From Bacteroidales bacterium (GTDB lineage Bacteria > Bacteroidota > Bacteroidia > Bacteroidales > WCHB1-69), in assembly GCA_016290295.1 (NCBI GenBank), contig JAEETJ010000004.1:10546-74545 (forward strand): a stretch of DNA of 64,000 bases, in the 5' to 3' direction. The notes beneath the pieces were generated by a model. The model had not been told where the DNA came from, did not search any database, and was given only the letters and a program-made list of their open reading frames with translations. This document shows positions 1 through 64,000 of this stretch, one piece after another. Numbering within the stretch: the first letter of the stretch is position 1; every line of letters starts with the position of its first letter. Position numbers and translations under genes: made by a program.

Positions 1-13
1 ATAAATGTACTGT

Positions 14-850
14 TTATTTGATGACTTTTAGACTCAGGTCAAGACTGGCGATATGGTGAGTGAGCGCACCCACAGAGATGAAATCGACACCTGCTTCGGC
101 ATAGCCTCGCATATTATCGAGTGTAATATTGCCTGACGCCTCCGTTTCCACCTTTCCGTCAATCAACTGTACTGCCTCTTTCACCAGTTCGGGAGTAAAG
201 TTATCGAGCATGATACGGTCAACACCCCCGTGATCCAGCACACGTTTAACCTCTTCCAGATTGCGGGTCTCAATTTCGATTTTTAGATCCAAATTATTAT
301 CGGAGAGATATTTACGCGTCTTATCGATAGCATTTTCGATACCTCCCGCAAAGTCGATGTGATTATCTTTCAGCATCACCATGTCGAACAAGCCGAAGCG
401 GTGGTTGGTGCAGCCGCCAAGCTGGACCGCATATTTCTCGAACACACGCATATTCGGAGTGGTTTTGCGGGTATCAAGGATACGGGTTTTGGTACCCTTT
501 ACCACATCGGCATATTTCTTTGCTGTGGTGGCAATGCCGCTCATGCGCTGCATAAAGTTCAGCAAGGTTCTTTCTGCAGTCAGCATTTTCTGTGACGAGC
601 CACGGATAATAAACACGATGTCGCCTTTATGAATTTCGTCGCCATCTTGCTTGAAAGCTTCCATTTTAATGTCCGGGTCAACGCAATGCAGCACTTCCCG
701 TGCCACATCGATACCGGCAATAATGCCGTCGGCTTTGGCCAACAGCCGCATTTCACCTTGGATGGTGGGGTTAATACAAGCTAAAGAGGAGTGATCTCCG
801 TTTCCAATGTCTTCCGCCAATGCGGCCATGATGGTGTCGTGTACAGTCAT
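14..850 (-). CDS. nadC: nicotinate-nucleotide diphosphorylase (quinolinate phosphoribosyltransferase)
   Basis: 278-aa ORF. The translation is full-length NadC-like (LLNFMQRMSGIAT, ILDTRKTTPNMR, HRFGLFDMVMLKDNH, ETEASGNITL). Assigned from family resemblance; no search run. Confidence 0.85.
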   Translation of the reverse strand: MTVHDTIMAALAEDIGNGDHSSLACINPTIQGEMRLLAKADGIIAGIDVAREVLHCVDPDIKMEAFKQDGDEIHKGDIVFIIRGSSQKMLTAERTLLNFMQRMSGIATTAKKYADVVKGTKTRILDTRKTTPNMRVFEKYAVQLGGCTNHRFGLFDMVMLKDNHIDFAGGIENAIDKTRKYLSDNNLDLKIEIETRNLEEVKRVLDHGGVDRIMLDNFTPELVKEAVQLIDGKVETEASGNITLDNMRGYAEAGVDFISVGALTHHIASLDLSLKVIK

Positions 851-858
851 GATTTCAA

Positions 859-984
859 TGTGCTAATTAGTTAATGTGCTAATGTGCAAATGATTTTAGG
901 GAATAGGGATTAGGGGTTAGGGGTTAGTTTTGAATTTTGAATTCTATTTTAATTTGCTAATTTACAAATTTACAAATTTGCTAA
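859..984. repeat. AT-rich short-word tandem repeats (GTGCTAAT, GGTTAGG, TTTTGAAT, CAAATTTA words) filling the intergenic space
   Basis: Direct reading: gtgctaattagttaatgtgctaatgtgcaaatg ... ggattaggggttaggggttag ... ttttgaattttgaatt ... aatttacaaatttacaaatttgctaatt. Confidence 0.7.
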
Positions 985-1482
985 TTAATTTGTAATGTAT
1001 TCGCTGGTAGTGATGGTGTTGCTGTGGTTGAGGGCACGGTCAACGATAAAAAGCTCGTAGCAGATAGTGTCGTAGGGAGAGAAGGGGTTGTTGGCGAAGA
1101 GATTCAGCATAATTTCCCCGGAGATAGACTCTGGGGTATTGTCGCTTAATCGCGGAATCCGCATATTGAGGGTTGAGGGAGTTTCCACTTCCACAAACTC
1201 ACCGTTTTGTTTTTCAAAGTAAGTAATAAAGCAGTTATAGTAATAGATAGAAGAGGTATCAAAGGGGGCCTGCGTGTCGTACTCGTCAAGTCCAATATCA
1301 CCATCTCCGTCCTGAAATTTGAAGATCAGGCATACGTCGGTGCCATCGCTAACATCCTCACTAGGCTCCAAACTAACAAACTCTATAGCAGGAATCTCCG
1401 AGAACTTCTCCGGTTTCTTGCAAGCGGAAAAAAGCAGGGCCAGTAATAGCGGGATCAGAAGCAGAAGACGTTTTCCGTACAT
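985..1482 (-). CDS. hypothetical lipoprotein
   Basis: The ORF 985..1536 is trimmed to the internal Met (MYGKRLLLLIPLLLALLFSAC), which gives a signal peptide plus lipobox Cys. No recognisable domain. Confidence 0.6.
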   Translation of the reverse strand: MYGKRLLLLIPLLLALLFSACKKPEKFSEIPAIEFVSLEPSEDVSDGTDVCLIFKFQDGDGDIGLDEYDTQAPFDTSSIYYYNCFITYFEKQNGEFVEVETPSTLNMRIPRLSDNTPESISGEIMLNLFANNPFSPYDTICYELFIVDRALNHSNTITTSEYITN

Positions 1483-1593
1483 ATATAAATATAAAGGTAC
1501 AATCAGCAAAAATACAATTTTTTTTTGAATTAGCAAATTAGTTAATTCGCTAATGTGCCAATTATTTTATGTTGAGTGTTGATTTTGGCTGGA

Positions 1594-1692
1594 AGGATTA
1601 CAGGATTACAGGATTACAGGATTACAGGATTACGGGATTACAGGATTACGGGATTACAGGATTATAGGATTATAGGGTTATAGGGTTAAAGG
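1594..1692. repeat. about 12 tandem copies of the 8-nt unit AGGATTAC (decaying to GGATTATA/GGGTTATA)
   Basis: Direct reading: aggattacaggattacaggattacaggattacgggattacaggattacgggattacaggattataggattatagggttatagggtt. Confidence 0.9.
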
Positions 1693-1716
1693 ATGGAAAG
1701 GTCTGGAGAGTTAATA

Positions 1717-1763
1717 TTGCATTGTGCATTGTGAATTGTGCATTGTGAATTGTGCATTGTGAA
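1717..1763. repeat. tandem CATTGTG(C/A)A(T) 7-8-nt repeats
   Basis: Direct reading: ttgcattgtgcattgtgaattgtgcattgtgaattgtgcattgtgaa. Confidence 0.85.
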
Positions 1764-1773
1764 ACGTGTAGAT

Positions 1774-1807
1774 AAAAAAAATAGAGACGAGCCATAGCGC
1801 GTCTCTA
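1774..1807 (-). terminator. rho-independent terminator of rplY
   Basis: 8-bp stem TAGAGACG/CGTCTCTA (1782-1789 / 1800-1807). On the minus strand it is followed by a T8 run (plus-strand A-run 1774-1781), just downstream of the rplY stop. Confidence 0.75.
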
Positions 1808-1838
1808 CTTTTAGGAAAATAATGTGATGTAATCTCGA

Positions 1839-2417
1839 TTATTCAGCAGCTTCTTCGGTAGCGGCTTCGCTCACGTTACGAGAAGTGAGGACAGAAACCA
1901 AAATCTTGCCAGGATTGTCAACCACGGTGATATTCGGGACCTTCACATCTGAAACCTTGATAGACTCATTGATTTCCAGTCCGTTGATTGACAGCTCGAT
2001 ATATTCAGGAACATTTTCGAGCAGACCTCTAACTTTCAGTTTTCTAACTTTCTTAGCTAACTTACCACCACGGAGCACACCAGGAGAAGTACCCGTAACT
2101 TTCACCGGAATGTCAATAGTAATAGGTTTGTTTTCAACTACTTCGAGGAAGTCCACATGTAACAATTTGTCAGTTACGGGGTGGAATTGAGTTTCCTGGA
2201 GGATAGCGTTGAATTTTTTGCCGTCGAATTCGACCTGAGCATACTTCACTTCGGGAGTATAGATCAAATCTTTGAACTGACGCTGGTCAACAACGAACTG
2301 ATATTGTTGTTTTCCACCGTAAATTACGCACGGCACAAGGCCTTGAGCACGCTGAGCTTTCGCATCTCGTTTCCCTACGTTCTCTCTTAGAGAACCGCTA
2401 ATAGACACTGATTTCAT
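1839..2417 (-). CDS. rplY: 50S ribosomal protein L25 / general stress protein Ctc
   Basis: 192-aa ORF. The N-terminus (RENVGKRDAKAQRAQGLVPCVIYGG) and overall length are typical of long-form L25/Ctc. Confidence 0.85.
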   Translation of the reverse strand: MKSVSISGSLRENVGKRDAKAQRAQGLVPCVIYGGKQQYQFVVDQRQFKDLIYTPEVKYAQVEFDGKKFNAILQETQFHPVTDKLLHVDFLEVVENKPITIDIPVKVTGTSPGVLRGGKLAKKVRKLKVRGLLENVPEYIELSINGLEINESIKVSDVKVPNITVVDNPGKILVSVLTSRNVSEAATEEAAE

Positions 2418-2562
2418 TTTGCTTAAATTTTACGTTAATAATAGTTGGTCAAAAAAAGTTTGCAAAAATACATTTTTTTTCTTTTAAAAAAGCAATCATC
2501 GTAAAAAAAAAAACACTATTTTTGCACCCTAAAAAAAAGTATAACTAAAACACGTAAAAGAT

Positions 2563-4728
2563 ATGGCAGCAATTGGCGCAATTCGTAAGCATGGAGTGCT
2601 TTTGACGATTATTATTGGACTTGCATTACTTGCATTTATCGTTGGCGACTTTTCCAGTTTGAGAGCAATTTTCTCCGATCAATACACTATGGCAAGTGTA
2701 AATGGTGAGAAATTAAACGAACAATATCAGAAAGAATATGAAGAAAATTCTGCTCTCTGGAAAATATTGTACAACAAACAGACATTGGAAGAGACCGAGA
2801 ACTATCAGATTCACGAGCTCACCTGGAATAACCTGTTGGAAACTAAATTAATTGACAAGGAGTTGGATAAATTGGGCTTGCAGTATTCCAATGAAATGAT
2901 TGAAGCCGCCAGCGACGAAATGATCGCCAGTCTCCGCACCAACCGTCCCAACCAGCTGTTGGCTCAGATGGTGAACGTGATTGCCGAGCAATACGGTGTG
3001 GAAAACGCACTGAGTATCATCTCCAACATCGAAGACTATCGCGATGTGGAAGGCGCTTCTGAACTGTACAATGCCTACAAGGCTATCCAGCGTTTCAACA
3101 TCACCGACGCTAAGAGAATGCACTATTATGCATTGGCTCAGGGTGCCACCTACTTCTCAGACAAGATGGCTGAACAATTGGCCAACCAGAACAAGAACAC
3201 AATGGCCTCTTTCGCCATGCTGAATCCCTACGCTCCCGTTTTCAACGACGTAGTGCCCAGCGTAAGCGACAAGGAAATGAAAGATTGGTATAACAACCAT
3301 AAAAAAGCTTTCGATGTAATGGAGAATCTGCGTGACATCGACGTTGCCGTATTCCCTGTTACTCCCTCTACTGAAGACTTACAGACCATTGAAGACAGTG
3401 TAAGAGCTGAATACCAGCGCTTTGTTGCAGCTCCCTCACTGCTCGAATTCAACATGGCAGAAGAAAAAGGTTTGGTTGACAGTACTTATTATACTGCTGA
3501 AGATATCAATATTGATGAATTGGACAGCTTGATTTTCAAACGCCCTGTTGGTTCAATGATCGAACCTTTCACCTATCAGGATATCGTATGGTATTACGGC
3601 AAAGTTTATGGTGCTGAGATGCGTCCCGACTCTGTCATGGTTGCATTCCTGGTAGTGGATTACAAGACTTCCGCCCAGAATCCTAACGGCACTCGTACCA
3701 AAAAGCAAGCCAGATTGGAAGCTGACAGCTTGAATCAATTGGTGAAGAGCGGTGCTAACATCTTCCAGCTGATGCCCAGCTATTTGGCTGGCCGTCAAGC
3801 TACCGACACCACCCTCTGGGTTCCCGAACGTGGTACTATTCCTTCATTATATAATGAATTTGTACATACTAATATCGGTGGCACCTACGTTCACCAGTCA
3901 GGTTCCGCTTACGTTGTTTACCAGATTCTGGCCAAAACAACTCCTATTGAAAAACGTCAATTCGTAATTTACACCCACGAAATCACTCCATCAGAAGCCA
4001 CTGTTAAAGGTATCAAGAGCAGCGCTAATACTTTGGCTGCCGCAGCTAGCAATGCTGATGAATTGATTGACGCCGCTAATGCACAAGGTGTTCAAGTATT
4101 AAAAGGCACCAACGTGAGAGCTATGGACGCTACCATCTCACAGTTGCCAAACTGCCGCGAAATCGTTAGCTGGGCCTTCTCAAAAGGTGTTAAAACTGAC
4201 GATGTTTCAGACGTCATCAACCTCTCCAACAGAATCTATGCTGTTGCCGCAGTAAGAAACGTTAGAGAAAAAGGTATGCAGAAATTTGATGCTGTGAAGA
4301 CAGACATTGAAAACCAATTGAAAGCTGAAAAGAAAGTAGAAATGATTGCCAACAATGTTAATGAAGAACTTGCAAAAGGCGCTTCACTCCAAGACTTGGC
4401 AGGCAAATACAGCACCACCGTCATGGATAGCATTCCTTTGACTTATTTGGCTGAAAGCTATATGAACAGAAATATCGAAGACCTCGCTATCTCCAAAATC
4501 TTCGCTATGCCAGCTAACAGCAGCAAAGCCGTTGCCGGTAAGAACTACGTATATCTCGTTAATGTAAGCAACTTCAACGACGTTCCCGCTTCTCCCAACT
4601 ACGCTGGAGAAAAAGGCGCCTTGAGAAACATCTGCGTGGGCAGAGGCCGTAACGAAGCAACAATCATGCAGGGTTTGAGAGCTAAAGCCAAAATCTTAGA
4701 CCAAAGAAATATGTTCTATTCCAAATAG
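2563..4728 (+). CDS. PpiD-like periplasmic chaperone / peptidyl-prolyl isomerase (SurA N-terminal domain family)
   Basis: 721-aa ORF. It has an N-terminal membrane anchor (GVLLTIIIGLALLAFIVGDF) and the long alpha-rich body typical of Bacteroidota PpiD-like proteins. Family-level call only. Confidence 0.6.
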   Translation: MAAIGAIRKHGVLLTIIIGLALLAFIVGDFSSLRAIFSDQYTMASVNGEKLNEQYQKEYEENSALWKILYNKQTLEETENYQIHELTWNNLLETKLIDKELDKLGLQYSNEMIEAASDEMIASLRTNRPNQLLAQMVNVIAEQYGVENALSIISNIEDYRDVEGASELYNAYKAIQRFNITDAKRMHYYALAQGATYFSDKMAEQLANQNKNTMASFAMLNPYAPVFNDVVPSVSDKEMKDWYNNHKKAFDVMENLRDIDVAVFPVTPSTEDLQTIEDSVRAEYQRFVAAPSLLEFNMAEEKGLVDSTYYTAEDINIDELDSLIFKRPVGSMIEPFTYQDIVWYYGKVYGAEMRPDSVMVAFLVVDYKTSAQNPNGTRTKKQARLEADSLNQLVKSGANIFQLMPSYLAGRQATDTTLWVPERGTIPSLYNEFVHTNIGGTYVHQSGSAYVVYQILAKTTPIEKRQFVIYTHEITPSEATVKGIKSSANTLAAAASNADELIDAANAQGVQVLKGTNVRAMDATISQLPNCREIVSWAFSKGVKTDDVSDVINLSNRIYAVAAVRNVREKGMQKFDAVKTDIENQLKAEKKVEMIANNVNEELAKGASLQDLAGKYSTTVMDSIPLTYLAESYMNRNIEDLAISKIFAMPANSSKAVAGKNYVYLVNVSNFNDVPASPNYAGEKGALRNICVGRGRNEATIMQGLRAKAKILDQRNMFYSK

Positions 4729-4740
4729 AACTCAGTTCAA

Positions 4741-4807
4741 TAAAAAAAACAACAGCATAGATTAAACCTTTTTGCAAAGCGACAGTCTATGCTGTTTGTT
4801 TTTTTAA
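4741..4807. terminator. long-stem terminator (A-run / hairpin / T-run, potentially bidirectional)
   Basis: aaaaaaaacaacagcataga ... tctatgctgtttgttttttt. About 10-bp stem (ACAGCATAGA/TCTATGCTGT) flanked by an A-run and a T-run, right after the 4728 stop. Confidence 0.65.
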
Positions 4808-4831
4808 ATTTGTAATATAAAATATTATTAT

Positions 4832-7420
4832 ATGAAGCAACTCTACCGTTTTGCCAGCTGCCTCTTTTTTTTGTTTGCCTTCGCATACAGCTACGCACAA
4901 CCCGAAATGGTGAGACCACCCATGCCTGGACAATCAGCCACCTCCGGCTCCATCATGGGTATGATTGTCGATGAAAATGCCAAACCCATCGAATACGCCT
5001 CCATCTATGTCAAGAAAACCACCGACTCGACGATAGCCCAGACCGGCATCACCAACGAAAGTGGTCGTTTTATGATTCAGGAGATTCCTTTCGGAGAATA
5101 TTTTATTGAAATACAATACATTGGATATCGCAAACACTATTCCAAACCCTTCACTATCAGCAAAGAGCAATCTGTTTTCAGAATTCCGAAATTCACTCTG
5201 TCAAACAAAAGCACATCTCTGCAAACCGTAGAGGTAAAAGCTCAGAAAGACATGTTGCAGACCAATCTGGACAAGACGGTGTACAATGTGGAGTCGAGCA
5301 TTATGGCGGACGGAGCCACCGCGATTGAAGTGCTGGAAGAGATTCCCTCGGTGGACGTGGATGTGGAAGGCAATGTAACGGTGCGTGGTAGTGAGAACGT
5401 GACCATTTGGGTGGACGGACGCCCGACCAACCTCACTTTGGACCAGATTCCCGCTTCCATGATTGAGAGTATTGAAGTCATCACCAACCCATCGGCACGT
5501 TTCGATCCCGACGGCATGGCAGGTATCCTCAATGTGGTGCTCAAGAAAAAGAAAGAATCAGGTTTCAACGGTATGGTCTCCTTGGGTGGAGGCATGTCGC
5601 TATATACTTTGGAACCTACTCCCAAGCATTATATTGTGCGCCCGTATATCAACCAATACAATGCCAATGTGAGCTTCAACTATAGCTACGACAAAATCAA
5701 CTTCTTCATCAACTACAGCTATAGAGGTCACAAGTTCAAAAATGGCGGCAAGTTGGACCGCGACTCCTGGTACGGCAACGATACCACCAACCTCAATCAG
5801 ACCAACCTCGGCCAAGGTAGCGGTGGCGGCCACAATGTGTTCACCGGCCTGGACTGGTTCATCAACAAAAAGAATACGCTGAGCTTCTCTTTCGGTTTCC
5901 GCTATGGCACCCATAAAGACACCAGTTCGCTCACTTCCGAAAACGCCGACTGGATTGAGGGAGAGCTATTTCCTTCCTCCTATTATGCACAATTTGGCAA
6001 CGGCAAGAACAAAAACATGAACTTCAATGCCGCCATCAACTACAAGAAGACCTTTGAGGTGAAAGGCCGCGAGCTGACCGCAGATGTCTCCTACAACCAT
6101 GGTTTCGGGGATAATAACAACTGGTCTGTACAGGAATTTGATCTTCCACTGGAATACGACTATTTCCAGAAAACAGTATCCAAATCCTTAAACCGCAATG
6201 CCAATGCCCAAGTTGATTTTGTGACACCCATCGGCAATGGCGGCCGTATTGAGACGGGTTATAAGTTCTCTTATCGCTCCATCGGTCAGGATTATTCATT
6301 GTACAACGCCTACAACACAGACCCCTGGGCTCTGGATTCCTTACAGCTCAACAATTTCGAATACACCGAATATCTGAACGCCTTGTATTTCATTTATTCC
6401 AACACTTTCTGGAAAAAACTGCAGATTCAGGTCGGTTTGCGTGGTGAGATGGCCAATACTTTCTCTAACTTGAAATCAGCCGATACCGTCTATAAGAAAA
6501 ACTACTACAACCTCTTCCCGACGGTGCACATCAGATATGAAATCAACGACAAACACTCTCTGAAGCTGAGTTACTCTCGTCGTGTGCAGCGTCCCAACAT
6601 CTGGCAGCTGAATCCTTACCGAGATATTTCCGACAAGCAGAATGTCCGCTGCGGTAACCCCTATCTGAATCCCGAGATGGCCAACTCACTGGAACTCGGC
6701 TACCAGCTGACCATCAACAAGTCCTTCTTTAGTGCCACGGCCTTCTACCGCCACCGTAGCCACCTTATCACCCGCTACACCACACTGGAGCAGTATATTC
6801 CACAAGACACGACGGAAGACAGCTATATTTATACCCTCACATCATACCAGAACCTCAACCAGAGCCACAATATCGGTGTGGAACTGTTCTATAGCCAGCG
6901 CATCTGGAAATTCTGGAAGATCAATGCTTCCTTCAATTTCTATAGGAATATCATCGAAAGCGACAACCTGCTGGATGAAAACCTCGCCCGCAACTGGGAG
7001 TTCCGTTTCCGTTTGAACCAGACCTTCAGCTTTGGCAACAACTGGGATATCCAGCTGAACTTCCGCTACAGCTCACCTTCGTTGACCACCGGCAGTATGG
7101 GTTGGGGCACCGGAGGCGTAGGCCAGGGACGCCGTTCTGCCCGTTACTCGCTGGATTTCGCCGTTAAGAAAGGCTTCCTGAAGAACAGCTTGGTGGTGAG
7201 TCTGAACATCCGAGACCTTCTCTTCATGGTCAACCAAACCCGTATCCATTCATACCAATACAACGACTATAACGGCTATGACTCTTACAGTCTGCGTGAC
7301 CGCAACGGCTGCCGTATTTCCCTTAATGTGACATACAAGATCAACAACTACAAGCGCAGGAAAATGGAGATGCCTTCCGATGATGGCAATATGGAGTATG
7401 AAGGCGGAGGTGAAGAATAA
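4832..7420 (+). CDS. outer-membrane beta-barrel / TonB-dependent-receptor-like protein with N-terminal carboxypeptidase-regulatory-like domain
   Basis: 862-aa ORF with a signal peptide. It has a CarbopepD_reg-like segment (GSIMGMIVDENAKPIEYASIYV...TNESGRFMIQEIPFGEY), a plug-like region (VTVRGSENVTIWVDGRP), and a C-terminal beta-strand pattern with aromatic-rich repeats. Confidence 0.7.
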   Translation: MKQLYRFASCLFFLFAFAYSYAQPEMVRPPMPGQSATSGSIMGMIVDENAKPIEYASIYVKKTTDSTIAQTGITNESGRFMIQEIPFGEYFIEIQYIGYRKHYSKPFTISKEQSVFRIPKFTLSNKSTSLQTVEVKAQKDMLQTNLDKTVYNVESSIMADGATAIEVLEEIPSVDVDVEGNVTVRGSENVTIWVDGRPTNLTLDQIPASMIESIEVITNPSARFDPDGMAGILNVVLKKKKESGFNGMVSLGGGMSLYTLEPTPKHYIVRPYINQYNANVSFNYSYDKINFFINYSYRGHKFKNGGKLDRDSWYGNDTTNLNQTNLGQGSGGGHNVFTGLDWFINKKNTLSFSFGFRYGTHKDTSSLTSENADWIEGELFPSSYYAQFGNGKNKNMNFNAAINYKKTFEVKGRELTADVSYNHGFGDNNNWSVQEFDLPLEYDYFQKTVSKSLNRNANAQVDFVTPIGNGGRIETGYKFSYRSIGQDYSLYNAYNTDPWALDSLQLNNFEYTEYLNALYFIYSNTFWKKLQIQVGLRGEMANTFSNLKSADTVYKKNYYNLFPTVHIRYEINDKHSLKLSYSRRVQRPNIWQLNPYRDISDKQNVRCGNPYLNPEMANSLELGYQLTINKSFFSATAFYRHRSHLITRYTTLEQYIPQDTTEDSYIYTLTSYQNLNQSHNIGVELFYSQRIWKFWKINASFNFYRNIIESDNLLDENLARNWEFRFRLNQTFSFGNNWDIQLNFRYSSPSLTTGSMGWGTGGVGQGRRSARYSLDFAVKKGFLKNSLVVSLNIRDLLFMVNQTRIHSYQYNDYNGYDSYSLRDRNGCRISLNVTYKINNYKRRKMEMPSDDGNMEYEGGGEE

Positions 7421-7515
7421 GGGAAGTCTCGCTTCGCTCGAGGGGAGTTTGAATTAGCAAATTAGTTAATTAGCAAATTAGTTAATTAGTTAATTGGCAA
7501 ATGTGCAATTGAATT
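7421..7515. repeat. one GGGGAG-hairpin unit followed by 8-nt AATTAGCA/AATTAGTT tandem words
   Basis: gggaagtctcgcttcgctcgaggggagtttg, then aattagcaaattagttaattagcaaattagttaattagttaattggcaaatgtgcaattgaatt. It starts 1 nt after the stop codon. Confidence 0.8.
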
Positions 7516-7609
7516 ATTGGGGATGTTTTGCGGAGGAAAGTCAGAATAAAAATTTCTGATAATTCAGGGATTTTGTTTAATTTTGCAAAATAATTTTTGA
7601 CTACTGACA

Positions 7610-8416
7610 ATGACACCTGATATTACTGATAACATGGCCGCTTTGGTGGAAAAACTTCGCCAGCCGCATCTTTGGGATGAGCAGCCTGTTTTCTGTTTTA
7701 CCTCTGATATTGACTGGGCTTCGGAAGCAGTCATTGGCAACTTCTTCCAGAAGATGCCATTGGAGTTGCTGAAGCTGACCACCTACGTCACCCATGCGTC
7801 AGAAATCATTGAACGCTATTACAAAGATGGGAAAATCATCCGCGGCATACATCCCAATTTCCTGCCAGGCTCCTCGCAAGGCAACAGTTTCCGCGAAGTG
7901 ATTGAGACTTGTCTTTCCTTTGCCCCAGAGGCCACCACTACCCGCTCCCACCGCGCTTTCGATGTCACCGACACAGCCCATATGCTCAAGAACGAGTACC
8001 ATATCCGGACATGCTCCAACTGCATCACGACCATGGCACCCCGTATTGCGCCTTTCTGGATTGAGTCCAAGCTGCTGCAAATACCTGTATTTCTGGAAGA
8101 AGGCAGTTTCCTCTATAATGACCTGGGCTTGTCCATCCAACCCTATCTGAAATATTTCACCTCGCCAGGATTGAAAGTCATCAGTTTTCATCCGATGAAC
8201 ATGGCTTTCAACACCCCTTATATCGCATGGATGCGCCAAATCAAAGACTCCATGAGCCGTGAGGAATTCAACAATATCAGCCATGAGATGATCGAAGCCA
8301 AACGCAACCGCGAGAAAGGAGCCTACGACCTGATTATGGAGATTATCAACCTGGCACAGAAAATTCAAGCTCCTATCCTGTCTATAGAGGAGATTTACCA
8401 ACATACAATAGCATAA
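7610..8416 (+). CDS. polysaccharide-deacetylase-like protein (WbmS-type), function uncertain
   Basis: 268-aa ORF. It has the FCFTSDIDWAS motif and a HPNF.. / SFHPMN pattern reminiscent of the divergent polysaccharide deacetylase family. The competing antisense ORF 7799..8485 has junk composition. Confidence 0.45.
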   Translation: MTPDITDNMAALVEKLRQPHLWDEQPVFCFTSDIDWASEAVIGNFFQKMPLELLKLTTYVTHASEIIERYYKDGKIIRGIHPNFLPGSSQGNSFREVIETCLSFAPEATTTRSHRAFDVTDTAHMLKNEYHIRTCSNCITTMAPRIAPFWIESKLLQIPVFLEEGSFLYNDLGLSIQPYLKYFTSPGLKVISFHPMNMAFNTPYIAWMRQIKDSMSREEFNNISHEMIEAKRNREKGAYDLIMEIINLAQKIQAPILSIEEIYQHTIA

Positions 8417-8426
8417 AACATTTATT

Positions 8427-8978
8427 ATGAGAATATTAGAAAGCGAAAGACTGATTCTGAAACCCGTTGAGCCCGAAGACCTCAACTTTTTGATGGAACA
8501 ACGCTGGGATGCTGACTTGACCGATTATATCATTCATAATCCCATATCCACCTACACCCAGCAGAAATGGTATGAGAAAATCTGCAAAAACGGTGATGTG
8601 GCCATGTCGATTTTCTACAAGGAGAAAGAAGGCGAAGATCCGGTTTTGTTAGGAGCTGTAGGTCTGTACGATTTCAATTACCGCCATCAGCGGGCCACGT
8701 GGAAGACCTTACGCATCCCAAAACAATACCAAGGTCTCGGCTTAGCTTTCGAAGCTTCAAAGATGCTTATTGACTATGGCTTCAACACACTGAACCTCAA
8801 CAAAATCACCAGCGACGTGTTCCCTCACAACGAAAGCATTATCAAATTATTGGCCAAGATGGGCTTCAAAGAAGAAGGCCGCCTGAAACAGCACTACTTC
8901 CATCAGGGAGAGTTTAAGGATGTGCTGATTTATAGCCTGACGAGAGACGAGTACAGACAGTTGACAGTTAACAATTAA
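8427..8978 (+). CDS. GNAT family N-acetyltransferase (RimJ/RimL-like)
   Basis: 183-aa ORF. It shows the N-terminal pattern typical of this family (ERLILKPVEPEDL), an acetyl-CoA-binding-like segment (QYQGLGLAFEA), and a C-terminal GFKEEGRLKQHYFHQGEFKDVLIYSL. Confidence 0.8.
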   Translation: MRILESERLILKPVEPEDLNFLMEQRWDADLTDYIIHNPISTYTQQKWYEKICKNGDVAMSIFYKEKEGEDPVLLGAVGLYDFNYRHQRATWKTLRIPKQYQGLGLAFEASKMLIDYGFNTLNLNKITSDVFPHNESIIKLLAKMGFKEEGRLKQHYFHQGEFKDVLIYSLTRDEYRQLTVNN

Positions 8979-9015
8979 TAATTGATAGTTGACAGTTGAT
9001 AATTTGAAAGTATAT

Positions 9016-9051
9016 AAAAAAAAAGAGTCGTCATTGCTGGCGACTCTTTTT
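9016..9051. terminator. bidirectional rho-independent terminator between convergent GNAT and kbl genes
   Basis: A-run, then 7-bp stem AGAGTCG/CGACTCT (9024-9030 / 9041-9047), then T-run. Confidence 0.75.
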
Positions 9052-9073
9052 AGTTTGTTTTGCTGAACTTTTG

Positions 9074-10264
9074 TTATTTGATAACGCCAAGTTCTTTACC
9101 CACTTTCGTGAAGGCGGCGATGCACTTGTCGAGGTGCTCGGTTTCGTGAGCAGCGGAAATCTGAACACGGATACGAGCCTGATCTTTCGGCACTACGGGA
9201 TAGTAGAAACCGGTAACGAAGATACCCTCTTCCTGCATCTTGGCAGCCATCACCTGTGACAGTTTGGCATCATACAGCATCACAGCGCAAATAGCGGACT
9301 GAGTTGGTTTGATGTCGAAGCCAGCAGCCTGCATCTTGGTCACGAAATACTTGGTGTTAGCGTGCAGCTTATCCTGCAGTTCGTTGGTAGCGGACATCAT
9401 CTCCACCATCTTCACGCCAGCGGCAGCCACCATCGGCGGAATAGAGTTGGAGAACAAATATGGACGTGAACGCTGACGCAGCATGTCAATGATTTCTTTC
9501 TTACCAGTAGTGAAACCACCGATAGCACCACCGAAAGCCTTACCGAGGGTACCGGTCAGGATTTCAATTTTGCCACGCAGGTTAAACTGTTCGGTTACGC
9601 CACGACCAGTCTCACCTACTACACCAGCAGAGTGAGATTCGTCCACCATGACCATAGCGTCGTATTTGTTGGCCAGTTCATAAATCTTATCCAGCGGAGC
9701 CACATTACCGTCCATAGAGAACACACCGTCGGTCACAATCAAGCGGAAACGCTGAGCCTGAGCGGCCTGCAGCTGTTTCTCGAGGTCAGCCATATCGGCG
9801 TTGGCATAACGATAGCGGACAGCCTTGCACAGACGCACACCGTCGATGATAGAAGCGTGGTTCAGTGCGTCGGAAATGATAGCATCCTGCTCAGTCAACA
9901 GAGGTTCGAACACACCACCGTTAGCGTCGAAGCAAGCGGCATACAGGATAGTGTCTTCCGTACCGAAGAACTCAGCGATCTTAGCTTCCAACTGTTTGTG
10001 CAGGTCGGAGCAACCGCAGATGAAACGTACAGAAGCCATACCATAGCCATGGGTATCGAGAGCTTCCTTAGCAGCAGCAATCAGCTTGGGATTGTTAGCC
10101 AGGCCGAGGTAGTTGTTAGCGCAGAAATTCAGCGCTTTCATGCCGTTCTGCAAAGTGATTTCACCGCTCTGCGGAGAAACGATAATACGTTCGTGTTTGT
10201 ATAAGCCGGCATTTTCAATGTCGGTCAATTCTTTTTGAAGATGAGCTTGAAAATTGTTATACAT
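9074..10264 (-). CDS. kbl: glycine C-acetyltransferase (2-amino-3-ketobutyrate CoA ligase)
   Basis: 396-aa ORF. It is an alpha-oxoamine synthase PLP enzyme (NYLGLANNP, VDESHSAGVVGETGRG, GTLGKAFGG with the PLP Lys). It sits adjacent to tdh, the classic threonine degradation pair. Confidence 0.9.
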   Translation of the reverse strand: MYNNFQAHLQKELTDIENAGLYKHERIIVSPQSGEITLQNGMKALNFCANNYLGLANNPKLIAAAKEALDTHGYGMASVRFICGCSDLHKQLEAKIAEFFGTEDTILYAACFDANGGVFEPLLTEQDAIISDALNHASIIDGVRLCKAVRYRYANADMADLEKQLQAAQAQRFRLIVTDGVFSMDGNVAPLDKIYELANKYDAMVMVDESHSAGVVGETGRGVTEQFNLRGKIEILTGTLGKAFGGAIGGFTTGKKEIIDMLRQRSRPYLFSNSIPPMVAAAGVKMVEMMSATNELQDKLHANTKYFVTKMQAAGFDIKPTQSAICAVMLYDAKLSQVMAAKMQEEGIFVTGFYYPVVPKDQARIRVQISAAHETEHLDKCIAAFTKVGKELGVIK

Positions 10265-10284
10265 GATATTTGAATTTAGGATAA

Positions 10285-11238
10285 TTATTTTGCCAATTTA
10301 ACTTTCAGCACCTCAAGCATATCGCGGGTCATTGCATCGAGGTCATATTCCGGTTTCCAGCCCCATTCAGCGCGGGCGCAGCTGTCGTCCATTGAGTTGG
10401 GCCATGAGTCGGCGATACCCTGACGCAGTTCATCGAACTTATAATCCATCTTGAAATCGGGCATATACTTTCTGATAGCGGCAGCAATCTGCTCCGGTTC
10501 GAAACTCATAGCTGTGATATTGAAAGAGTTTCTATGAATCAGTTTAGAAGGATCGGCTTCCATGAGTTCCATGGTGCCTCTCAAAGCGTCGGGCATATAC
10601 ATCATGTCCATATAGGTACCCGGTTTCAGCGGGCAGGTGAACTTACCTTCCTTGATGGCAGCATAGTAAATCTCTACGGCATAGTCGGTGGTACCGCCAC
10701 CGGGCAGAGTGACATTAGAAATCAGGCCTGGGAAACGTACCGAACGGGTATCCACGCCGAAACGTTTGTAGTAGTAGTCGCTCAGCAACTCACCAGTCAC
10801 CTTGGTCACACCATAGATGGTCTGCGGACGCTGGATAGTGTCCTGCGGGGTTTTGTCGTGTGGTGTATTAGCACCGAAAGCTCCGATGGAGCTGGGGGTA
10901 AACAGGGCACAATGGAATTCGCGAGACACCTCAAGGCAATTGAGGAGAGCGCCGATACCTACATTCCAGCCCAGCATGGGATTGGCTTCTGCCTTGGCTG
11001 AAAGGATAGCAGCCAGGTTGAAAATAGAATCAATATTATATTTCTTCACCGCATCGGCAATATCCTGTGCATTGGTAGCGTCAATTTTGCAGGAAGGACC
11101 GCTGTCGGCCAAGTCGCCTTTCAAGGGGTACATCAAATCGGCAGCCACTACATTGTCGGTGCCATAAACTTTTCTCAGCGCGGGAGTGAGTTCAGAACCT
11201 ATCTGTCCACAAGCTCCAATTACTAATATCTTTTTCAT
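10285..11238 (-). CDS. tdh: L-threonine 3-dehydrogenase (NAD-dependent epimerase/dehydratase-type)
   Basis: The ORF is trimmed to MKKILVIGACGQIGSEL (Rossmann GxxGxxG). It has a YGVTK catalytic motif and is immediately upstream of kbl on the same strand. Confidence 0.8.
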   Translation of the reverse strand: MKKILVIGACGQIGSELTPALRKVYGTDNVVAADLMYPLKGDLADSGPSCKIDATNAQDIADAVKKYNIDSIFNLAAILSAKAEANPMLGWNVGIGALLNCLEVSREFHCALFTPSSIGAFGANTPHDKTPQDTIQRPQTIYGVTKVTGELLSDYYYKRFGVDTRSVRFPGLISNVTLPGGGTTDYAVEIYYAAIKEGKFTCPLKPGTYMDMMYMPDALRGTMELMEADPSKLIHRNSFNITAMSFEPEQIAAAIRKYMPDFKMDYKFDELRQGIADSWPNSMDDSCARAEWGWKPEYDLDAMTRDMLEVLKVKLAK

Positions 11239-11264
11239 TGATGATGAGTTTAAATTTTGACCTG

Positions 11265-11272
11265 CAAAGATA
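11265..11272 (-). promoter_or_regulatory. Bacteroidota -7 promoter box (TATCTTTG) for tdh-kbl
   Basis: The minus strand reads ttttttgTATCTTTGcag, about 27 nt upstream of the tdh ATG. It matches the TAnnTTTG consensus. Confidence 0.6.
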
Positions 11273-11365
11273 CAAAAAATGTTGAATCGTTTTTTAATTT
11301 CCATAACAAATTATACGTTTTTATTTATAACTATTCATATTAAAAAAAACATTATATTTGCAAGA

Positions 11366-12298
11366 ATGAAAAAAATGGCAAAATTTATACTCAACATACT
11401 GATTATCATTGCTTTAGCAATACCCCACCGTGGCTTTTCACAGGTGGTTTCTTCCGATTCTGTGCAAAACAGCCAAACCACTGCCGCCGTCAACAATGAC
11501 AAAGCTCAAAACAGCGGCAAAAAATCAGAAGGCAAAGCCAAGAAAAAGACGGGTAAGAGCAATAAGTTTTCCTTCGAGACCTTCGACATGAACTATGCCA
11601 AGGCTCTGAAATATTACGATAACGGACAGTACCTGTCGGCCGCACGTATTTTCGAGGAACTGTACCCTTTGTCATTGGGTACCCCTACCGCCGACACGCT
11701 GCTGTATTTGTTTGCCGACTGTTACTACAAGAACAAAGACTACGAGCTGGCCGCTTTCCATTTCAAGGACTATGCCCGCCACTACCCCGGCACTGAAAAA
11801 GCCGAGGAAGCCCACTATATGTGTGTGAAATCCGTGTTCGAGGTCTCCCCCATATATAGCCTGGACCAGTCATCCACCCTGTATGCCATAGACGAGATGG
11901 ACCTTTTCATCAAGTCCTATCCCCGTAGCAAACATGTGGATGAATGTAACGAGATGTTAGACATATTGCGTGAGAAGCTGGCTCAGAAAGACTTTGAAAT
12001 AGCCAAATTGTATTACAACACTGACAACTATCAGGCAGCGCAAATTGCCATAAAAAATTTCCTCAAAGAATATCCGAACTCAAAATACGCTCACGAAGCC
12101 GTATATATTCTGGTCAAGAACAACCATGAATATGCCAAAAAGAGCGTTAACAAGAAAAAAAGAGAACGTTTTCAAGCTTGTATTGACGCGTTCAAAATCA
12201 TGCAAGCCCAATATCCTAATTCAGGATTTTACATGGATGCCAAGAAATTGGCAGATGATGCACAAGATCAAATCAATAAAATCAAAAATAATAACTAA
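11366..12298 (+). CDS. bamD: outer membrane protein assembly factor BamD-like TPR protein
   Basis: The ORF is trimmed to MKKMAKFILN (signal peptide). TPR-like repeats follow (YAKALKYYDNGQYLSAARIFEEL, LFADCYYKNKDYELAAFHFKDYARHYPG). It lies in the conserved Bacteroidota context upstream of rpoZ-coaBC. Confidence 0.7.
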   Translation: MKKMAKFILNILIIIALAIPHRGFSQVVSSDSVQNSQTTAAVNNDKAQNSGKKSEGKAKKKTGKSNKFSFETFDMNYAKALKYYDNGQYLSAARIFEELYPLSLGTPTADTLLYLFADCYYKNKDYELAAFHFKDYARHYPGTEKAEEAHYMCVKSVFEVSPIYSLDQSSTLYAIDEMDLFIKSYPRSKHVDECNEMLDILREKLAQKDFEIAKLYYNTDNYQAAQIAIKNFLKEYPNSKYAHEAVYILVKNNHEYAKKSVNKKKRERFQACIDAFKIMQAQYPNSGFYMDAKKLADDAQDQINKIKNNN

Positions 12299-12303
12299 TA
12301 TCA

Positions 12304-12645
12304 ATGAAATCAGCAGATTACAAAAAATTAAAGGTTAATCCTTTCGCCATCACACGCGACATCGTTAAAATGGATGATCAAACCGGCAACATTTACAAGA
12401 CCGTCGTCGTATTGTCCAAAAGAGCCAACCAAATCGCCGCTGACCTGAAAGAGGAATTCCACGAAAGATCACAGGAATTTGTCAGTGCCACCGACAATTT
12501 GGAGGAATACCACGAAAACCTCGGGCAGATCGAATTAGCCAAATATTTCGAGCAGTTGCCCAAGCCCACTTTGCTGGCCATCAACGAATACGAAAACAAA
12601 CAGATTTACTTCAACGACGTTGAGAATACCGACCAAAACAGATGA
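12304..12645 (+). CDS. rpoZ: DNA-directed RNA polymerase subunit omega (Bacteroidota long form)
   Basis: 113-aa ORF. It has an Rpb6/omega-like core (NIYKTVVVLSKRANQIA) and conserved bamD-rpoZ-coaBC synteny. Its stop overlaps the coaBC start by 4 nt. Confidence 0.6.
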   Translation: MKSADYKKLKVNPFAITRDIVKMDDQTGNIYKTVVVLSKRANQIAADLKEEFHERSQEFVSATDNLEEYHENLGQIELAKYFEQLPKPTLLAINEYENKQIYFNDVENTDQNR

Positions 12646-13847
12646 GCAACACAGACTGTAAACATATAGTCATTGGCATTACCGGAGGGATAGCGGCTTA
12701 TAAGTCACTATCCCTTATCCGCTTGTTTAAAAGCGCAGGTTACGAGGTGAAAGTTACCGCCACCCAGCATGCTTTGGAGTTCGTGACACCCCTCACCATT
12801 GAGACCTTGTCGCAGAATAAACTCTATACCGACATGTTCGAGCACGGTCACGAAATGGATGTGCATCACATCGCCATGGCCGACTGGGCCGACTGCATTA
12901 TTGTAGCTCCTGCCACCGCCAATATCATTGGCAAATTCGCCAATGGTCTTGCCGATGACGCACTATCCACCCTCCTATTGGCCTGCAACAAGCCCATCTT
13001 CATGGCCCCTGCCATGAACTGCAAGATGTACGCCCATCCGGCAGTACAGCAGAACATGCAGACGCTTCAGCAGCGTGGAGTCCATATCATCGACTCCAAA
13101 TCCGGCTTTTTGGCCTGTGGTGTGGAAGGCAAAGGCCGCATGGAAGAACCCGAGCAGATTTTTGCCACCGTTTGTCAGTTCTTAGACGGTGAGCAAACAC
13201 TCAAAGGCTACAAAGCCCTCGTCTCCGCTGGTCCGACCTACGAACCCATCGACCCTGTCAGATTTATCGGCAACCATTCTTCTGGCCTGATGGGATATGA
13301 ATTAGCAGAAGAACTGGCCCGCCAAGGAGCTGAAGTAACCTTAGTGAGCGGTCCCACACACCTGAGCTGTTCCAGCCATATCAACCGTGTGGATGTCAAG
13401 ACCGCCGGCGAAATGTTCGACCAATGCATGCACTACGGTCCCGCCGCCGACATCATCATCATGGCTGCCGCCGTGGCCGACTATACCCCGAAAGTCACCG
13501 CCAGCCAAAAAATCAAAAAACACGAGGAAGGTCTTAATATCGAACTCGTAAAAACCAAAGATATTTTGTCCACCCTCGGACATCAACGCCGTGAGGGACA
13601 ACTAATTACTGGCTTTGCCTTGGAAACCGAGAACGAATTGGAGAACGCCAAGGGCAAACTGCAAAATAAAAACATCGATATCATCGTTTTAAATTCTATG
13701 AATAACCCGAAGGCCGGCTTCAACAAGCCCACCAACCAAGTGACCATGATGGACAAGGAGGGACAGCTAATCCAAGGTGAGGCCAAAAGCAAAGCCGAAG
13801 TCGCCAAAGAGATTATTCAGTTTATAATCAGTAAATTAAACAAATAG
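12642..13847 (+). CDS. coaBC: bifunctional phosphopantothenoylcysteine decarboxylase / phosphopantothenate-cysteine ligase
   Basis: 401-aa ORF. It has an N-terminal flavoprotein domain (IVIGITGGIAAYKS, IVAPATANIIGKFANGLADD) and a C-terminal CoaB domain (LVSAGPTYEPIDPVRFIGNHSSG). Confidence 0.9.
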   Translation: MSNTDCKHIVIGITGGIAAYKSLSLIRLFKSAGYEVKVTATQHALEFVTPLTIETLSQNKLYTDMFEHGHEMDVHHIAMADWADCIIVAPATANIIGKFANGLADDALSTLLLACNKPIFMAPAMNCKMYAHPAVQQNMQTLQQRGVHIIDSKSGFLACGVEGKGRMEEPEQIFATVCQFLDGEQTLKGYKALVSAGPTYEPIDPVRFIGNHSSGLMGYELAEELARQGAEVTLVSGPTHLSCSSHINRVDVKTAGEMFDQCMHYGPAADIIIMAAAVADYTPKVTASQKIKKHEEGLNIELVKTKDILSTLGHQRREGQLITGFALETENELENAKGKLQNKNIDIIVLNSMNNPKAGFNKPTNQVTMMDKEGQLIQGEAKSKAEVAKEIIQFIISKLNK

Positions 13848-13852
13848 AAATC

Positions 13853-14758
13853 ATGAAACGTTTGTTGGTTTTATTCCTTCTGACCCTGATGACGGCAAGC
13901 TTGTCCGCCCAGGATTTCCAATGTCAGGTGTCTATCAACTCCTCCAAAATCAGCGGTTCCAACCGTGAACGCTACAATGCACTGCAACAGGAGCTGTACA
14001 AGTTCATCAACGACCGGAAATGGTGCCAATACACCTTAAAAACCAACGAGCGTATTGAATGCGGTCTGATGATCAATCTGACCGAGGTGTCCGGTGATGT
14101 GCTGAAAGGCACCATGACCGTCCAGTTGCACCGTCCCGTTTACAAGACCAACTACAAGACCACCGTGCTGAACTTCCAGGACAAGAAAATCCAGTTCACC
14201 TACGATGAAGGACAGCCTTTGGAGTATGATGACAACGTCAACCTAAACCAATTGACCTCTCTCATCGCCTACTATCTGAACCTTTTCTTGGCACTCGATT
14301 TCGACACCTTCTCCATGAACGGCGGTTCACCCTACTACGCCAAATGCCAAAACATTGTCAACTTATGCCAGAGTGTTGCCGAACCTGGTTGGCAGTCTTT
14401 CGAGTCAGGACAGAACAACCGCTACTGGCTCGTTGAGAACCTCACCAACGGCACCTACAGCAAAATCCACGAGTTTTTATACAACTATCACCGTTTAGGT
14501 CTGGATGTCATGGCCGACAATCCCGATGGAGGCAGAGCCGTGATATTCGAGGCGCTCAAATCCCTGCAGCAGGTGGCACGACAGAAATCCAACCTTGTCA
14601 TCGTACAGTATATGGTCGGTGCTAAATCCGACGAAATCATCAATATTTTCAAAGAAGGCTTAGCCAACGAGAAAACACAAGTGGTCAACATCATGAAACA
14701 GTTAGACCCCGCCAACTCATCAAAATATGATGCCATAACCGCCAGCACCAACAAGTAG
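13853..14758 (+). CDS. DUF4835-family protein (T9SS-associated PorD-like)
   Basis: 301-aa ORF with a signal peptide. It occupies the usual Bacteroidota position between coaBC and recN. The family name is recalled from memory and needs an HMM check. Confidence 0.55.
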   Translation: MKRLLVLFLLTLMTASLSAQDFQCQVSINSSKISGSNRERYNALQQELYKFINDRKWCQYTLKTNERIECGLMINLTEVSGDVLKGTMTVQLHRPVYKTNYKTTVLNFQDKKIQFTYDEGQPLEYDDNVNLNQLTSLIAYYLNLFLALDFDTFSMNGGSPYYAKCQNIVNLCQSVAEPGWQSFESGQNNRYWLVENLTNGTYSKIHEFLYNYHRLGLDVMADNPDGGRAVIFEALKSLQQVARQKSNLVIVQYMVGAKSDEIINIFKEGLANEKTQVVNIMKQLDPANSSKYDAITASTNK

Positions 14759-14764
14759 CCAATT

Positions 14765-16432
14765 ATGCTCAAAGCCCTGCAAATAGAGAACTACGCGATT
14801 ATCCGTTCCCTTAAAATCGATTTTGACAAGGGCTTCACGGTTATTACCGGCGAGACAGGTGCAGGCAAATCTATCATCATTGGCGCTTTATCACTGATTT
14901 TAGGCAAACGCGCCGATACAACCGTCCTTCATGATAAAACAAAAAAATGCTTTATCGAAGGCACCTTCGACATCAAATCCTTGCATTTGCAGGATTTCTT
15001 CCAACAAAACGACCTCGACTACCAAGACATCACCTACATCCGACGTGAGGTAACCGAAAACGGCAAATCCAGAGCTTTTATCAACGATACACCGGTTACC
15101 TTGTCGCTGCTCAAAGAGCTGGCTGAAGCATTGGTGGACATCCACTCCCAACACAACAACCTTTTGGTCAACAACGAGAACTTCAGGATTAATGTGTTGG
15201 ATTTATATGCCCGCAATCATTCTCTGTTTGAGGAATACAAAACAACTTATAACGCTTACAAGAAAGCGGAAAAACAATATGCCGAACTGGTCGAGCTGCA
15301 AAAGCAGCAGGCTCAGGAACGCAGCTATCTTGAATATGTGCGTCAAGAACTTCATGATGCCCAGCTGAATGAGGGAGAACAGGAGCAGATAGAACAACAG
15401 ATAGCCCTGCTTTCCAATGCGGAGACCATCAAGTCAAAACTATACCAGAGCATCCAACTTCTTGAAGAAGAGGAAGAAGAAAACATTATTCATCAGCTGC
15501 AAATCATACGTGACCACTGCCAAAGTATCAGTCAATACGATGCAGGAATCGAAGAATTAAGCCACCGTTTGGACAGCAGTCTGCTGGAGCTGAAAGACAT
15601 TGCCAGAGACCTTAGCCTGAAAGAAAGCAAGATTGAAATCAACCCCCAAGAACTGGAAAGGCTGAACGAACGCTTGGACCTGCTGCTGAATTTAGAGCAC
15701 AAGCACCATGTCAACAGCAATGAGGAACTCATTGATTTACTGGCATCGACAGAGGCCAAGTTGGATTCCATGACGGCCAATGACGAGCAGCTTGAGGAAA
15801 GTCAAAAACGCTGTCAGGAACTCTATGGCAAGACTTTGGAATTAGCCACTACCCTTTCCCAATCCCGTCATCAGTGCACTGACAAGTTAGAGCAGGAGAT
15901 GATTGGCCGCATCAAGCTGTTGGGCATGGAATATGGAAATTTCAAGGTAGAAATTATCTCCGGTCAACAACCTGGTCCTAACGGCATCGACAAGGTGCAG
16001 TTTCTGTTTACCGCCAATCGTGGCAGCGAGCTGAACGAGATTGAGAAGACTGCTTCTGGCGGTGAAATCTCACGCCTCATGTTAGCCCTCAAGAGCATTA
16101 TCAACGACAACAGCCTGTTGCCGACCGTTATTTTTGACGAGATTGACTCAGGCATATCGGGCGAAGTAGCCGGCAAAGTGGCATCGCTCATGCAAGAACT
16201 ATCACTTAAACACCAATTGATTGTCATCACCCATCTGCCGCAAATAGCAGCTAAAGGTAAGAAGCACTATTTTGTTTACAAAGATGTTGCCGATGACAAA
16301 ACTTTCACCCAAATCAAAAGTCTGAATAAAGAGGAAAGCATTCGTGAAATTGCCACCATGATGAGTGGCAACCCTGTCAGCGATGCTGCCCTCAAGACCG
16401 CAAAAGAACTGAAAAACAATACTTTATCATGA
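14765..16432 (+). CDS. recN: DNA repair protein RecN
   Basis: 555-aa ORF. It has an N-terminal Walker A (GETGAGKS), a long coiled-coil middle, a C-terminal SGGE signature (ASGGEISRLMLAL) and Walker B (VIFDEIDSGISG). Confidence 0.9.
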   Translation: MLKALQIENYAIIRSLKIDFDKGFTVITGETGAGKSIIIGALSLILGKRADTTVLHDKTKKCFIEGTFDIKSLHLQDFFQQNDLDYQDITYIRREVTENGKSRAFINDTPVTLSLLKELAEALVDIHSQHNNLLVNNENFRINVLDLYARNHSLFEEYKTTYNAYKKAEKQYAELVELQKQQAQERSYLEYVRQELHDAQLNEGEQEQIEQQIALLSNAETIKSKLYQSIQLLEEEEEENIIHQLQIIRDHCQSISQYDAGIEELSHRLDSSLLELKDIARDLSLKESKIEINPQELERLNERLDLLLNLEHKHHVNSNEELIDLLASTEAKLDSMTANDEQLEESQKRCQELYGKTLELATTLSQSRHQCTDKLEQEMIGRIKLLGMEYGNFKVEIISGQQPGPNGIDKVQFLFTANRGSELNEIEKTASGGEISRLMLALKSIINDNSLLPTVIFDEIDSGISGEVAGKVASLMQELSLKHQLIVITHLPQIAAKGKKHYFVYKDVADDKTFTQIKSLNKEESIREIATMMSGNPVSDAALKTAKELKNNTLS

Positions 16433-17058
16433 AAAAAATCATCCTAATCATATTATGCTTTTGTTGCGTTTTCGGTTCATACGCACAAAATAAAGAGAAA
16501 TTCCGCAATGCCAAAGACAGCAAATTTGTCTTTATGAGTACCATTGGTGTAGCTGGTGGTGCTGGCAGCATCAAGATACCTAACCGTGAAATACAAAACC
16601 GTCTGTTTTCTGTCCAAGTTAACCAGCTGTTAGCCTATCAATTCAACCCCAACTTCTTCATGGGTGTGAACTTAGGCATTGACTTCTGGCGTTATACGGC
16701 ATTTATTCCGCTGACTTTCAACCTCAGCGTTAATTTCACCAAGACCAAATTCAGTCCCCACTGGTATGCCAACATGGGTTATTCCTTCAAGTGGTACATG
16801 AACCAGAAACCCGAGTTGACAACCCGCATAATCCAAGGCGCCAAAGCAGGTCCCGTAGTGGAAACCGGTCTCGGCATCAACATCAAAGTCAGCGAGAAAG
16901 TCTCCCTGCTGATATTAGCCACCTACAAGATGCAGCATTCCAGCATCAAATACAGTGTAGCTCATCCTGACGAACCCGACAATTCAGAGTATTTTACCAA
17001 TAGCGAAAAGAATCACCACTACCACTTCGGCGGTGTAAAGTTTGGCATTTTATATTAG
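16429..17058 (+). CDS. small outer-membrane beta-barrel protein (hypothetical)
   Basis: 209-aa ORF with a signal peptide ending SYAQ. It shows an alternating aromatic/hydrophobic strand pattern ending in FGILY. Its start overlaps the recN stop (ATGA). Confidence 0.55.
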   Translation: MKKIILIILCFCCVFGSYAQNKEKFRNAKDSKFVFMSTIGVAGGAGSIKIPNREIQNRLFSVQVNQLLAYQFNPNFFMGVNLGIDFWRYTAFIPLTFNLSVNFTKTKFSPHWYANMGYSFKWYMNQKPELTTRIIQGAKAGPVVETGLGINIKVSEKVSLLILATYKMQHSSIKYSVAHPDEPDNSEYFTNSEKNHHYHFGGVKFGILY

Positions 17059-17107
17059 AAAATCACTTATTCAGCATAAAATAATAATCATAAAAAAATA
17101 CAAAAAC

Positions 17108-20100
17108 ATGAAAAAATCTATCATTCTGATGTGCATTCTGAGCCTGCTGCTCTTCAATTCCGGTATGGCTCAGCGTTCTAACTATTACCGTGTAACGGAT
17201 AACAGTTATAGCGACATCAAAATCTCCTACTCTATTGATGTTCAGAATCTTCAAATTAAGAACATCAAAACTGAGCAAGGTAATTATTGCCAGCTTTCTT
17301 ACGAGGGTATGACTCCCACACAGAATGATGGCCAGCCCGAATTGCCTGTTATCACCAACCTGCTGGAGATTCCCTTTTGCGAGAATATACAAGTGAATGT
17401 GGTTAACAGTACTTACGAGACCTATAACCTTGCTGAACTGGGCATCAACCATCCTATTATGCCGGTGCAGCCTCGCCATCCCAAATCAGAAGACGGTCCC
17501 TTCCCCTTTGTGATTGACGAAGCGACATACGCTACCAACAGCTTTTATGGAATGCCGTTGGCTCAAAGCGAGAAAGTGGGTGTACTTCGTAACATCAACT
17601 TAGGCCATGTAAGTATCGCCCCCTTTGAATACAACCCTGTGACTGGTCAGCTCAGAGTTTGCACACAGTTAGACGTGGAGATCAGCTTTGTGAACCCCAA
17701 CATACCCAGAACCATGGAGATGAAAACCAAACATGGTAACGGCTTGTTTGATGGCCAGCACTGCGGTGTTATCAACCCCATGAACACGCCTGGTTTCAGA
17801 GACGAGATTAACAACGCTCCGATTAAATATTTGATTGTGGCGCACTCCATGTTCAGAAACAACGAACAGATTGCCGAATTCATCAACTGGAAGAAACGCA
17901 TCGGCTATTTGGTAGAGATCGCTTATACTGACGACAGCAATGTAGGTACTACCACTACCAGCATCAAGAACTTTATCAAAGCGAAATATGATAATGCCAC
18001 TACTGAGGATCCCGCTCCTACATTTCTGCTGTTTGTTGGTGACAAGGAACAGATTCCCGCTTTCACCGGCCAATCAAATTCTGGACACATCACCGACTTA
18101 TACTATGCCACCTGGACCACTGGCGACAATATTCCCGACTGCTATTACGGCCGTTTCTCTGCTCAAAATGCCACCCAATTGTCACCTCAGATTGAAAAGA
18201 CGCTGATGTTTGAACAATACTCCATGCCAGACCCGAGCTATTTGGATGATGCCGTTCTGGTAGCCGGCACCGATGCTAATTACGGTCCCACCCATGCGGA
18301 CGGGCAAATCAACTATATCGCCAATAATTATATCAACACCTCCAATGGCTATACTACGGTACATACGCACCTGTACAATTGCAGCACCCAATCCGCCACT
18401 ATCCGTAGTGAAATCGGAGCTGGTGTCGGCTGGGCTAATTATACCGCCCACTGCTCTGCTGAAGGATGGTACGAACCCAGTTTTACCAACAGCCACGTCA
18501 ACTCCATGAGCAATACCAACAAATATGGCTTTATGATTGGAAACTGCTGTGAATCAGGAAGATTCGAACAAACATCCTGTTTTGGTGAGACTCTTTTACG
18601 TGCTTCAAAAAAAGGTGCGGTTATTTATCTCGGTGCCTCCAACAGCACCTATTGGGATGAAGACTATTACTGGGCTGTTGGAGTACGCAGCAACATCAAT
18701 GCCAACCCGACATACGATGCCTCACACCTGGGAGCTTACGACCGCATCTTCCACACCCATAATGAAGCCCATAGCCAATGGTACACCACCGCGGCGGGTA
18801 TCAACATGGCTGGCAATTTAGCTGTTGAATCCTCCTCTTCAACAAGAAAATTGTATTATTGGGAGATTTATCATGTATTTGGTGATCCCTCCATCAAAGC
18901 TTATTTGTCAGAACCGTCAGCCATCACGGCCAACATTCCCAACGGCAGCGTGATAGGTATAAGCTCACTTGATTTCACTGCAGTACCATACGCTTACGTG
19001 GCTTTGACCCAGAACAACGTGCTGATAAGCGCTGCTTTCGCCGATGCAAACGGTCAGGTTAGCTTGGCTTTGCCCGCCGACCTGATTCCCGGCCAATACG
19101 AGATAGCCATCTCGGCTCAGAACTACATCCAGTTCTTCCAAACCATCAATTTCGCTTCTCCCAACAGCTTCTATGCTGTAAGCAATATCGATTTGAACAA
19201 CTGCGCAGCACTCAGCAACGATCATGTCAACGACTGGAACCTGCATGTTGAAAACGTCAGTGCTATCACAGGAAACAATGTAAGAGCCAAAATACAAGCC
19301 CTTACCCCCAACATCTATTTCCTTGTTGACTCCGTTTATATCGGCACCATGAATGGCAACCAGAACTTTGACCTCAACAATGCTTTCACTTCCAGAACCA
19401 GTGCGTCATTGAGCAACAACGAGCAGATTTCCGTCAGAGTGACCATACTCTCAAACAATGGCACTTTTGAGCGTGATTTCACATATAATGCCATCGCTCC
19501 TGAACTTCAGGTGGAGAGCACTATCATCAATGCCGGCACTCCGAATGTTGGCGAAATCAATCCAGGTGAGAGCGGCACCATCACCTTTGTAGTGAAAAAC
19601 AGTGGTCAGAACATCATTACTGGTCTCACAAGCAATTTGATGTCCCATCATAGTGATATCACAGTCAACAGCAACAACGTAACGGTTAATGAAATCAATA
19701 ACGGTGCTACCGTTCAGGTGACCTTTAACATTAGCGTAACCGCCTCTGCTACTATTGGAAGCATGTATCCCATGTCATTCAACATCAACAATGCGGAATA
19801 TGAACTCAACATGCCCTATAATCTGATGATTGGCAGAGCCATGGAAGACTTTGAAAGCAACAGTTTCACCGCTTTCGCATGGAATAACAATAACCAGTAT
19901 CCATGGGAGATTACTACAAGTAACATATATGCTGGCAGTTACAGTGCACGCAGCAACAGCAGCCTTCCTAATGGTAGTGGTGGCTGGTGGGGCGGCGGCA
20001 GCAACAGCAATTCAGACCTCAGCATCACTCTTAATGTAACTGAGGCAAGTCCTATCTCCTATTTCCGTAAGGTATCCTCAGAATCCGGCTACGACAAGTT

Positions 20101-20929
20101 CTCTTTAGCTATTGATGGTGAAACCAAAGAAGAATTGAGTGGTGAAGTAGCATGGAGCCAAGTCAGCTTCGATGTCACTCCTGGCAGTCATACTTTCAGA
20201 TTCAGATACTCAAAAGATTACAGTACAACTTCCGGTAGCGACTGTGCATGGATTGACAACATCATCTTCCCCATCTCCGGCCAGACTATGACCCCCACAT
20301 CACCCGTGCTGGTTATTGACCATTATGACATTGAAGGCACTTACGCCAACAATATCGTGTTGCGTGGCGACGAACCCGTCATCAAAGTCGTCTTCAAAAA
20401 TGTAGGAGGCACGGTGGCTACCAATATCCAAGCCACACTGACTACCGCTGATAACGATATCAGCATCAACAGCAATGGCACCAGCAGCACAGTTGATTTC
20501 CCGTCAATGGCCATCAATTCATCCAAAACCGCACAATACAACATTGCCAAACTCAGTGAGATTACGGAAAGCAACAATGTTATCTTTGATTTCTCACTCA
20601 CCTGTGGCAACATAACCACCAGCTGCCCCATTGCACTGACCTACCTGAATGGCACCAATCCTGGTAGTCCCACGGCCATTGAGACAACAAGCTCCACCAC
20701 CCTGCTCATCTATCCTAATCCCAGCAGCGACCAGATCAATATCCAATGCAGCCACAACATGAAGTCTGTGGAGATTCTTGACATGGCAGGTCGCAGCGTG
20801 CAGCGTGTTGATGGCATTGGCGACAGCAATTACAGTCTGAACATTAGCAACTTGTCACAAGCTCTTTATTTTGTAAGAGTGATAGATGAAAACAACCAGC
20901 CGATTATCAGCAAAATCATCAAAAAATAA
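17108..20929 (+). CDS. peptidase C25 (gingipain-family) cysteine protease, T9SS cargo with C-terminal sorting domain
   Basis: The ORF is trimmed to MKKSIILMCILS (signal peptide). It has the catalytic His region NYTAHCSAEGW and Cys region YGFMIGNCCESG. After the Ig-like regions there is a MAM/lectin-like module (DFESNSFTAFAWNN...DCAWIDNIIFP). The T9SS CTD reads LLIYPNPSSDQINIQ...LYFVRVIDENNQPIISKIIKK. Confidence 0.85.
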   Translation: MKKSIILMCILSLLLFNSGMAQRSNYYRVTDNSYSDIKISYSIDVQNLQIKNIKTEQGNYCQLSYEGMTPTQNDGQPELPVITNLLEIPFCENIQVNVVNSTYETYNLAELGINHPIMPVQPRHPKSEDGPFPFVIDEATYATNSFYGMPLAQSEKVGVLRNINLGHVSIAPFEYNPVTGQLRVCTQLDVEISFVNPNIPRTMEMKTKHGNGLFDGQHCGVINPMNTPGFRDEINNAPIKYLIVAHSMFRNNEQIAEFINWKKRIGYLVEIAYTDDSNVGTTTTSIKNFIKAKYDNATTEDPAPTFLLFVGDKEQIPAFTGQSNSGHITDLYYATWTTGDNIPDCYYGRFSAQNATQLSPQIEKTLMFEQYSMPDPSYLDDAVLVAGTDANYGPTHADGQINYIANNYINTSNGYTTVHTHLYNCSTQSATIRSEIGAGVGWANYTAHCSAEGWYEPSFTNSHVNSMSNTNKYGFMIGNCCESGRFEQTSCFGETLLRASKKGAVIYLGASNSTYWDEDYYWAVGVRSNINANPTYDASHLGAYDRIFHTHNEAHSQWYTTAAGINMAGNLAVESSSSTRKLYYWEIYHVFGDPSIKAYLSEPSAITANIPNGSVIGISSLDFTAVPYAYVALTQNNVLISAAFADANGQVSLALPADLIPGQYEIAISAQNYIQFFQTINFASPNSFYAVSNIDLNNCAALSNDHVNDWNLHVENVSAITGNNVRAKIQALTPNIYFLVDSVYIGTMNGNQNFDLNNAFTSRTSASLSNNEQISVRVTILSNNGTFERDFTYNAIAPELQVESTIINAGTPNVGEINPGESGTITFVVKNSGQNIITGLTSNLMSHHSDITVNSNNVTVNEINNGATVQVTFNISVTASATIGSMYPMSFNINNAEYELNMPYNLMIGRAMEDFESNSFTAFAWNNNNQYPWEITTSNIYAGSYSARSNSSLPNGSGGWWGGGSNSNSDLSITLNVTEASPISYFRKVSSESGYDKFSLAIDGETKEELSGEVAWSQVSFDVTPGSHTFRFRYSKDYSTTSGSDCAWIDNIIFPISGQTMTPTSPVLVIDHYDIEGTYANNIVLRGDEPVIKVVFKNVGGTVATNIQATLTTADNDISINSNGTSSTVDFPSMAINSSKTAQYNIAKLSEITESNNVIFDFSLTCGNITTSCPIALTYLNGTNPGSPTAIETTSSTTLLIYPNPSSDQINIQCSHNMKSVEILDMAGRSVQRVDGIGDSNYSLNISNLSQALYFVRVIDENNQPIISKIIKK

Positions 20930-20934
20930 AACTC

Positions 20935-21489
20935 ATGGCAGACACCTCAGCTCAATTTGACGAAATCGCCAAACAGTGCACCGACCTGTTTTCGAAAAAG
21001 GCCATTGACTATGGCACAGCATGGCATATTCTGCGACTGCCCTCGCTCACCGACCAGATTTATATCAAAGCCCAACGCATTCGCAGCCTGCAAGAGACCG
21101 GTGTAAACAAAGTGGGTGAAGGTATCATTCCTGAGTTTATCGGCATCGTCAACTATTCGGTTATGGCCCTCATCCAGTTGGAGGTAGGCGTAGCTGAGAC
21201 CATGGATGAGATGCTTCCCGCCGACGAGGCCATCAAGCTATACACCAAGTACCTCAATAAAGCCAAGGAGTTGATGATGAACAAGAATCATGACTATGGC
21301 GAGGCTTGGCGCAAGATGCGCATCAGTTCACTCACGGACATCATCTTGATGAAGCTTTTGAGAATCAAACAGATTGAAGACAACCAGGGCAAAACCCTCG
21401 TTTCCGAAGGCCTGGATGCCAACTATTACGACATGATTAACTATGCGATGTTTGCGTTGATTCGCTTAGTGATTGAAGAAGAGGAGTAA
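20935..21489 (+). CDS. DUF1599 domain-containing protein
   Basis: 184-aa ORF with two internal repeats of the DYG.AW....SL.D.I.IK..RI pattern (DYGTAWHILRLPSLTDQIYIKAQRI and DYGEAWRKMRISSLTDIILMKLLRI). Confidence 0.7.
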   Translation: MADTSAQFDEIAKQCTDLFSKKAIDYGTAWHILRLPSLTDQIYIKAQRIRSLQETGVNKVGEGIIPEFIGIVNYSVMALIQLEVGVAETMDEMLPADEAIKLYTKYLNKAKELMMNKNHDYGEAWRKMRISSLTDIILMKLLRIKQIEDNQGKTLVSEGLDANYYDMINYAMFALIRLVIEEEE

Positions 21490-21510
21490 ACGAGACATTT
21501 CAATTGATAG

Positions 21511-21542
21511 AAAAGGTCGGCAGAATCTGCCGACCTTTTTTT
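21511..21542 (+). terminator. rho-independent terminator; marks the left edge of the accessory island
   Basis: aaaaGGTCGGCAGaatCTGCCGACCttttttt: 9-bp GC-rich stem, 3-nt loop, T-run. Confidence 0.85.
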
Positions 21543-21750
21543 CTTATAAAAACTCCTAAAATTCCAATGGCCATCCTGAAGATTTCTATTGTATCAGAAA
21601 ACACACAATATGTTTCTTTTGCATGTTATCATACAATTTTGTCCACTTTTTGAACGAACGATACATTTTATACAACTCTGATTTTTAGCAAATTAACAAT
21701 AACTTTGCTCTTGATTTTATGATTTGGATAAAATAACTTTGCGGACAAAA
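21543..21750 (+). promoter_or_regulatory. cassette promoter module P1 (repeat family, copy 1 of 6)
   Basis: GTCCACTTT box at 21641, TGATTTTTAGCAAATTAACA core, and -7 box TAACTTTG at 21734-21741 (93 nt after the GTCCACTTT box). The ATG follows at 21757. Confidence 0.7.
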
Positions 21751-21756
21751 AAACAA

Positions 21757-22182
21757 ATGAACTTCACGAACAACAAAACTGGTGTCTTTGGACCCATATA
21801 TAACCAATTTCAAAACCAGCCGAAACTGGCTATTAAGCATTTACTTAAAGTACAAAACGGAGAGTGTCCCAAAGCACTGTTTCGCGAAGATATCGGATTT
21901 ATTGATATAGTATGGGGCAAAAATGATCCAAAAACCAACAAAGGATATGGTTTGAAACATATTGTGGAAAAACATGGTCAAAACATAAAATAATTGGGCT
22001 TTGAAGTTGAGGATTTTATTCCAATTGTGGTACAGTTTGGAAACTTATCCGTGAAGAAATCAGATGATAAGAAAATGATATTGGAAAGTGATACATTTAG
22101 AATAGTCATACAAACAAGGTGGGATAATCAGATCAAAATCTTTTTGCTAACAGCCTTTGATTTAAGAAAAAAGCCTGAATAA
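21757..22182 (+). pseudogene. small nuclease-like gene (PBECR/polyvalent-protein-module-like) interrupted by one in-frame TAA at 21991-21993
   Basis: MNFTNNKTGVFGPIYNQF...IDIVWGKND...GYGLKHIVEKHGQNIK-TAA-LGFEVEDF...IFLLTAFDLRKKPE. The two track ORFs (21724..21993 and 21994..22182) are in the same frame and contiguous. The domain assignment is from memory and is tentative. Confidence 0.5.
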
Positions 22183-22254
22183 ATCAGGCTAATTCTTGCA
22201 ATTACCAGGACTGCACTCATTGGTAATTTTACGATAAAGATACTCCCTTTACCA
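22166..22254 (-). ncRNA. candidate small antisense RNA (promoter + ~85-nt transcript + terminator)
   Basis: Minus strand: TTTG, then 19 nt, then TATCTTTG (-7 box, plus-strand coordinates 22261-22268). An internal hairpin AATTACCA/TGGTAATT follows. The terminator AGCCTGA-tttat-TCAGGCT+T6 straddles the stop codon of the plus-strand gene. No expression data. Confidence 0.3.
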
Positions 22255-22368
22255 ACGAGGCAAAGATACAAAAAAAATCATACGAAGCAAAAAATTTCTT
22301 TTCATTTTTTTCACCATGATAGGAAAATAGGTAAAAGATCTTTACCGACATTTTCAGCCTTGCAAAAC

Positions 22369-22560
22369 TTGACGGAATTAGCGGCGGAGCCGCAATCACC
22401 GTATAGACCCAGGCAGAGCGCCTATACCACCCCACCCTCGTAGAGGGTTCAACATCAACAGGCATGGGTATAACACCGTTATTTCTGCCGCGGTGCGGGT
22501 ATCGTGTGCACCGAAGCATTTTGGGCAAGGACACCGCGGAGGGGGGGAGCGTTTGAGACG
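22369..22560 (-). repeat. B module copy 1: ~190-nt GC-rich multi-hairpin element
   Basis: About 90% identical to 23341-23530. Hairpins: GCGGC-gga-GCCGC, ACCCTC-gta-GAGGGT, GTATAG...CTATAC, and an 8-bp stem CCGCGGTG/CACCGCGG (22487-22494 / 22532-22539) enclosing TGCTTCGGTGCA (minus-strand reading). Confidence 0.75.
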
Positions 22561-22775
22561 AAGAAGACACAATAAAAACTCCCAAAATTTCTGCTGCCAT
22601 TCTAAAGATTTTTGGAGCAGCAAAAAACACACAATATGCCTTTTTAGCATGTTATCGTATTATTTCGTCCACTTTTTGAACGAACGTTGCATTTTATACA
22701 ATACTGATTTTTAGCAAATTAACAATACTTTCATACTTGATTTTATGATTTGGATAAGATAACTTTGCAAATAAA
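22561..22775 (+). promoter_or_regulatory. cassette promoter module P2
   Basis: GTCCACTTT at 22667; -7 box TAACTTTG at 22760-22767 (93-nt spacing). Near-identical to P1 and P3. Confidence 0.7.
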
Positions 22776-22788
22776 AAAATTCAAAAAC

Positions 22789-22804
22789 TTGATATATATA
22801 TCAA
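22789..22804. promoter_or_regulatory. perfect 16-bp palindrome TTGATATATATATCAA (candidate operator)
   Basis: Read directly. It lies between P2 and a second -7-like box TAATTTTG (22814-22821), upstream of the small gene + XRE pair. Confidence 0.45.
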
Positions 22805-22828
22805 TTATTTTTATAATTTTGCAACGTC

Positions 22829-23066
22829 ATGAAAAAGAAAAGCACATTGGATAAAATATCCGAATCTCAAAAGGCTACACTCTACTCCATCAGCTTCGAG
22901 AAAGATGGCACAACTGAATTTGAGAAGTTTGTGTCAGAATTCGAGATGATATGTGATAGATTTACAACGGTTTGAAAAAATCTTAAAAGAAAACATTGAG
23001 AAAGGCTATATCAGCGTTCACGAAAAAGAACTTATAGGTACAGACAATATCATTTTCGAAATATGA
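22829..23066 (+). pseudogene. small gene upstream of XRE regulator, apparently frameshifted (+1) near 22970
   Basis: Frame 1 gives MKKKSTLDKISESQKATLYSISFEKDGTTEFEKFVSEFEMICDRFTTV*. The +1 frame continues KILKENIEKGYISVHEKELIGTDNIIFEI*, and its TGA overlaps the ATG of the next gene (ATGA at 23063-23066). Confidence 0.4.
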
Positions 23067-23332
23067 AAAACAAACAAGAATGGTTCAAATCAAAAGTGAA
23101 GCAAGTCCCTCCGGAAATCATGACGGAAGTACAGCTTTCCGCTGGCATTATTGCACGCATTGACAGAATTCTCAAAGAAAAAAACATGACCCAGCGCGAT
23201 TTGGCGAAGAAATTAGGGAAAAACGAAGCCATGGTATCACGATGGACCACAGGGTTCCCTAATTTCACACTTCGTACCTTAGCACAGATTTCCACCGCCT
23301 TGGGCGAACCGCTTATCAAATTGGCAGAGTAG
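23063..23332 (+). CDS. XRE-family helix-turn-helix protein (antitoxin-like regulator)
   Basis: 89-aa ORF. The HTH reads MTQRDLAKKLGKNEAMVSRWTTGFPNFTLRTLAQISTALG. Confidence 0.75.
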   Translation: MKNKQEWFKSKVKQVPPEIMTEVQLSAGIIARIDRILKEKNMTQRDLAKKLGKNEAMVSRWTTGFPNFTLRTLAQISTALGEPLIKLAE

Positions 23333-23340
23333 CCTTCCTG

Positions 23341-23530
23341 AGTTTGACGGAATTAGCGGCGGAGCCGCAATCACCGTATAGACCCAGGCAGAGTGCCTAT
23401 ACCACCCTACCCTCGTAGAGGGTTCAACATCAACAGGCATGGGTATAACTCCGTTATTTTTGCCGCGGTGTAGGTGTCGTGTGCACCGAAGCATTGGGCA
23501 AGGACACCGCGGAAGGAGGTCGATTGAGCT
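23341..23530 (-). repeat. B module copy 2
   Basis: Same hairpin set as B1. Differences include a 2-nt indel (cattttgggc vs cattgggc) and scattered substitutions. Confidence 0.75.
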
Positions 23531-23750
23531 GAAGAAGACACCCCAAAAACTCCCAAAATTTCTGCTGCCATTCCGAAGATTTCTGGAGTAGCAAAAAACA
23601 CACAATATGCATTTTTAGCATGCTATCGTATTATTTCGTCCACTTTTTGAACGAACGATACATTTTTTCATAACACTGATTTTTAGCTAATTAACAATAC
23701 TTTCACGCTTGATTTTAAGATTTGGATAAGATAACTTTGCGGACAAAAAA
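23531..23750 (+). promoter_or_regulatory. cassette promoter module P3
   Basis: GTCCACTTT at 23638; -7 box TAACTTTG at 23732-23739 (94-nt spacing). Confidence 0.7.
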
Positions 23751-23809
23751 ACTTATAGTAAAAAAAACAGTAAGTTATAACATATTGCAACTTTTTTGTA
23801 TTTTTGCCA

Positions 23810-24148
23810 ATGGAAAGAAAAATAATCACTTATGGAAATTATTTTAGATCATTTTTAAAGACGCTATGTGAAAATGTTCGATGGAAATTGGATTATGTAT
23901 TGGATATGTTGAAGACCCAAAAGCGGCTCAACTCGAGGTTCGTCAAACCTATAAGAGAAGGGATTTTTGAATTAAGAATAGAATGGGAAGGTGACATATA
24001 TCGGGTTTTCTTCATTTTCGACGAGGGTAACATTATCGTTCTTTTTAATGGATTCCAAAAAAAAACAAGAAGAACTCCGACTTCAGAGATAGAAAAAGCA
24101 ATAACGATAAAAAAGGAATACTATGAATACAAAAGAAAACAAAATTAA
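23810..24148 (+). CDS. type II toxin, RelE/ParE superfamily (HigB / phage Gp49-like)
   Basis: The ORF is trimmed to the ATG at 23810. The IREGIFELRIEWEGDIYRVFFIFDEGNIIVLFNGFQKKTRRTP pattern is typical of Gp49/HigB-like toxins. It is followed by an overlapping XRE antitoxin gene. Confidence 0.75.
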   Translation: MERKIITYGNYFRSFLKTLCENVRWKLDYVLDMLKTQKRLNSRFVKPIREGIFELRIEWEGDIYRVFFIFDEGNIIVLFNGFQKKTRRTPTSEIEKAITIKKEYYEYKRKQN

Positions 24149-24428
24149 GAGCTATGACACTATACTTGACGAAAGGTATGGTGCCGTTGGCACTCCCGAA
24201 AGGGAAGCTTTCCGCAAAGAAGCATACGCCTACTATATGGGCCAAGTAATACGTGAAGCCCGTCGGGAGGAAAAGATAACCCAGTCCGAACTAGGCAAAC
24301 GGATTGGCGCCAATAAAAGCTACATATCAAGAGTCGAAAACGGACTCATCGACCCCACCATTTCAACCATTTATAGCATTATTACGGCTTTGGGATTAAG
24401 AATTGAGATTGTGCGCCCTGTAGGTTAA
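24123..24428 (+). CDS. HigA-like XRE-family antitoxin
   Basis: 101-aa ORF with HTH ITQSELGKRIGANKSYISRVENGLIDPTISTIYSIITALG. It overlaps the toxin 3' end by 26 nt. Confidence 0.75.
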   Translation: MNTKENKIKSYDTILDERYGAVGTPEREAFRKEAYAYYMGQVIREARREEKITQSELGKRIGANKSYISRVENGLIDPTISTIYSIITALGLRIEIVRPVG

Positions 24429-24510
24429 CATAAACAGCCACAGGTCATTGTTTTTGCAGTTATAATTAGACACCTTTTGGGTATTCTATTTGATGAAATT
24501 CAAACAGCGA

Positions 24511-25086
24511 TTATAAGTCATCTATTGCCGAACTGCGAACCTTTTCGGAATTGGCCTTGTCGTAATAGCCCAATCGAACAGCAGCTGTATTATATTTTGT
24601 CCCAGAAATAATAGACAGCTCAATGTTACCTAGATCTGTAGAGAATATGGTATACCATTCATATTCACCATCTTTTAATGCATACATGATAAGAGCATTA
24701 TCATTCCCATGATAGTCTATAAAACGTTCTCTATTGTCCGATGGAATTCCATATTTTTCAGTCAACATGGATTTTAGAGTTTCATAATCACTTAAAACCG
24801 ATGTCCATGTATCTTTATCAGGAAACAACACTGTGATATGACTCACAACATCGAGGTTTTTCAACGTGGATACCCCAACAACACAATTTTTATATCCCGC
24901 GAAATCACCAGTCAATATGGATATTCCATCTTGAGTTCCCTCGTAGTGGAATCCGGCTTTTACCATGGCATTGGTATATTCCTGTAAGGTGCCATCAATG
25001 GGCACACCCTTAAAAGAAAGATGTTGTTGGGCAAATGCAGTACCTGCAATAATGAGGCAAACGAAAAGGATGATTATTTTTTTCAT
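24511..25086 (-). CDS. secreted hypothetical protein
   Basis: The ORF is trimmed to MKKIIILFVCLIIAGTAFAQQ (signal peptide). No recognisable domain. It starts 28 nt downstream of the radical SAM gene on the same strand. Confidence 0.55.
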   Translation of the reverse strand: MKKIIILFVCLIIAGTAFAQQHLSFKGVPIDGTLQEYTNAMVKAGFHYEGTQDGISILTGDFAGYKNCVVGVSTLKNLDVVSHITVLFPDKDTWTSVLSDYETLKSMLTEKYGIPSDNRERFIDYHGNDNALIMYALKDGEYEWYTIFSTDLGNIELSIISGTKYNTAAVRLGYYDKANSEKVRSSAIDDL

Positions 25087-25114
25087 AGGGCTGTTGGTTT
25101 TTTCAATGTTATGT

Positions 25115-27178
25115 TTATTTATGTTTATATCGTTTATTTGCATGTGCAGGATCTTTGTCATATTCTTTTTTCATCAAATAAAGTTCTGTATTAGACTCTA
25201 TTAGGGATTTTCTGTCATTTTTATAAAAAGATAATAATTCCAAAACCAAAGGATTACAGAATCGTTCGTTATCGTTCTCAAAATTATTTTGATGAATATA
25301 TTCTTTAACTTCTTCCCACTCATTTGATGGAAGTATATTTTCACATTTTTTGAAGCAAGTCCACCAGGAATAAACAGAAAAATGTTCCAAACTATAACCC
25401 AATACTCTTTTTGCAGTCTCTATACCTCTTTCAAGGCCAAGCCATTCAAAGAAAAAACGATAAATAATCATCGTTTCAGGCATTTCAAGCAATTGATGAT
25501 ATTCATTTATATCTTTGCCAAAAGCTTTCTCAAAAAAAGATGTGCCTCGCCCAATCTTGCCCTTGGTGCTATTTAATATGGCTTGAACGGCACGAATATA
25601 TTTTCTATTCCAATATTCTCCAATATAGTCTCGATTATGGGAAAAATCCTCTTTCATCTCATCGTTTTTGCGAATAGGATGGAATTTCATCGGGAAGGAA
25701 TATATACTTATTCCAAGAGTATCGCATAAATCCACATTAATCCTTAAACGCTCATATAAACTGTCTGGATGGTCTTTGTAATTATATAGCAAGTAATTTG
25801 AAAAATCTTTTATTCCTGCATCTTTACACATACGAATTGCCTCACAATATTCGACCTTAGTATGTAGATTATCAAAGGCTATGCGAACGGGACGAATGGC
25901 GATCTGTCCTAACAATCTGGCTTTTTCAGGTGTAAACAATCGAGCATCTAAACCTTGATTAAAATCAACAAAACGAAGTTTACCTTTCCCAGGCTGATAA
26001 TACTTTTTGCCCACATCTTTCAGTTCATCGTATGCAGCAAGAATATTTTCCTTTGTCGCTGAATGTAATTTGTTAATATGATATTTTTGGAACAATATTT
26101 TGTATGCGAGATATGATTCTTCTCTGTTTTTCAACTTATTATAAAGTTCCATTAATAGTCTTTGTGATTTTCGAACATAAGCACGATCATTAACACCTTT
26201 TTGAAGATTATTTATACTTAATCTCAATAAATCCGGTTGCACAAATTTCTCACCCTTAGCGAACCCACAATCCTTAATTTCTTGAATAATTTTATCAAAA
26301 TGATTGGATGCCAAAACATTGTTGTCCATTAAAAGCAGATCTTTTTGTTCACCGTATTTTTTTCGGACATTGTCTATCCGAATTTTTAAAGGGATATAAT
26401 CTTGATAAATAGGCTCTAGAGTTTTTACAGCGCAAAACGCACAATTCCTTATACAACCACGTGTAGTGTATCGATAATACGCATTAGACATAGGATACTG
26501 ATAATCTATCTCATCAAGAATAGAATAGTCTAGTTCTAATTCATCAATAGGAATAGTATTATCCAGATCTAAATCTCCAGGTCGTAGAATCCCGACATGG
26601 ATCCCACCTGGTTTACCATGTTTATGAAGTTTCAAACCCGTAGCTATTGACAATTCATGAGGTTGGATTGAGGCAAGTACCCCTCCAACCATAAGGTTAC
26701 TGTTTTTCTTAACCAAAAATTTTGCGAATTCGACGGTCTCTACAGTGATGTCCCAATAAAATGTGAAGAGAGTCGTCACACAAACGACGTCCCACTCTCG
26801 TTCTCGAGGATGTTTCCAAATTCCTTTCCAATAATAGTCTTTGTATTCAATGAGTTTGGAATATAAAAGAATTGATAATTCAGAACTCTCAAGTTCTAAT
26901 TTGTCAATATACTCTTTGCGTTTTGTACGAATAAATTGAATAACAAACTCTTTTTTTAAATACCATTCAACAGAAGAATCAATCTGGGAAAAAGCATTGA
27001 TACACTTATCAGCAATACGCTCAATCACAAATTGTTTCAAGTCGCCTTTATAAAACACAACTTCATCTCCCACCATTTTGTAGTAAGTAGAGATTTTCAT
27101 CAAACCTACTGGAGGAAACTTATTTGCATAATTAGGTTCAATAAGCAGTACTTTCCGTTTCTTTTTTTGCCTTGTCAT
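25115..27178 (-). CDS. radical SAM enzyme with N-terminal B12-binding-like (Rossmann) domain and long C-terminal extension
   Basis: 687-aa ORF with a CX3CX2C cluster (TTRGCIRNCAFCAV). The N-terminal KVLLIEPNY..PPVGLMKISTYYK..GDEVVFYKGD...VVCVTTLFTF...LMVGGVLAS resembles class B rSAM cobalamin-domain topology. There is no SPASM-type Cys cluster and it is not viperin-like. Its start lies 1 nt after the upstream gene stop. Confidence 0.75.
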   Translation of the reverse strand: MTRQKKKRKVLLIEPNYANKFPPVGLMKISTYYKMVGDEVVFYKGDLKQFVIERIADKCINAFSQIDSSVEWYLKKEFVIQFIRTKRKEYIDKLELESSELSILLYSKLIEYKDYYWKGIWKHPREREWDVVCVTTLFTFYWDITVETVEFAKFLVKKNSNLMVGGVLASIQPHELSIATGLKLHKHGKPGGIHVGILRPGDLDLDNTIPIDELELDYSILDEIDYQYPMSNAYYRYTTRGCIRNCAFCAVKTLEPIYQDYIPLKIRIDNVRKKYGEQKDLLLMDNNVLASNHFDKIIQEIKDCGFAKGEKFVQPDLLRLSINNLQKGVNDRAYVRKSQRLLMELYNKLKNREESYLAYKILFQKYHINKLHSATKENILAAYDELKDVGKKYYQPGKGKLRFVDFNQGLDARLFTPEKARLLGQIAIRPVRIAFDNLHTKVEYCEAIRMCKDAGIKDFSNYLLYNYKDHPDSLYERLRINVDLCDTLGISIYSFPMKFHPIRKNDEMKEDFSHNRDYIGEYWNRKYIRAVQAILNSTKGKIGRGTSFFEKAFGKDINEYHQLLEMPETMIIYRFFFEWLGLERGIETAKRVLGYSLEHFSVYSWWTCFKKCENILPSNEWEEVKEYIHQNNFENDNERFCNPLVLELLSFYKNDRKSLIESNTELYLMKKEYDKDPAHANKRYKHK

Positions 27179-27179
27179 A

Positions 27180-28712
27180 TCAAGCCAAATCTTTAACCAC
27201 TTTTTTTCTTAATTCTTCTAAAAGGTCCCTATGTCGCTTGGGGCAATACGCGAACAACAAATCAAATATTCGCTTTGTGATTTCTATATCACTGTTTGAC
27301 ATTACCTCTTTTAGGGATTCATACGGATCAGTTGGTTTCAACAAATTATTCGTGGAAACGATGTTACTTTTGTCAGATTGCGGCATATCGCTGCCTGTCT
27401 CTATGCTTGAAGCGATAACTTGTTGCTTGTAATGTTCAATTACTTGTTTGGCAGCAACTGATTGTGCATTTTTTGACTTCTCCTTCCGATAAAGCTTGTC
27501 CAGCACAATATTTTTCTCCTCCTGTTTTTCAGGGGTTAGCTTTTCCTCTTTTTCAATTGTATTGATATCTCTGACGACATTCTTAATTTCATTTGCCAAG
27601 TGATATAACTTAACAAGTTCATCAAATTTATCTCTAATGAACGACTTCAATTTCTCAGATTCAGGAGTTGGAGCTAATCCATCTCTAGCACTATTAAGTT
27701 TGATCTTGGGATTCACAATATGTATTTCCCCATAAAAATATTTATTACCTCGTGTTTCGTTTTTGGGAAAGTATTGTGTCAAAATATTAGCATCTCCAAC
27801 CTGTATATTATGTTTGCGTAAACGGAAGCAACTATTTTTATCCGACACAGGAATCTGTTTTGAGAAAGGTGTGTTTGCATACCATCCCCATGCCAACAAA
27901 CCGTATTTCTCATCTTCAAACTTGAAATACTCCAATCTTAAAATATCATCGCCGGTCCCTTCAATTTTTAACCCATATTTTTTCTTTAGAGAAATGCCAT
28001 TGTTGACCGATATTTGGAAAAAACCAACTTTCTGGTGTAAATCTCTATACTCATCGTGAACACAAGTATCAACCAATTGATTCTTAAAAGGCACGGAATA
28101 ATCAACTGGTGCAACTTCCTTGAGATAATCTGATATAACACACTCATCTAACAATTCTGGATAATCAGGGTGGATATTTTCAAGAGTTACAATAAAATAG
28201 TGTTTTGAAGCTTCTTCTTCGTATAGTTTCAAATCTGTAGTCTTATCAATCACTTCCGTTGCTGTAGAGTGGTCTGAATCATCATCTAGAATGTTTTTTA
28301 TTTTATCAATATCAAAGACTATTTCAGACGCCTTATTTTCGCCTTTAAAAGACGTCTTGAAAGAAAGTTTTTTACAAAAATATCCGCCGACCAGTCTTCC
28401 AATGCCAAATTGTCCAGCTGAAGTCTCTCCATCTTTTGAAGAGTCTGCTATATCAAGCAACACCGGTTCCACCTTGTCTATAGATACTCCTGTTCCATTA
28501 TCTTCAATGGTAATTATCTTGTCAGTTTTATTGATAGTGATAGAAATCCTTCCATCAGTTATCTTTGACAAGACACCACTTTGTACCGCATCATTTATTG
28601 CATCCCGTGAATTCTGTATGTATTCTCGATAAATCAATTTTGAATCTCCATACATTTGGAACATAAGCATGGAAATAAGATTCTTACCGACTTTTGATTT
28701 ATGCTCTGTCAT
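27180..28712 (-). CDS. GHKL-superfamily ATPase, Hsp90/HtpG-N-terminal-like (MORC-like conflict-system ATPase)
   Basis: 510-aa ORF. It has the N-box LIYREYIQNSRDAINDAV, the G1 box ITIEDNGTGVS and the G2 box GQFGIGRLVGGYF. The C-terminal half is helical and charged. Confidence 0.75.
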   Translation of the reverse strand: MTEHKSKVGKNLISMLMFQMYGDSKLIYREYIQNSRDAINDAVQSGVLSKITDGRISITINKTDKIITIEDNGTGVSIDKVEPVLLDIADSSKDGETSAGQFGIGRLVGGYFCKKLSFKTSFKGENKASEIVFDIDKIKNILDDDSDHSTATEVIDKTTDLKLYEEEASKHYFIVTLENIHPDYPELLDECVISDYLKEVAPVDYSVPFKNQLVDTCVHDEYRDLHQKVGFFQISVNNGISLKKKYGLKIEGTGDDILRLEYFKFEDEKYGLLAWGWYANTPFSKQIPVSDKNSCFRLRKHNIQVGDANILTQYFPKNETRGNKYFYGEIHIVNPKIKLNSARDGLAPTPESEKLKSFIRDKFDELVKLYHLANEIKNVVRDINTIEKEEKLTPEKQEEKNIVLDKLYRKEKSKNAQSVAAKQVIEHYKQQVIASSIETGSDMPQSDKSNIVSTNNLLKPTDPYESLKEVMSNSDIEITKRIFDLLFAYCPKRHRDLLEELRKKVVKDLA

Positions 28713-28724
28713 AACACTCTGATT

Positions 28725-30377
28725 TTAGCCATTAGGAAATTGCTTGTATGTTGGACGTGGAAATTTAATATTTACCAAAGACCGCAGTGCTGGATTGGAA
28801 ATAATATATTCACCTGGGGAAAGTCTAGTCATCATATTTTGGTATACTTTCGGAATATACCTATAATCAGACTTTGAAACTTCGATTGCATTCGTGCGAC
28901 CATACGCATGCGTAGCACAGTTTCCTTTTACTCTATCGTGTATTGCGCTTCGAAATTGCTCAACCGAAAAAAGTATGATTCCTAAAGAACGACCGCGTTC
29001 GGCAATATCTAGCAATTGCCGTAGAATAGGCGAGTTTTTAGGTACATCGTTTGAAGCATATTTGTTCAATTCATCCACAAACAAAATCACTTTTTCAGGG
29101 ATATCATCACGTTCTGCACCCAATTTCATATCATAAATGGCACGTGCCACACTACCGAATACAAAACTTTGAGTATTCTCGTCTAGGCGGGCAATATCAA
29201 TTACCATTACTTGACCTGCCTTCAAATTATTTTGTATTTCATCTGTAATGTCAACATCCAAATTTGTATGTGTTTTGGCAAATACATCATTTCTAATAGC
29301 TTTACTTATACAACGTTTGAATTTTCTCCAACTAGTAACTTGTATCTCTTTGTTTTTATTGTCTTTATTTCCAGCTTGTGTTGATTTGCTAATAGCATCT
29401 TCTAATGACGACCACTTGTCAATTCCTTGAAAAGCGCCCTCCTTGTTAATGACGAAATTTACGCAACTTTCCAATGTACCAGAGCTATCATCCTCATTGG
29501 CAAGTAGTAAATCTAATTTATCCTGTGATTTTTCAAATGTAAATTTGTATGTAAAAGCTTTTTTATTCTCCTTCTGTCTTTTAACATCGTCTGGTTTGGC
29601 ATAAGTTTGCACATTTTCAACAATACTATCTTTACTATATGGATAATAGTATTTGACATTTTTAAATGGTTCAGCCGACAAACCTAAATCCATATAAATT
29701 TTTTTATCCATATCCGATAAATCTGTATTTGCCTCGTCTATCGCCATCAAGTCCCTTCCTTTTACATTGAAAAAAACGAAAGCAGCAGAACTCCCATCTT
29801 CAAGCCTAAATTTGTGTTGAATAGCATTAAGTAAAAACATGGAGTATGATGTTTTTGCTGCTAAGCCTGAAATACCAGAAATATTAAGATGTGCTCCTTC
29901 TGGACCGATAAGGAAATGAGAGTCCAGTTCCACTTTTACTTTACATGTTTCATCTCCTTGATACATTTGCAAATACCCACATACGAGAGGATGTTTCACA
30001 TCTTTTAACCCAAGAGCAACTTTAATATCCTCTTCATCACAAAGAGAAACCTGTTTGCCGTCTAATACAGGCGTATAAACATCTCCTGTATTACAAACAA
30101 CACGAGCTTTTACATAATTCATTCCCAAATGATTCATATAGCCAACGACTTCTTTAGTATCTCCAAAATCGCTAGAAATATAACTAGTAAAATGACTTGA
30201 TGAATCTGTTACATGGTTAATTTCTTCAACCACACCATATGTAACAGAATCTAACTCGTGTGTAACTTTGACGACATCAAAAGGACTGAGAATACATCGT
30301 TTGTCAGTCCAAAAATAAAACTCGTCAATAGTTGATGGCATATTTTCAGTGGCAGATACTTTACCAATAATTTTCAT
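28725..30377 (-). CDS. HerA-like FtsK/HerA-superfamily ATPase (HAS-barrel + P-loop, DUF87-type)
   Basis: 550-aa ORF. It has an N-terminal HAS-barrel-like segment (KIIGKVSATEN...FDVVKVTHELDSVTYGVVEEINHV), an atypical P-loop (ISGISGLAAKTSY), Walker B (VILFVDELNKY) and a distal ERGRSLGIILFSVEQ segment. Confidence 0.7.
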   Translation of the reverse strand: MKIIGKVSATENMPSTIDEFYFWTDKRCILSPFDVVKVTHELDSVTYGVVEEINHVTDSSSHFTSYISSDFGDTKEVVGYMNHLGMNYVKARVVCNTGDVYTPVLDGKQVSLCDEEDIKVALGLKDVKHPLVCGYLQMYQGDETCKVKVELDSHFLIGPEGAHLNISGISGLAAKTSYSMFLLNAIQHKFRLEDGSSAAFVFFNVKGRDLMAIDEANTDLSDMDKKIYMDLGLSAEPFKNVKYYYPYSKDSIVENVQTYAKPDDVKRQKENKKAFTYKFTFEKSQDKLDLLLANEDDSSGTLESCVNFVINKEGAFQGIDKWSSLEDAISKSTQAGNKDNKNKEIQVTSWRKFKRCISKAIRNDVFAKTHTNLDVDITDEIQNNLKAGQVMVIDIARLDENTQSFVFGSVARAIYDMKLGAERDDIPEKVILFVDELNKYASNDVPKNSPILRQLLDIAERGRSLGIILFSVEQFRSAIHDRVKGNCATHAYGRTNAIEVSKSDYRYIPKVYQNMMTRLSPGEYIISNPALRSLVNIKFPRPTYKQFPNG

Positions 30378-30378
30378 A

Positions 30379-31581
30379 TTAAAACATATTTAGAATTATA
30401 TTTTCATTAACATAATGCGATTTGCAAAAAGATTCAGTTAAGAAAATAGGGTACAAATGATTTGCCCAACGTGAATCTTTCCCAAAACACACGGGATATG
30501 CTTCTCGGATTAACTGTGAACTTATTGTGTTAATTAGTTCCGTTTCAAAAGGGCTATCATCCATTATCACCATTTCGCATTTAATGATATCTGAGAAATG
30601 TGAATCTCGAAAATCACTATTGCGCAGTCTGACATACCATACCGCAAATGCTTGAACAAAACCGTCTTTATTTTGTGATTCATAACGATACACTTTAGTA
30701 CGTTCAAATGGCTTTAACTCGGCAATCGTTCTTGAAAGTCGATTTCCTTCATAATCAGAGAGAAGAGCGGGATCAAATAATTTGGAGACACCGACAACAT
30801 GTGTGTAATTATCTTTAAAGTTATTGAACTGCGTTTTATCAAGGTTTGAAAACCTTGGATTATATTCCAAAGAACCATCTTTAATTAGCCAATGCTCATC
30901 ATCTAGTTTGTTTTCTTGGCAAAGATTTGCCACAAGAAGTTGCTCTTCATCCATCATTTCATTTTGAATCTTAGCTACCGCACGATTCTTATAATTGTCT
31001 TTGTCACGATCCTCACTTGACCCATCAGTTTTGTATAGCAATATCTTATCAATTGTCAAATTTCTATCTGAAATGAATTTGGACTTTAACATTTCAGTAT
31101 TCAAACTTTCGCAAAATGCACGACAAAAGTTCTCACCTCCATCATCATCATCAAAATCATCAGGCATTGCAATGACAATTTTACTACAAAGAGCACCCCT
31201 TTTAACAAGGGATGCATTCTTAATACAATCCCGACTTTTCCGTTCACAACAACCCACTATCACTTGTCCTGCAATTATGGGGAAAATTTTCTTACCAATG
31301 GCAATATCATCTACCTTGTATGTATGGCGTGAACCATCAAGAAAAAAACTAAATATTGGAGGGGGCACAACAGTATGACTTAGTAATTTGGACAAATCGA
31401 CTGTTTTTTTTCGTGTTCTATCTGTTTCTGCAAAGTCACTCTTTGTAGAAATAGAGGCAACCTTATCATCATAATTATAAGCTATGGAATCGTTGTTCAC
31501 TGTGTCCAGTGATAATTTCTTCGTCTTGTAACAATGATATTTGCCATTACCCTGCAACTCTATGAAATCTAATATTTTCAT
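30379..31581 (-). CDS. NurA-like nuclease (RNase H-fold), partner of the HerA-like ATPase
   Basis: 400-aa ORF. The motif order resembles NurA: FLDGSRH, then ..CCER.., then WLIKDGSLEY, then VVGVSKLF, then LYPIFLTESFCKSHY. Its stop lies 1 nt before the HerA-like start. The assignment is motif-based and needs profile or structure confirmation. Confidence 0.5.
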   Translation of the reverse strand: MKILDFIELQGNGKYHCYKTKKLSLDTVNNDSIAYNYDDKVASISTKSDFAETDRTRKKTVDLSKLLSHTVVPPPIFSFFLDGSRHTYKVDDIAIGKKIFPIIAGQVIVGCCERKSRDCIKNASLVKRGALCSKIVIAMPDDFDDDDGGENFCRAFCESLNTEMLKSKFISDRNLTIDKILLYKTDGSSEDRDKDNYKNRAVAKIQNEMMDEEQLLVANLCQENKLDDEHWLIKDGSLEYNPRFSNLDKTQFNNFKDNYTHVVGVSKLFDPALLSDYEGNRLSRTIAELKPFERTKVYRYESQNKDGFVQAFAVWYVRLRNSDFRDSHFSDIIKCEMVIMDDSPFETELINTISSQLIREAYPVCFGKDSRWANHLYPIFLTESFCKSHYVNENIILNMF

Positions 31582-31954
31582 ATTCTTTCAAACTGTTTTT
31601 TCCCCACCCCAAAAAAAATTTATTTCCTATCAAAGTTCCGGAAAGACTTGCAACATAAATAAAGTAACTCCACGCCTAAGCGCAAACATCACTTTTTATA
31701 GAGCTTTTTCAAAACTTTCCAGTTTCTAATATCACAAAAAAAATGCTTTTTTATACTAAGTGTTTTAAAGAGATTGTTTTCTTCTATGGGCAATTATTAT
31801 TTGTTAATGATTAAATTCGTTTTGTGCATCATATGCGTTGCAAAAGTAACATAAATTTCTAAAAAAAACAACAAAAAACTATCTTTTACAACGGTTTTCC
31901 ATTGTTTTTGTTTTGTTGCAAAGTATTGTTATTACTTTGTTGGCATGTTCGCGA

Positions 31955-32305
31955 CTTTCGCGGCAGGCTCATCCCATCATCATAGCAAGCAACACCCGCA
32001 CCGCGGGAGGAGTGATGATGTCGCTCCTACCCCACACTGCGGCCTGCGGCCTTGTGAGGGGTTACTAAAAGGTCGCCTCTGCGAGGCTCAATTGGTACGG
32101 CTTCGCCGTAATATACATACCATTACCCCGCCCTTCGGGCACCCGTTGGAGGCGTTGTCCCTTGTCCGTTCCAGGGGCTTTGCCCCTGTCTGTACCAGGG
32201 GTTTCACCCCTGTCTATGGTCTTTTCGGCCCTACGGGCCTTACTCCGCCCTGTCGATGCGTCCCATCAATTGTCCACCAACGGACGCATGCGATGCGTCC
32301 CTATA
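31955..32305 (+). repeat. C module copy 1: mosaic of GC-rich hairpins (REP/BIME-like)
   Basis: It begins with CTTTCGCGGCAGGC. Contents: CCAGGGGctttgCCCCTG, CAGGGGtttcaCCCCTG, GGCCCtacGGGCC and GGACGCATgcgATGCGTCC. Confidence 0.75.
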
Positions 32306-32401
32306 TATCATATTTATATCAAAAATTTCCGCATGGAAATTTTTACCTTAATACCGCTTTTGCGAATTACTTGCTTAGAAAAACGAGGAGTATGGAGAGC
32401 T

Positions 32402-32543
32402 AAAAAGCCGACTGTTTGAGCTTGCTTTTGCAAGCGAGTTTCGGCTTTTTAGGCTACAGACGACCGTTTTTTAGCGAGCATATTCGCATGCGGAAAAGCC
32501 ACTTTTCTTTGCCCCTTTCTTTTGTGGCTGCAAAAGAAAGGGG
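32402..32543. other. two strong nested hairpins between C1 and P4
   Basis: AAAAAGCCGA...(GCTTGCttttGCAAGC)...TCGGCTTTTT at 32402-32450, and CCCCTTTCTTTTG-tggctg-CAAAAGAAAGGGG at 32512-32543. Confidence 0.7.
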
Positions 32544-32559
32544 AAGAAAAAAAAATCAC

Positions 32560-32700
32560 AACATCTTTTTTGCAACTTTTCGCTCACTTTCGTCCACTTT
32601 TTGACCCGAAAGTGCAAATTGTCAAACCATTGATTTTTAGCAAATTAAAAATTATTTTGCCATTGATTTTTCAGTTCAGGTGTTGTACCTTTGCAGAAAT
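32560..32700 (+). promoter_or_regulatory. cassette promoter module P4
   Basis: GTCCACTTT at 32592; -7 box TACCTTTG at 32686-32693 (94-nt spacing); ATG at 32721. Confidence 0.7.
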
Positions 32701-32720
32701 CAAAAACTAAATAAAAACTT

Positions 32721-33296
32721 ATGGAAAAGAATCGTCCTCAAGTGGGGAGCGGGCCATCCAATTCGGACTCCCCATCAGACAATGTCAATTCTTCTATTAC
32801 GAGTAGCCCTACCGATACCCTTCGTACCTCGAAGAATCCGAGTGCAAAAATAATAAAAAATCCAACACCAATATTGTCAAAAATAAGGAAATTTAAAAAC
32901 AATGACTTCGTCCTAAATTACTCTAAAGGATGGAATGGTGTATTAGTTGGTTTACGAAAACTCCTGCAACTAAATTATGAAGGCGGTTCAAACTATGCAA
33001 ATTACGAAACTCAAAAGGGGATTTTATCATTAAGGCTTTCTGACCATAATGCAAATGGCAACAATTTTAACACAGACCACATCAATATAAGTGTTTATGT
33101 TGCACTGATTGAATATCAGCATGTTGAGACAAGGGTAAAATACATAGAATATAGAATCACGAAAGAAACGTATAATAAATACCCCAAAAAAGTTGTATAT
33201 GAAATTGTAACTGCAGTTGAACGAGCATTGAGTGGTGAAGTGTTTGAATTAAACAATGACATTGCTGAGAAGACGCCTTATGAAATAGAAATCTAG
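32721..33296 (+). CDS. hypothetical protein (disordered Ser/Pro/Asn-rich N-terminus, globular C-terminal ~130 aa)
   Basis: 191-aa ORF directly served by P4. No domain recognised. It has a notable LSLRLSDHNANGNNF segment. Confidence 0.55.
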   Translation: MEKNRPQVGSGPSNSDSPSDNVNSSITSSPTDTLRTSKNPSAKIIKNPTPILSKIRKFKNNDFVLNYSKGWNGVLVGLRKLLQLNYEGGSNYANYETQKGILSLRLSDHNANGNNFNTDHINISVYVALIEYQHVETRVKYIEYRITKETYNKYPKKVVYEIVTAVERALSGEVFELNNDIAEKTPYEIEI

Positions 33297-33377
33297 GGCC
33301 TGACAAGTCTGCTTAAACTCCGCCATGACAATGTGTGCGGGAGCAAGATCGAAATCATCCTTTGCTAAAACAACACA

Positions 33378-33754
33378 CTTTCGCGGCAGGCTCATCCCAT
33401 CATCATAGCTGGCGACACCTGTGCCGCGAGATGGGTATGGGGCATTTTGTACCAGGGGGTTCACCCCTGGCTATGGTCTTTTCGGCCCTACGGGCCTTAC
33501 TCCGCCCAGATGCCACATCCCTACAATTGTACACCAACGGACGCACGCGATGCGTCCCTACAGACTAATCCAGCGGACACATAGAGAAATGCCTACGGCT
33601 GCCGTGATACGACAGCCCTACATGATGTGCGTGCGGACGCGGACGCATGCGATGCGTTCCTACACATAATACCCTGCGGCATCAGGGCGTAAAACTTCCG
33701 AAATTTCAGTTCCACCCTTCCTATCTTCAACCTGGATTCCAAAACCTCCACCTT
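33378..33754 (+). repeat. C module copy 2
   Basis: The anchor hairpin CGCGGCA...TGCCGCG is followed by CCAGGGG/CCCCTGG, GGCCC/GGGCC and three hairpin+CCCTACA units (minus strand reads GTAG+hairpin). About 95% identical to C3 over ~250 nt, estimated by eye. Confidence 0.8.
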
Positions 33755-33892
33755 CTTTTTTTTGCAACTTTTCGAACAATCTTGTCCACTTTCTGATCCA
33801 AAAATACAATTTATTAAACTATTGATTTTTAGCAAATTAACACACAATTTACTATTGATTTTTCTGTACTGATATCGTAACTTTGTGGGCAA
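33755..33892 (+). promoter_or_regulatory. cassette promoter module P5
   Basis: GTCCACTTT at 33784; -7 box TAACTTTG at 33878-33885 (94-nt spacing); ATG at 33906. Confidence 0.7.
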
Positions 33893-33905
33893 AAACAAAG
33901 TACTT

Positions 33906-34898
33906 ATGGCAAAGAAAAAGGATAAGAACGAACAACAAACTATCAAACCAGTCACAAATTGTGACCAGTTCCCAGAGGTAGTGGAAAATTTCCACCACTT
34001 CAAAGAAAACGAATCTATACTAAGTGTTCATGATATTGAAAAACTAATCGTAACGCTCAGAGGCGTACAAGTTATTATTGATCGTGATTTGGCATTTCTA
34101 TATCAGGAAGAAGTCAAACAAATGAACCGTCAGGTGAAGCGTAATATTGAACGTTTCCCTGCAGATTTCATGTTTCAACTGACCAAGGAAGAGTATGCTA
34201 GTTTGAAGTGCCATTTTGGCACTTCAAACGAAAGGGGTGGTGATCGTCGTGCATTACCCTATGCGTTTACCCAACAAGGTATTGGTATGCTCAGCGGGCT
34301 GCTTCGTAGTCAAGTGGCAATTGAGACCAACATCAAGATAATGCGAGCCTTTGTGGGTATGCAACGATACATCGCCGCTAGCATGCAGCTATTCCAGCGG
34401 TTAAACATCGTAGAGCTCCAACAATTGGAGGCCCGACAATGGATGAAAGATACGGAAAACAAAATTGAAAGCATTCTTGAAAGAATCGAAGAGAATTCCC
34501 CAAAAATGCTTCCAGAGCAAATTTTCCACACCGGCTGTGTATGGGACGCATGGGCTTACGTTTCTGACCTCGTTCGAAGCGCCAAAAGCCGAATCATCCT
34601 CATTGATAATTTCGTTGATGACAGGGTGCTTACCATGCTCACCAAACGTACCGAGGGCGTTACGGCTACCATCCACACCCGTTACAGTGAGCAGTTCCTC
34701 ACTGACTTGAAGAAGCACAACGAACAGTATCCTGAAATCCAATTCATCCAGCTCTCTCATCGCCACCACGACCGTTTCTTGATTATCGACGACAAGGTTC
34801 ATTTCCTCGGTGCCAGCGTAAAGGACATGGGCACCGGCCTCTGTGCCATTACAGAGATGAAAGTTGATCCTGAAACCATTTTGGGGCTGTTAAAATAA
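33906..34898 (+). CDS. ORF6N (KilA-N-related) DNA-binding domain protein fused to a PLD-like domain with HxR variant motif
   Basis: The ORF is trimmed to MAKKKDK. ORF6N core: LRGVQVIIDRDLAFLYQEEVKQMNRQVKRNIERFPADFMFQLT...LPYAFTQQGIGMLSGLL. C-terminal HDRFLIIDDKVHFLGASVKD fits the HxKxxxxD(x6)G spacing with R in place of K. Confidence 0.7.
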   Translation: MAKKKDKNEQQTIKPVTNCDQFPEVVENFHHFKENESILSVHDIEKLIVTLRGVQVIIDRDLAFLYQEEVKQMNRQVKRNIERFPADFMFQLTKEEYASLKCHFGTSNERGGDRRALPYAFTQQGIGMLSGLLRSQVAIETNIKIMRAFVGMQRYIAASMQLFQRLNIVELQQLEARQWMKDTENKIESILERIEENSPKMLPEQIFHTGCVWDAWAYVSDLVRSAKSRIILIDNFVDDRVLTMLTKRTEGVTATIHTRYSEQFLTDLKKHNEQYPEIQFIQLSHRHHDRFLIIDDKVHFLGASVKDMGTGLCAITEMKVDPETILGLLK

Positions 34899-34964
34899 CG
34901 ACCTGTTATTAGTACCGACGCTGTGCAGGGCAAGGCCGCCACCTCCCTCTGCTACAGCAACAGC

Positions 34965-35361
34965 CTTTCGCGGCAGGCAAGTTCCGTCATCAAAGCCAGT
35001 GTCCCTTGTGCCGCGAGGTGGGTATGGGGCATTTTTTACCAGGGGGTTCACCCCTGTCTATTCCAGGGGCTTTGCCCCTGTCTGTATTCTTTTCGGCCCT
35101 ACGGGCCTGATTAAGCCATAACACCGCATCCCTACAATTGTTCACCGACGGACGCATGCGATGCGTCCCTACAGACTAATCCAGCGGACACATAGAGACA
35201 TGCCTGCGGCTGCCGTGATACGACAGCCCTACATGATGTGCACGCGGATGCGGACGCATGCAATGCGTCCCTACACATAATACCCTGCGGCATCAGGGCG
35301 TAAAACCTCCGAAATTTCAGTTCCTCTCTCCCCTACTTCAGCTTGGATTCCAAAACCTCCA
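34965..35361 (+). repeat. C module copy 3
   Basis: Same unit order as C2, with an extra CCAGGGGctttgCCCCTG unit. Confidence 0.8.
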
Positions 35362-35505
35362 CCTTCCTTTTTTTTGCAACTTTTCGCTCACTTTTGTCCA
35401 CTTTCTGACCCAAAAGTTCAATTTATTAAACTATTGATTTTTAACAAATTAACAATTACTTTTCCATTGATTTTATGATTTCAACATTGTAACTTTGCGA
35501 GCGGA
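35362..35505 (+). promoter_or_regulatory. cassette promoter module P6
   Basis: GTCCACTTT at 35396; -7 box TAACTTTG at 35490-35497 (94-nt spacing); ATG at 35530. Confidence 0.7.
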
Positions 35506-35529
35506 AACAAACCATTAATTTTAAATACT

Positions 35530-36132
35530 ATGGAAAACAATTTACTTCCCGAAGTGGAAAAGAAAATTATCACCCTCAGAAACCAACAAGTGATATTGGA
35601 TTCAGATGTGGCTGATTTGTATGGTGTGGAAACCAAAGAAATTAATCAAGCAGTAAAAAACAATCCCGAGAAATTTCCCAAAGGATACATTTTTCAACTT
35701 GAAGATCAAGAATTTAGAAATTTGCGGTCAAAAAATTTGACCACAAAATTTTCAAAAACACGACAACTTCCTAAAGCTTTTACCGAAAAAGGACTTTACA
35801 TGTTAGCCACCATTCTCAAAAGTCCTAAAGCGGTGGAAACCACCATTGCCATTGTGGAAGCATATGCCAAATTAAAGGAACTATCACGGGTGATTGTGGA
35901 AGTTCCACATAAAGAGGAGGACAGCATGGAACAAAAGGTTCTCCTACATCGCGGAGGACAGTTAGTGGAAGACATCATGAGCAACATCCTTCCCAAACAA
36001 AGCAGTGAAACCTCCTTCGAACTAAACCTCGCCATGTTCAAATTCAAACATTCAGTAAAACGGGAGAACGAAGACAAAATCAACAGACTTGAAGCGGAAC
36101 TCGCTGAATTAAAGAAGAAAATCAAAACCTAA
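35530..36132 (+). CDS. ORF6N domain-containing protein (short form with C-terminal coiled coil)
   Basis: 200-aa ORF: LRNQQVILDSDVADLYGVETKEINQAVKNNPEKFPKGYIFQLE...LPKAFTEKGLYMLATILKS. Confidence 0.75.
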   Translation: MENNLLPEVEKKIITLRNQQVILDSDVADLYGVETKEINQAVKNNPEKFPKGYIFQLEDQEFRNLRSKNLTTKFSKTRQLPKAFTEKGLYMLATILKSPKAVETTIAIVEAYAKLKELSRVIVEVPHKEEDSMEQKVLLHRGGQLVEDIMSNILPKQSSETSFELNLAMFKFKHSVKRENEDKINRLEAELAELKKKIKT

Positions 36133-36245
36133 CGCTTCGTCCCTACAATTGTCCACCAACGGACGCATGCAATGCGTCCCTACAGACTAATCTAGCGGAC
36201 ACATAGAGAAATGCCTGCGGCTACCGTGATACGACAGCCCTACAG
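36133..36245 (+). repeat. C module copy 4 (truncated: two hairpin+CCCTACA units); right edge of island
   Basis: cgtCCCTACAattgtccaccaacGGACGCATgcaATGCGTCCCTACAgactaatc...GGCTAccgtgatacgaCAGCCCTACAg. Confidence 0.75.
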
Positions 36246-36540
36246 AAAGTTGGTAAAAAAACTTCATGTCAGCTTGATTTTTTGATCACTTTTTTATCAA
36301 GTTTTCATTGAAATATTCAAACGGACATGTGAAATAACAGAACAAAAAATGTTCTTGTTATATAGAAGAAAAAAGTGACGAAGAAGTTATCTATTTTTTG
36401 ACTATCTTTGCACCCTCAAAATTTAGACCTAAAAATATAATAAAGTTATAATATTTCTAAACTCATAAACTCAAAATTCTAAACCCAAACTTACAAATCA
36501 CCATCATTAATTCTTGTTTTTAATTCTTAACTCCAAAAAT

Positions 36541-37734
36541 ATGACCAAACAAAAAGAACCCATCTGGCTGAAAATAGTCCGTATTGCGCTGGCCTGCGTA
36601 TTTCTTTACTCCGGCTTCACCAAAGCCATCGACCCCGTAGCCACGGGCATCACCTTCGACGAATACTTCACCTCCTTCGGCATGAGTTTCATGCACCCGC
36701 TGTCGATGTTCTTCGCCTTCTGCATGACCGCCGCCGAATTCACCCTAGGCTTCATGATGCTCTTCCGTATCAAAATCCGCTTCACCGCATGGTGCTACCT
36801 GCTCTTCATGGTCTTCTTCTTCTTCCTGACCTTATGGCTCGCCATCGCCGAACACCTGGAAGTGAACTACGGCTACAACTTCGGTGTGGTGCGTGACTGC
36901 GGCTGCTTCGGACAGGCTGTACACCTCAGCAATAAAGAGACCTTCCTGAAGAATGTGGTCATCATGATCCCCACCCTGATTGTGTTCTTCAAACGCAAAA
37001 GCATCCCCGACATCCGCCTGACGGAACTGGGACAGTGGTGCTTCGCCGCCATCGGTGCCATGCTCGTATTCGGCTTACAAGCCTACTGCTTCCGCCACCT
37101 GCCTATCATCGACTATAGCAACTGGAAAGTAGGCGAAGATGTGGCCCAGAACTTCATTGACAAACCCGCTGTGCAAGATATCGCATTTATCTATCGGAAC
37201 ACCGCAGATGGCAACCTCGTCACCCTGTCGGAGGATGAACTGATGACCATCGGCGATGAACAGCCTGACTTTTACGATACCTACGAGTATGTGGACCGCA
37301 AAGACAGCATTATCAGTGAATTTGAAAGAGCTCCTCATGAAGGTTTCAATATGCTGGATTCCACTGGTTCGGATATGGCCATGGAAATCTTCCTCAGCGA
37401 AGAACCCGCCTATATCTTCTTCATGCATAATCTGGATGAAACTAATATAAAGGGTATTCAGAGTGAAGAATTTAAGCACATCGTGAACCAATGTCTTGAA
37501 AACGGCATTACTGTGGTGGGTGTTTCCAACTCTGACGAGGAGACCATCCGGAATTTCCGCCAGAACAATAACATTCCTTTCCCCATCTATGAAAATCACA
37601 TCGACCCCATTAAAGGTCCCTTCATGGTGCGTGATGCCGTCCGCTCAAACCCCGGCCTTATCATCATCCAAGGCGGCGTTGTGAAAGGGAAGTATAATTG
37701 GAGAGACTTTGGGAAGGTGAAAACTGATAATTAG
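36541..37734 (+). CDS. DoxX/MauE-family membrane protein with C-terminal thioredoxin-like domain
   Basis: The ORF is trimmed to the ATG at 36541. The N-terminal half has 4 TM helices (IALACVFLYSGFTKAIDP...). The C-terminal soluble domain has the redoxin-like layout PAYIFFMHNLDE...GITVVGVSNSDEE. A TATCTTTG box lies ~130 nt upstream. Confidence 0.6.
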   Translation: MTKQKEPIWLKIVRIALACVFLYSGFTKAIDPVATGITFDEYFTSFGMSFMHPLSMFFAFCMTAAEFTLGFMMLFRIKIRFTAWCYLLFMVFFFFLTLWLAIAEHLEVNYGYNFGVVRDCGCFGQAVHLSNKETFLKNVVIMIPTLIVFFKRKSIPDIRLTELGQWCFAAIGAMLVFGLQAYCFRHLPIIDYSNWKVGEDVAQNFIDKPAVQDIAFIYRNTADGNLVTLSEDELMTIGDEQPDFYDTYEYVDRKDSIISEFERAPHEGFNMLDSTGSDMAMEIFLSEEPAYIFFMHNLDETNIKGIQSEEFKHIVNQCLENGITVVGVSNSDEETIRNFRQNNNIPFPIYENHIDPIKGPFMVRDAVRSNPGLIIIQGGVVKGKYNWRDFGKVKTDN

Positions 37735-37790
37735 CAAATTAGTTAATTAGCAAATGTGCAAATTAAATTAAGAATTAAGAACTTTTCATC

Positions 37791-39917
37791 ATGAAAAAAC
37801 TCGGAACCATAACCTTACTAGCTTGTTTAGCGCTTATGTTTACCCATTGCAGTAACAAAAATGCCCCTATCCAGTATCCGGAAGCCGCTATGGGCAGCGA
37901 CACAGATGTTTATTTCGGTGTAAAAGTAGCCGACCCCTATCGTTGGCTGGAGAACGATACCGCCCCGGAAGTGGAGGCATGGGTACAGCAGCAGAATGAA
38001 ATCACCCAGAACTACTTGCAGAAGATTCCTTTCCGCGAGGACCTCAACAAGCGGTTGACAGCGATTTCCAACTATGAAAAGATTGGAGCACCTTTCAAAA
38101 AACACGGCAAATACTATTTCTACCGCAACGACGGCCTGCAAAACCAAAGTGTTTTGTATGTCAAGGAGAGCTTGGACGGTGAAGCCGAAGTGTTACTGGA
38201 CCCCAACACACTGTCAGACGATGGCACCGTGGCCCTCAACGGCATCAGCTTCTCACACGACGGCAAGTATCTGGCCTATACCATCTCCCGCAGCGGCAGC
38301 GACTGGGTTGAAATCTATGTGCTGGACTTAGCTACCCGCCAGCTGACTAACGACCACATCGAATGGGCCAAGTTCACCAGTGCGGCATGGCACGGCGATG
38401 GCTTCTACTACAGCTGCTACGACCGCCCCGAAGCTGGCAAGGAATACTCCAATATGAACGAAAACCACAAGATTTTCTATCATAAAATGGGTACTGCACA
38501 AGAAGAGGATGTGCTGATTTATGAGAACCCGAAATATCCACAGCGCTTCTATACCGCAAGCACCGACGAGGACGAAACGGTAATGTTTATTTCCGAAGAC
38601 GGTTTTGGTGCAGGCAATAATCTGATGATGAAAGATTTACGCAGACCCAACGCTCCCGTAGTCGCCATCACCACCGATGCCGATTTCATCTACTCACCTA
38701 TTGAGGTCATGGGCAACAATATTTACGTTTATACCAACTACAAAGCTCCGAAATACCGTCTGATGAAGGCCAACATCGACAATCCGAGAATCGAGAACTG
38801 GACAGAAGTGATTCCGGAAAGAGAATATGCGATGAGCTCAGCAGAGATTATCGATGGTAAATTCGTACTCTGCTACAACCAAGACTGCTCCGAGCACGCC
38901 TACGTCTATACTTTGGAGGGCCAAAAAATGCACGAGGTGGAACTGCCTACCTTAGGAACAGTTTGGTTCAGCGGTGATAAAAAAGACAAAGAGGTCTTCT
39001 ACGGATTCTCTTCCTTCACCTTCCCCTCCACCATCTACAAATATGACATTGACAACAATAAATCAGAGTTATACATGGCTCCCAAGGTGGACTTCAAGAG
39101 TGATGACTACCTGACCGAGCAGATTTTCTTCACCAGCAAAGACGGCACCAAGGTTCCCATGTTCATCACCTACAAACGCGGTTTGAACCTGAGGGGCAAC
39201 AACCCCGTATTGCTCTATGGCTACGGCGGTTTCAACATCAGCCTGAACCCCTCTTTCTCCACCATGCGTATTCCGTTCTTGGAGAATGGCGGCATCTATG
39301 CCCAAGTCAACCTCCGTGGTGGCAGCGAATACGGCGAGGAATGGCATCAAGCCGGCACCAAGATGAACAAGCAGAATGTTTTTGACGACTTCATCGCTGC
39401 CGCCGAATACCTCATCAGCGAGAACTACACCAATCCGCAGAAAGTGGCCATCATGGGCGGCTCTAACGGTGGTCTGCTGGTAGGTGCTTGTGTCAACCAG
39501 CGTCCCGACCTGTACCGTGTAGCCATCCCGCAAGTGGGTGTGATGGACATGCTACGCTACCACCTCTTCACCATCGGCTGGAACTGGGCTCCCGACTACG
39601 GCACCAGTGCCGACAGCAAAGAGATGTTTGAGTACCTGTACAACTACTCACCGCTGCACAACATCAAGAACGACGGCACCCCCTACCCTGCCATCTTGGT
39701 GACTACTGCCGACCATGACGACCGTGTGGTACCCGCCCACTCGTTCAAATACACCGCCGCTTTGCAGGCTGCCAACACTGGCAATGCCCCGAAGCTCATC
39801 CGTATTGAGACCAAGGCCGGTCACGGTGGCGGCATGCCCCTCAGCAAGGTGATTGAGGAATATACCGACATCTATGCTTTCATCATGTATAACCTCGGCA
39901 TGAAACCCAAATTCTAA
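37791..39917 (+). CDS. prolyl oligopeptidase (S9A family serine peptidase)
   Basis: 708-aa ORF. It has the N-terminal DPYRWLEND motif, a beta-propeller region, the catalytic GGSNGGLL nucleophile elbow, and the C-terminal DDRV / GHG pattern. Confidence 0.9.
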   Translation: MKKLGTITLLACLALMFTHCSNKNAPIQYPEAAMGSDTDVYFGVKVADPYRWLENDTAPEVEAWVQQQNEITQNYLQKIPFREDLNKRLTAISNYEKIGAPFKKHGKYYFYRNDGLQNQSVLYVKESLDGEAEVLLDPNTLSDDGTVALNGISFSHDGKYLAYTISRSGSDWVEIYVLDLATRQLTNDHIEWAKFTSAAWHGDGFYYSCYDRPEAGKEYSNMNENHKIFYHKMGTAQEEDVLIYENPKYPQRFYTASTDEDETVMFISEDGFGAGNNLMMKDLRRPNAPVVAITTDADFIYSPIEVMGNNIYVYTNYKAPKYRLMKANIDNPRIENWTEVIPEREYAMSSAEIIDGKFVLCYNQDCSEHAYVYTLEGQKMHEVELPTLGTVWFSGDKKDKEVFYGFSSFTFPSTIYKYDIDNNKSELYMAPKVDFKSDDYLTEQIFFTSKDGTKVPMFITYKRGLNLRGNNPVLLYGYGGFNISLNPSFSTMRIPFLENGGIYAQVNLRGGSEYGEEWHQAGTKMNKQNVFDDFIAAAEYLISENYTNPQKVAIMGGSNGGLLVGACVNQRPDLYRVAIPQVGVMDMLRYHLFTIGWNWAPDYGTSADSKEMFEYLYNYSPLHNIKNDGTPYPAILVTTADHDDRVVPAHSFKYTAALQAANTGNAPKLIRIETKAGHGGGMPLSKVIEEYTDIYAFIMYNLGMKPKF

Positions 39918-39925
39918 ACAAAGAG

Positions 39926-40486
39926 ATGACCCAAGTGCTGCTTCATTCTTGTTGTGCTCCATGCTCATCCGCTATCTTGGAGTGGATGCTCAACCATGAC
40001 TATCAGCCGGTCATCTATTATTATAATCCCAATATTTTTCCTGCGGAAGAATATGAGATCCGAAAAAAAGAATGCAGCCGCTATGCACTGAAATTAGGAG
40101 TAAGCATGATTGACGGAGACTACGAACACCAGCAATGGTGCGACATGGTAAGAGGAATGGAAGACGAAGCGGAAAGAGGACCGAGATGCCTGCAATGCTT
40201 CAAGATGCGCTTACTCAAGGCCGCAGAAAAAGCCAAAGAACTGAATATCAGTTTATTCACCACCACTTTGGCTTCTTCAAGATGGAAAGACCTGCATCAG
40301 ATTAACGAGGCAGGTTGCTGGGCCGCCCAACAGGTGGAAGGCACCCAATTCTGGGACAAAAACTGGCGTAAGGACGGCTTGCAGGAACGCAGAAACCAGC
40401 TGCTGAAAGAAAATAATTTCTACAATCAACAATATTGCGGCTGTGAATTCAGTTTAAAAGCGACAGCAGCAAAAATGCAAAAATAA
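39926..40486 (+). CDS. queH: epoxyqueuosine reductase QueH (DUF208)
   Basis: 186-aa ORF with LLHSCCAPCSS at the N-terminus and YCGCEFS near the C-terminus, the typical QueH Cys pattern. Confidence 0.8.
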   Translation: MTQVLLHSCCAPCSSAILEWMLNHDYQPVIYYYNPNIFPAEEYEIRKKECSRYALKLGVSMIDGDYEHQQWCDMVRGMEDEAERGPRCLQCFKMRLLKAAEKAKELNISLFTTTLASSRWKDLHQINEAGCWAAQQVEGTQFWDKNWRKDGLQERRNQLLKENNFYNQQYCGCEFSLKATAAKMQK

Positions 40487-40493
40487 AAACGAA

Positions 40494-41225
40494 ATGCCGC
40501 AAAGAAAAAATATATACAGAAAATTACTAATCCTGCTCTTGCTGGTGACCTTCAGCACAGCCGCCTTCCCGCAGAAAGGAGGCTTCGGCGTTCCCAACCT
40601 GCAGAAATACGACAAGAAAATCTTCCACTTCGGATTCAGCATCGGCTATAATCTCTTCGATTTCAACCTAAAAAACAATGCCTATTACCCGATGAGCGAC
40701 TCCCTGCTGGTCATCAACACCAAGGCCGTCAGCGGTTTCAGCTTGGGCATTGTCACCGATTTGCGAATTTGGAAGTATTTCGACTTGCGTTTCATCCCCG
40801 GACTATCCTTTGGTGAGCGTGTCCTTAACTACGAATTCGCCAACCGCGTAAGAGAAAACGACAAACAACGGCGTGTCGAATCCGTTTACCTGGATTTGCC
40901 CCTGCTGTTCAAAATCAAATCCTCCCGAATGCATAATGTCCGCATTTATGTCATCGGTGGTTTGCAATATAGTCTAGACTTGATTTCCAACCAGAAAAAA
41001 CAGTCCAAGCGTCCCAACGAGATGTTAGTCAAGCTCAACAAGAACGATTTGCAGGGACAAGTGGGCTTCGGCCTGGACTTTTACTGCACTTACTTCAAAC
41101 TTACCACTGAGGTCAAAATGGGCTTCGGCATGCTAAACCTGTTAGTACCCGAAAACCATATTTATACCAGCAATATCACATCTGTAAAATCAAAAACATT
41201 ACAAGTATCTATAATATTTGAATAA
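40494..41225 (+). CDS. PorT/SprT-like outer-membrane beta-barrel protein
   Basis: 243-aa ORF with a signal peptide. FHFGFSIGYN.. and repeated amphipathic strands end in QVSIIFE. The size and pattern resemble the T9SS PorT family; tentative. Confidence 0.5.
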   Translation: MPQRKNIYRKLLILLLLVTFSTAAFPQKGGFGVPNLQKYDKKIFHFGFSIGYNLFDFNLKNNAYYPMSDSLLVINTKAVSGFSLGIVTDLRIWKYFDLRFIPGLSFGERVLNYEFANRVRENDKQRRVESVYLDLPLLFKIKSSRMHNVRIYVIGGLQYSLDLISNQKKQSKRPNEMLVKLNKNDLQGQVGFGLDFYCTYFKLTTEVKMGFGMLNLLVPENHIYTSNITSVKSKTLQVSIIFE

Positions 41226-41227
41226 TC

Positions 41228-42733
41228 ATGGCAAACAACGAAGAACTTTTTAAACAAATCATTTCCCACGCGAAAGAATACGGATTCATTTTCCCATCCA
41301 GTGAAATATACGACGGTCTCAGCGCCGTTTACGACTATGGCGAATATGGTGTAGAACTGAAAAACAACATCAAACAATACTGGTGGAAAGCTATGGTGCA
41401 GTATCACGAGAACATTGTCGGTATCGACAGTGCCATCTTCATGCACCCCACCATCTGGAAGGCTTCCGGCCACGTGGATGCTTTCAACGACCCGCTCATC
41501 GACAACAAGGACTCCAAAAAGAGATACCGTGCCGATGTGCTGATTGAAGACCACATCCAGAAAATCGAGGATAAAATCAACAAAGAAGTTGAAAAAGCCA
41601 AGAAACGCTTCGAGAACTTCGACGAAGACCTGTACCGTAAAACCAACCAGCGTGTAGTGGAATATCAGCAGAAAATCGACGATATCACAGCCCGTTATGC
41701 CGACTTGATGAATAGAACCGACTTAGCCGGCTTGAAGGCGCTGATTGAGGAATTAGGCATTGTCTGCCCGATTTCCGGTACCAAGAACTGGACCGACGTG
41801 CGCCAGTTTAACCTGATGTTCGCCACCCAGATGGGCTCTGTGGCTGAGGGTGCCGACACCATCTACCTGCGTCCCGAGACCGCCCAGGGTATCTTCGTCA
41901 ACTTCCTGAATGTCTATAAGACAGGAAGAATGAAGATTCCGTTTGGCATCGCCCAGATTGGCAAGGCCTTCCGTAACGAGATTGTCGCCCGCCAGTTTAT
42001 CTTCAGAATGAGAGAGTTTGAGCAGATGGAAATGCAGTTCTTCGTTCGCCCAGGTGAAGAGCTCAAATGGTTCGACTACTGGAAACAGACTCGTATCAAA
42101 TGGCATCAGGATTTGGGCATCGCTCCCGAAAACTACCGCTTCCACGACCACGAAAAGCTGGCACATTACGCCAATGCCGCTACCGACATCGAATTCAAGT
42201 TCCCCTTCGGCTTCAAGGAATTGGAAGGTATTCACTCACGTACCGACTTCGACCTTAGCCAGCACGAGAAATATTCCGGCAAGAAACTCCGTTTCTTCGA
42301 CCCCGAGACCAATGAAAGCTATGTACCCTACGTCATCGAGACCTCTATTGGTGTGGACCGTATGTTCTTAGCTGTTTTCAGCCATGCTTACACCGAAGAG
42401 AAGCTGGAAGACGGCTCCACCCGCGTGGTGCTGCGTCTGCCAGCCAAATTGGCTCCTATCAAGGCTGCTGTATTACCTTTGGTGAAGAAAGACGGTCTGC
42501 CCGAAAAAGCCCGCGAGGTCATGGATATGCTGAAGCCTTACATGATGTGCCAGTACGACGAGAAAGACGCCATTGGCCGCCGCTACCGCCGTCAGGACGC
42601 TATCGGTACACCTTATTGCATCACCATCGATAACCAGACGATGGAAGACAATACCGTTACCATCCGTGAGCGCGACAGCATGGAGCAGAAACGCGTGCCC
42701 ATCAAAGAACTGCTTTCCGACATCAAATTCTAA
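41228..42733 (+). CDS. glyQS: glycine--tRNA ligase (homodimeric class II)
   Basis: 501-aa ORF: FIFPSSEIYDGLSAVYDYGEYGVELKNNI, LRPETAQGIF, FRNEI.AR.FIFRMREFEQME. Confidence 0.9.
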   Translation: MANNEELFKQIISHAKEYGFIFPSSEIYDGLSAVYDYGEYGVELKNNIKQYWWKAMVQYHENIVGIDSAIFMHPTIWKASGHVDAFNDPLIDNKDSKKRYRADVLIEDHIQKIEDKINKEVEKAKKRFENFDEDLYRKTNQRVVEYQQKIDDITARYADLMNRTDLAGLKALIEELGIVCPISGTKNWTDVRQFNLMFATQMGSVAEGADTIYLRPETAQGIFVNFLNVYKTGRMKIPFGIAQIGKAFRNEIVARQFIFRMREFEQMEMQFFVRPGEELKWFDYWKQTRIKWHQDLGIAPENYRFHDHEKLAHYANAATDIEFKFPFGFKELEGIHSRTDFDLSQHEKYSGKKLRFFDPETNESYVPYVIETSIGVDRMFLAVFSHAYTEEKLEDGSTRVVLRLPAKLAPIKAAVLPLVKKDGLPEKAREVMDMLKPYMMCQYDEKDAIGRRYRRQDAIGTPYCITIDNQTMEDNTVTIRERDSMEQKRVPIKELLSDIKF

Positions 42734-42747
42734 AGCATTTTGCTCTC

Positions 42748-43974
42748 ATGCCGCAACCTATACTGCTGTTAAAAAACGGCATTCGACTCATACATAAAGA
42801 GATAAATTCGCCAATATCCCATTTCGGCATATTGGTGAATGCTGGTACACGCGACGAAGATCCTGACAAGATGGGCATCGCACATTTTGTGGAGCATACC
42901 ATCTTCAAAGGCACCCAAAAGCGTAGTGCCCATCAGGTTATCCGACGCATGGAGGATGTGGGCGGCGACCTGAATGCCAGCACTTCCAAAGAGGAAACCT
43001 ATTTCCACGCCTCTTTCCTCTCACCCGACTATCCACGGGCGGTGGAATTGCTGGCTGATATCTTCAGCCACTCCACCTTTCCCGAGCAAGAGCTTGAGAA
43101 AGAGAAGGATGTAGTCATTGAGGAAATCAACTACTATAAAGACACCCCCGCCGAACTGATCGTGGATGATTTCGAGACCTTGGTGTTCCAAAATCATCCT
43201 ATGGGGCGCAATATTTTAGGCACACGCAAGGATGTGAAACATTTCAAGCGTGAGGACATCCTGAATTTCATCCGCAAGAATTATGCGCAAAACAACCTTG
43301 TCTTAGCCTCTGTAGGAAACATCTCCACGAAGAAACTGCTCCAGCTCTGCGAACGCTATTTCGCTGATGTACAACTCGTTGACACCCCCACTTCCAGAAC
43401 CGCCTTCAACAACTATCAGGCTCAACATCAAAGGGTTAACAAGCATAGCAACCAATCCCACATCATGATGGGTAACCTCGCGTACGCCATCACCCGTGAT
43501 GAACGAACCGCATTCCAACTGCTCACCAATATTTTAGGTGGTCCGGGCATGAACACCCGACTGAACATGGCCATCCGCGAAAGCAAGGGATTGGCCTACG
43601 GGGTGGAAGCCGTGTATTCCCCTTTCTCAGACACAGGTCTATTCACCATATATATCGGGTGTGAGCATGATACCATTGATCAATGTATCGATTTAAGTTA
43701 TAAAGAACTTAAAAAAATGTGTCAAAACAAGTTGGGAACCATGCAGCTGCACTATGCCAAGAAACAATTCCTGGGACAGCTTGCCATTGCCAACGAAGCC
43801 AAGCTCAACGAAATGATAGCCTTAGGCCGTACTGCCCTCTTTTTCGAGGAGGTGGAAAGCACCGAGGAATCTATTGAAAAGCTGAATGCGGTCACTGCGG
43901 AGGAGCTGCTTCATGCCGCCAATGAAATACTCATTCCCGATCAAATGTCCACATTAATATACGGAAAACCATGA
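42748..43974 (+). CDS. M16 family (pitrilysin/insulinase-like) zinc peptidase
   Basis: 408-aa ORF with the inverted zinc motif HFVEH (HxxEH) followed by a downstream Glu region. Confidence 0.8.
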   Translation: MPQPILLLKNGIRLIHKEINSPISHFGILVNAGTRDEDPDKMGIAHFVEHTIFKGTQKRSAHQVIRRMEDVGGDLNASTSKEETYFHASFLSPDYPRAVELLADIFSHSTFPEQELEKEKDVVIEEINYYKDTPAELIVDDFETLVFQNHPMGRNILGTRKDVKHFKREDILNFIRKNYAQNNLVLASVGNISTKKLLQLCERYFADVQLVDTPTSRTAFNNYQAQHQRVNKHSNQSHIMMGNLAYAITRDERTAFQLLTNILGGPGMNTRLNMAIRESKGLAYGVEAVYSPFSDTGLFTIYIGCEHDTIDQCIDLSYKELKKMCQNKLGTMQLHYAKKQFLGQLAIANEAKLNEMIALGRTALFFEEVESTEESIEKLNAVTAEELLHAANEILIPDQMSTLIYGKP

Positions 43975-45077
43975 GAACCATCAGAGATATTTTCATAGCC
44001 TGCACCCTGCTGTTCCTCGTTGGAGCCTGCCATCACCAGCAAAGCACAGAGGATAGCATAATCATTGACGAGGAGTCCATCACGGCCTTTGCCATGCAAA
44101 TCGAGCAAAGCGTTGTAAATGGTAACCCCAAGGTATATAATGATGCATTCGACAAGGATTACCTCAAGTCTATCATTCGGGATAACTCCATTGTCAACAG
44201 CAGTTTAGATGCCGATTTCGGGCAGGAATACTTTGAAAGCAACTTCCATCTCGGGGATGAGGCTGTACAGGTGGTGGACAATGGGGGTGACTTTAGATTT
44301 GTACGCTATTATTTAAATGTCGAAGACAGCACACATCACATTGTCTTTCGCAGCTACAATGATTTCACGCTTAATTTTTTCGACTATATAATTGATACAG
44401 CTAAAGGCCAACTGGCCATTAAAGACGGTTTCATTTACAATACTGGCAGTCATTTTTCGGATATCATACGCGAGAATGTTTTGCTAAACGTTTTGTATAA
44501 AACTAATCCTGAAGGCATTACATCTACACTCAGCACCATCAAAGAGCTTGGAGGCTCAGGCAAGCACAAGGAGGCCTTGCAACAGTTGCGTCAACATGAA
44601 ATGGAACTCCGTGACTTGTCGTACTACTGGCAACTGTATATCATCAACCTGTACCAAACCTGTCCGAAAGAGCACTACATTGACTCACTCAAGCAACTGG
44701 AAACAAAGGGATTAGATCCACGTATGAGTTTATTGCACCAGATGCTGTTTTACCTCAACGAAGGAATGGCAGAAGCCAATGACAGCACCATTAACCAGTT
44801 GATAGAATATGCGGGAGATGATCCTATTTTCCTCTTGATTTTCGGCAAGACCAATTATTACGCCAAGAGCTATGAAACTGCTTTAGGCTGTTACGAAACG
44901 GCCGAGCAATATTTGCCACCTTTGTGGGATTTATGGTTTGGGAAATTGGAGTGTTATTATGCGATGAACGACCAGGAACATTTCGACCAATGTTTGGAGA
45001 CAGCCAAGAAGAATTACGGTATGACTGATGAAGAGCTTTCCGAGTTGAAGAAAAAGCATTTTTTCAAACAAAAATAG
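43971..45077 (+). CDS. hypothetical lipoprotein (helical repeat-like C-terminus)
   Basis: 368-aa ORF with signal/lipobox LLFLVGAC. Its start overlaps the M16 stop (ATGA). No domain recognised. Confidence 0.55.
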   Translation: MRTIRDIFIACTLLFLVGACHHQQSTEDSIIIDEESITAFAMQIEQSVVNGNPKVYNDAFDKDYLKSIIRDNSIVNSSLDADFGQEYFESNFHLGDEAVQVVDNGGDFRFVRYYLNVEDSTHHIVFRSYNDFTLNFFDYIIDTAKGQLAIKDGFIYNTGSHFSDIIRENVLLNVLYKTNPEGITSTLSTIKELGGSGKHKEALQQLRQHEMELRDLSYYWQLYIINLYQTCPKEHYIDSLKQLETKGLDPRMSLLHQMLFYLNEGMAEANDSTINQLIEYAGDDPIFLLIFGKTNYYAKSYETALGCYETAEQYLPPLWDLWFGKLECYYAMNDQEHFDQCLETAKKNYGMTDEELSELKKKHFFKQK

Positions 45078-45298
45078 CCAAACAGATTACCTTTATCTTG
45101 CCCACGAAGCAGGATATCGCAGTAGCATACTCTTAAATTTGACATCAAATAAAAACACAAATAACTATATATCAACAAGATACATTCAATAAAATCATTT
45201 CAACAAAATTTTATCGTACCTGTTGCTTATATTATAATTTTTTGTATTTTTGCAACCCGATTTTGAAAGTACAAAAAAACAACAAAGAAAGATAAGAA

Positions 45299-45550
45299 AT
45301 GGCAAATCACAAGTCAGCATTAAAAAGAATCAGAGCTAACAACAGAAAAAGATTGGAAAACAGATATTACGCTAAGACCATGCGTAATTCTCTCAGAGAC
45401 ATAAGATTAGTTTCAGACAAAGCTGAAGCACAGAAGAGACTGCCTTTAGTGGTTTCTTTGATTGACAAATTGGCAAAGAAAGGCATTATTCACAAGAACA
45501 AAGCTGCCAACTTGAAATCTGGTTTAATGAAAAAGGTGAACCAATTATAA
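45299..45550 (+). CDS. rpsT: 30S ribosomal protein S20
   Basis: 83-aa ORF, MANHKSALKRIRANNRKRLENR... A TATTTTTG -7 box lies at 45245-45252. Confidence 0.9.
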   Translation: MANHKSALKRIRANNRKRLENRYYAKTMRNSLRDIRLVSDKAEAQKRLPLVVSLIDKLAKKGIIHKNKAANLKSGLMKKVNQL

Positions 45551-45583
45551 GGGTTGATTGGTTTTTTTTCATATTTTTGTGTT

Positions 45584-45619
45584 GCGCTATATATGGGCTA
45601 TCCTGTATATAGCGTTTTT
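45584..45619 (+). terminator. rho-independent terminator of rpsT
   Basis: 9-bp stem CGCTATATA/TATATAGCG followed by TTTTT. Confidence 0.7.
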
Positions 45620-45677
45620 GCTTTTAAAAATTATTTTGTATTTTTGCATTTTCAACATTAACCAAAATTGAATCGAC

Positions 45678-46502
45678 ATGAAAAAAATCGTTTTTTTTGC
45701 CATCACCTTATTGGCAACGTTAGTAATAATTAGTGCTTGTAAAAAAGACAACCCCACCCCCAACGAAAATAACAACACAGAGAACCCAGGCGAGGACTCG
45801 AGTTCAGATAATCCAAATTACCCATCAACAGCGATAGTCATTTCCAATGCTGTTACGGATTACGATGGCAACAAATATGATGCAGTGAAGATTGGCAATC
45901 AAGTATGGATGGCGAAGAATTTGCGCACCAAGCACTATGCAGATGGCACTCCAATACCTGCTGGTGCCAGTGGCATGATAAACTTTCGTTTTGCCCCGAA
46001 TAATAATGAAGATAATGTCCCTGAATACGGTTATCTGTATAGCTGGGAAGTAGCCATGAATTATGCAAATAGTAGCAATTCAAACCCCAGTGGAGTACAG
46101 GGAGTTTGTCCTAATGGATGGCATTTGCCAAGTGAAGCCGAATGGACTCAATTGCAAACTTATATGGGCAGTCAGTCAACCTATCACCCTGATGGTCACT
46201 CAGATTACATTGCCAAAGCTTTGGCAGCTACTTGGGGTTGGAATCAAGGTTATAATACGTATGCAGTGGGCAATGATCAAAGCGCAAATAACGCTTCAGG
46301 GTTTTCAGCTCTTCCTGCAGGTGCATGTAATTTGGGAGTATGCATCGGCTTTGGCGAACATGCAGATTTTTGGAGTTCTACATCATATCCCGACCTCGAC
46401 AACTACGCATATTTCCTTAATATCCATTGCTATAATGAAAAAGCAGCATTAGGCAATGGTAATAAGTCTATCGCAAACTCAGTTCGTTGTGTGCGTGATT
46501 AA
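45678..46502 (+). CDS. FISUMP (Fibrobacter succinogenes major paralogous) domain lipoprotein
   Basis: 274-aa ORF with lipobox VIISAC. It has GNQVWMAKNLRTKHYADGTPIP, GYLYSW, CPNGWHLPSEAEW, and a FWSST...VRCVRD ending typical of the family. Confidence 0.8.
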   Translation: MKKIVFFAITLLATLVIISACKKDNPTPNENNNTENPGEDSSSDNPNYPSTAIVISNAVTDYDGNKYDAVKIGNQVWMAKNLRTKHYADGTPIPAGASGMINFRFAPNNNEDNVPEYGYLYSWEVAMNYANSSNSNPSGVQGVCPNGWHLPSEAEWTQLQTYMGSQSTYHPDGHSDYIAKALAATWGWNQGYNTYAVGNDQSANNASGFSALPAGACNLGVCIGFGEHADFWSSTSYPDLDNYAYFLNIHCYNEKAALGNGNKSIANSVRCVRD

Positions 46503-46525
46503 CCATCCTATCATACCCTGCATAC

Positions 46526-47302
46526 TTATAAGGCTTGGCGGAGGCGGAGGAGTTTCACCAACAAATCGTGTAATTGATTCAAAGGCAGCATATTGGCTCC
46601 ATCGGACAGAGCCTTGGCAGGTTCGGGATGGGTTTCAAGGAACAAGCCATCGTAACCGACAGCTACAGCTGCTTTGGCTAAGGTTTCTATCAGGTCTGGG
46701 CGGCCACCGGTAACCCCTTTCGGCTGGTTGGGTTGCTGCAAGGAATGGGTGGCATCGAAGACCACAGGACAAGCATTACTTTTCAGTTCTTTAATACCAC
46801 GGAAATCCACCACCAAATCGGTATAGCCGAAAGTGGTGCCTCGTTCCGTAATTAACACTTGCTTATTGCCGGCTTCACGAACTTTCTCCACGGCAAATCG
46901 CATCGCCTCGGGCGACATGAACTGTCCCTTCTTAATATTGATAATTTTGCCCGTTTTCGCTGCTGCCACCAGCAAATCGGTCTGTCGGCAGAGGAAGGCC
47001 GGAATCTGCAGCACATCGGCCACCTGGGCCGCCCATGCCGCTTCCTGCTCCGTGTGGATATCTGTCACTATGGGCAGATCCAAATCAGCCTTCACCTTGG
47101 CCAACACCGCCAGTGCTTGCTCATTGCCAATGCCAGTAAACGAATGCAGCGAAGAACGGTTCGCTTTTTTATAGGAAGCCTTGAAATAGTAAGGAATTTC
47201 AAGTTCCACGCATATTTTTTTGATTTCGCGGGCAATCAGGAGAGTGATTTCTTCTCCTTCCACCACACAAGGGCCAGCGATTAAAAAGAAGGGGGTGTTC
47301 AT
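46526..47302 (-). CDS. kdsA: 3-deoxy-8-phosphooctulonate synthase
   Basis: 258-aa ORF: FFLIAGPCVVE, YFKASYKKANRSS, IPAFLCRQTDL, NIKKGQF, ERG..FGY, DATHSLQ. Confidence 0.9.
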   Translation of the reverse strand: MNTPFFLIAGPCVVEGEEITLLIAREIKKICVELEIPYYFKASYKKANRSSLHSFTGIGNEQALAVLAKVKADLDLPIVTDIHTEQEAAWAAQVADVLQIPAFLCRQTDLLVAAAKTGKIINIKKGQFMSPEAMRFAVEKVREAGNKQVLITERGTTFGYTDLVVDFRGIKELKSNACPVVFDATHSLQQPNQPKGVTGGRPDLIETLAKAAVAVGYDGLFLETHPEPAKALSDGANMLPLNQLHDLLVKLLRLRQAL

Positions 47303-47510
47303 TGCAGGTTACAGGTTACAGGTTACAGGTTGCGGAATTTAAAGTTCAGGGTTAGAAAGGTTAGGAAGGTTACAAGATTACAGGATTACAAGATTACAAG
47401 ATTACAAGATTACAGGATTACAAGATTACAGGATTACAGGATTACAGGATTTTGGATTATCAATTATCAATTGTCAATTGTCAACTGTCAATTATCAATT
47501 ATCAATTGTT
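47303..47510. repeat. 208-nt intergenic region made almost entirely of tandem 7-8-nt words (AGGTTAC x4; A(G/A)GATTAC x~10; CAATT(A/G)TC x~7)
   Basis: Direct reading. It fills the whole gap between the kdsA start and the GT2 stop. The track ORF 47330..47548 (RLQDYKITRLQDYRIT...) is an artefact of this repeat. Confidence 0.9.
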
Positions 47511-48644
47511 CTAGCTTCGGCGGGAGAATTTGGCAGCGATATAGATAAAGACGCTTATCAGCGCATAGAGCAAATCAATGAAGAAGATATGCGGAATAAT
47601 GTCTTTTTCTTTCAGTTTAGCTGCGGAAAAGCCAAAAACAAGGTATTGGCACAGCGTTTTGAAAACAAACACCGACAGGGTCGCTATCAGGAAAGGCAAT
47701 ATATACACGGAAAAACCGATACTTAGTCCCAAAAACACGAAAAACAGCAGATTCAGAACGCTATAGGCACCCAAGAGGAAACGCACACCCGGCTTATAGA
47801 AAGAGCGTGTGCTGAGATAACCCTTTTTCTCCTTGAACCAACGGCGGAAATTCACCTTGGGACGAGCGATGGTATAAGATTCGCTAAAATATTCAATATC
47901 AACATTTTTATCCGTAGCGGCACGACCAATAAAGATATCATCATCACCATATTCGATATGATTATGGGAAGCGAAACCACGCTGTTTCATAAACAGGTCC
48001 TTGGTATAAGCCAGGTTCTGTCCCTTGCCCATATACGTCATCTTGGCCAAAGAATACGAGAAATATTGTATTGCGGTTTGCAGCGAATCGAAGCGCAGCA
48101 AGCGGTTGAAGAAACCCGGCTGTTTTTCAATGGAGCAATAACCCAGCACAATCTGCTTGCCATTCACGAAATGCTTGGCCATATTCTGGAGCCAATAAGG
48201 CGAGGCGGGCATGCAATTGGCATCTGTCAACACTATCAACTTATGTTTTGCCTCCTTGATACCGATAGCCAAAGGGAACTTTTTACCTTTAATAGTTGTG
48301 ACAGAAGAGTTTAGGTCAACAAACACCAAATGAGGATACTGTTTTTGGTAATCCTCCACCACCTGTGCCGTCTCGTCATGGGAATTGTCGCTGACTACGA
48401 TGACCTCATAGTCGTTGTATTGTTGCGTAAGGATGGCAGGCAGGGTTCTGCTCAGATGATGCGCCTGATCGCACGAAGTTATGACAATTGATATAGGGTC
48501 CTGACGGTAATCTTTAATCTTTTTAGGTTTATGAAACGCAAAACGGACAAAGATAAATCCATAATACAGTATAAGGAAAAATGCTATTACAGAAAAGCAT
48601 ATCAGGAAAATAAGGGGCAGATTCAAAGGTAAGACAGTTGTCAT
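47511..48644 (-). CDS. family 2 glycosyltransferase (membrane-anchored)
   Basis: 377-aa ORF with an N-terminal TM. It has ISIVITSCDQAHHL...YEVIVVSDNSHDET and LTDANC (DxD-like), plus C-terminal TM helices. Confidence 0.75.
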   Translation of the reverse strand: MTTVLPLNLPLIFLICFSVIAFFLILYYGFIFVRFAFHKPKKIKDYRQDPISIVITSCDQAHHLSRTLPAILTQQYNDYEVIVVSDNSHDETAQVVEDYQKQYPHLVFVDLNSSVTTIKGKKFPLAIGIKEAKHKLIVLTDANCMPASPYWLQNMAKHFVNGKQIVLGYCSIEKQPGFFNRLLRFDSLQTAIQYFSYSLAKMTYMGKGQNLAYTKDLFMKQRGFASHNHIEYGDDDIFIGRAATDKNVDIEYFSESYTIARPKVNFRRWFKEKKGYLSTRSFYKPGVRFLLGAYSVLNLLFFVFLGLSIGFSVYILPFLIATLSVFVFKTLCQYLVFGFSAAKLKEKDIIPHIFFIDLLYALISVFIYIAAKFSRRS

Positions 48645-48724
48645 ATATTGATGTTAATATTAAATACAAAAATATTTTAAAGTTTAGGATTTTTGATGTA
48701 TTTTTGCCGAAATTTACTAACAAA

Positions 48725-49858
48725 ATGCAGTTTATAATTCAACATACTGACCCCAAAAGCTCTGCCCGTGCCGGTTTAATCCATACCGACCATGGTGACA
48801 TTGAAACCCCCATTTTCATGCCTGTAGGCACCGTAGGAGCTGTTAAAGCCGTACATATCAAGAATGTACGGGAAGACATCAAAGCCCAAATCATTCTTGG
48901 CAACACTTATCACTTATACTTACGTCCCGGACTTGAGGTACTTGAAGCCGCCGGTGGCCTACACCGATTCAACGGCTGGGACAGACCGATACTGACTGAC
49001 AGTGGCGGTTACCAGGTATTTTCATTGAGTGCCCGACGCAAAATCAACGCCGAGGAAGGCGTTTGGTTCCAGTCGCACATCGATGGCTCGCGACACCTGT
49101 TCAGTCCCGAGAAAGTAATGGACATTGAGCGCAGCATCGGTGCTGACATCGTCATGGCGTTTGATGAATGCACCCCCTACCCTTGCGACCATGCTTACGC
49201 AGAACAGTCGATGAAAATCACCCACGGCTGGTTGGAGCGTTGCTGCAAGCGTTTTGACGAAACAGAGCCGAAATACGGCTATTCCCAGACCCTGTTTCCC
49301 ATTGTGCAGGGCAGCGTATTCCCCGAACTTCGCAAACGTTCTGCGGAGTTCATTAGCTCGATGAACCGTGAGGGCAATGCCATCGGCGGTGTGTCCGTCG
49401 GCGAGCCCACCGACCTGATGTACGAAATCACGGAATTGTGCTGCCAGCTGCTGCCCAAGGACAAGCCCCGTTACCTGATGGGCGTAGGCACTCCCGCCAA
49501 CATCATTGAGGGCATTTCCATGGGCGTGGATATGTTCGACTGCGTGATGCCCACCCGCAACGGCCGAAACGGCATGATTTTCACCTGGGATGGCATCATG
49601 AACATGCGCAACGAAAAGTGGAAGAACGACTTTACCCCGATAGACGCCAACAGCGACCTGTTCGCCGACCGCGAATACACCCGCGCCTACCTGCGCCACA
49701 TGTACGTGGCTGACGAGATTTTAGGCCCTATGATTGGCAGCATCCACAACCTGCACTTCTATCTGGACTTGGTGAAGACCGCCAGAAAGCACATCGCCGA
49801 CGGCACTTTCGCCAGTTGGAAGAATGAGATTTTACCAAGGATTTCGCAGAGACTGTAA
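48725..49858 (+). CDS. tgt: tRNA-guanosine(34) transglycosylase
   Basis: The ORF is trimmed to MQFIIQHTD. It has ARAGLIHTDHGDIETPIFMPVGT, LTDSGGYQVFSL, and the zinc site region DCVMPTRNGRNG. Confidence 0.9.
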   Translation: MQFIIQHTDPKSSARAGLIHTDHGDIETPIFMPVGTVGAVKAVHIKNVREDIKAQIILGNTYHLYLRPGLEVLEAAGGLHRFNGWDRPILTDSGGYQVFSLSARRKINAEEGVWFQSHIDGSRHLFSPEKVMDIERSIGADIVMAFDECTPYPCDHAYAEQSMKITHGWLERCCKRFDETEPKYGYSQTLFPIVQGSVFPELRKRSAEFISSMNREGNAIGGVSVGEPTDLMYEITELCCQLLPKDKPRYLMGVGTPANIIEGISMGVDMFDCVMPTRNGRNGMIFTWDGIMNMRNEKWKNDFTPIDANSDLFADREYTRAYLRHMYVADEILGPMIGSIHNLHFYLDLVKTARKHIADGTFASWKNEILPRISQRL

Positions 49859-49871
49859 GAGACGTGAAGAC

Positions 49872-50012
49872 GGGGGAGTGACGCACTGCGTGCGTCAAAG
49901 GGGAGTCTCGCACTATGTGCTCGAGGGGAGTCGCGGGCTGCGCCCTTGAGGGGAGTCTCACACTGCGTGTTCGAGGGGAGTTTCGCTACGCTCAAGGGGA
50001 GTTGTTAAATGT
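49872..50012 (+). repeat. five tandem GGGGAG + short hairpin units (~25-28 nt each)
   Basis: gggggagtGACGCACtgcGTGCGTCaaaggggagtctcgcactatgtgctcgaggggagtcgcGGGCtgcGCCCttgaggggagtctcACACtgcGTGTtcgaggggagtttcgctacgctcaaggggag. It lies directly after the tgt stop. Confidence 0.85.
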
Positions 50013-50042
50013 GACGCAGCATCTTACCTTTTAGCTCCATAG

Positions 50043-53000
50043 CTATTTTTTGATAAACTTGGAAACGGAAAAATGCATATCGGTGGTGAGGATGCGTACG
50101 AAGTATAGTCCGCTGGCCAGACTGTTGACGTTGAGGGTGCTCAGTTGCTCGGCCTGTCCGTTATAGCTCATGATCTGGCGACCACTCAAGTCGTAGATCA
50201 CGATTTGCTGTACCGGCTCAGAACTTTGCACATAAAGCATACCCGTGGTGGGGTTGGGGAACACACTGAAAAGTATCTCCTCGCGGGTCGCAACACCTAC
50301 ATTGTCGTCCATGTCCTCCACACATAGGGTGCCCATGCCGGGGAGTACAATGTTGTCCACCCAAGCACAGTCGCTACCATCGATGACACCAGAGTCCTTC
50401 CGATAGCTAAATCTGAAGGTGTGCGTGCCTGAACTGACCGGGAAAGAAGCCTGTGACCAATCGGTGGAACCCGTTTGGCTATCCATCTCAGTATTGTCAA
50501 TGTAAAATTTAAAGAAGTCATAGCCATCCTCAGAAGAAACTTTGCGGAAATAGGAGATGTTTGCAGAGGGGGAACAGTTGACTGTGATGAAGAATTCAGA
50601 TTGGTCGTTGTCGGCCAAGTCCTGTTTGGAACGGATGCAGTAGTTGCCAGCATAGGCTTGCTCATTGGTAACAAACCAAGGGTTATTGTTGGTTTGCCAT
50701 GGGAAAGCGGTCAGATTACCTGTCTCGAAGGTTTCCATAACAGTACCAACAGTCAAGTAGATGGTGTCCACGATGATGTCCTGTCCTACCACACATTTCA
50801 CGTAGAGTGGTACAGTTGTCATGTCCGGAACAGAGGCACCGATTGACACTTGATACTGGGCAGTTGCAGAGGTGCCAGCAGGCAATACCGAGATATTCTG
50901 GGCTGGGGTATTCACGGTCACCAAGCTGTAATGGCTGGTGAGGTGCAGAGCGGCATTGGTCAATGGGCAATGGCCGATGTTGGAGTAGGTCACTGTCACA
51001 TTGGCCATGTCACCTGGAGCGAATGATGCAGTGCCATTCGTGTTCTGAAGGGCCACATTCGCAATGGAAAATATCGGAGTCACAACCATTATCGTGAAAT
51101 ACTTGGTGGTGGTCTCATTGCCGAAGGTGGTAGTAATGACAAAAGGAATCTCGTCGCCATCCCGGGCATCCGCAGGCAACACGATGGTGAAAGCATTATT
51201 GTGCGTGCTGGTGGCGTCAGCGGCGATGCTGTTGTCGCTCACGCTGTTTTGGAGGATGGTGACACCAGGATAGTTGCTGCTGAGCGTGGTGGTCACATTG
51301 GAGGCTGTAGCTACACCGTAGTTAGTCAAGGCCACATCCATATAAACAGTGGAGCCTGGTTGCGGAACACTCTGCTCCGACAAGGAAAAAGAAGAAACGG
51401 CCACAAAGGGGCCCGTCGGGGCAATGACCTGCACAGTCTTGAAGAATTGGATGTGGTTTTGTGCCGATACTGCCAACTCATAATTCCCCGTGATGTTGAC
51501 AGCGCTGAAGGTGAGGCTGGCATAACCGGAAGCATCCGTGAAGGCGGCTGCTATCAACTCGTTGTTGTAGGTCAGGGCCACGTAGGCGTAGGGCACGGTT
51601 TGTACGTCATAGCTGGTGCTGCCCACCAAGAGAAACTCGTCGGAGTTGACGGTCAAGTTGGATGGAATGCCCAAATAGGGTTTCAGGGAAGGGTCGCCCA
51701 TCAGGTGGTAAACCTCCCAGTAGTAAAGCTTTAGATCTGAGCTTGAGCCTTCCACCGCCAGATCTCCGGCAGTCATGTAGCCCGCGATGCTGGTGACCCA
51801 GGCATCGTGATTCTCGCCGTGCGTGTGGAAGATTCTGTCGTAGGCACCCAGATGGTTGGCATTGTATGTCGGGGTGGAGTCTATGGTGCTGCGGAAGCCG
51901 ACAGACCAGTAAAAGTCCTCATCCCAATAAGTGATGTCGGAACCGCCGATATAGCCGACAGCCCCTTTGTCGGGGACACGCAAGAGCATTTCGGCAAAAC
52001 ACTCAGGGTCTCCAAAGGTGCAGGACAGACAGCAGTTCCCGATCATAAAACCGTATTTGTCGGCATTGTTCATATATGGCACGTGGTCACAGGTGAACGC
52101 GGGCTCGTTCCAGCCGTATCCAGAGCCGTGTGCCGTGTAGTTGATCCAACCACATCCGGAGCTGATCTCCTGACGGATGATCGAAGCCTGGCTGGAGCAG
52201 TCATACAAATGCTTGTACACCGTGGTGTAGTTGTGCGTGGCGGAGGTGGTGTTAACGTAATTGTCAAAGATGTAGTTGATCTGACCGTTGAGATGGGTGG
52301 GGGCCCAGATGTCGTCGTTGCCGGCAATCAACACGGCCTTGCCCAGATAGGACGGGTCCGGCATCGTATATTGCTCGTACATCAATGTCTTCTCAATTTG
52401 CGGAAGCAGTTGGTTGATGTTCTGAGCCGAGAAACGACCGTAGTAGCAGTCCGGCAGATGGTCGCCGCTGGTCCAAGTGGCATAGTGCAAGTCCGTCTTG
52501 TGGTTCTGAGTGCCCGTGAATGCGGGTATCTGTTCGACATCGCCGACGAGCAGGACAAAGGTGGGGGCGGGGTTCTCGGCCGTGGCGTTGGTGTACTTCG
52601 TCCGGATATAGTTACTGATGGCCGTGGTCGTGGTGCCTATAGTGTTCGTGTAGGCGACTTCCACAAGATAGCCGATACGCTTTTTCCAGTTGACGAAAGA
52701 CATCAGTTGCTCGTTGTTGGCAAACATATCGTGGGCAATGATCAGATACTTGATGGGAGTGATGTTGAACTCGCTACGCATGTTCATTGGGTTGATGACG
52801 GCCTCCTTGGCAGCATGGAACAACGGACTGTAGTATTTGTTCTTCATCTCCATGGTAGCCGGAATGTTGGCATTCTCGTAAGTAATCTCCACTTCGATAC
52901 GGCTATATACCCTAATCTTGTTCGTGACAGGATTGTAGGCTACAGGACTCACCACCACATTGGCCATATTCACGTCTCGCATGGTGCCGATTTTGTGGGC

Positions 53001-53450
53001 AGTGACCACCTCCGGCTGAGAGGTGTAGAATGCATCGGTGCGATAAACGGCTTCGTTCTTGCTAAAGGTACGTTCTCCCGTATAGGACTTGGAATAGTTC
53101 TGTTGGCAGGGCATCACCGGATAGAGCACATTCAAGGCAGCAGCATCGTATTCCACGTAGTCTGCCGACACAATATGGACGTTGACCTCGTCGCATAAGG
53201 GAATCTCAATCAACTTGGTGAGTTCCGGCAATGACGGGAAACCCACTTTCGTGGAGTTGTCGTAGCCATCCATGATGAGGGAAGAATAGCGGGCGTCTCC
53301 GACTTTCACCGCACTGCTCTGTAATTTGGGCGTATTGAACACAATGGAAAGATTGTTTATCGTGTTCTGCTGGAGTGTGTAGTTCTGTGTCTGTGCACTC
53401 GAAAAGAGAACTCCAATCAGCAAAATACAGAATAATAATATTTTTTTCAT
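50043..53450 (-). CDS. peptidase C25 (gingipain-family) protease paralog, T9SS cargo
   Basis: The ORF is trimmed to MKKILLFCILLIG. It has NYTAHGSGYGW and YGFMIGNCCLSC catalytic regions. Long blocks are collinear with the 17108..20929 protein (FVNWKKRIGYLVEVAYT, PDCYYGRFSAQN, QIEKTLMYEQYTMPDPSYL). The T9SS CTD reads FSVFPNPTTGMLYVQ...LYFVRILTTDMHFSVSKFIKK. Confidence 0.85.
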   Translation of the reverse strand: MKKILLFCILLIGVLFSSAQTQNYTLQQNTINNLSIVFNTPKLQSSAVKVGDARYSSLIMDGYDNSTKVGFPSLPELTKLIEIPLCDEVNVHIVSADYVEYDAAALNVLYPVMPCQQNYSKSYTGERTFSKNEAVYRTDAFYTSQPEVVTAHKIGTMRDVNMANVVVSPVAYNPVTNKIRVYSRIEVEITYENANIPATMEMKNKYYSPLFHAAKEAVINPMNMRSEFNITPIKYLIIAHDMFANNEQLMSFVNWKKRIGYLVEVAYTNTIGTTTTAISNYIRTKYTNATAENPAPTFVLLVGDVEQIPAFTGTQNHKTDLHYATWTSGDHLPDCYYGRFSAQNINQLLPQIEKTLMYEQYTMPDPSYLGKAVLIAGNDDIWAPTHLNGQINYIFDNYVNTTSATHNYTTVYKHLYDCSSQASIIRQEISSGCGWINYTAHGSGYGWNEPAFTCDHVPYMNNADKYGFMIGNCCLSCTFGDPECFAEMLLRVPDKGAVGYIGGSDITYWDEDFYWSVGFRSTIDSTPTYNANHLGAYDRIFHTHGENHDAWVTSIAGYMTAGDLAVEGSSSDLKLYYWEVYHLMGDPSLKPYLGIPSNLTVNSDEFLLVGSTSYDVQTVPYAYVALTYNNELIAAAFTDASGYASLTFSAVNITGNYELAVSAQNHIQFFKTVQVIAPTGPFVAVSSFSLSEQSVPQPGSTVYMDVALTNYGVATASNVTTTLSSNYPGVTILQNSVSDNSIAADATSTHNNAFTIVLPADARDGDEIPFVITTTFGNETTTKYFTIMVVTPIFSIANVALQNTNGTASFAPGDMANVTVTYSNIGHCPLTNAALHLTSHYSLVTVNTPAQNISVLPAGTSATAQYQVSIGASVPDMTTVPLYVKCVVGQDIIVDTIYLTVGTVMETFETGNLTAFPWQTNNNPWFVTNEQAYAGNYCIRSKQDLADNDQSEFFITVNCSPSANISYFRKVSSEDGYDFFKFYIDNTEMDSQTGSTDWSQASFPVSSGTHTFRFSYRKDSGVIDGSDCAWVDNIVLPGMGTLCVEDMDDNVGVATREEILFSVFPNPTTGMLYVQSSEPVQQIVIYDLSGRQIMSYNGQAEQLSTLNVNSLASGLYFVRILTTDMHFSVSKFIKK

Positions 53451-53758
53451 TTTACAATTTTCTTTAATATGGCAATAATTTTGAGAAATAATATCCATTA
53501 TGTCTGCAAAAGTAACAAATTATCCAACACATTGGGCTTTTTTTTGAAAATTTTCCAGCAGCATAAGTACAACTAATTTTTCTTTTTACAATGTTTCAAA
53601 GAAAAAAAATTCTAAAACTTACCTCCTTCAATTCGGCAGAAATGACTAATTTTGCCACCGCAAAAAAACACAGAAAACACACCGTGATTTTGCAAAATCA
53701 AAACACTAAATTAACCCTGTTAAACTATTAATTGTTAACCATCAATTATCAACTATAA

Positions 53759-55807
53759 ATGATCGTTTGTATCGCTGAAAAACCAAGTGTCGCCAGGGAA
53801 ATCGCCAATGTGCTCGGTGCCAAGCAGTCGCACGACGGCTACATCGAGGGCAACGGCTATCAGGTGACCTGGACCTTCGGACACCTGTGTACGCTGAAGG
53901 AGCCGCACGACTACACCTCGATGTGGAAGCAGTGGTCGCTCAGCAGTCTGCCCATGGTGCCTCCCAAATTCGGCATCAAACTCATTGACAGTCCCTCCAT
54001 CAAAAAACAGTTCGGCATTATTGAAGGATTAATGCAGAAAGCCGACCGCATCGTCAACTGCGGTGATGCCGGCCAGGAAGGTGAGCTGATACAGCGCTGG
54101 GTGATGCAGAAAGCCCGTGTCAACTGCCCCGTAGATCGACTATGGATTTCCTCATTGACGGAAGAGTCTATCCGTGAGGGTTTTAAGCAGCTCAAAGAGC
54201 AATCCAACTACCAGCCGTTGTATGAGGCGGGACTGTCGCGCGCCATCGGTGACTGGCTTTTGGGCATGAACGCCACCAGACTCTATACCCTCAAATACGG
54301 CAAAGACCGGCAGGTGCTATCCATCGGCAGGGTGCAGACCCCTACCCTCGCCCTTATCGTGAAGCGCTACCATGAAATACAGAATTTCAAGCCCACCGCC
54401 TATTGGGTGCTGTCCACCATATATCGCGACACCACCTTCACCGCCACCAAGGGCAAGTACCAGTCGGTGGAAGAAGGCCAAGAAGATTTGCAACGCATTA
54501 TCGGTAAAGAGTTTACCATTACCGACATCAGCACCAAGAAAGGCAAGGAGGCACCACCCAGACTTTACGACCTCACTTCTTTGCAGGTGGAGTGCAACAA
54601 GAAATACGGTTTCTCGGCAGAGCAGACCCTGCAGCTGATTCAGAGTTTATACGAGAAAAAACTGACCACCTACCCCCGTGTGGATACCACCTACCTCAGC
54701 GACGATATCTACCCCAAATGCCCTGGCATCCTGAAAGGCATCACAAACTACAGCGCATTGACAGCACCTTTGTTAGGCAAGAAGCTGCCCAAAAGCAAGA
54801 AAGTGTTCGACAACAGCAAGGTCAGCGACCACCATGCCATCATTCCCACGGGACTGAACCCAAAATCGCCGCTGCCGGCTCAGGAAGCTTGTGTTTACGA
54901 CGAGGTTTGCCGCCATTTTATCGCCGTTTTCTATCCCGATTGTGTGTTTTCCAACACCAATGTGACTGGTATCGTGGAAGAAGTGCAGTTCAAGACCACG
55001 GGCAAGCAGATTCTCGACCCTGGATGGAGAGTGGTCATCAAGGCAGAAGCCCCTTCGGGCAAAGACAAAAGCGAGGCCAAGGCCGACAGCAAGAGCAAAG
55101 CCAAGGGCAGTGACGACGAGGATGAGGAAAACAAGAACGAGGAACGGGTGTTGCCCTTATTTGTCAAGGGAGAGCACGGCCCCCACGAACCAACCCTGAG
55201 CGAGAAATGGACCAAGCCGCCCAAGCCATACACCGAAGCCACCTTGCTGCGGGCCATGGAAACGGCTGGCAAGACCGTAGACGACGAGAGTCTGCGCGAG
55301 GTGATGAAAGAGAACGGCATTGGCCGTCCCTCTACCCGTGCAGCCATCATTGAGACGCTATTCAAACGCAACTATATCAAGAAGATACGCAAAAGTCTGG
55401 AACCCACCCCAACGGGCATTGAACTGATTAGCCTGATTCGTGAGGAACTGCTCAAAAGTGCTGAATTGACGGGCATTTGGGAAAAGAAGCTGCGACAGAT
55501 TGAGCAGAAGCAGTACTCCGCCCAGCAGTTCATTGATGAGCTCAAGCAGATGGTAAACGACATTGTGCTGCAGGTATTGCGCGATGACAGTGACCGCCGT
55601 AAGATTGCCACCCCGTCCTCTTCTGCCATCAACAGCAACAACAGCGGCAGCAACAATAGTAGCAATGCCTCCGCTGCCGACAGTATTATCGGCCAGCCCT
55701 GTCCGCTGTGTGGCAAGGGACGCATTATCAAAGGCCGTACAGCATACGGCTGTTCGGAGTGGAAGAGCGGGTGCGGGTGGAGAAAAGCGTTTAAAGTTGA
55801 AAACTGA
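53759..55807 (+). CDS. topB: DNA topoisomerase III
   Basis: 682-aa ORF. It has a Toprim N-terminus (MIVCIAEKPSVAREIA), the catalytic Tyr region (TYPRVDTTYLS), and a C-terminal zinc-ribbon-like CPLCGKG...YGCSEWKSGC. Confidence 0.85.
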   Translation: MIVCIAEKPSVAREIANVLGAKQSHDGYIEGNGYQVTWTFGHLCTLKEPHDYTSMWKQWSLSSLPMVPPKFGIKLIDSPSIKKQFGIIEGLMQKADRIVNCGDAGQEGELIQRWVMQKARVNCPVDRLWISSLTEESIREGFKQLKEQSNYQPLYEAGLSRAIGDWLLGMNATRLYTLKYGKDRQVLSIGRVQTPTLALIVKRYHEIQNFKPTAYWVLSTIYRDTTFTATKGKYQSVEEGQEDLQRIIGKEFTITDISTKKGKEAPPRLYDLTSLQVECNKKYGFSAEQTLQLIQSLYEKKLTTYPRVDTTYLSDDIYPKCPGILKGITNYSALTAPLLGKKLPKSKKVFDNSKVSDHHAIIPTGLNPKSPLPAQEACVYDEVCRHFIAVFYPDCVFSNTNVTGIVEEVQFKTTGKQILDPGWRVVIKAEAPSGKDKSEAKADSKSKAKGSDDEDEENKNEERVLPLFVKGEHGPHEPTLSEKWTKPPKPYTEATLLRAMETAGKTVDDESLREVMKENGIGRPSTRAAIIETLFKRNYIKKIRKSLEPTPTGIELISLIREELLKSAELTGIWEKKLRQIEQKQYSAQQFIDELKQMVNDIVLQVLRDDSDRRKIATPSSSAINSNNSGSNNSSNASAADSIIGQPCPLCGKGRIIKGRTAYGCSEWKSGCGWRKAFKVEN

Positions 55808-55900
55808 AAGTTGAAAGGTAGCAGGTGGAAGGTGGAAGGTAGCAGTAATAAAGGTGTGAGAAGGTGAGTTCAAAATTCAAAATTCAAAAACAAAAAAAAA

Positions 55901-55975
55901 AACTCCCCTCGAACGAAGTGAGACTCCCCTTGAGGGCGAAGTCCGAAACTCCCCTCGAACGAAGTGAGACTCCCC
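55901..55975 (-). repeat. three GGGGAG-hairpin-family units in reverse orientation
   Basis: aaCTCCCCtcgaacgaagtgagaCTCCCCttgagggcgaagtccgaaaCTCCCCtcgaacgaagtgagaCTCCCC, preceded by an AATTCAAA tandem and an A-run. Confidence 0.8.
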
Positions 55976-56028
55976 AAAAAACAACTTACACATTTGCTAA
56001 TTAACTAATTTACAAATTATAACGCACT

Positions 56029-57225
<1,197 letters not shown>

Positions 57226-57561
57226 TCAATTAGTTAATTAGCAAATTAGCAAATTGGTTAATTAGTTAATGTGCTAATTAATTGTGGGTAAACAAAAAAA
57301 GGTGATGTTAGGAATTAGAAATAAACTATTGATAATGGAAATTTTGAGGGACTAGATTTCCAACAATAATGGATTAACCAAGGCCATTCTATTTCACCTT
57401 ACTCATCATCACCAAAAATACTTAAATATAAATAATTCATAATCAACACTATATACAAAACAAACTATTTCAAACAAAATTTCCGTCGTACTTACTTTTG
57501 TATTGATTTTTTTTGTATTTTTGCACTCCAATTTTGATTAACTATTAAAAACCAAATCATA

Positions 57562-57822
57562 ATGAAAAAAGGTATTCATCCAAAAGAGTATAGAACAGTG
57601 GTTTTCAAAGACATGTCCAATGAAATTGCATTCTTGACCAAGTCAACTGTTGCAACGAAGGACACCATTGTTTGGGAAGACGGCAAGGAATATCCCTTGG
57701 TAAAATTAGAAATCTCCAACACTTCACACCCCTTCTTCACAGGTAAGATGAAGCTGGTTGACACCGCCGGTCGTGTGGATAAATTCCGCAGCAAATACGG
57801 CAACTTCGGTAAGAAGAACTAA
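57562..57822 (+). CDS. rpmE: 50S ribosomal protein L31, type B (no zinc-binding Cys)
   Basis: 86-aa ORF: [15 protein letters not shown]...HPFFTGK...[14 protein letters not shown]. There is no CxxC motif. A TATTTTTG box lies at 57516-57523. Confidence 0.85.
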
Positions 57823-57848
57823 GGAAATTTCTTTTTCCGACACCAAAG

Positions 57849-57877
57849 CACCTCCGTTTTCGGGGGTGTTTTTTTTT
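57849..57877 (+). terminator. rho-independent terminator of rpmE
   Basis: Stem CACCTCC/GGGGGTG (one G-U pair), loop gttttc, followed by T9. Confidence 0.75.
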
Positions 57878-57895
57878 GCCCAAAGGAGGGGCGTC

Positions 57896-57945
57896 AATTA
57901 AGAATTAAGAACTAAGAATTAAGAATTAAGAATTAAAAGTTAAAA
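57896..57945. repeat. tandem 7-nt AATTAAG repeats (~6 copies)
   Basis: aattaagaattaagaactaagaattaagaattaagaattaaaag. Confidence 0.85.
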
Positions 57946-58046
57946 ATCCTCAATTATTTAATACATATCACAGTATTTCAAGAATTTTATGTAGCTTTGC
58001 ATTTTCAAGTAAATTCATCAAAATAATCATATCAAAAAGAAACACT

Positions 58047-58967
58047 ATGAAAAAAATCTTTTCAATTTTGGCTATTGCATGCATCGCCATGCTGTTTTCC
58101 GCATGTCACAAAGATGGCATCTTTAATCCCAAGAAAAAAATCCACAAAATCTACGGTTCCAGTTCCTATACCGTAGATGGCAACACCCACAATTTCAGCA
58201 AGGAACTTCAAGAAGTATGGACATGGAACAAGAACAATACCCTTGCAAAAATTGAGACCTACTCCGGAAGTGACATTTATTCCACAGAGACTTTCTCCTA
58301 CAATAATAAAAAACAGATTTTGCGAGCAGATGGAATAGTCCCATCAGAGAACTCCACTTTTGCCATAGAATTCAAATACAAGAATAACAAACTGAGTGAA
58401 GCATCCTATTATTATGACAATTATTTAACCGGAACATATAAATTCACCCATAACAAAAACCAAATCACAAAAATCGAAGAATACTTTGACATGAGTAAGG
58501 GAAGCGGAACCAACCACATCAGAGCTCTGAGATTTATTTTACCCGACCAGCTATATCAAACCATTGAAGAGCAAGATAAAAAAATGCAGACATGTGGCAG
58601 CAAAGGTTATTTGGCCACCGTCTATGAATTCACTTGGGACAAAGATAACATTGTCAAAATGGTAACGACAGAACCAGAAGAAATGGGTGATGGTGAAGGA
58701 TATTCTTTTACCACAGAATTTCAATATGACAATTACAACAACCCATACAATGGTTTTTGGGATGCCGAGGGTGTAGAAATTTTTGGGGGATTCTGCTCCT
58801 CTAAAAACAACATCGTAAAGAAAAACATCATTTATAAAGAAGGTGATTTCAATGAATCATACACCTATGATTACACCTACATTGACAAATTCCCTCTTAC
58901 GGCCAGCCATACACAAGCGGAAGCAAATTACTCCTATACTAATACCCTCGAGTACGAGTACAAATAG
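58047..58967 (+). CDS. hypothetical lipoprotein (tandem paralog 1)
   Basis: 306-aa ORF, MKKIFSILAIACIAMLFSAC (lipobox). Collinear with the next gene: GIFNPKKKIHKIY.SSSYTVDGNT...EVWTWNKNNTLAKIE...LEYEYK. Confidence 0.65.
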   Translation: MKKIFSILAIACIAMLFSACHKDGIFNPKKKIHKIYGSSSYTVDGNTHNFSKELQEVWTWNKNNTLAKIETYSGSDIYSTETFSYNNKKQILRADGIVPSENSTFAIEFKYKNNKLSEASYYYDNYLTGTYKFTHNKNQITKIEEYFDMSKGSGTNHIRALRFILPDQLYQTIEEQDKKMQTCGSKGYLATVYEFTWDKDNIVKMVTTEPEEMGDGEGYSFTTEFQYDNYNNPYNGFWDAEGVEIFGGFCSSKNNIVKKNIIYKEGDFNESYTYDYTYIDKFPLTASHTQAEANYSYTNTLEYEYK

Positions 58968-59007
58968 AATTTCAAGTAAATTCATCAAAATAAACATATC
59001 AAAAAAA

Positions 59008-59940
59008 ATGAAAAAATTCTTTTCAATTTTGGCTGTCGCATGCATTGCCATGTTGTTTTCATCCTGTCACAAGGAAGGGGTCTTCAATCCCAAGAAAAAA
59101 ATCAGCAAAATTTATACTTCCTCCTCTTATACGGTCGATGGAAACACGACGACTTCCAATAGAACACTAACTGAGGAATGGACGTGGAACAAAAACAACA
59201 CCCTGGCCAAAACAGACCATCATTTCGGGCTATACGAAAGCACCGAAACCTATACATACGACAAGAAAAGAGTTGTTCGCATAGACGGCACCACTACTGA
59301 CATCAATTTTGGCCATAGTTACACCTATCGTATTGAATTCAAATACAATGGCAAAGAGTTGTCGGAAGCGGCCTATTACGACGGTGATGAATTGCAAACC
59401 AAGCTCGTATTTACCCATCAGAATGGTAAAATCAGCAAGATAGAACTCCTCGGAATGGGCATGGAATATATGGATAAACAACTCACATCCATGCACTCCT
59501 TGCTTCCGGAGCATTTGTATTCAAGTTTAGAAAAAATGTATAAGAGACGTCTTTCTAAGTCCAACGCCAAAGGCGAGGCCACCTTCAGTTGGGAACTTAC
59601 CTGGGATAAGAACAACGTAAGCAAGGCTATTTGTACAGCAAAATATGCAGAAGAAGTTGAAAAAGAAATCATGGAGTATAAATACGACAGCTACAACAAT
59701 CCTTTCTATGGTTATCTCTCTCCAGAAATGGCCGAGTATTCAGGTGCCGACTATTTTTCCCAAAACAATATTATCCAGATAACAACGCAATATCTAAGCA
59801 GTGATCCTGAGGATGAAGGCAGCACTGATATTGACAACTACTCGTACACCTACGAAGGGAAATACCCTGTAACCTGCACTCATACTGAAACTATCAGTAA
59901 AGACAGCTATACAGACATCACCGAATACGAATACAAATAG
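59008..59940 (+). CDS. hypothetical lipoprotein (tandem paralog 2)
   Basis: The ORF is trimmed to MKKFFSILAVACIAMLFSSC. Same block order as paralog 1, ending TEYEYK. The ~40-nt upstream leader (tttcaagtaaattcatcaaaataa.catatcaaaaa) is also duplicated. Confidence 0.65.
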   Translation: MKKFFSILAVACIAMLFSSCHKEGVFNPKKKISKIYTSSSYTVDGNTTTSNRTLTEEWTWNKNNTLAKTDHHFGLYESTETYTYDKKRVVRIDGTTTDINFGHSYTYRIEFKYNGKELSEAAYYDGDELQTKLVFTHQNGKISKIELLGMGMEYMDKQLTSMHSLLPEHLYSSLEKMYKRRLSKSNAKGEATFSWELTWDKNNVSKAICTAKYAEEVEKEIMEYKYDSYNNPFYGYLSPEMAEYSGADYFSQNNIIQITTQYLSSDPEDEGSTDIDNYSYTYEGKYPVTCTHTETISKDSYTDITEYEYK

Positions 59941-60032
59941 CGTAAGAAAAGCTCATAGTCAAGTATAAAGAACTAAGAGTGAAAAGCAACAATTAGCAAA
60001 TTGGCACATTTACTGATTTGCTAATTTTTTTG

Positions 60033-60040
60033 TATCTTTG
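60033..60040 (+). promoter_or_regulatory. -7 promoter box TATCTTTG for lon
   Basis: ttttttgTATCTTTGccg, 18 nt upstream of the lon ATG (60059). Confidence 0.6.
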
Positions 60041-60058
60041 CCGTTCAATTTTTTTAGC

Positions 60059-62473
60059 ATGGACGATTTATCACTCATCAACGATTTTATCAATAACGAA
60101 GCTAATTTCATACCCTTGTTCTCCTCAGATGATGAAGACGCGTTGAAAAACGAACAAGTGCCGGATTTGCTGCCGATACTGCCCTTACGCAACACTGTTT
60201 TGTTTCCCGGCATGGTGATTCCCATCACCGTGGGCCGCAACAAGTCCATACGCTTGGCACAGGAATACAGTCGCAGCAACGACCCCATCGGTGTGGTAGC
60301 GCAAAAGGACAATGATGTGGAAGAGCCGCAGATGGAGGACATGTACCCTGTGGGCACCCTTGCCCATATCCTGCGTTTCCTTTCCATGCCCGATGGCAGT
60401 GTCACCATCATTGTGCGTGGTCTCAAACGCTTTGAAATCAAGCAATTGGTTCAGACAGAGCCCTATTACAAGGCCTACGTTTCCGAATACATCACCAACG
60501 ACTTTGACCCGGCCATCAAGAGCAAACGCACTTTCAACGCCCTTATCGGCTCCATCAGAGACACGGCCATTTCGATGATCAAGAAATCGCCACAAATTCC
60601 GCAAGAGAGTGCCATCGCCCTCCGCAACATCGAAAGTTCTACCTTCCTGTTAAGTTTCGTCGCTTCAAACCTGTCAGTCAGCGTTGACGAAAAACAGAAA
60701 ATCCTGGAAATAGCAGACATAGAGGAACGTGCCAAATTGGTACTGAAACTACTCAACAACGACTTGCAGATGCTGGAACTGAAAAACCAGATTCAGTACA
60801 AGTCGAAACAGGAATTGGACAAGCAGCAGCGCGAGTATTTCCTGAACCAGCAGATGAAGACCATCCAGCAGGAATTAGGCGGCTCGCCCAGCGAGAAAGA
60901 TTACAATGAACTGAAAGAAAAGGCGGCTAAAAAGAAATGGAACGAGGAGACCAAAGAGCTGTTTGAGAAAGAGTTAGAGAAGCTGCGCCGCACCAATGCC
61001 ATGTCGCCCGACTACTCCGTACAGCTCAACTACCTGGAGCTGCTGGTGGAACTGCCGTGGAACGAGTACAGCGAAGACAATTTCGACTTGGAGCGTGCCC
61101 ACAAGATTCTGGACCGCGACCATTTCGGTTTGGACAAGGTGAAAGAGCGTATCATTGAATATTTGGCCGTGCTGAAGCTGAAAGGCGATATGAAATCGCC
61201 CATCTTGTGTTTGGCAGGCCCTCCGGGCGTAGGTAAAACCTCTTTAGGTCACTCCATTGCCGACGCCCTTGGCCGCAAGTACATCCGCATGTCATTAGGC
61301 GGCCTGCACGACGAATCGGAAATCCGTGGACACCGCAAGACCTATATCGGTGCCATGCCTGGCCGTGTCATCCAGAACATGCGCAAGGCCGGCTGCTCCA
61401 ACCCTGTTTTTGTCCTCGACGAAATCGACAAGGTGACGGGCATGACCGTACAAGGCGACCCCTCCGCAGCCTTACTCGAAGTTCTTGACCCAGAACAAAA
61501 TAGTGCTTTCTACGACAACTATTTGGAGACCACCTTCGACTTGTCGAAGGTACTCTTCATTGCCACAGCGAACAACCTGGGCAATATCCACCCTGCCCTG
61601 CTCGACCGTATGGAAATCATTGACATACCTGGCTACTTGCTGGAAGAGAAGGTTCAGATTGCCAAGAAACATCTCATTCCCAAGCAGTTGAAAGAGCACG
61701 GCATCAAGAAGAGCGAATTATCTTTCCCCGATAAAGTTATTGAACAGATTATCACGGAATACACCCGCGAATCGGGTGTGCGTCTGTTGGAGAAGACCAT
61801 CGCCCGCATCATCCGCAAGAGAGCGGCCCAGCTGGTAAAAACCGGTGAGATGGAGAAGAAAGTCCATTCCGAAGACCTGCAAGAATTGCTGGGTTCTCCC
61901 ATCTTCCAAAAAGAGAAGTCTTTCAACAACGACTGTCCCGGTGTGGCCACTGGCTTGGCTTGGACTGCCGTCGGCGGGGAAATACTCTTTGTGGAGGCTA
62001 TAACCAGTCCCGGCAAAGGCGGTTTAACCATGACCGGCAACTTGGGCGATGTGATGAAGGAGTCGGCCACCATTGCCTACGAGTACCTCAAAGCCCATGC
62101 CTCAGAGTATGGCATTAGCGACGAGACTTTTGAGAAGCAGAAGATACATGTACATGTGCCCGAAGGTGCCACCCCGAAAGACGGCCCCTCCGCCGGTATC
62201 ACCCTGCTCACCGCCATGATTTCCGCCTATACTGGTCGCTTGGTGCGTAACAAGATTGCCATGACCGGCGAAATTACCCTCCGTGGCAAGTTACTGCCCG
62301 TGGGCGGTATCAAGGAGAAGATTCTTGCTGCCAAGCGCTCTGGCATCTACGATATTGTGCTGTCCTCCGACAACAAGAAAGACATCGATGACATCAAGGA
62401 GAACTTTATCGATGGCATGAGGTTCCATTATTTTGACTCGATGAAAGAAGCTCTGGCGTACACTATTAATTAG
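60059..62473 (+). CDS. lon: ATP-dependent endopeptidase Lon
   Basis: The ORF is trimmed to [10 protein letters not shown]. It has a LON N-domain ([19 protein letters not shown]), an AAA+ Walker A (GPPGVGKTS), Walker B (VFVLDEIDK) and the protease Ser region ([11 protein letters not shown]). Confidence 0.9.
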
Positions 62474-62574
62474 CAAATTAGTAAATGTGATAATTAGTTA
62501 ATTATAATTTGAATTTAGAATTCAGAATTCACAACTGTCAACTTAAATAATCGGCTAATCAAAGCTACCGCACG

Positions 62575-62935
62575 AGAGTTTCCATCGGCTACAACAATAC
62601 CGTTTCGCGGCGGTCACATTTTCTGCTTCGGTGCATATATAACCCACGCCGCGACCGTGATGTATGACAATTCCAATTTCTATTGACATGGAATCCCTGA
62701 CGGGATTCGGTGACGGTGTGCACTCATCTTCCCAGGGTGTCGGTGCTCGTACCTCTTACCTCGCACCTTGCCCTGGACTATCGAGCCCTGCAGACCTAAA
62801 GGCCTGCATACATTGGCAACATCAGTTCATTGATGAATGAGTGCAGAAAACACCGATACACAGAGCGGACGCGATTCATCGCGTCCCTACAATGAAATCG
62901 GACACAACAAATTGCATTCCTACAGTAAATTTCAT
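62575..62935 (+). repeat. isolated GC-rich hairpin mosaic related to the island B/C modules
   Basis: The anchor hairpin TCGCGGCG/CGCCGCGA (62604-62611 / 62647-62654) encloses TGCTTCGGTGCA. Further hairpins are GAATCCC/GGGATTC, CCAGGG...CCCTGG, and GGACGCGAttcaTCGCGTCC followed by CTACA. Confidence 0.75.
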
Positions 62936-63005
62936 ATAGCTGTGAATAGTTTTGGAATTTTATGTAAATTTGTCCTTTCAAATTAAGAACAATAAACAAC
63001 TGATT

Positions 63006-64000
63006 GTGAGAAAGTTACAGTTATACACAGGACTATTTTTGCTGATTATTCTGCCATTTTTTTCTCAAGCGCAGGAAACTGACACGACAAAGAAGAAAAT
63101 AAGCCACCGTTTCACCACCTTAAGTTTCGAGGCGAGGGCTGAATTGGAATACTTAGGCACTTACCAATGGGATAACACCAACGACCCCATCACCTATCAT
63201 ATGGATGAGACCGGCTGGAACAGCAACTACGGCTTCCACGGCCAATATTTCAACTTTCTGATTGGCGGAGATATCGGCAACCACATCTCCTATTTCTTCC
63301 GCCAGCGCATCATTCCCAAAGCCGGTTCGGTCAGCTTTTTCGACAACACCGACTTCCTGTACATCCAATACCGCTTCAATGACCAATGGGCGATACGCAT
63401 GGGCAAAGAAGCCCTCTATGTTGGTGGTTTTGAGTACGATGCAGCACCCATTGATGTGTATTACTACACCCATTTCTGGGGCATCATCCATTGTTTCCAA
63501 CTGGGTGTTTCCGTTTCCTATACCGACAAACAGAAGAAAAACAAAATCGCCTTCCAGTTTGCCAACTCACCATATATTTATTATGAAGGCACAGGTAGCG
63601 AATGGAAGAAAGGTCTGTTTTCATACAACCTGTACTGGAATGGCAATTACGGTCCTTTCACCGCTTTGTATTCCATCAACCTGATGGAATATGAGCGTGG
63701 TTCTTTCGTGAATTACATCGCATTGGGCAATAAACTCTCGTTCGACAAATGGTCGATTTATATTGACTACCAGAACCGAGCTGCCAGCTTCAAGCACTTC
63801 TTCCGCGACTTCACCGTGGTAGGTCGATTGGACTGGCATGTCAGTCCAAGTGTAAACCTTTTTGCCAAAGGTGGTTACGACCAAAACTTCGCCGAAGATT
63901 TCTATACTGAGAAACCGATGGATGTGATGATACCCGCGGGACACAACTATCACTTCTATGGTCTTGGCATCGAGTTCAGACCCGCAACTTATCGTGATTT
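63006..64000 (+). CDS. putative porin / outer-membrane beta-barrel protein (3'-truncated by window end)
   Basis: This open frame is not in the supplied track because it has no stop in the window. A GTG start gives MRKLQLYTGLFLLIILPFFSQAQE (signal peptide), then aromatic-rich beta-strand sequence. A TAAATTTG -7 box lies at 62965-62972. The overlapping track ORFs on other frames look spurious. Confidence 0.55.
   Translation, partial: MRKLQLYTGLFLLIILPFFSQAQETDTTKKKISHRFTTLSFEARAELEYLGTYQWDNTNDPITYHMDETGWNSNYGFHGQYFNFLIGGDIGNHISYFFRQRIIPKAGSVSFFDNTDFLYIQYRFNDQWAIRMGKEALYVGGFEYDAAPIDVYYYTHFWGIIHCFQLGVSVSYTDKQKKNKIAFQFANSPYIYYEGTGSEWKKGLFSYNLYWNGNYGPFTALYSINLMEYERGSFVNYIALGNKLSFDKWSIYIDYQNRAASFKHFFRDFTVVGRLDWHVSPSVNLFAKGGYDQNFAEDFYTEKPMDVMIPAGHNYHFYGLGIEFRPATYRD

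Follow-up and report, generated by a model that had tools for sequence, protein, structure and literature searches.

The GC-rich spacers between three small, co-oriented cassette genes of a defence island contain two types of repeated hairpin units, d and e, that are very likely genuine REPs of the kind recognized by RAYTs of subclass 2.4 (Bertels group 4). The island lies in a stretch of 64,000 nucleotides of Bacteroidales DNA (hereafter the window). The repeat type has been described before, the host here being an uncultured gut/rumen Bacteroidales, and its putative placement in subclass 2.4 is based on diagnostic traits alone. Within positions 31955–36245 we identified on the + strand six GGACGC..GCGTCC hairpins (d), three GGCTGCC..GACAGCC hairpins (e) and three half-units, all ending in CCTACA except one that reads CTATA. 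Neither these nor the further unit at 62867–62891 would be predicted by chance. The units are the following:

32282..32305, minus strand: REP unit, d type, spacer C1; degenerate tag, with GGACGCATGCGATGCGTCC-CTATA on the + strand
33519..33525, minus strand: half-REP remnant, C2; right arm and CCCTACA tag, without left arm
33539..33562, minus strand: REP unit, d type, C2; the minus strand reads TGTAGGGACGCATCGCGTGCGTCC
33597..33622, minus strand: REP unit, e type, C2; GGCTGCCGTGATACGACAGCC-CTACA
33641..33664, minus strand: REP unit, d type, C2; this copy reads TTCCTACA, with stem and tag junction mutated (GCGTTCCTACA)
35130..35136, minus strand: half-REP remnant, C3; CCCTACA, right arm without left arm
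35150..35173, minus strand: REP unit, d type, C3
35208..35233, minus strand: REP unit, e type, C3
35252..35275, minus strand: REP unit, d type, C3; loop ATGCAAT
36141..36147, minus strand: half-REP remnant, C4; CCCTACA, right arm without left arm
36161..36184, minus strand: REP unit, d type, C4
36219..36244, minus strand: REP unit, e type, C4
62867..62891, minus strand: REP unit outside the island; GGACGCGATTCATCGCGTCC-CTACA, downstream of lon (60038–62473)

The d pattern GGACGCRYGCRATGCGTYCCTAYA matches six times, on the + strand only (32282, 33539, 33641, 35150, 35252, and 36161), compared to no matches in shuffled sequence. The e hairpin GGCTRCCGTGATACGACAGCC-CTACA is found at 33597, 35208, and 36219. 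A sequence-only reading of this DNA had described a hairpin followed by CCCTACA as repeated in C2–C4 and near 62880, and this was confirmed: CCCTACA occurs 11 times, exclusively on the + strand (ten within 33519–36244 and one at 62885; shuffles, mean 4.8 and maximum 10), and every unit reads on the minus strand as TGTAG followed by the hairpin, as had been stated. The same reading correctly placed units in C2, C3, and C4 but left out the one in C1, and its spacing of ~40–57 nt is replaced by measured tag-to-tag distances of 37, 60, and 42 nt. Within the 64 kb the units sit at two places only, the island and 62867–62891, which lies 26 kb from the island after an unrelated gene. All island units have the same orientation, with no alternation, and the likeness to BIMEs in the strict sense is therefore rejected. 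The inverted doublet, thought to be the mobile form, is absent from the window.

The same hairpin and tag are widespread in other genomes. The general pattern GGACGCN{5,9}GCGTCCCTACA was found in 36 stretches of a viral collection and in at least 120 genome stretches, among which are 58 from Bacteroidota, 32 from Chloroflexota and 12 from Clostridia. At least two additional complementary pairs extend the inner stem in 178 of 197 copies, versus 6% in random middles; across these roughly 200 copies from other genomes, compensatory changes preserve the stem of the hairpin. In a set of 26 hairpins that was not selected for the tag, 17 carry GTAG/CTAC on exactly one side, and the tag accompanies 32 of 33 e-type hairpins in related contigs. 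The exact 24-nt variant of the window recurs in rumen and gut metagenomes, with at least 127 matches on 119 or more stretches, representing at least 58 distinct contexts, 57 of them other than that of the window; most unit copies elsewhere are solitary and away from cassettes. Hence, the units are not confined to the island and the CTACA tail is conserved, two of the three points on which the sequence-only reading had staked its REP interpretation; that interpretation is borne out by the stem covariation, the one-sided tag, the dispersal and the occurrence of the exact variant in frame inside RAYT genes. Related contigs also contain inverted doublets (TGTAG-hairpin ... hairpin-CTACA) with spacers of 10–90 nt and the tags pointing outward, and in-frame copies in genes for a T9SS sorting domain, Dus, a PfkB kinase, peptidase U32, and EamA.

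Units were identified inside RAYT-like ORFs of Chloroflexota (L161), Pleurocapsa (L141) and a Bacteroides MAG (L104). RAYT homologues number in the hundreds, and many encode VGTRFIAS, a REP read in frame; the stem of the unit at 62867–62891 is the one that RAYT genes most often encode as this peptide. The exact window variant lies in frame within RAYT (Y1 HUH) ORFs on eight contigs of the at least 119 stretches, where it follows the HUH motif MPNHVHLIV, is read as CRDA[SL]HAS, and is often paired with a second, inverted REP. In L181, L247, and L306 an e-type "double-foot" hairpin flanks the RAYT gene. The sole strong family match of these proteins is to NCBIfam NF047646, REP-associated tyrosine transposase (E 1e-17), at a score below the curated cut-off; the match to Pfam Y1_Tnp is marginal, and the in-frame insert splits the match. 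Their best match among solved structures is 4ER8 (TnpArep), and JGI labels family members as "REP element-mobilizing transposase RayT." In-frame REPs between HuH and Y and double-foot REPs are features of RAYT subclass 2.4, which abounds in Cyanobacteria and Bacteroidetes (PMC6006769).

No RAYT is encoded within the 64-kb window, and our search could place none in the genome of this organism: the RAYT genes bear accession numbers not covered by the ranges of those MAGs that encode the window's proteins, and no contig is common to both. L181, the nearest candidate locus, correlates with the window at 0.83 in tetranucleotide composition, compared to 0.89–0.94 for same-genome controls. We infer that the copies of this genome are, or at one time were, substrates of a RAYT. 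RAYTs of this family bind the folded single-stranded hairpin with GTAG at its 5′ foot, then cut and rejoin single-stranded DNA, by which REP copies spread; the predicted substrate of L181- and L235-type proteins is TGTAGGGACGCATYGCATGCGTCC as single-stranded DNA. In the window, REP singlets of a single orientation have accumulated in the spacers 3′ of each small cassette gene. As C2 and C3 share 88% identity across 300 nt (C4 has 124 nt in common with them), much of the multiplicity probably reflects duplication or conversion of whole spacers and not separate insertions. Once placed, the units probably take part in homologous and microhomology-mediated recombination of the ordinary kind, resulting in their unit-by-unit presence or absence among strains.

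The spacers contain other elements besides the REP units:

31954..32013, + strand: "a" hairpin (TTCGCGGCAGG...CCGCG), the first element following a cassette; further copies at 33377–33436 and 34964–35023, and a diverged copy at ~62585–62660
32171..32239, + strand: two b hairpins (CCAGGGGnnnnnCCCCTG) and a c hairpin (GGCCCTACGGGCC); equivalent sets at 33452–33496 and 35039–35107
32566..32693, + strand: conserved AT-rich promoter-like block before each cassette ORF, with TAnnTTTG at its end; additional copies at 33758–33885 and 35370–35497
33672..33687, + strand: f hairpin (CCCTGCGGCATCAGGG); second copy at 35283–35298

The window contains five copies of CCAGGGGnnnnnCCCCTG(G), three of GGCCCTACGGGCC and two of CCCTGCGGCATCAGGG. 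Short GC hairpins had correctly been noted among the units, but a REP nature of the other hairpins (a, b, c, and f, including the CCAGGGG, GGCCC, and CCCTG types) is not supported: they are essentially confined to the island, the b and c hairpins in the sampled data and without a GTAG tag, and the f hairpin is restricted to the window and its strains. We take TAnnTTTG, at the end of the promoter-like block, to be a match to the Bacteroides promoter motif. The sequence of the "a" hairpin changes with the upstream ORF and the block, a part of the spacer outside the REP cluster, varies with the downstream ORF, which would make the REP cluster the exchange zone.

Such an exchange zone, between co-oriented cassettes that have their own promoter-like blocks and are separated by repeated structured spacers, might suggest integron-like or rAID-like cassette sites, with the GTAG hairpins as crossovers at which a site-specific enzyme encoded elsewhere, a tyrosine recombinase or a RAYT, would insert and excise cassettes. 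In a more distant relative (L250), 163-aa and 128-aa genes indeed replace the ORF6N genes with REP clusters still between them. We consider this explanation unlikely, as no recombinase of any kind is found in the window or, for eight strains examined, in the 6–10 kb around the array, whereas an adjoining XerD-like gene is the defining feature of rAID-1, and most unit copies elsewhere are solitary, with no adjoining cassettes. Moreover, gene order is constant among close strains and all differences are deletions, with junctions at directly repeated REP sequence or at microhomologies of 4–7 nt (ATGC, ACAATTG) and no single constant site. Strains L003, L004, L005, and L008 share an 823-bp deletion with the unit 35252..35275 just right of the junction, and the d unit 36161..36184 is absent from L005, L007, and L008 through a 44-nt deletion flanked by ATGC. 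The proposal of the sequence-only reading that a RAYT could be the cassette recombinase finds no support in these differences, and we know of no reports of RAYTs moving genes.

Every island unit lies 3′ of a cassette ORF, with the hairpin and CUACA in the mRNA sense, and elsewhere 15 of the 17 intergenic copies with genes called on both sides are located at the 3′ end of one or both of these genes. The spacer also folds better than shuffled sequence (z = -2.6 for RNA, -3.5 for DNA), and E. coli REPs stabilize upstream mRNA. Still, it is very unlikely that the hairpins work as RNA only, protecting or terminating the 3′ ends of cassette transcripts without DNA mobility. The orientation relative to genes is not fixed elsewhere (six copies antisense and two sense in tandem gene contexts), 24 of the 58 contexts are within ORFs, where several reading frames and either orientation are represented, and RAYT genes have the exact sequence within them. 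Rfam gave no match at gathering scores, the b and c hairpins producing only a sub-threshold match to Acido-Lenti-1. An RNA role fits RAYT-recognized REPs as well, and the hairpins may additionally shape the 3′ ends of cassette mRNAs, yet such a role leaves the dispersal unaccounted for. Hardly credible, finally, is local tandem duplication of one spacer with a coincidental likeness to REPs: the identity of C2, C3, and C4 makes most window copies traceable to spacer duplication, but this explanation is already contradicted by the unit 26 kb away, the exact variant in other contexts and RAYT genes, and the stem covariation and tag linkage in unrelated genomes.

Compared to known systems, the units probably belong with REPs recognized by subclass 2.4 RAYTs. 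Integron attC sites and Bacteroidales rAID-1 repeats similarly are structured repeats between co-oriented cassettes with their own promoters, but the window has no adjacent tyrosine recombinase, its units are also dispersed as solitary copies, and the junctions are not site-specific. Rickettsia palindromic elements share the in-frame palindromes in bona fide coding genes (here in related contigs, not in the window), but belong to an unrelated sequence family; we know of no RAYT associated with them. The REPINs of Pseudomonas (Bertels and Rainey, 2011) resemble the inverted doublets in related contigs and inside RAYT genes, a form absent from the window, and involve RAYT groups 2 and 3 instead of group 4. 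The E. coli REP/BIME system with TnpA-REP (YafM; PDB 4ER8) has in common GTAG followed by an imperfect palindrome, intergenic clustering at gene 3′ ends and a homologous Y1 HUH enzyme. However, its REP stem sequence is unrelated, inverted Y and Z REPs take turns in BIMEs and are joined by defined linkers whereas the window units all point in one direction, and the E. coli RAYT has REPs on its flanks but, unlike the RAYTs above, none inside. With subclass 2.4 (Quentin et al., 2018; PMC6006769) are shared a GC-rich hairpin with the 5′ GT[AG]G tag at its foot, double-foot forms (TGTAGGG...CCCTACA) beside the gene, a variable loop of short repeats, RAYTs of ~190–215 aa with NH[IFV]H, WQ, and YIxxNP motifs, REPs lying in frame within unrelated genes, and an occurrence in Bacteroidetes, Cyanobacteria, and scattered phyla. 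What differs is the host, a lineage of uncultured rumen/gut Bacteroidales, and the arrangement of the window units, which form clusters of one orientation within the spacers of a defence-island gene array.

The array at 31955–36245 is made up of small plus-strand cassette ORFs separated by four GC-rich spacers, C1 to C4:

Spacers and cassette ORFs of the array
31955–32305: spacer C1, GC-rich
32721–33296, plus strand: cassette ORF of 191 aa, without match in Pfam or PADLOC
33377–33700: spacer C2, GC-rich
33885–34898, plus strand: cassette ORF of 337 aa with an ORF6N domain
34964–35300: spacer C3, GC-rich
35530–36132, plus strand: cassette ORF of 200 aa with an ORF6N domain
36121–36245: spacer C4, GC-rich

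A conserved AT-rich block of approximately 130 nt, ending in TAnnTTTG, lies ahead of every cassette ORF. Each spacer is a mosaic of short elements, which follow one another in the same order throughout:

Order of the elements within a spacer
1: 'a' hairpin, TTCGCGGCAGG...GCCGCGA
2: 'b' hairpin, one or two copies, CCAGGGGn5CCCCTG
3: 'c' hairpin, GGCCCTACGGGCC
4: half-unit, with CCCTACA at its end
5: 'd' unit, GGACGC..GCGTCC-CTACA
6: 'e' unit, GGCTGCCGTGATACGACAGCC-CTACA
7: another 'd' unit
8: 'f' hairpin, CCCTGCGGCATCAGGG
9: promoter-like block

The sequence-only reading had described the spacers as a TGTAG followed by a hairpin on the minus strand, and for the d and e units this is borne out: the tag at the foot of the hairpin reads CTACA on the plus strand in 8 of the 9 full island units and in the unit at 62867, the ninth island unit having CTATA. 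The sequence GGACGCRYGCRATGCGTYCCTAYA occurs six times in the window, exclusively on the plus strand, and never in shuffled sequence. For CCCTACA there are 11 matches, likewise all on the plus strand (10 in the region, 1 at 62885), against 4.8 expected from the shuffles and a maximum of 10 in any one of them. The units occupy two sites within 64 kb, the second being a diverged fifth module at approximately 62570–62930, 3' of the lon gene, which has the same element order as the spacers and ends in the unit GGACGCGATTCATCGCGTCC-CTACA. A look-up of the lon protein for presence or absence of the module at 62.6–62.9 kb returned near-identical strains only. Compared with shuffled sequence, the spacer folds better both as DNA (z = -3.5) and as RNA (z = -2.6). 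The d and e units have the structure that defines GTAG-tagged repetitive extragenic palindromes (REPs), and all REP copies in the window are intergenic.

Several smaller features of the spacers were recorded. Public assemblies annotate an ORF of 152 aa across C1 (31945–32403) as a gene (for instance at 6416–6874 of contig L001); most likely this gene call is an artefact that the GC-rich repeat produces. Read by eye, the loop of the CGCGGC/GCCGCG stem of the 'a' element is complementary to the bases directly 3' of the stem, the pairs being CCCATC/GATGGG in C2 (33377–33445), CATCATCA/TGATGATG in C1 (31954–32040) and TCAC/GTGA in the module at 62.6 kb (62585–62660); this hints at a possible pseudoknot with covariation, into which C3 does not fit. 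In a search with Rfam 15 no match reached the gathering score anywhere in the window, and in the region at E ≤ 1 there were sub-threshold matches only. The best of these, at 24 bits (gathering score 37, E 0.022), aligns Acido-Lenti-1 with the b+c pair at 33452–33497, where two GC hairpins have probably been matched by chance. The plus strand is C-rich across most of the window, a GC skew that is too weak to use for assigning the GTAG-hairpin strand to the lagging-strand template.

The combination of tag and outer stem, GGACGCN{5,9}GCGTCCCTACA, matched 36 stretches in a viral-contig collection and at least 120 in a collection with one genome per species. By their titles, the 120 listed stretches include 58 from Bacteroidota (Prevotella, Segatella, Muribaculaceae, Porphyromonas, Bacteroides and others), 32 from Chloroflexota and 12 from Clostridia; the other listed matches are scattered singletons that may be due to chance. 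At least two extra Watson-Crick pairs are present inside GGACGC/GCGTCC in 178 of 197 copies among the matches listed, compared to 6% of random middles. Dozens of different inner stems were found, which are lineage-specific and yet remain complementary, indicating that the element depends on structure. REPs are palindromes of 20–40 nt in which pairing is kept while the sequence varies, and the units show this pattern. When 26 other GGACGC..GCGTCC hairpins were inspected, not selected for the tag and taken from contigs chosen for one particular variant, 17 carried GTAG/CTAC on exactly one side (chance < 1%), so that the CTACA tail postulated from the window is retained in a larger sample. Inverted doublets of the form TGTAG-hairpin ... 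hairpin-CTACA, 10–90 nt apart, occur in several genomes, an arrangement known from REPINs (inverted REP pairs that form one long hairpin). In a Porphyromonas metagenome-assembled genome (MAG; contig L096, 2325–2816), five related REPs form a strict 94-nt tandem array on a single strand with one adjoining inverted copy, a mode of clustering different from the mosaic in the window. A literature search for the sequence of the unit gave chance primer matches only.

The exact 24-nt variant of the window (GGACGCAYGCRATGCGTCCCTACA) was found in at least 119 stretches of a metagenome collection, mostly from rumen and animal-gut assemblies. Clustering by flanking sequence reduced the 127 matches listed to 58 distinct contexts from several related organisms, of which this island, with 11 matches, is one. 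Confinement to the island, which would have counted against the sequence-only reading, is thereby contradicted, the contexts numbering at least 58 in all. Most exact-variant matches among those listed are solitary units. Among the matches listed, 34 of the 58 contexts are intergenic; 17 of these 34 have a called gene on both sides (7 convergent, 8 tandem and 2 divergent), and in the tandem contexts the unit points one way in six and the other way in two. The remaining 24 contexts, again among the matches listed, lie in frame within long ORFs of related contigs, and the location of the element is hence not strictly extragenic; in-gene copies have also been described for REPs of TnpA-REP subclass 2.4 (PMC6006769). 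Pfam confirms several of the host ORFs as real genes, with a domain match that spans the REP-encoded peptide: the hosts (contigs L203, L204, L174, L176, L182, L243, and L279) include a T9SS C-terminal sorting domain, Dus, a PfkB kinase, peptidase U32/DUF3656 and an EamA transporter. The unit is read in several frames and in either orientation, giving peptides such as DACDASLQ, CRDASHAS or VGTHRMRP. In the window, no in-frame REPs inside genes were seen.

Hairpins of the e type accompany d units in the exact-variant contigs (n = 33, 32 of them tagged), and are absent from the two other locus sets. Among the matches listed, hardly any a, b, or c hairpin lies outside island-type contexts, and no exact f hairpin lies outside the window and its strains; these four hairpins are a separate local feature. 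Further copies of the unit are present on contigs L219 and L241, which by their tetranucleotide correlation with the window (0.90–0.91) look like the same species.

The GTAG-tagged REPs of enterobacteria and pseudomonads are processed by RAYTs (TnpA-REP, Y1 HUH transposases), and RAYT genes that carry the present unit were found. Six-frame translation of the loci retrieved identified RAYT-like ORFs in a Chloroflexota contig (L161), in Pleurocapsa (L141) and in a Bacteroides MAG (L104), and in all three the unit lies inside the ORF, directly after the HUH motif, where it is translated as VGTR.... In a database search the L104 protein gave 580 homologues; a precomputed PF01797 match is recorded for many of them, and many encode VGTRFIAS, the in-frame translation of TGTAGGGACGCGATTCATCGCGTCC. 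The exact variant of the window is present in RAYT ORFs of eight metagenome stretches among the matches listed, in frame right after MPNHVHLIV. In those ORFs TGTAGGGACGCATYGCATGCGTCC reads CRDA[SL]HAS; an inverted second REP (DAC[DN]ASLQ or DARGASLQ) and tandem half-REPs, for instance (PLHAS)n, usually come after it. In the RAYT type of contigs L181, L247, and L306 an e-type double-foot hairpin stands directly 5' of the gene.

The proteins of L181, L235, L255 and a series of further RAYT homologues (P-series) are 184–255 aa long and share the motifs MPNHVHLIV, (A/S)WQ(S/P)RY and YIE(T/Q/N)NP, as well as the in-frame CRDA[SL]HAS ... DA(C/R)xASLQ. Their sole strong family match, at E 1e-17, is to the REP-associated tyrosine transposase family of NCBIfam (NF047646); since the insert breaks this match up, its score stays under the curated threshold. 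The Pfam Y1_Tnp match is marginal. The best match among solved structures is 4ER8, the E. coli TnpArep, and in JGI members of the family go by the name 'REP element-mobilizing transposase RayT'. For subclass 2.4, or Bertels group 4, the traits reported are an HuH motif of the form NH[IFV]H, WQ, a Y motif resembling YIxNNP, a length of about 194 aa, and a variable insertion between beta3 and alphaC that holds in-frame REPs (PMC6006769). The in-frame REPs of this subclass lie between HuH and Y, its REPs include 'double-foot' forms and its variable loop consists of short repeats; it is plentiful among Cyanobacteria and Bacteroidetes, and its REPs are also inserted in unrelated genes (PMC6006769). 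The proteins found here display these diagnostic traits and, on that basis, would belong to this group. Both the d and the e unit are linked to RAYT genes of this kind. Within the variable loop of the RAYT genes at L181 7543–8208, L306 1997–2626 and L285 3454–4077, tandem half-REPs are enclosed by two inverted REPs; the half-REPs are 15-nt CCATTGAATGCGTCC units translated as (PLHAS)n, and (HASGAS)n is found as well. Near-identical 24-nt REPs were observed in RAYTs that are only about 60% identical as proteins.

Whether the organism itself, an uncultured Bacteroidales bacterium represented by MAGs and metagenomes, encodes such an enzyme was addressed from several sides. No RAYT is present in the window according to six-frame phmmer and hmmsearch, nor was one identified with Pfam among the neighbours of the island or the long ORFs of both flanks. 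None of the RAYT accessions obtained lies within the ranges spanned by the MAGs with the GlyRS and S20 proteins of the window, no contig is common to RAYT genes and the proteins of the window, and the e-type hairpin is the sole spacer unit shared between RAYT flanks and the window. The best candidate locus, L181, has a tetranucleotide correlation of 0.83 with the window and together with L306 (0.83–0.84) is intermediate, same-genome controls giving 0.89–0.94; for the RAYT type of L235, which belongs to Paludibacteraceae, the correlation is low (0.64, locus L292). P0062, a very prevalent RAYT, was rejected as the enzyme of this species, as its loci carry none of the units of the window. Contig L247, with the exact variant inside its RAYT, derives from assembly JAEEGH01, as does a window-like contig, and the L181-type RAYT is found in both JAEEGG01 and JAEEGH01 alongside contigs that encode proteins identical to those of the window. 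This overlap is co-occurrence, not linkage. We consider it reasonably probable that a Y1 transposase, the main check set by the sequence-only reading, is present in the genome of this organism.

The array is part of a slot between a DUF1599 gene (20935–21489) and a MauE/DoxX gene (36514–37734), the content of which (21490–36510 in the window) depends on the strain. In the window it includes a five-gene minus-strand operon (24511–31581) with weak mad8/HerA, HATPase_c_3 and radical-SAM signals; among close strains, L003 has a type I R-M system and ApeA/HEPN, L005 and L008 have a Dnd-like set, and in L004 the slot is empty. The slot is a defence hotspot. PDC-S05, a candidate defence family in PADLOC, is matched by both ORF6N cassette proteins, with E-values of 7e-103 (337 aa, 33885–34898) and 6e-74 (200 aa, 35530–36132). 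Elsewhere in the slot, at 21546–24428, a direct repeat recurs three times at intervals of about 1 kb (from 21546, 22572, and 23543), along with a second family (22356, 23331). These repeats carry toxin-antitoxin-like small genes: a PBECR1 fragment (21724–21993), an HTH_3 gene (23063–23332), and a Gp49/HigB-like gene (23804–24148) with an HTH_3 partner (24123–24428).

The order of the cassettes is constant in eight close strains, (KilA-N) - 191 aa - ORF6N long - ORF6N 200 aa, and the differences between these strains at the array are deletions. In one, of 44 nt, the second d arm and the linker are lost, with ATGC at the flanks; in L006 a d-linker-e stretch was lost via recombination between two direct d units. 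A deletion of 823 bp (34428–35250 in the window), present in L003, L004, L005, and L008, truncates the 337-aa ORF6N gene and fuses its middle to the REP cluster at a junction of ACAATTG adjoining the CCCTAC tag, leaving an ORF of 213–251 aa that reads through REP and promoter-block sequence. Differences in the 'a' hairpin track the upstream ORF, and those in the promoter block track the downstream one, which places the zone of exchange in the REP cluster. A more distant relative (L250, 4349–7900) has the same slot with REP-cluster spacers, in which ORFs of 163 and 128 aa replace the ORF6N genes; an N6-methylase-type gene and a 224-aa gene lie upstream.

These differences are consistent with recombination of the ordinary kind at repeats, through homology or microhomology, and the data on the array neither require nor point to a site-specific recombinase. 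The proposal that a RAYT is the missing recombinase of the cassettes found no support and is improbable, since the differences are deletions at REP repeats or microhomologies and the cassette order is constant. A more elaborate account would have the REP clusters and promoter blocks act as portable homology linkers, by which small candidate defence genes (PDC-S05/ORF6N, KilA-N, others) are swapped, deleted and rejoined in a chromosomal defence hotspot without a dedicated site-specific recombinase, single-strand nicks by a RAYT at the GTAG hairpins possibly stimulating these events. As a joint claim we hold this to be improbable; if true, it would amount to a REP-based, integron-like cassette system in Bacteroidales. 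An integron or rAID-1 (Ross et al.) as the main reading was rejected: such arrays adjoin a tyrosine recombinase gene (IntI or XerD-like), and none was detected by Pfam scans of the array neighbours and of the window's other long ORFs beyond the stretch with precomputed annotation, or among the called genes around the array in any of the eight strains.

REP singlets are breakpoints of deletions in a defence-island gene array, one of which truncates an ORF6N gene. More broadly, a repeat that fragments rumen and gut Bacteroidales assemblies now has a name and a probable enzyme partner, the RAYT genes in these data being mostly on short contigs. The same repeat causes spurious gene calls, such as the 152-aa 'gene' over C1.

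Compared with known REP groupings, the likeness to BIMEs that had been suggested does not hold: BIMEs alternate Y and Z REPs with set linker motifs, all d, e and half-units of C1–C4 are on one strand, with no Y/Z alternation, and owing to this uniform orientation the units are not BIMEs. REPINs are absent from the window, and present in related contigs and within RAYT genes. The in-frame copies in protein-coding genes of related contigs resemble the Rickettsia palindromic elements. The kind of element, its enzyme, REPs within the RAYT gene and in-frame insertions in other genes have been described before at survey level; what had not been described lies in the lineage, in the particular family of sequences and in the setting in a defence-island gene array. 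The near-identical REPs in divergent RAYTs, the REPs in housekeeping genes and the half-REPs of the variable loop extend, and do not alter, the published picture of subclass 2.4.
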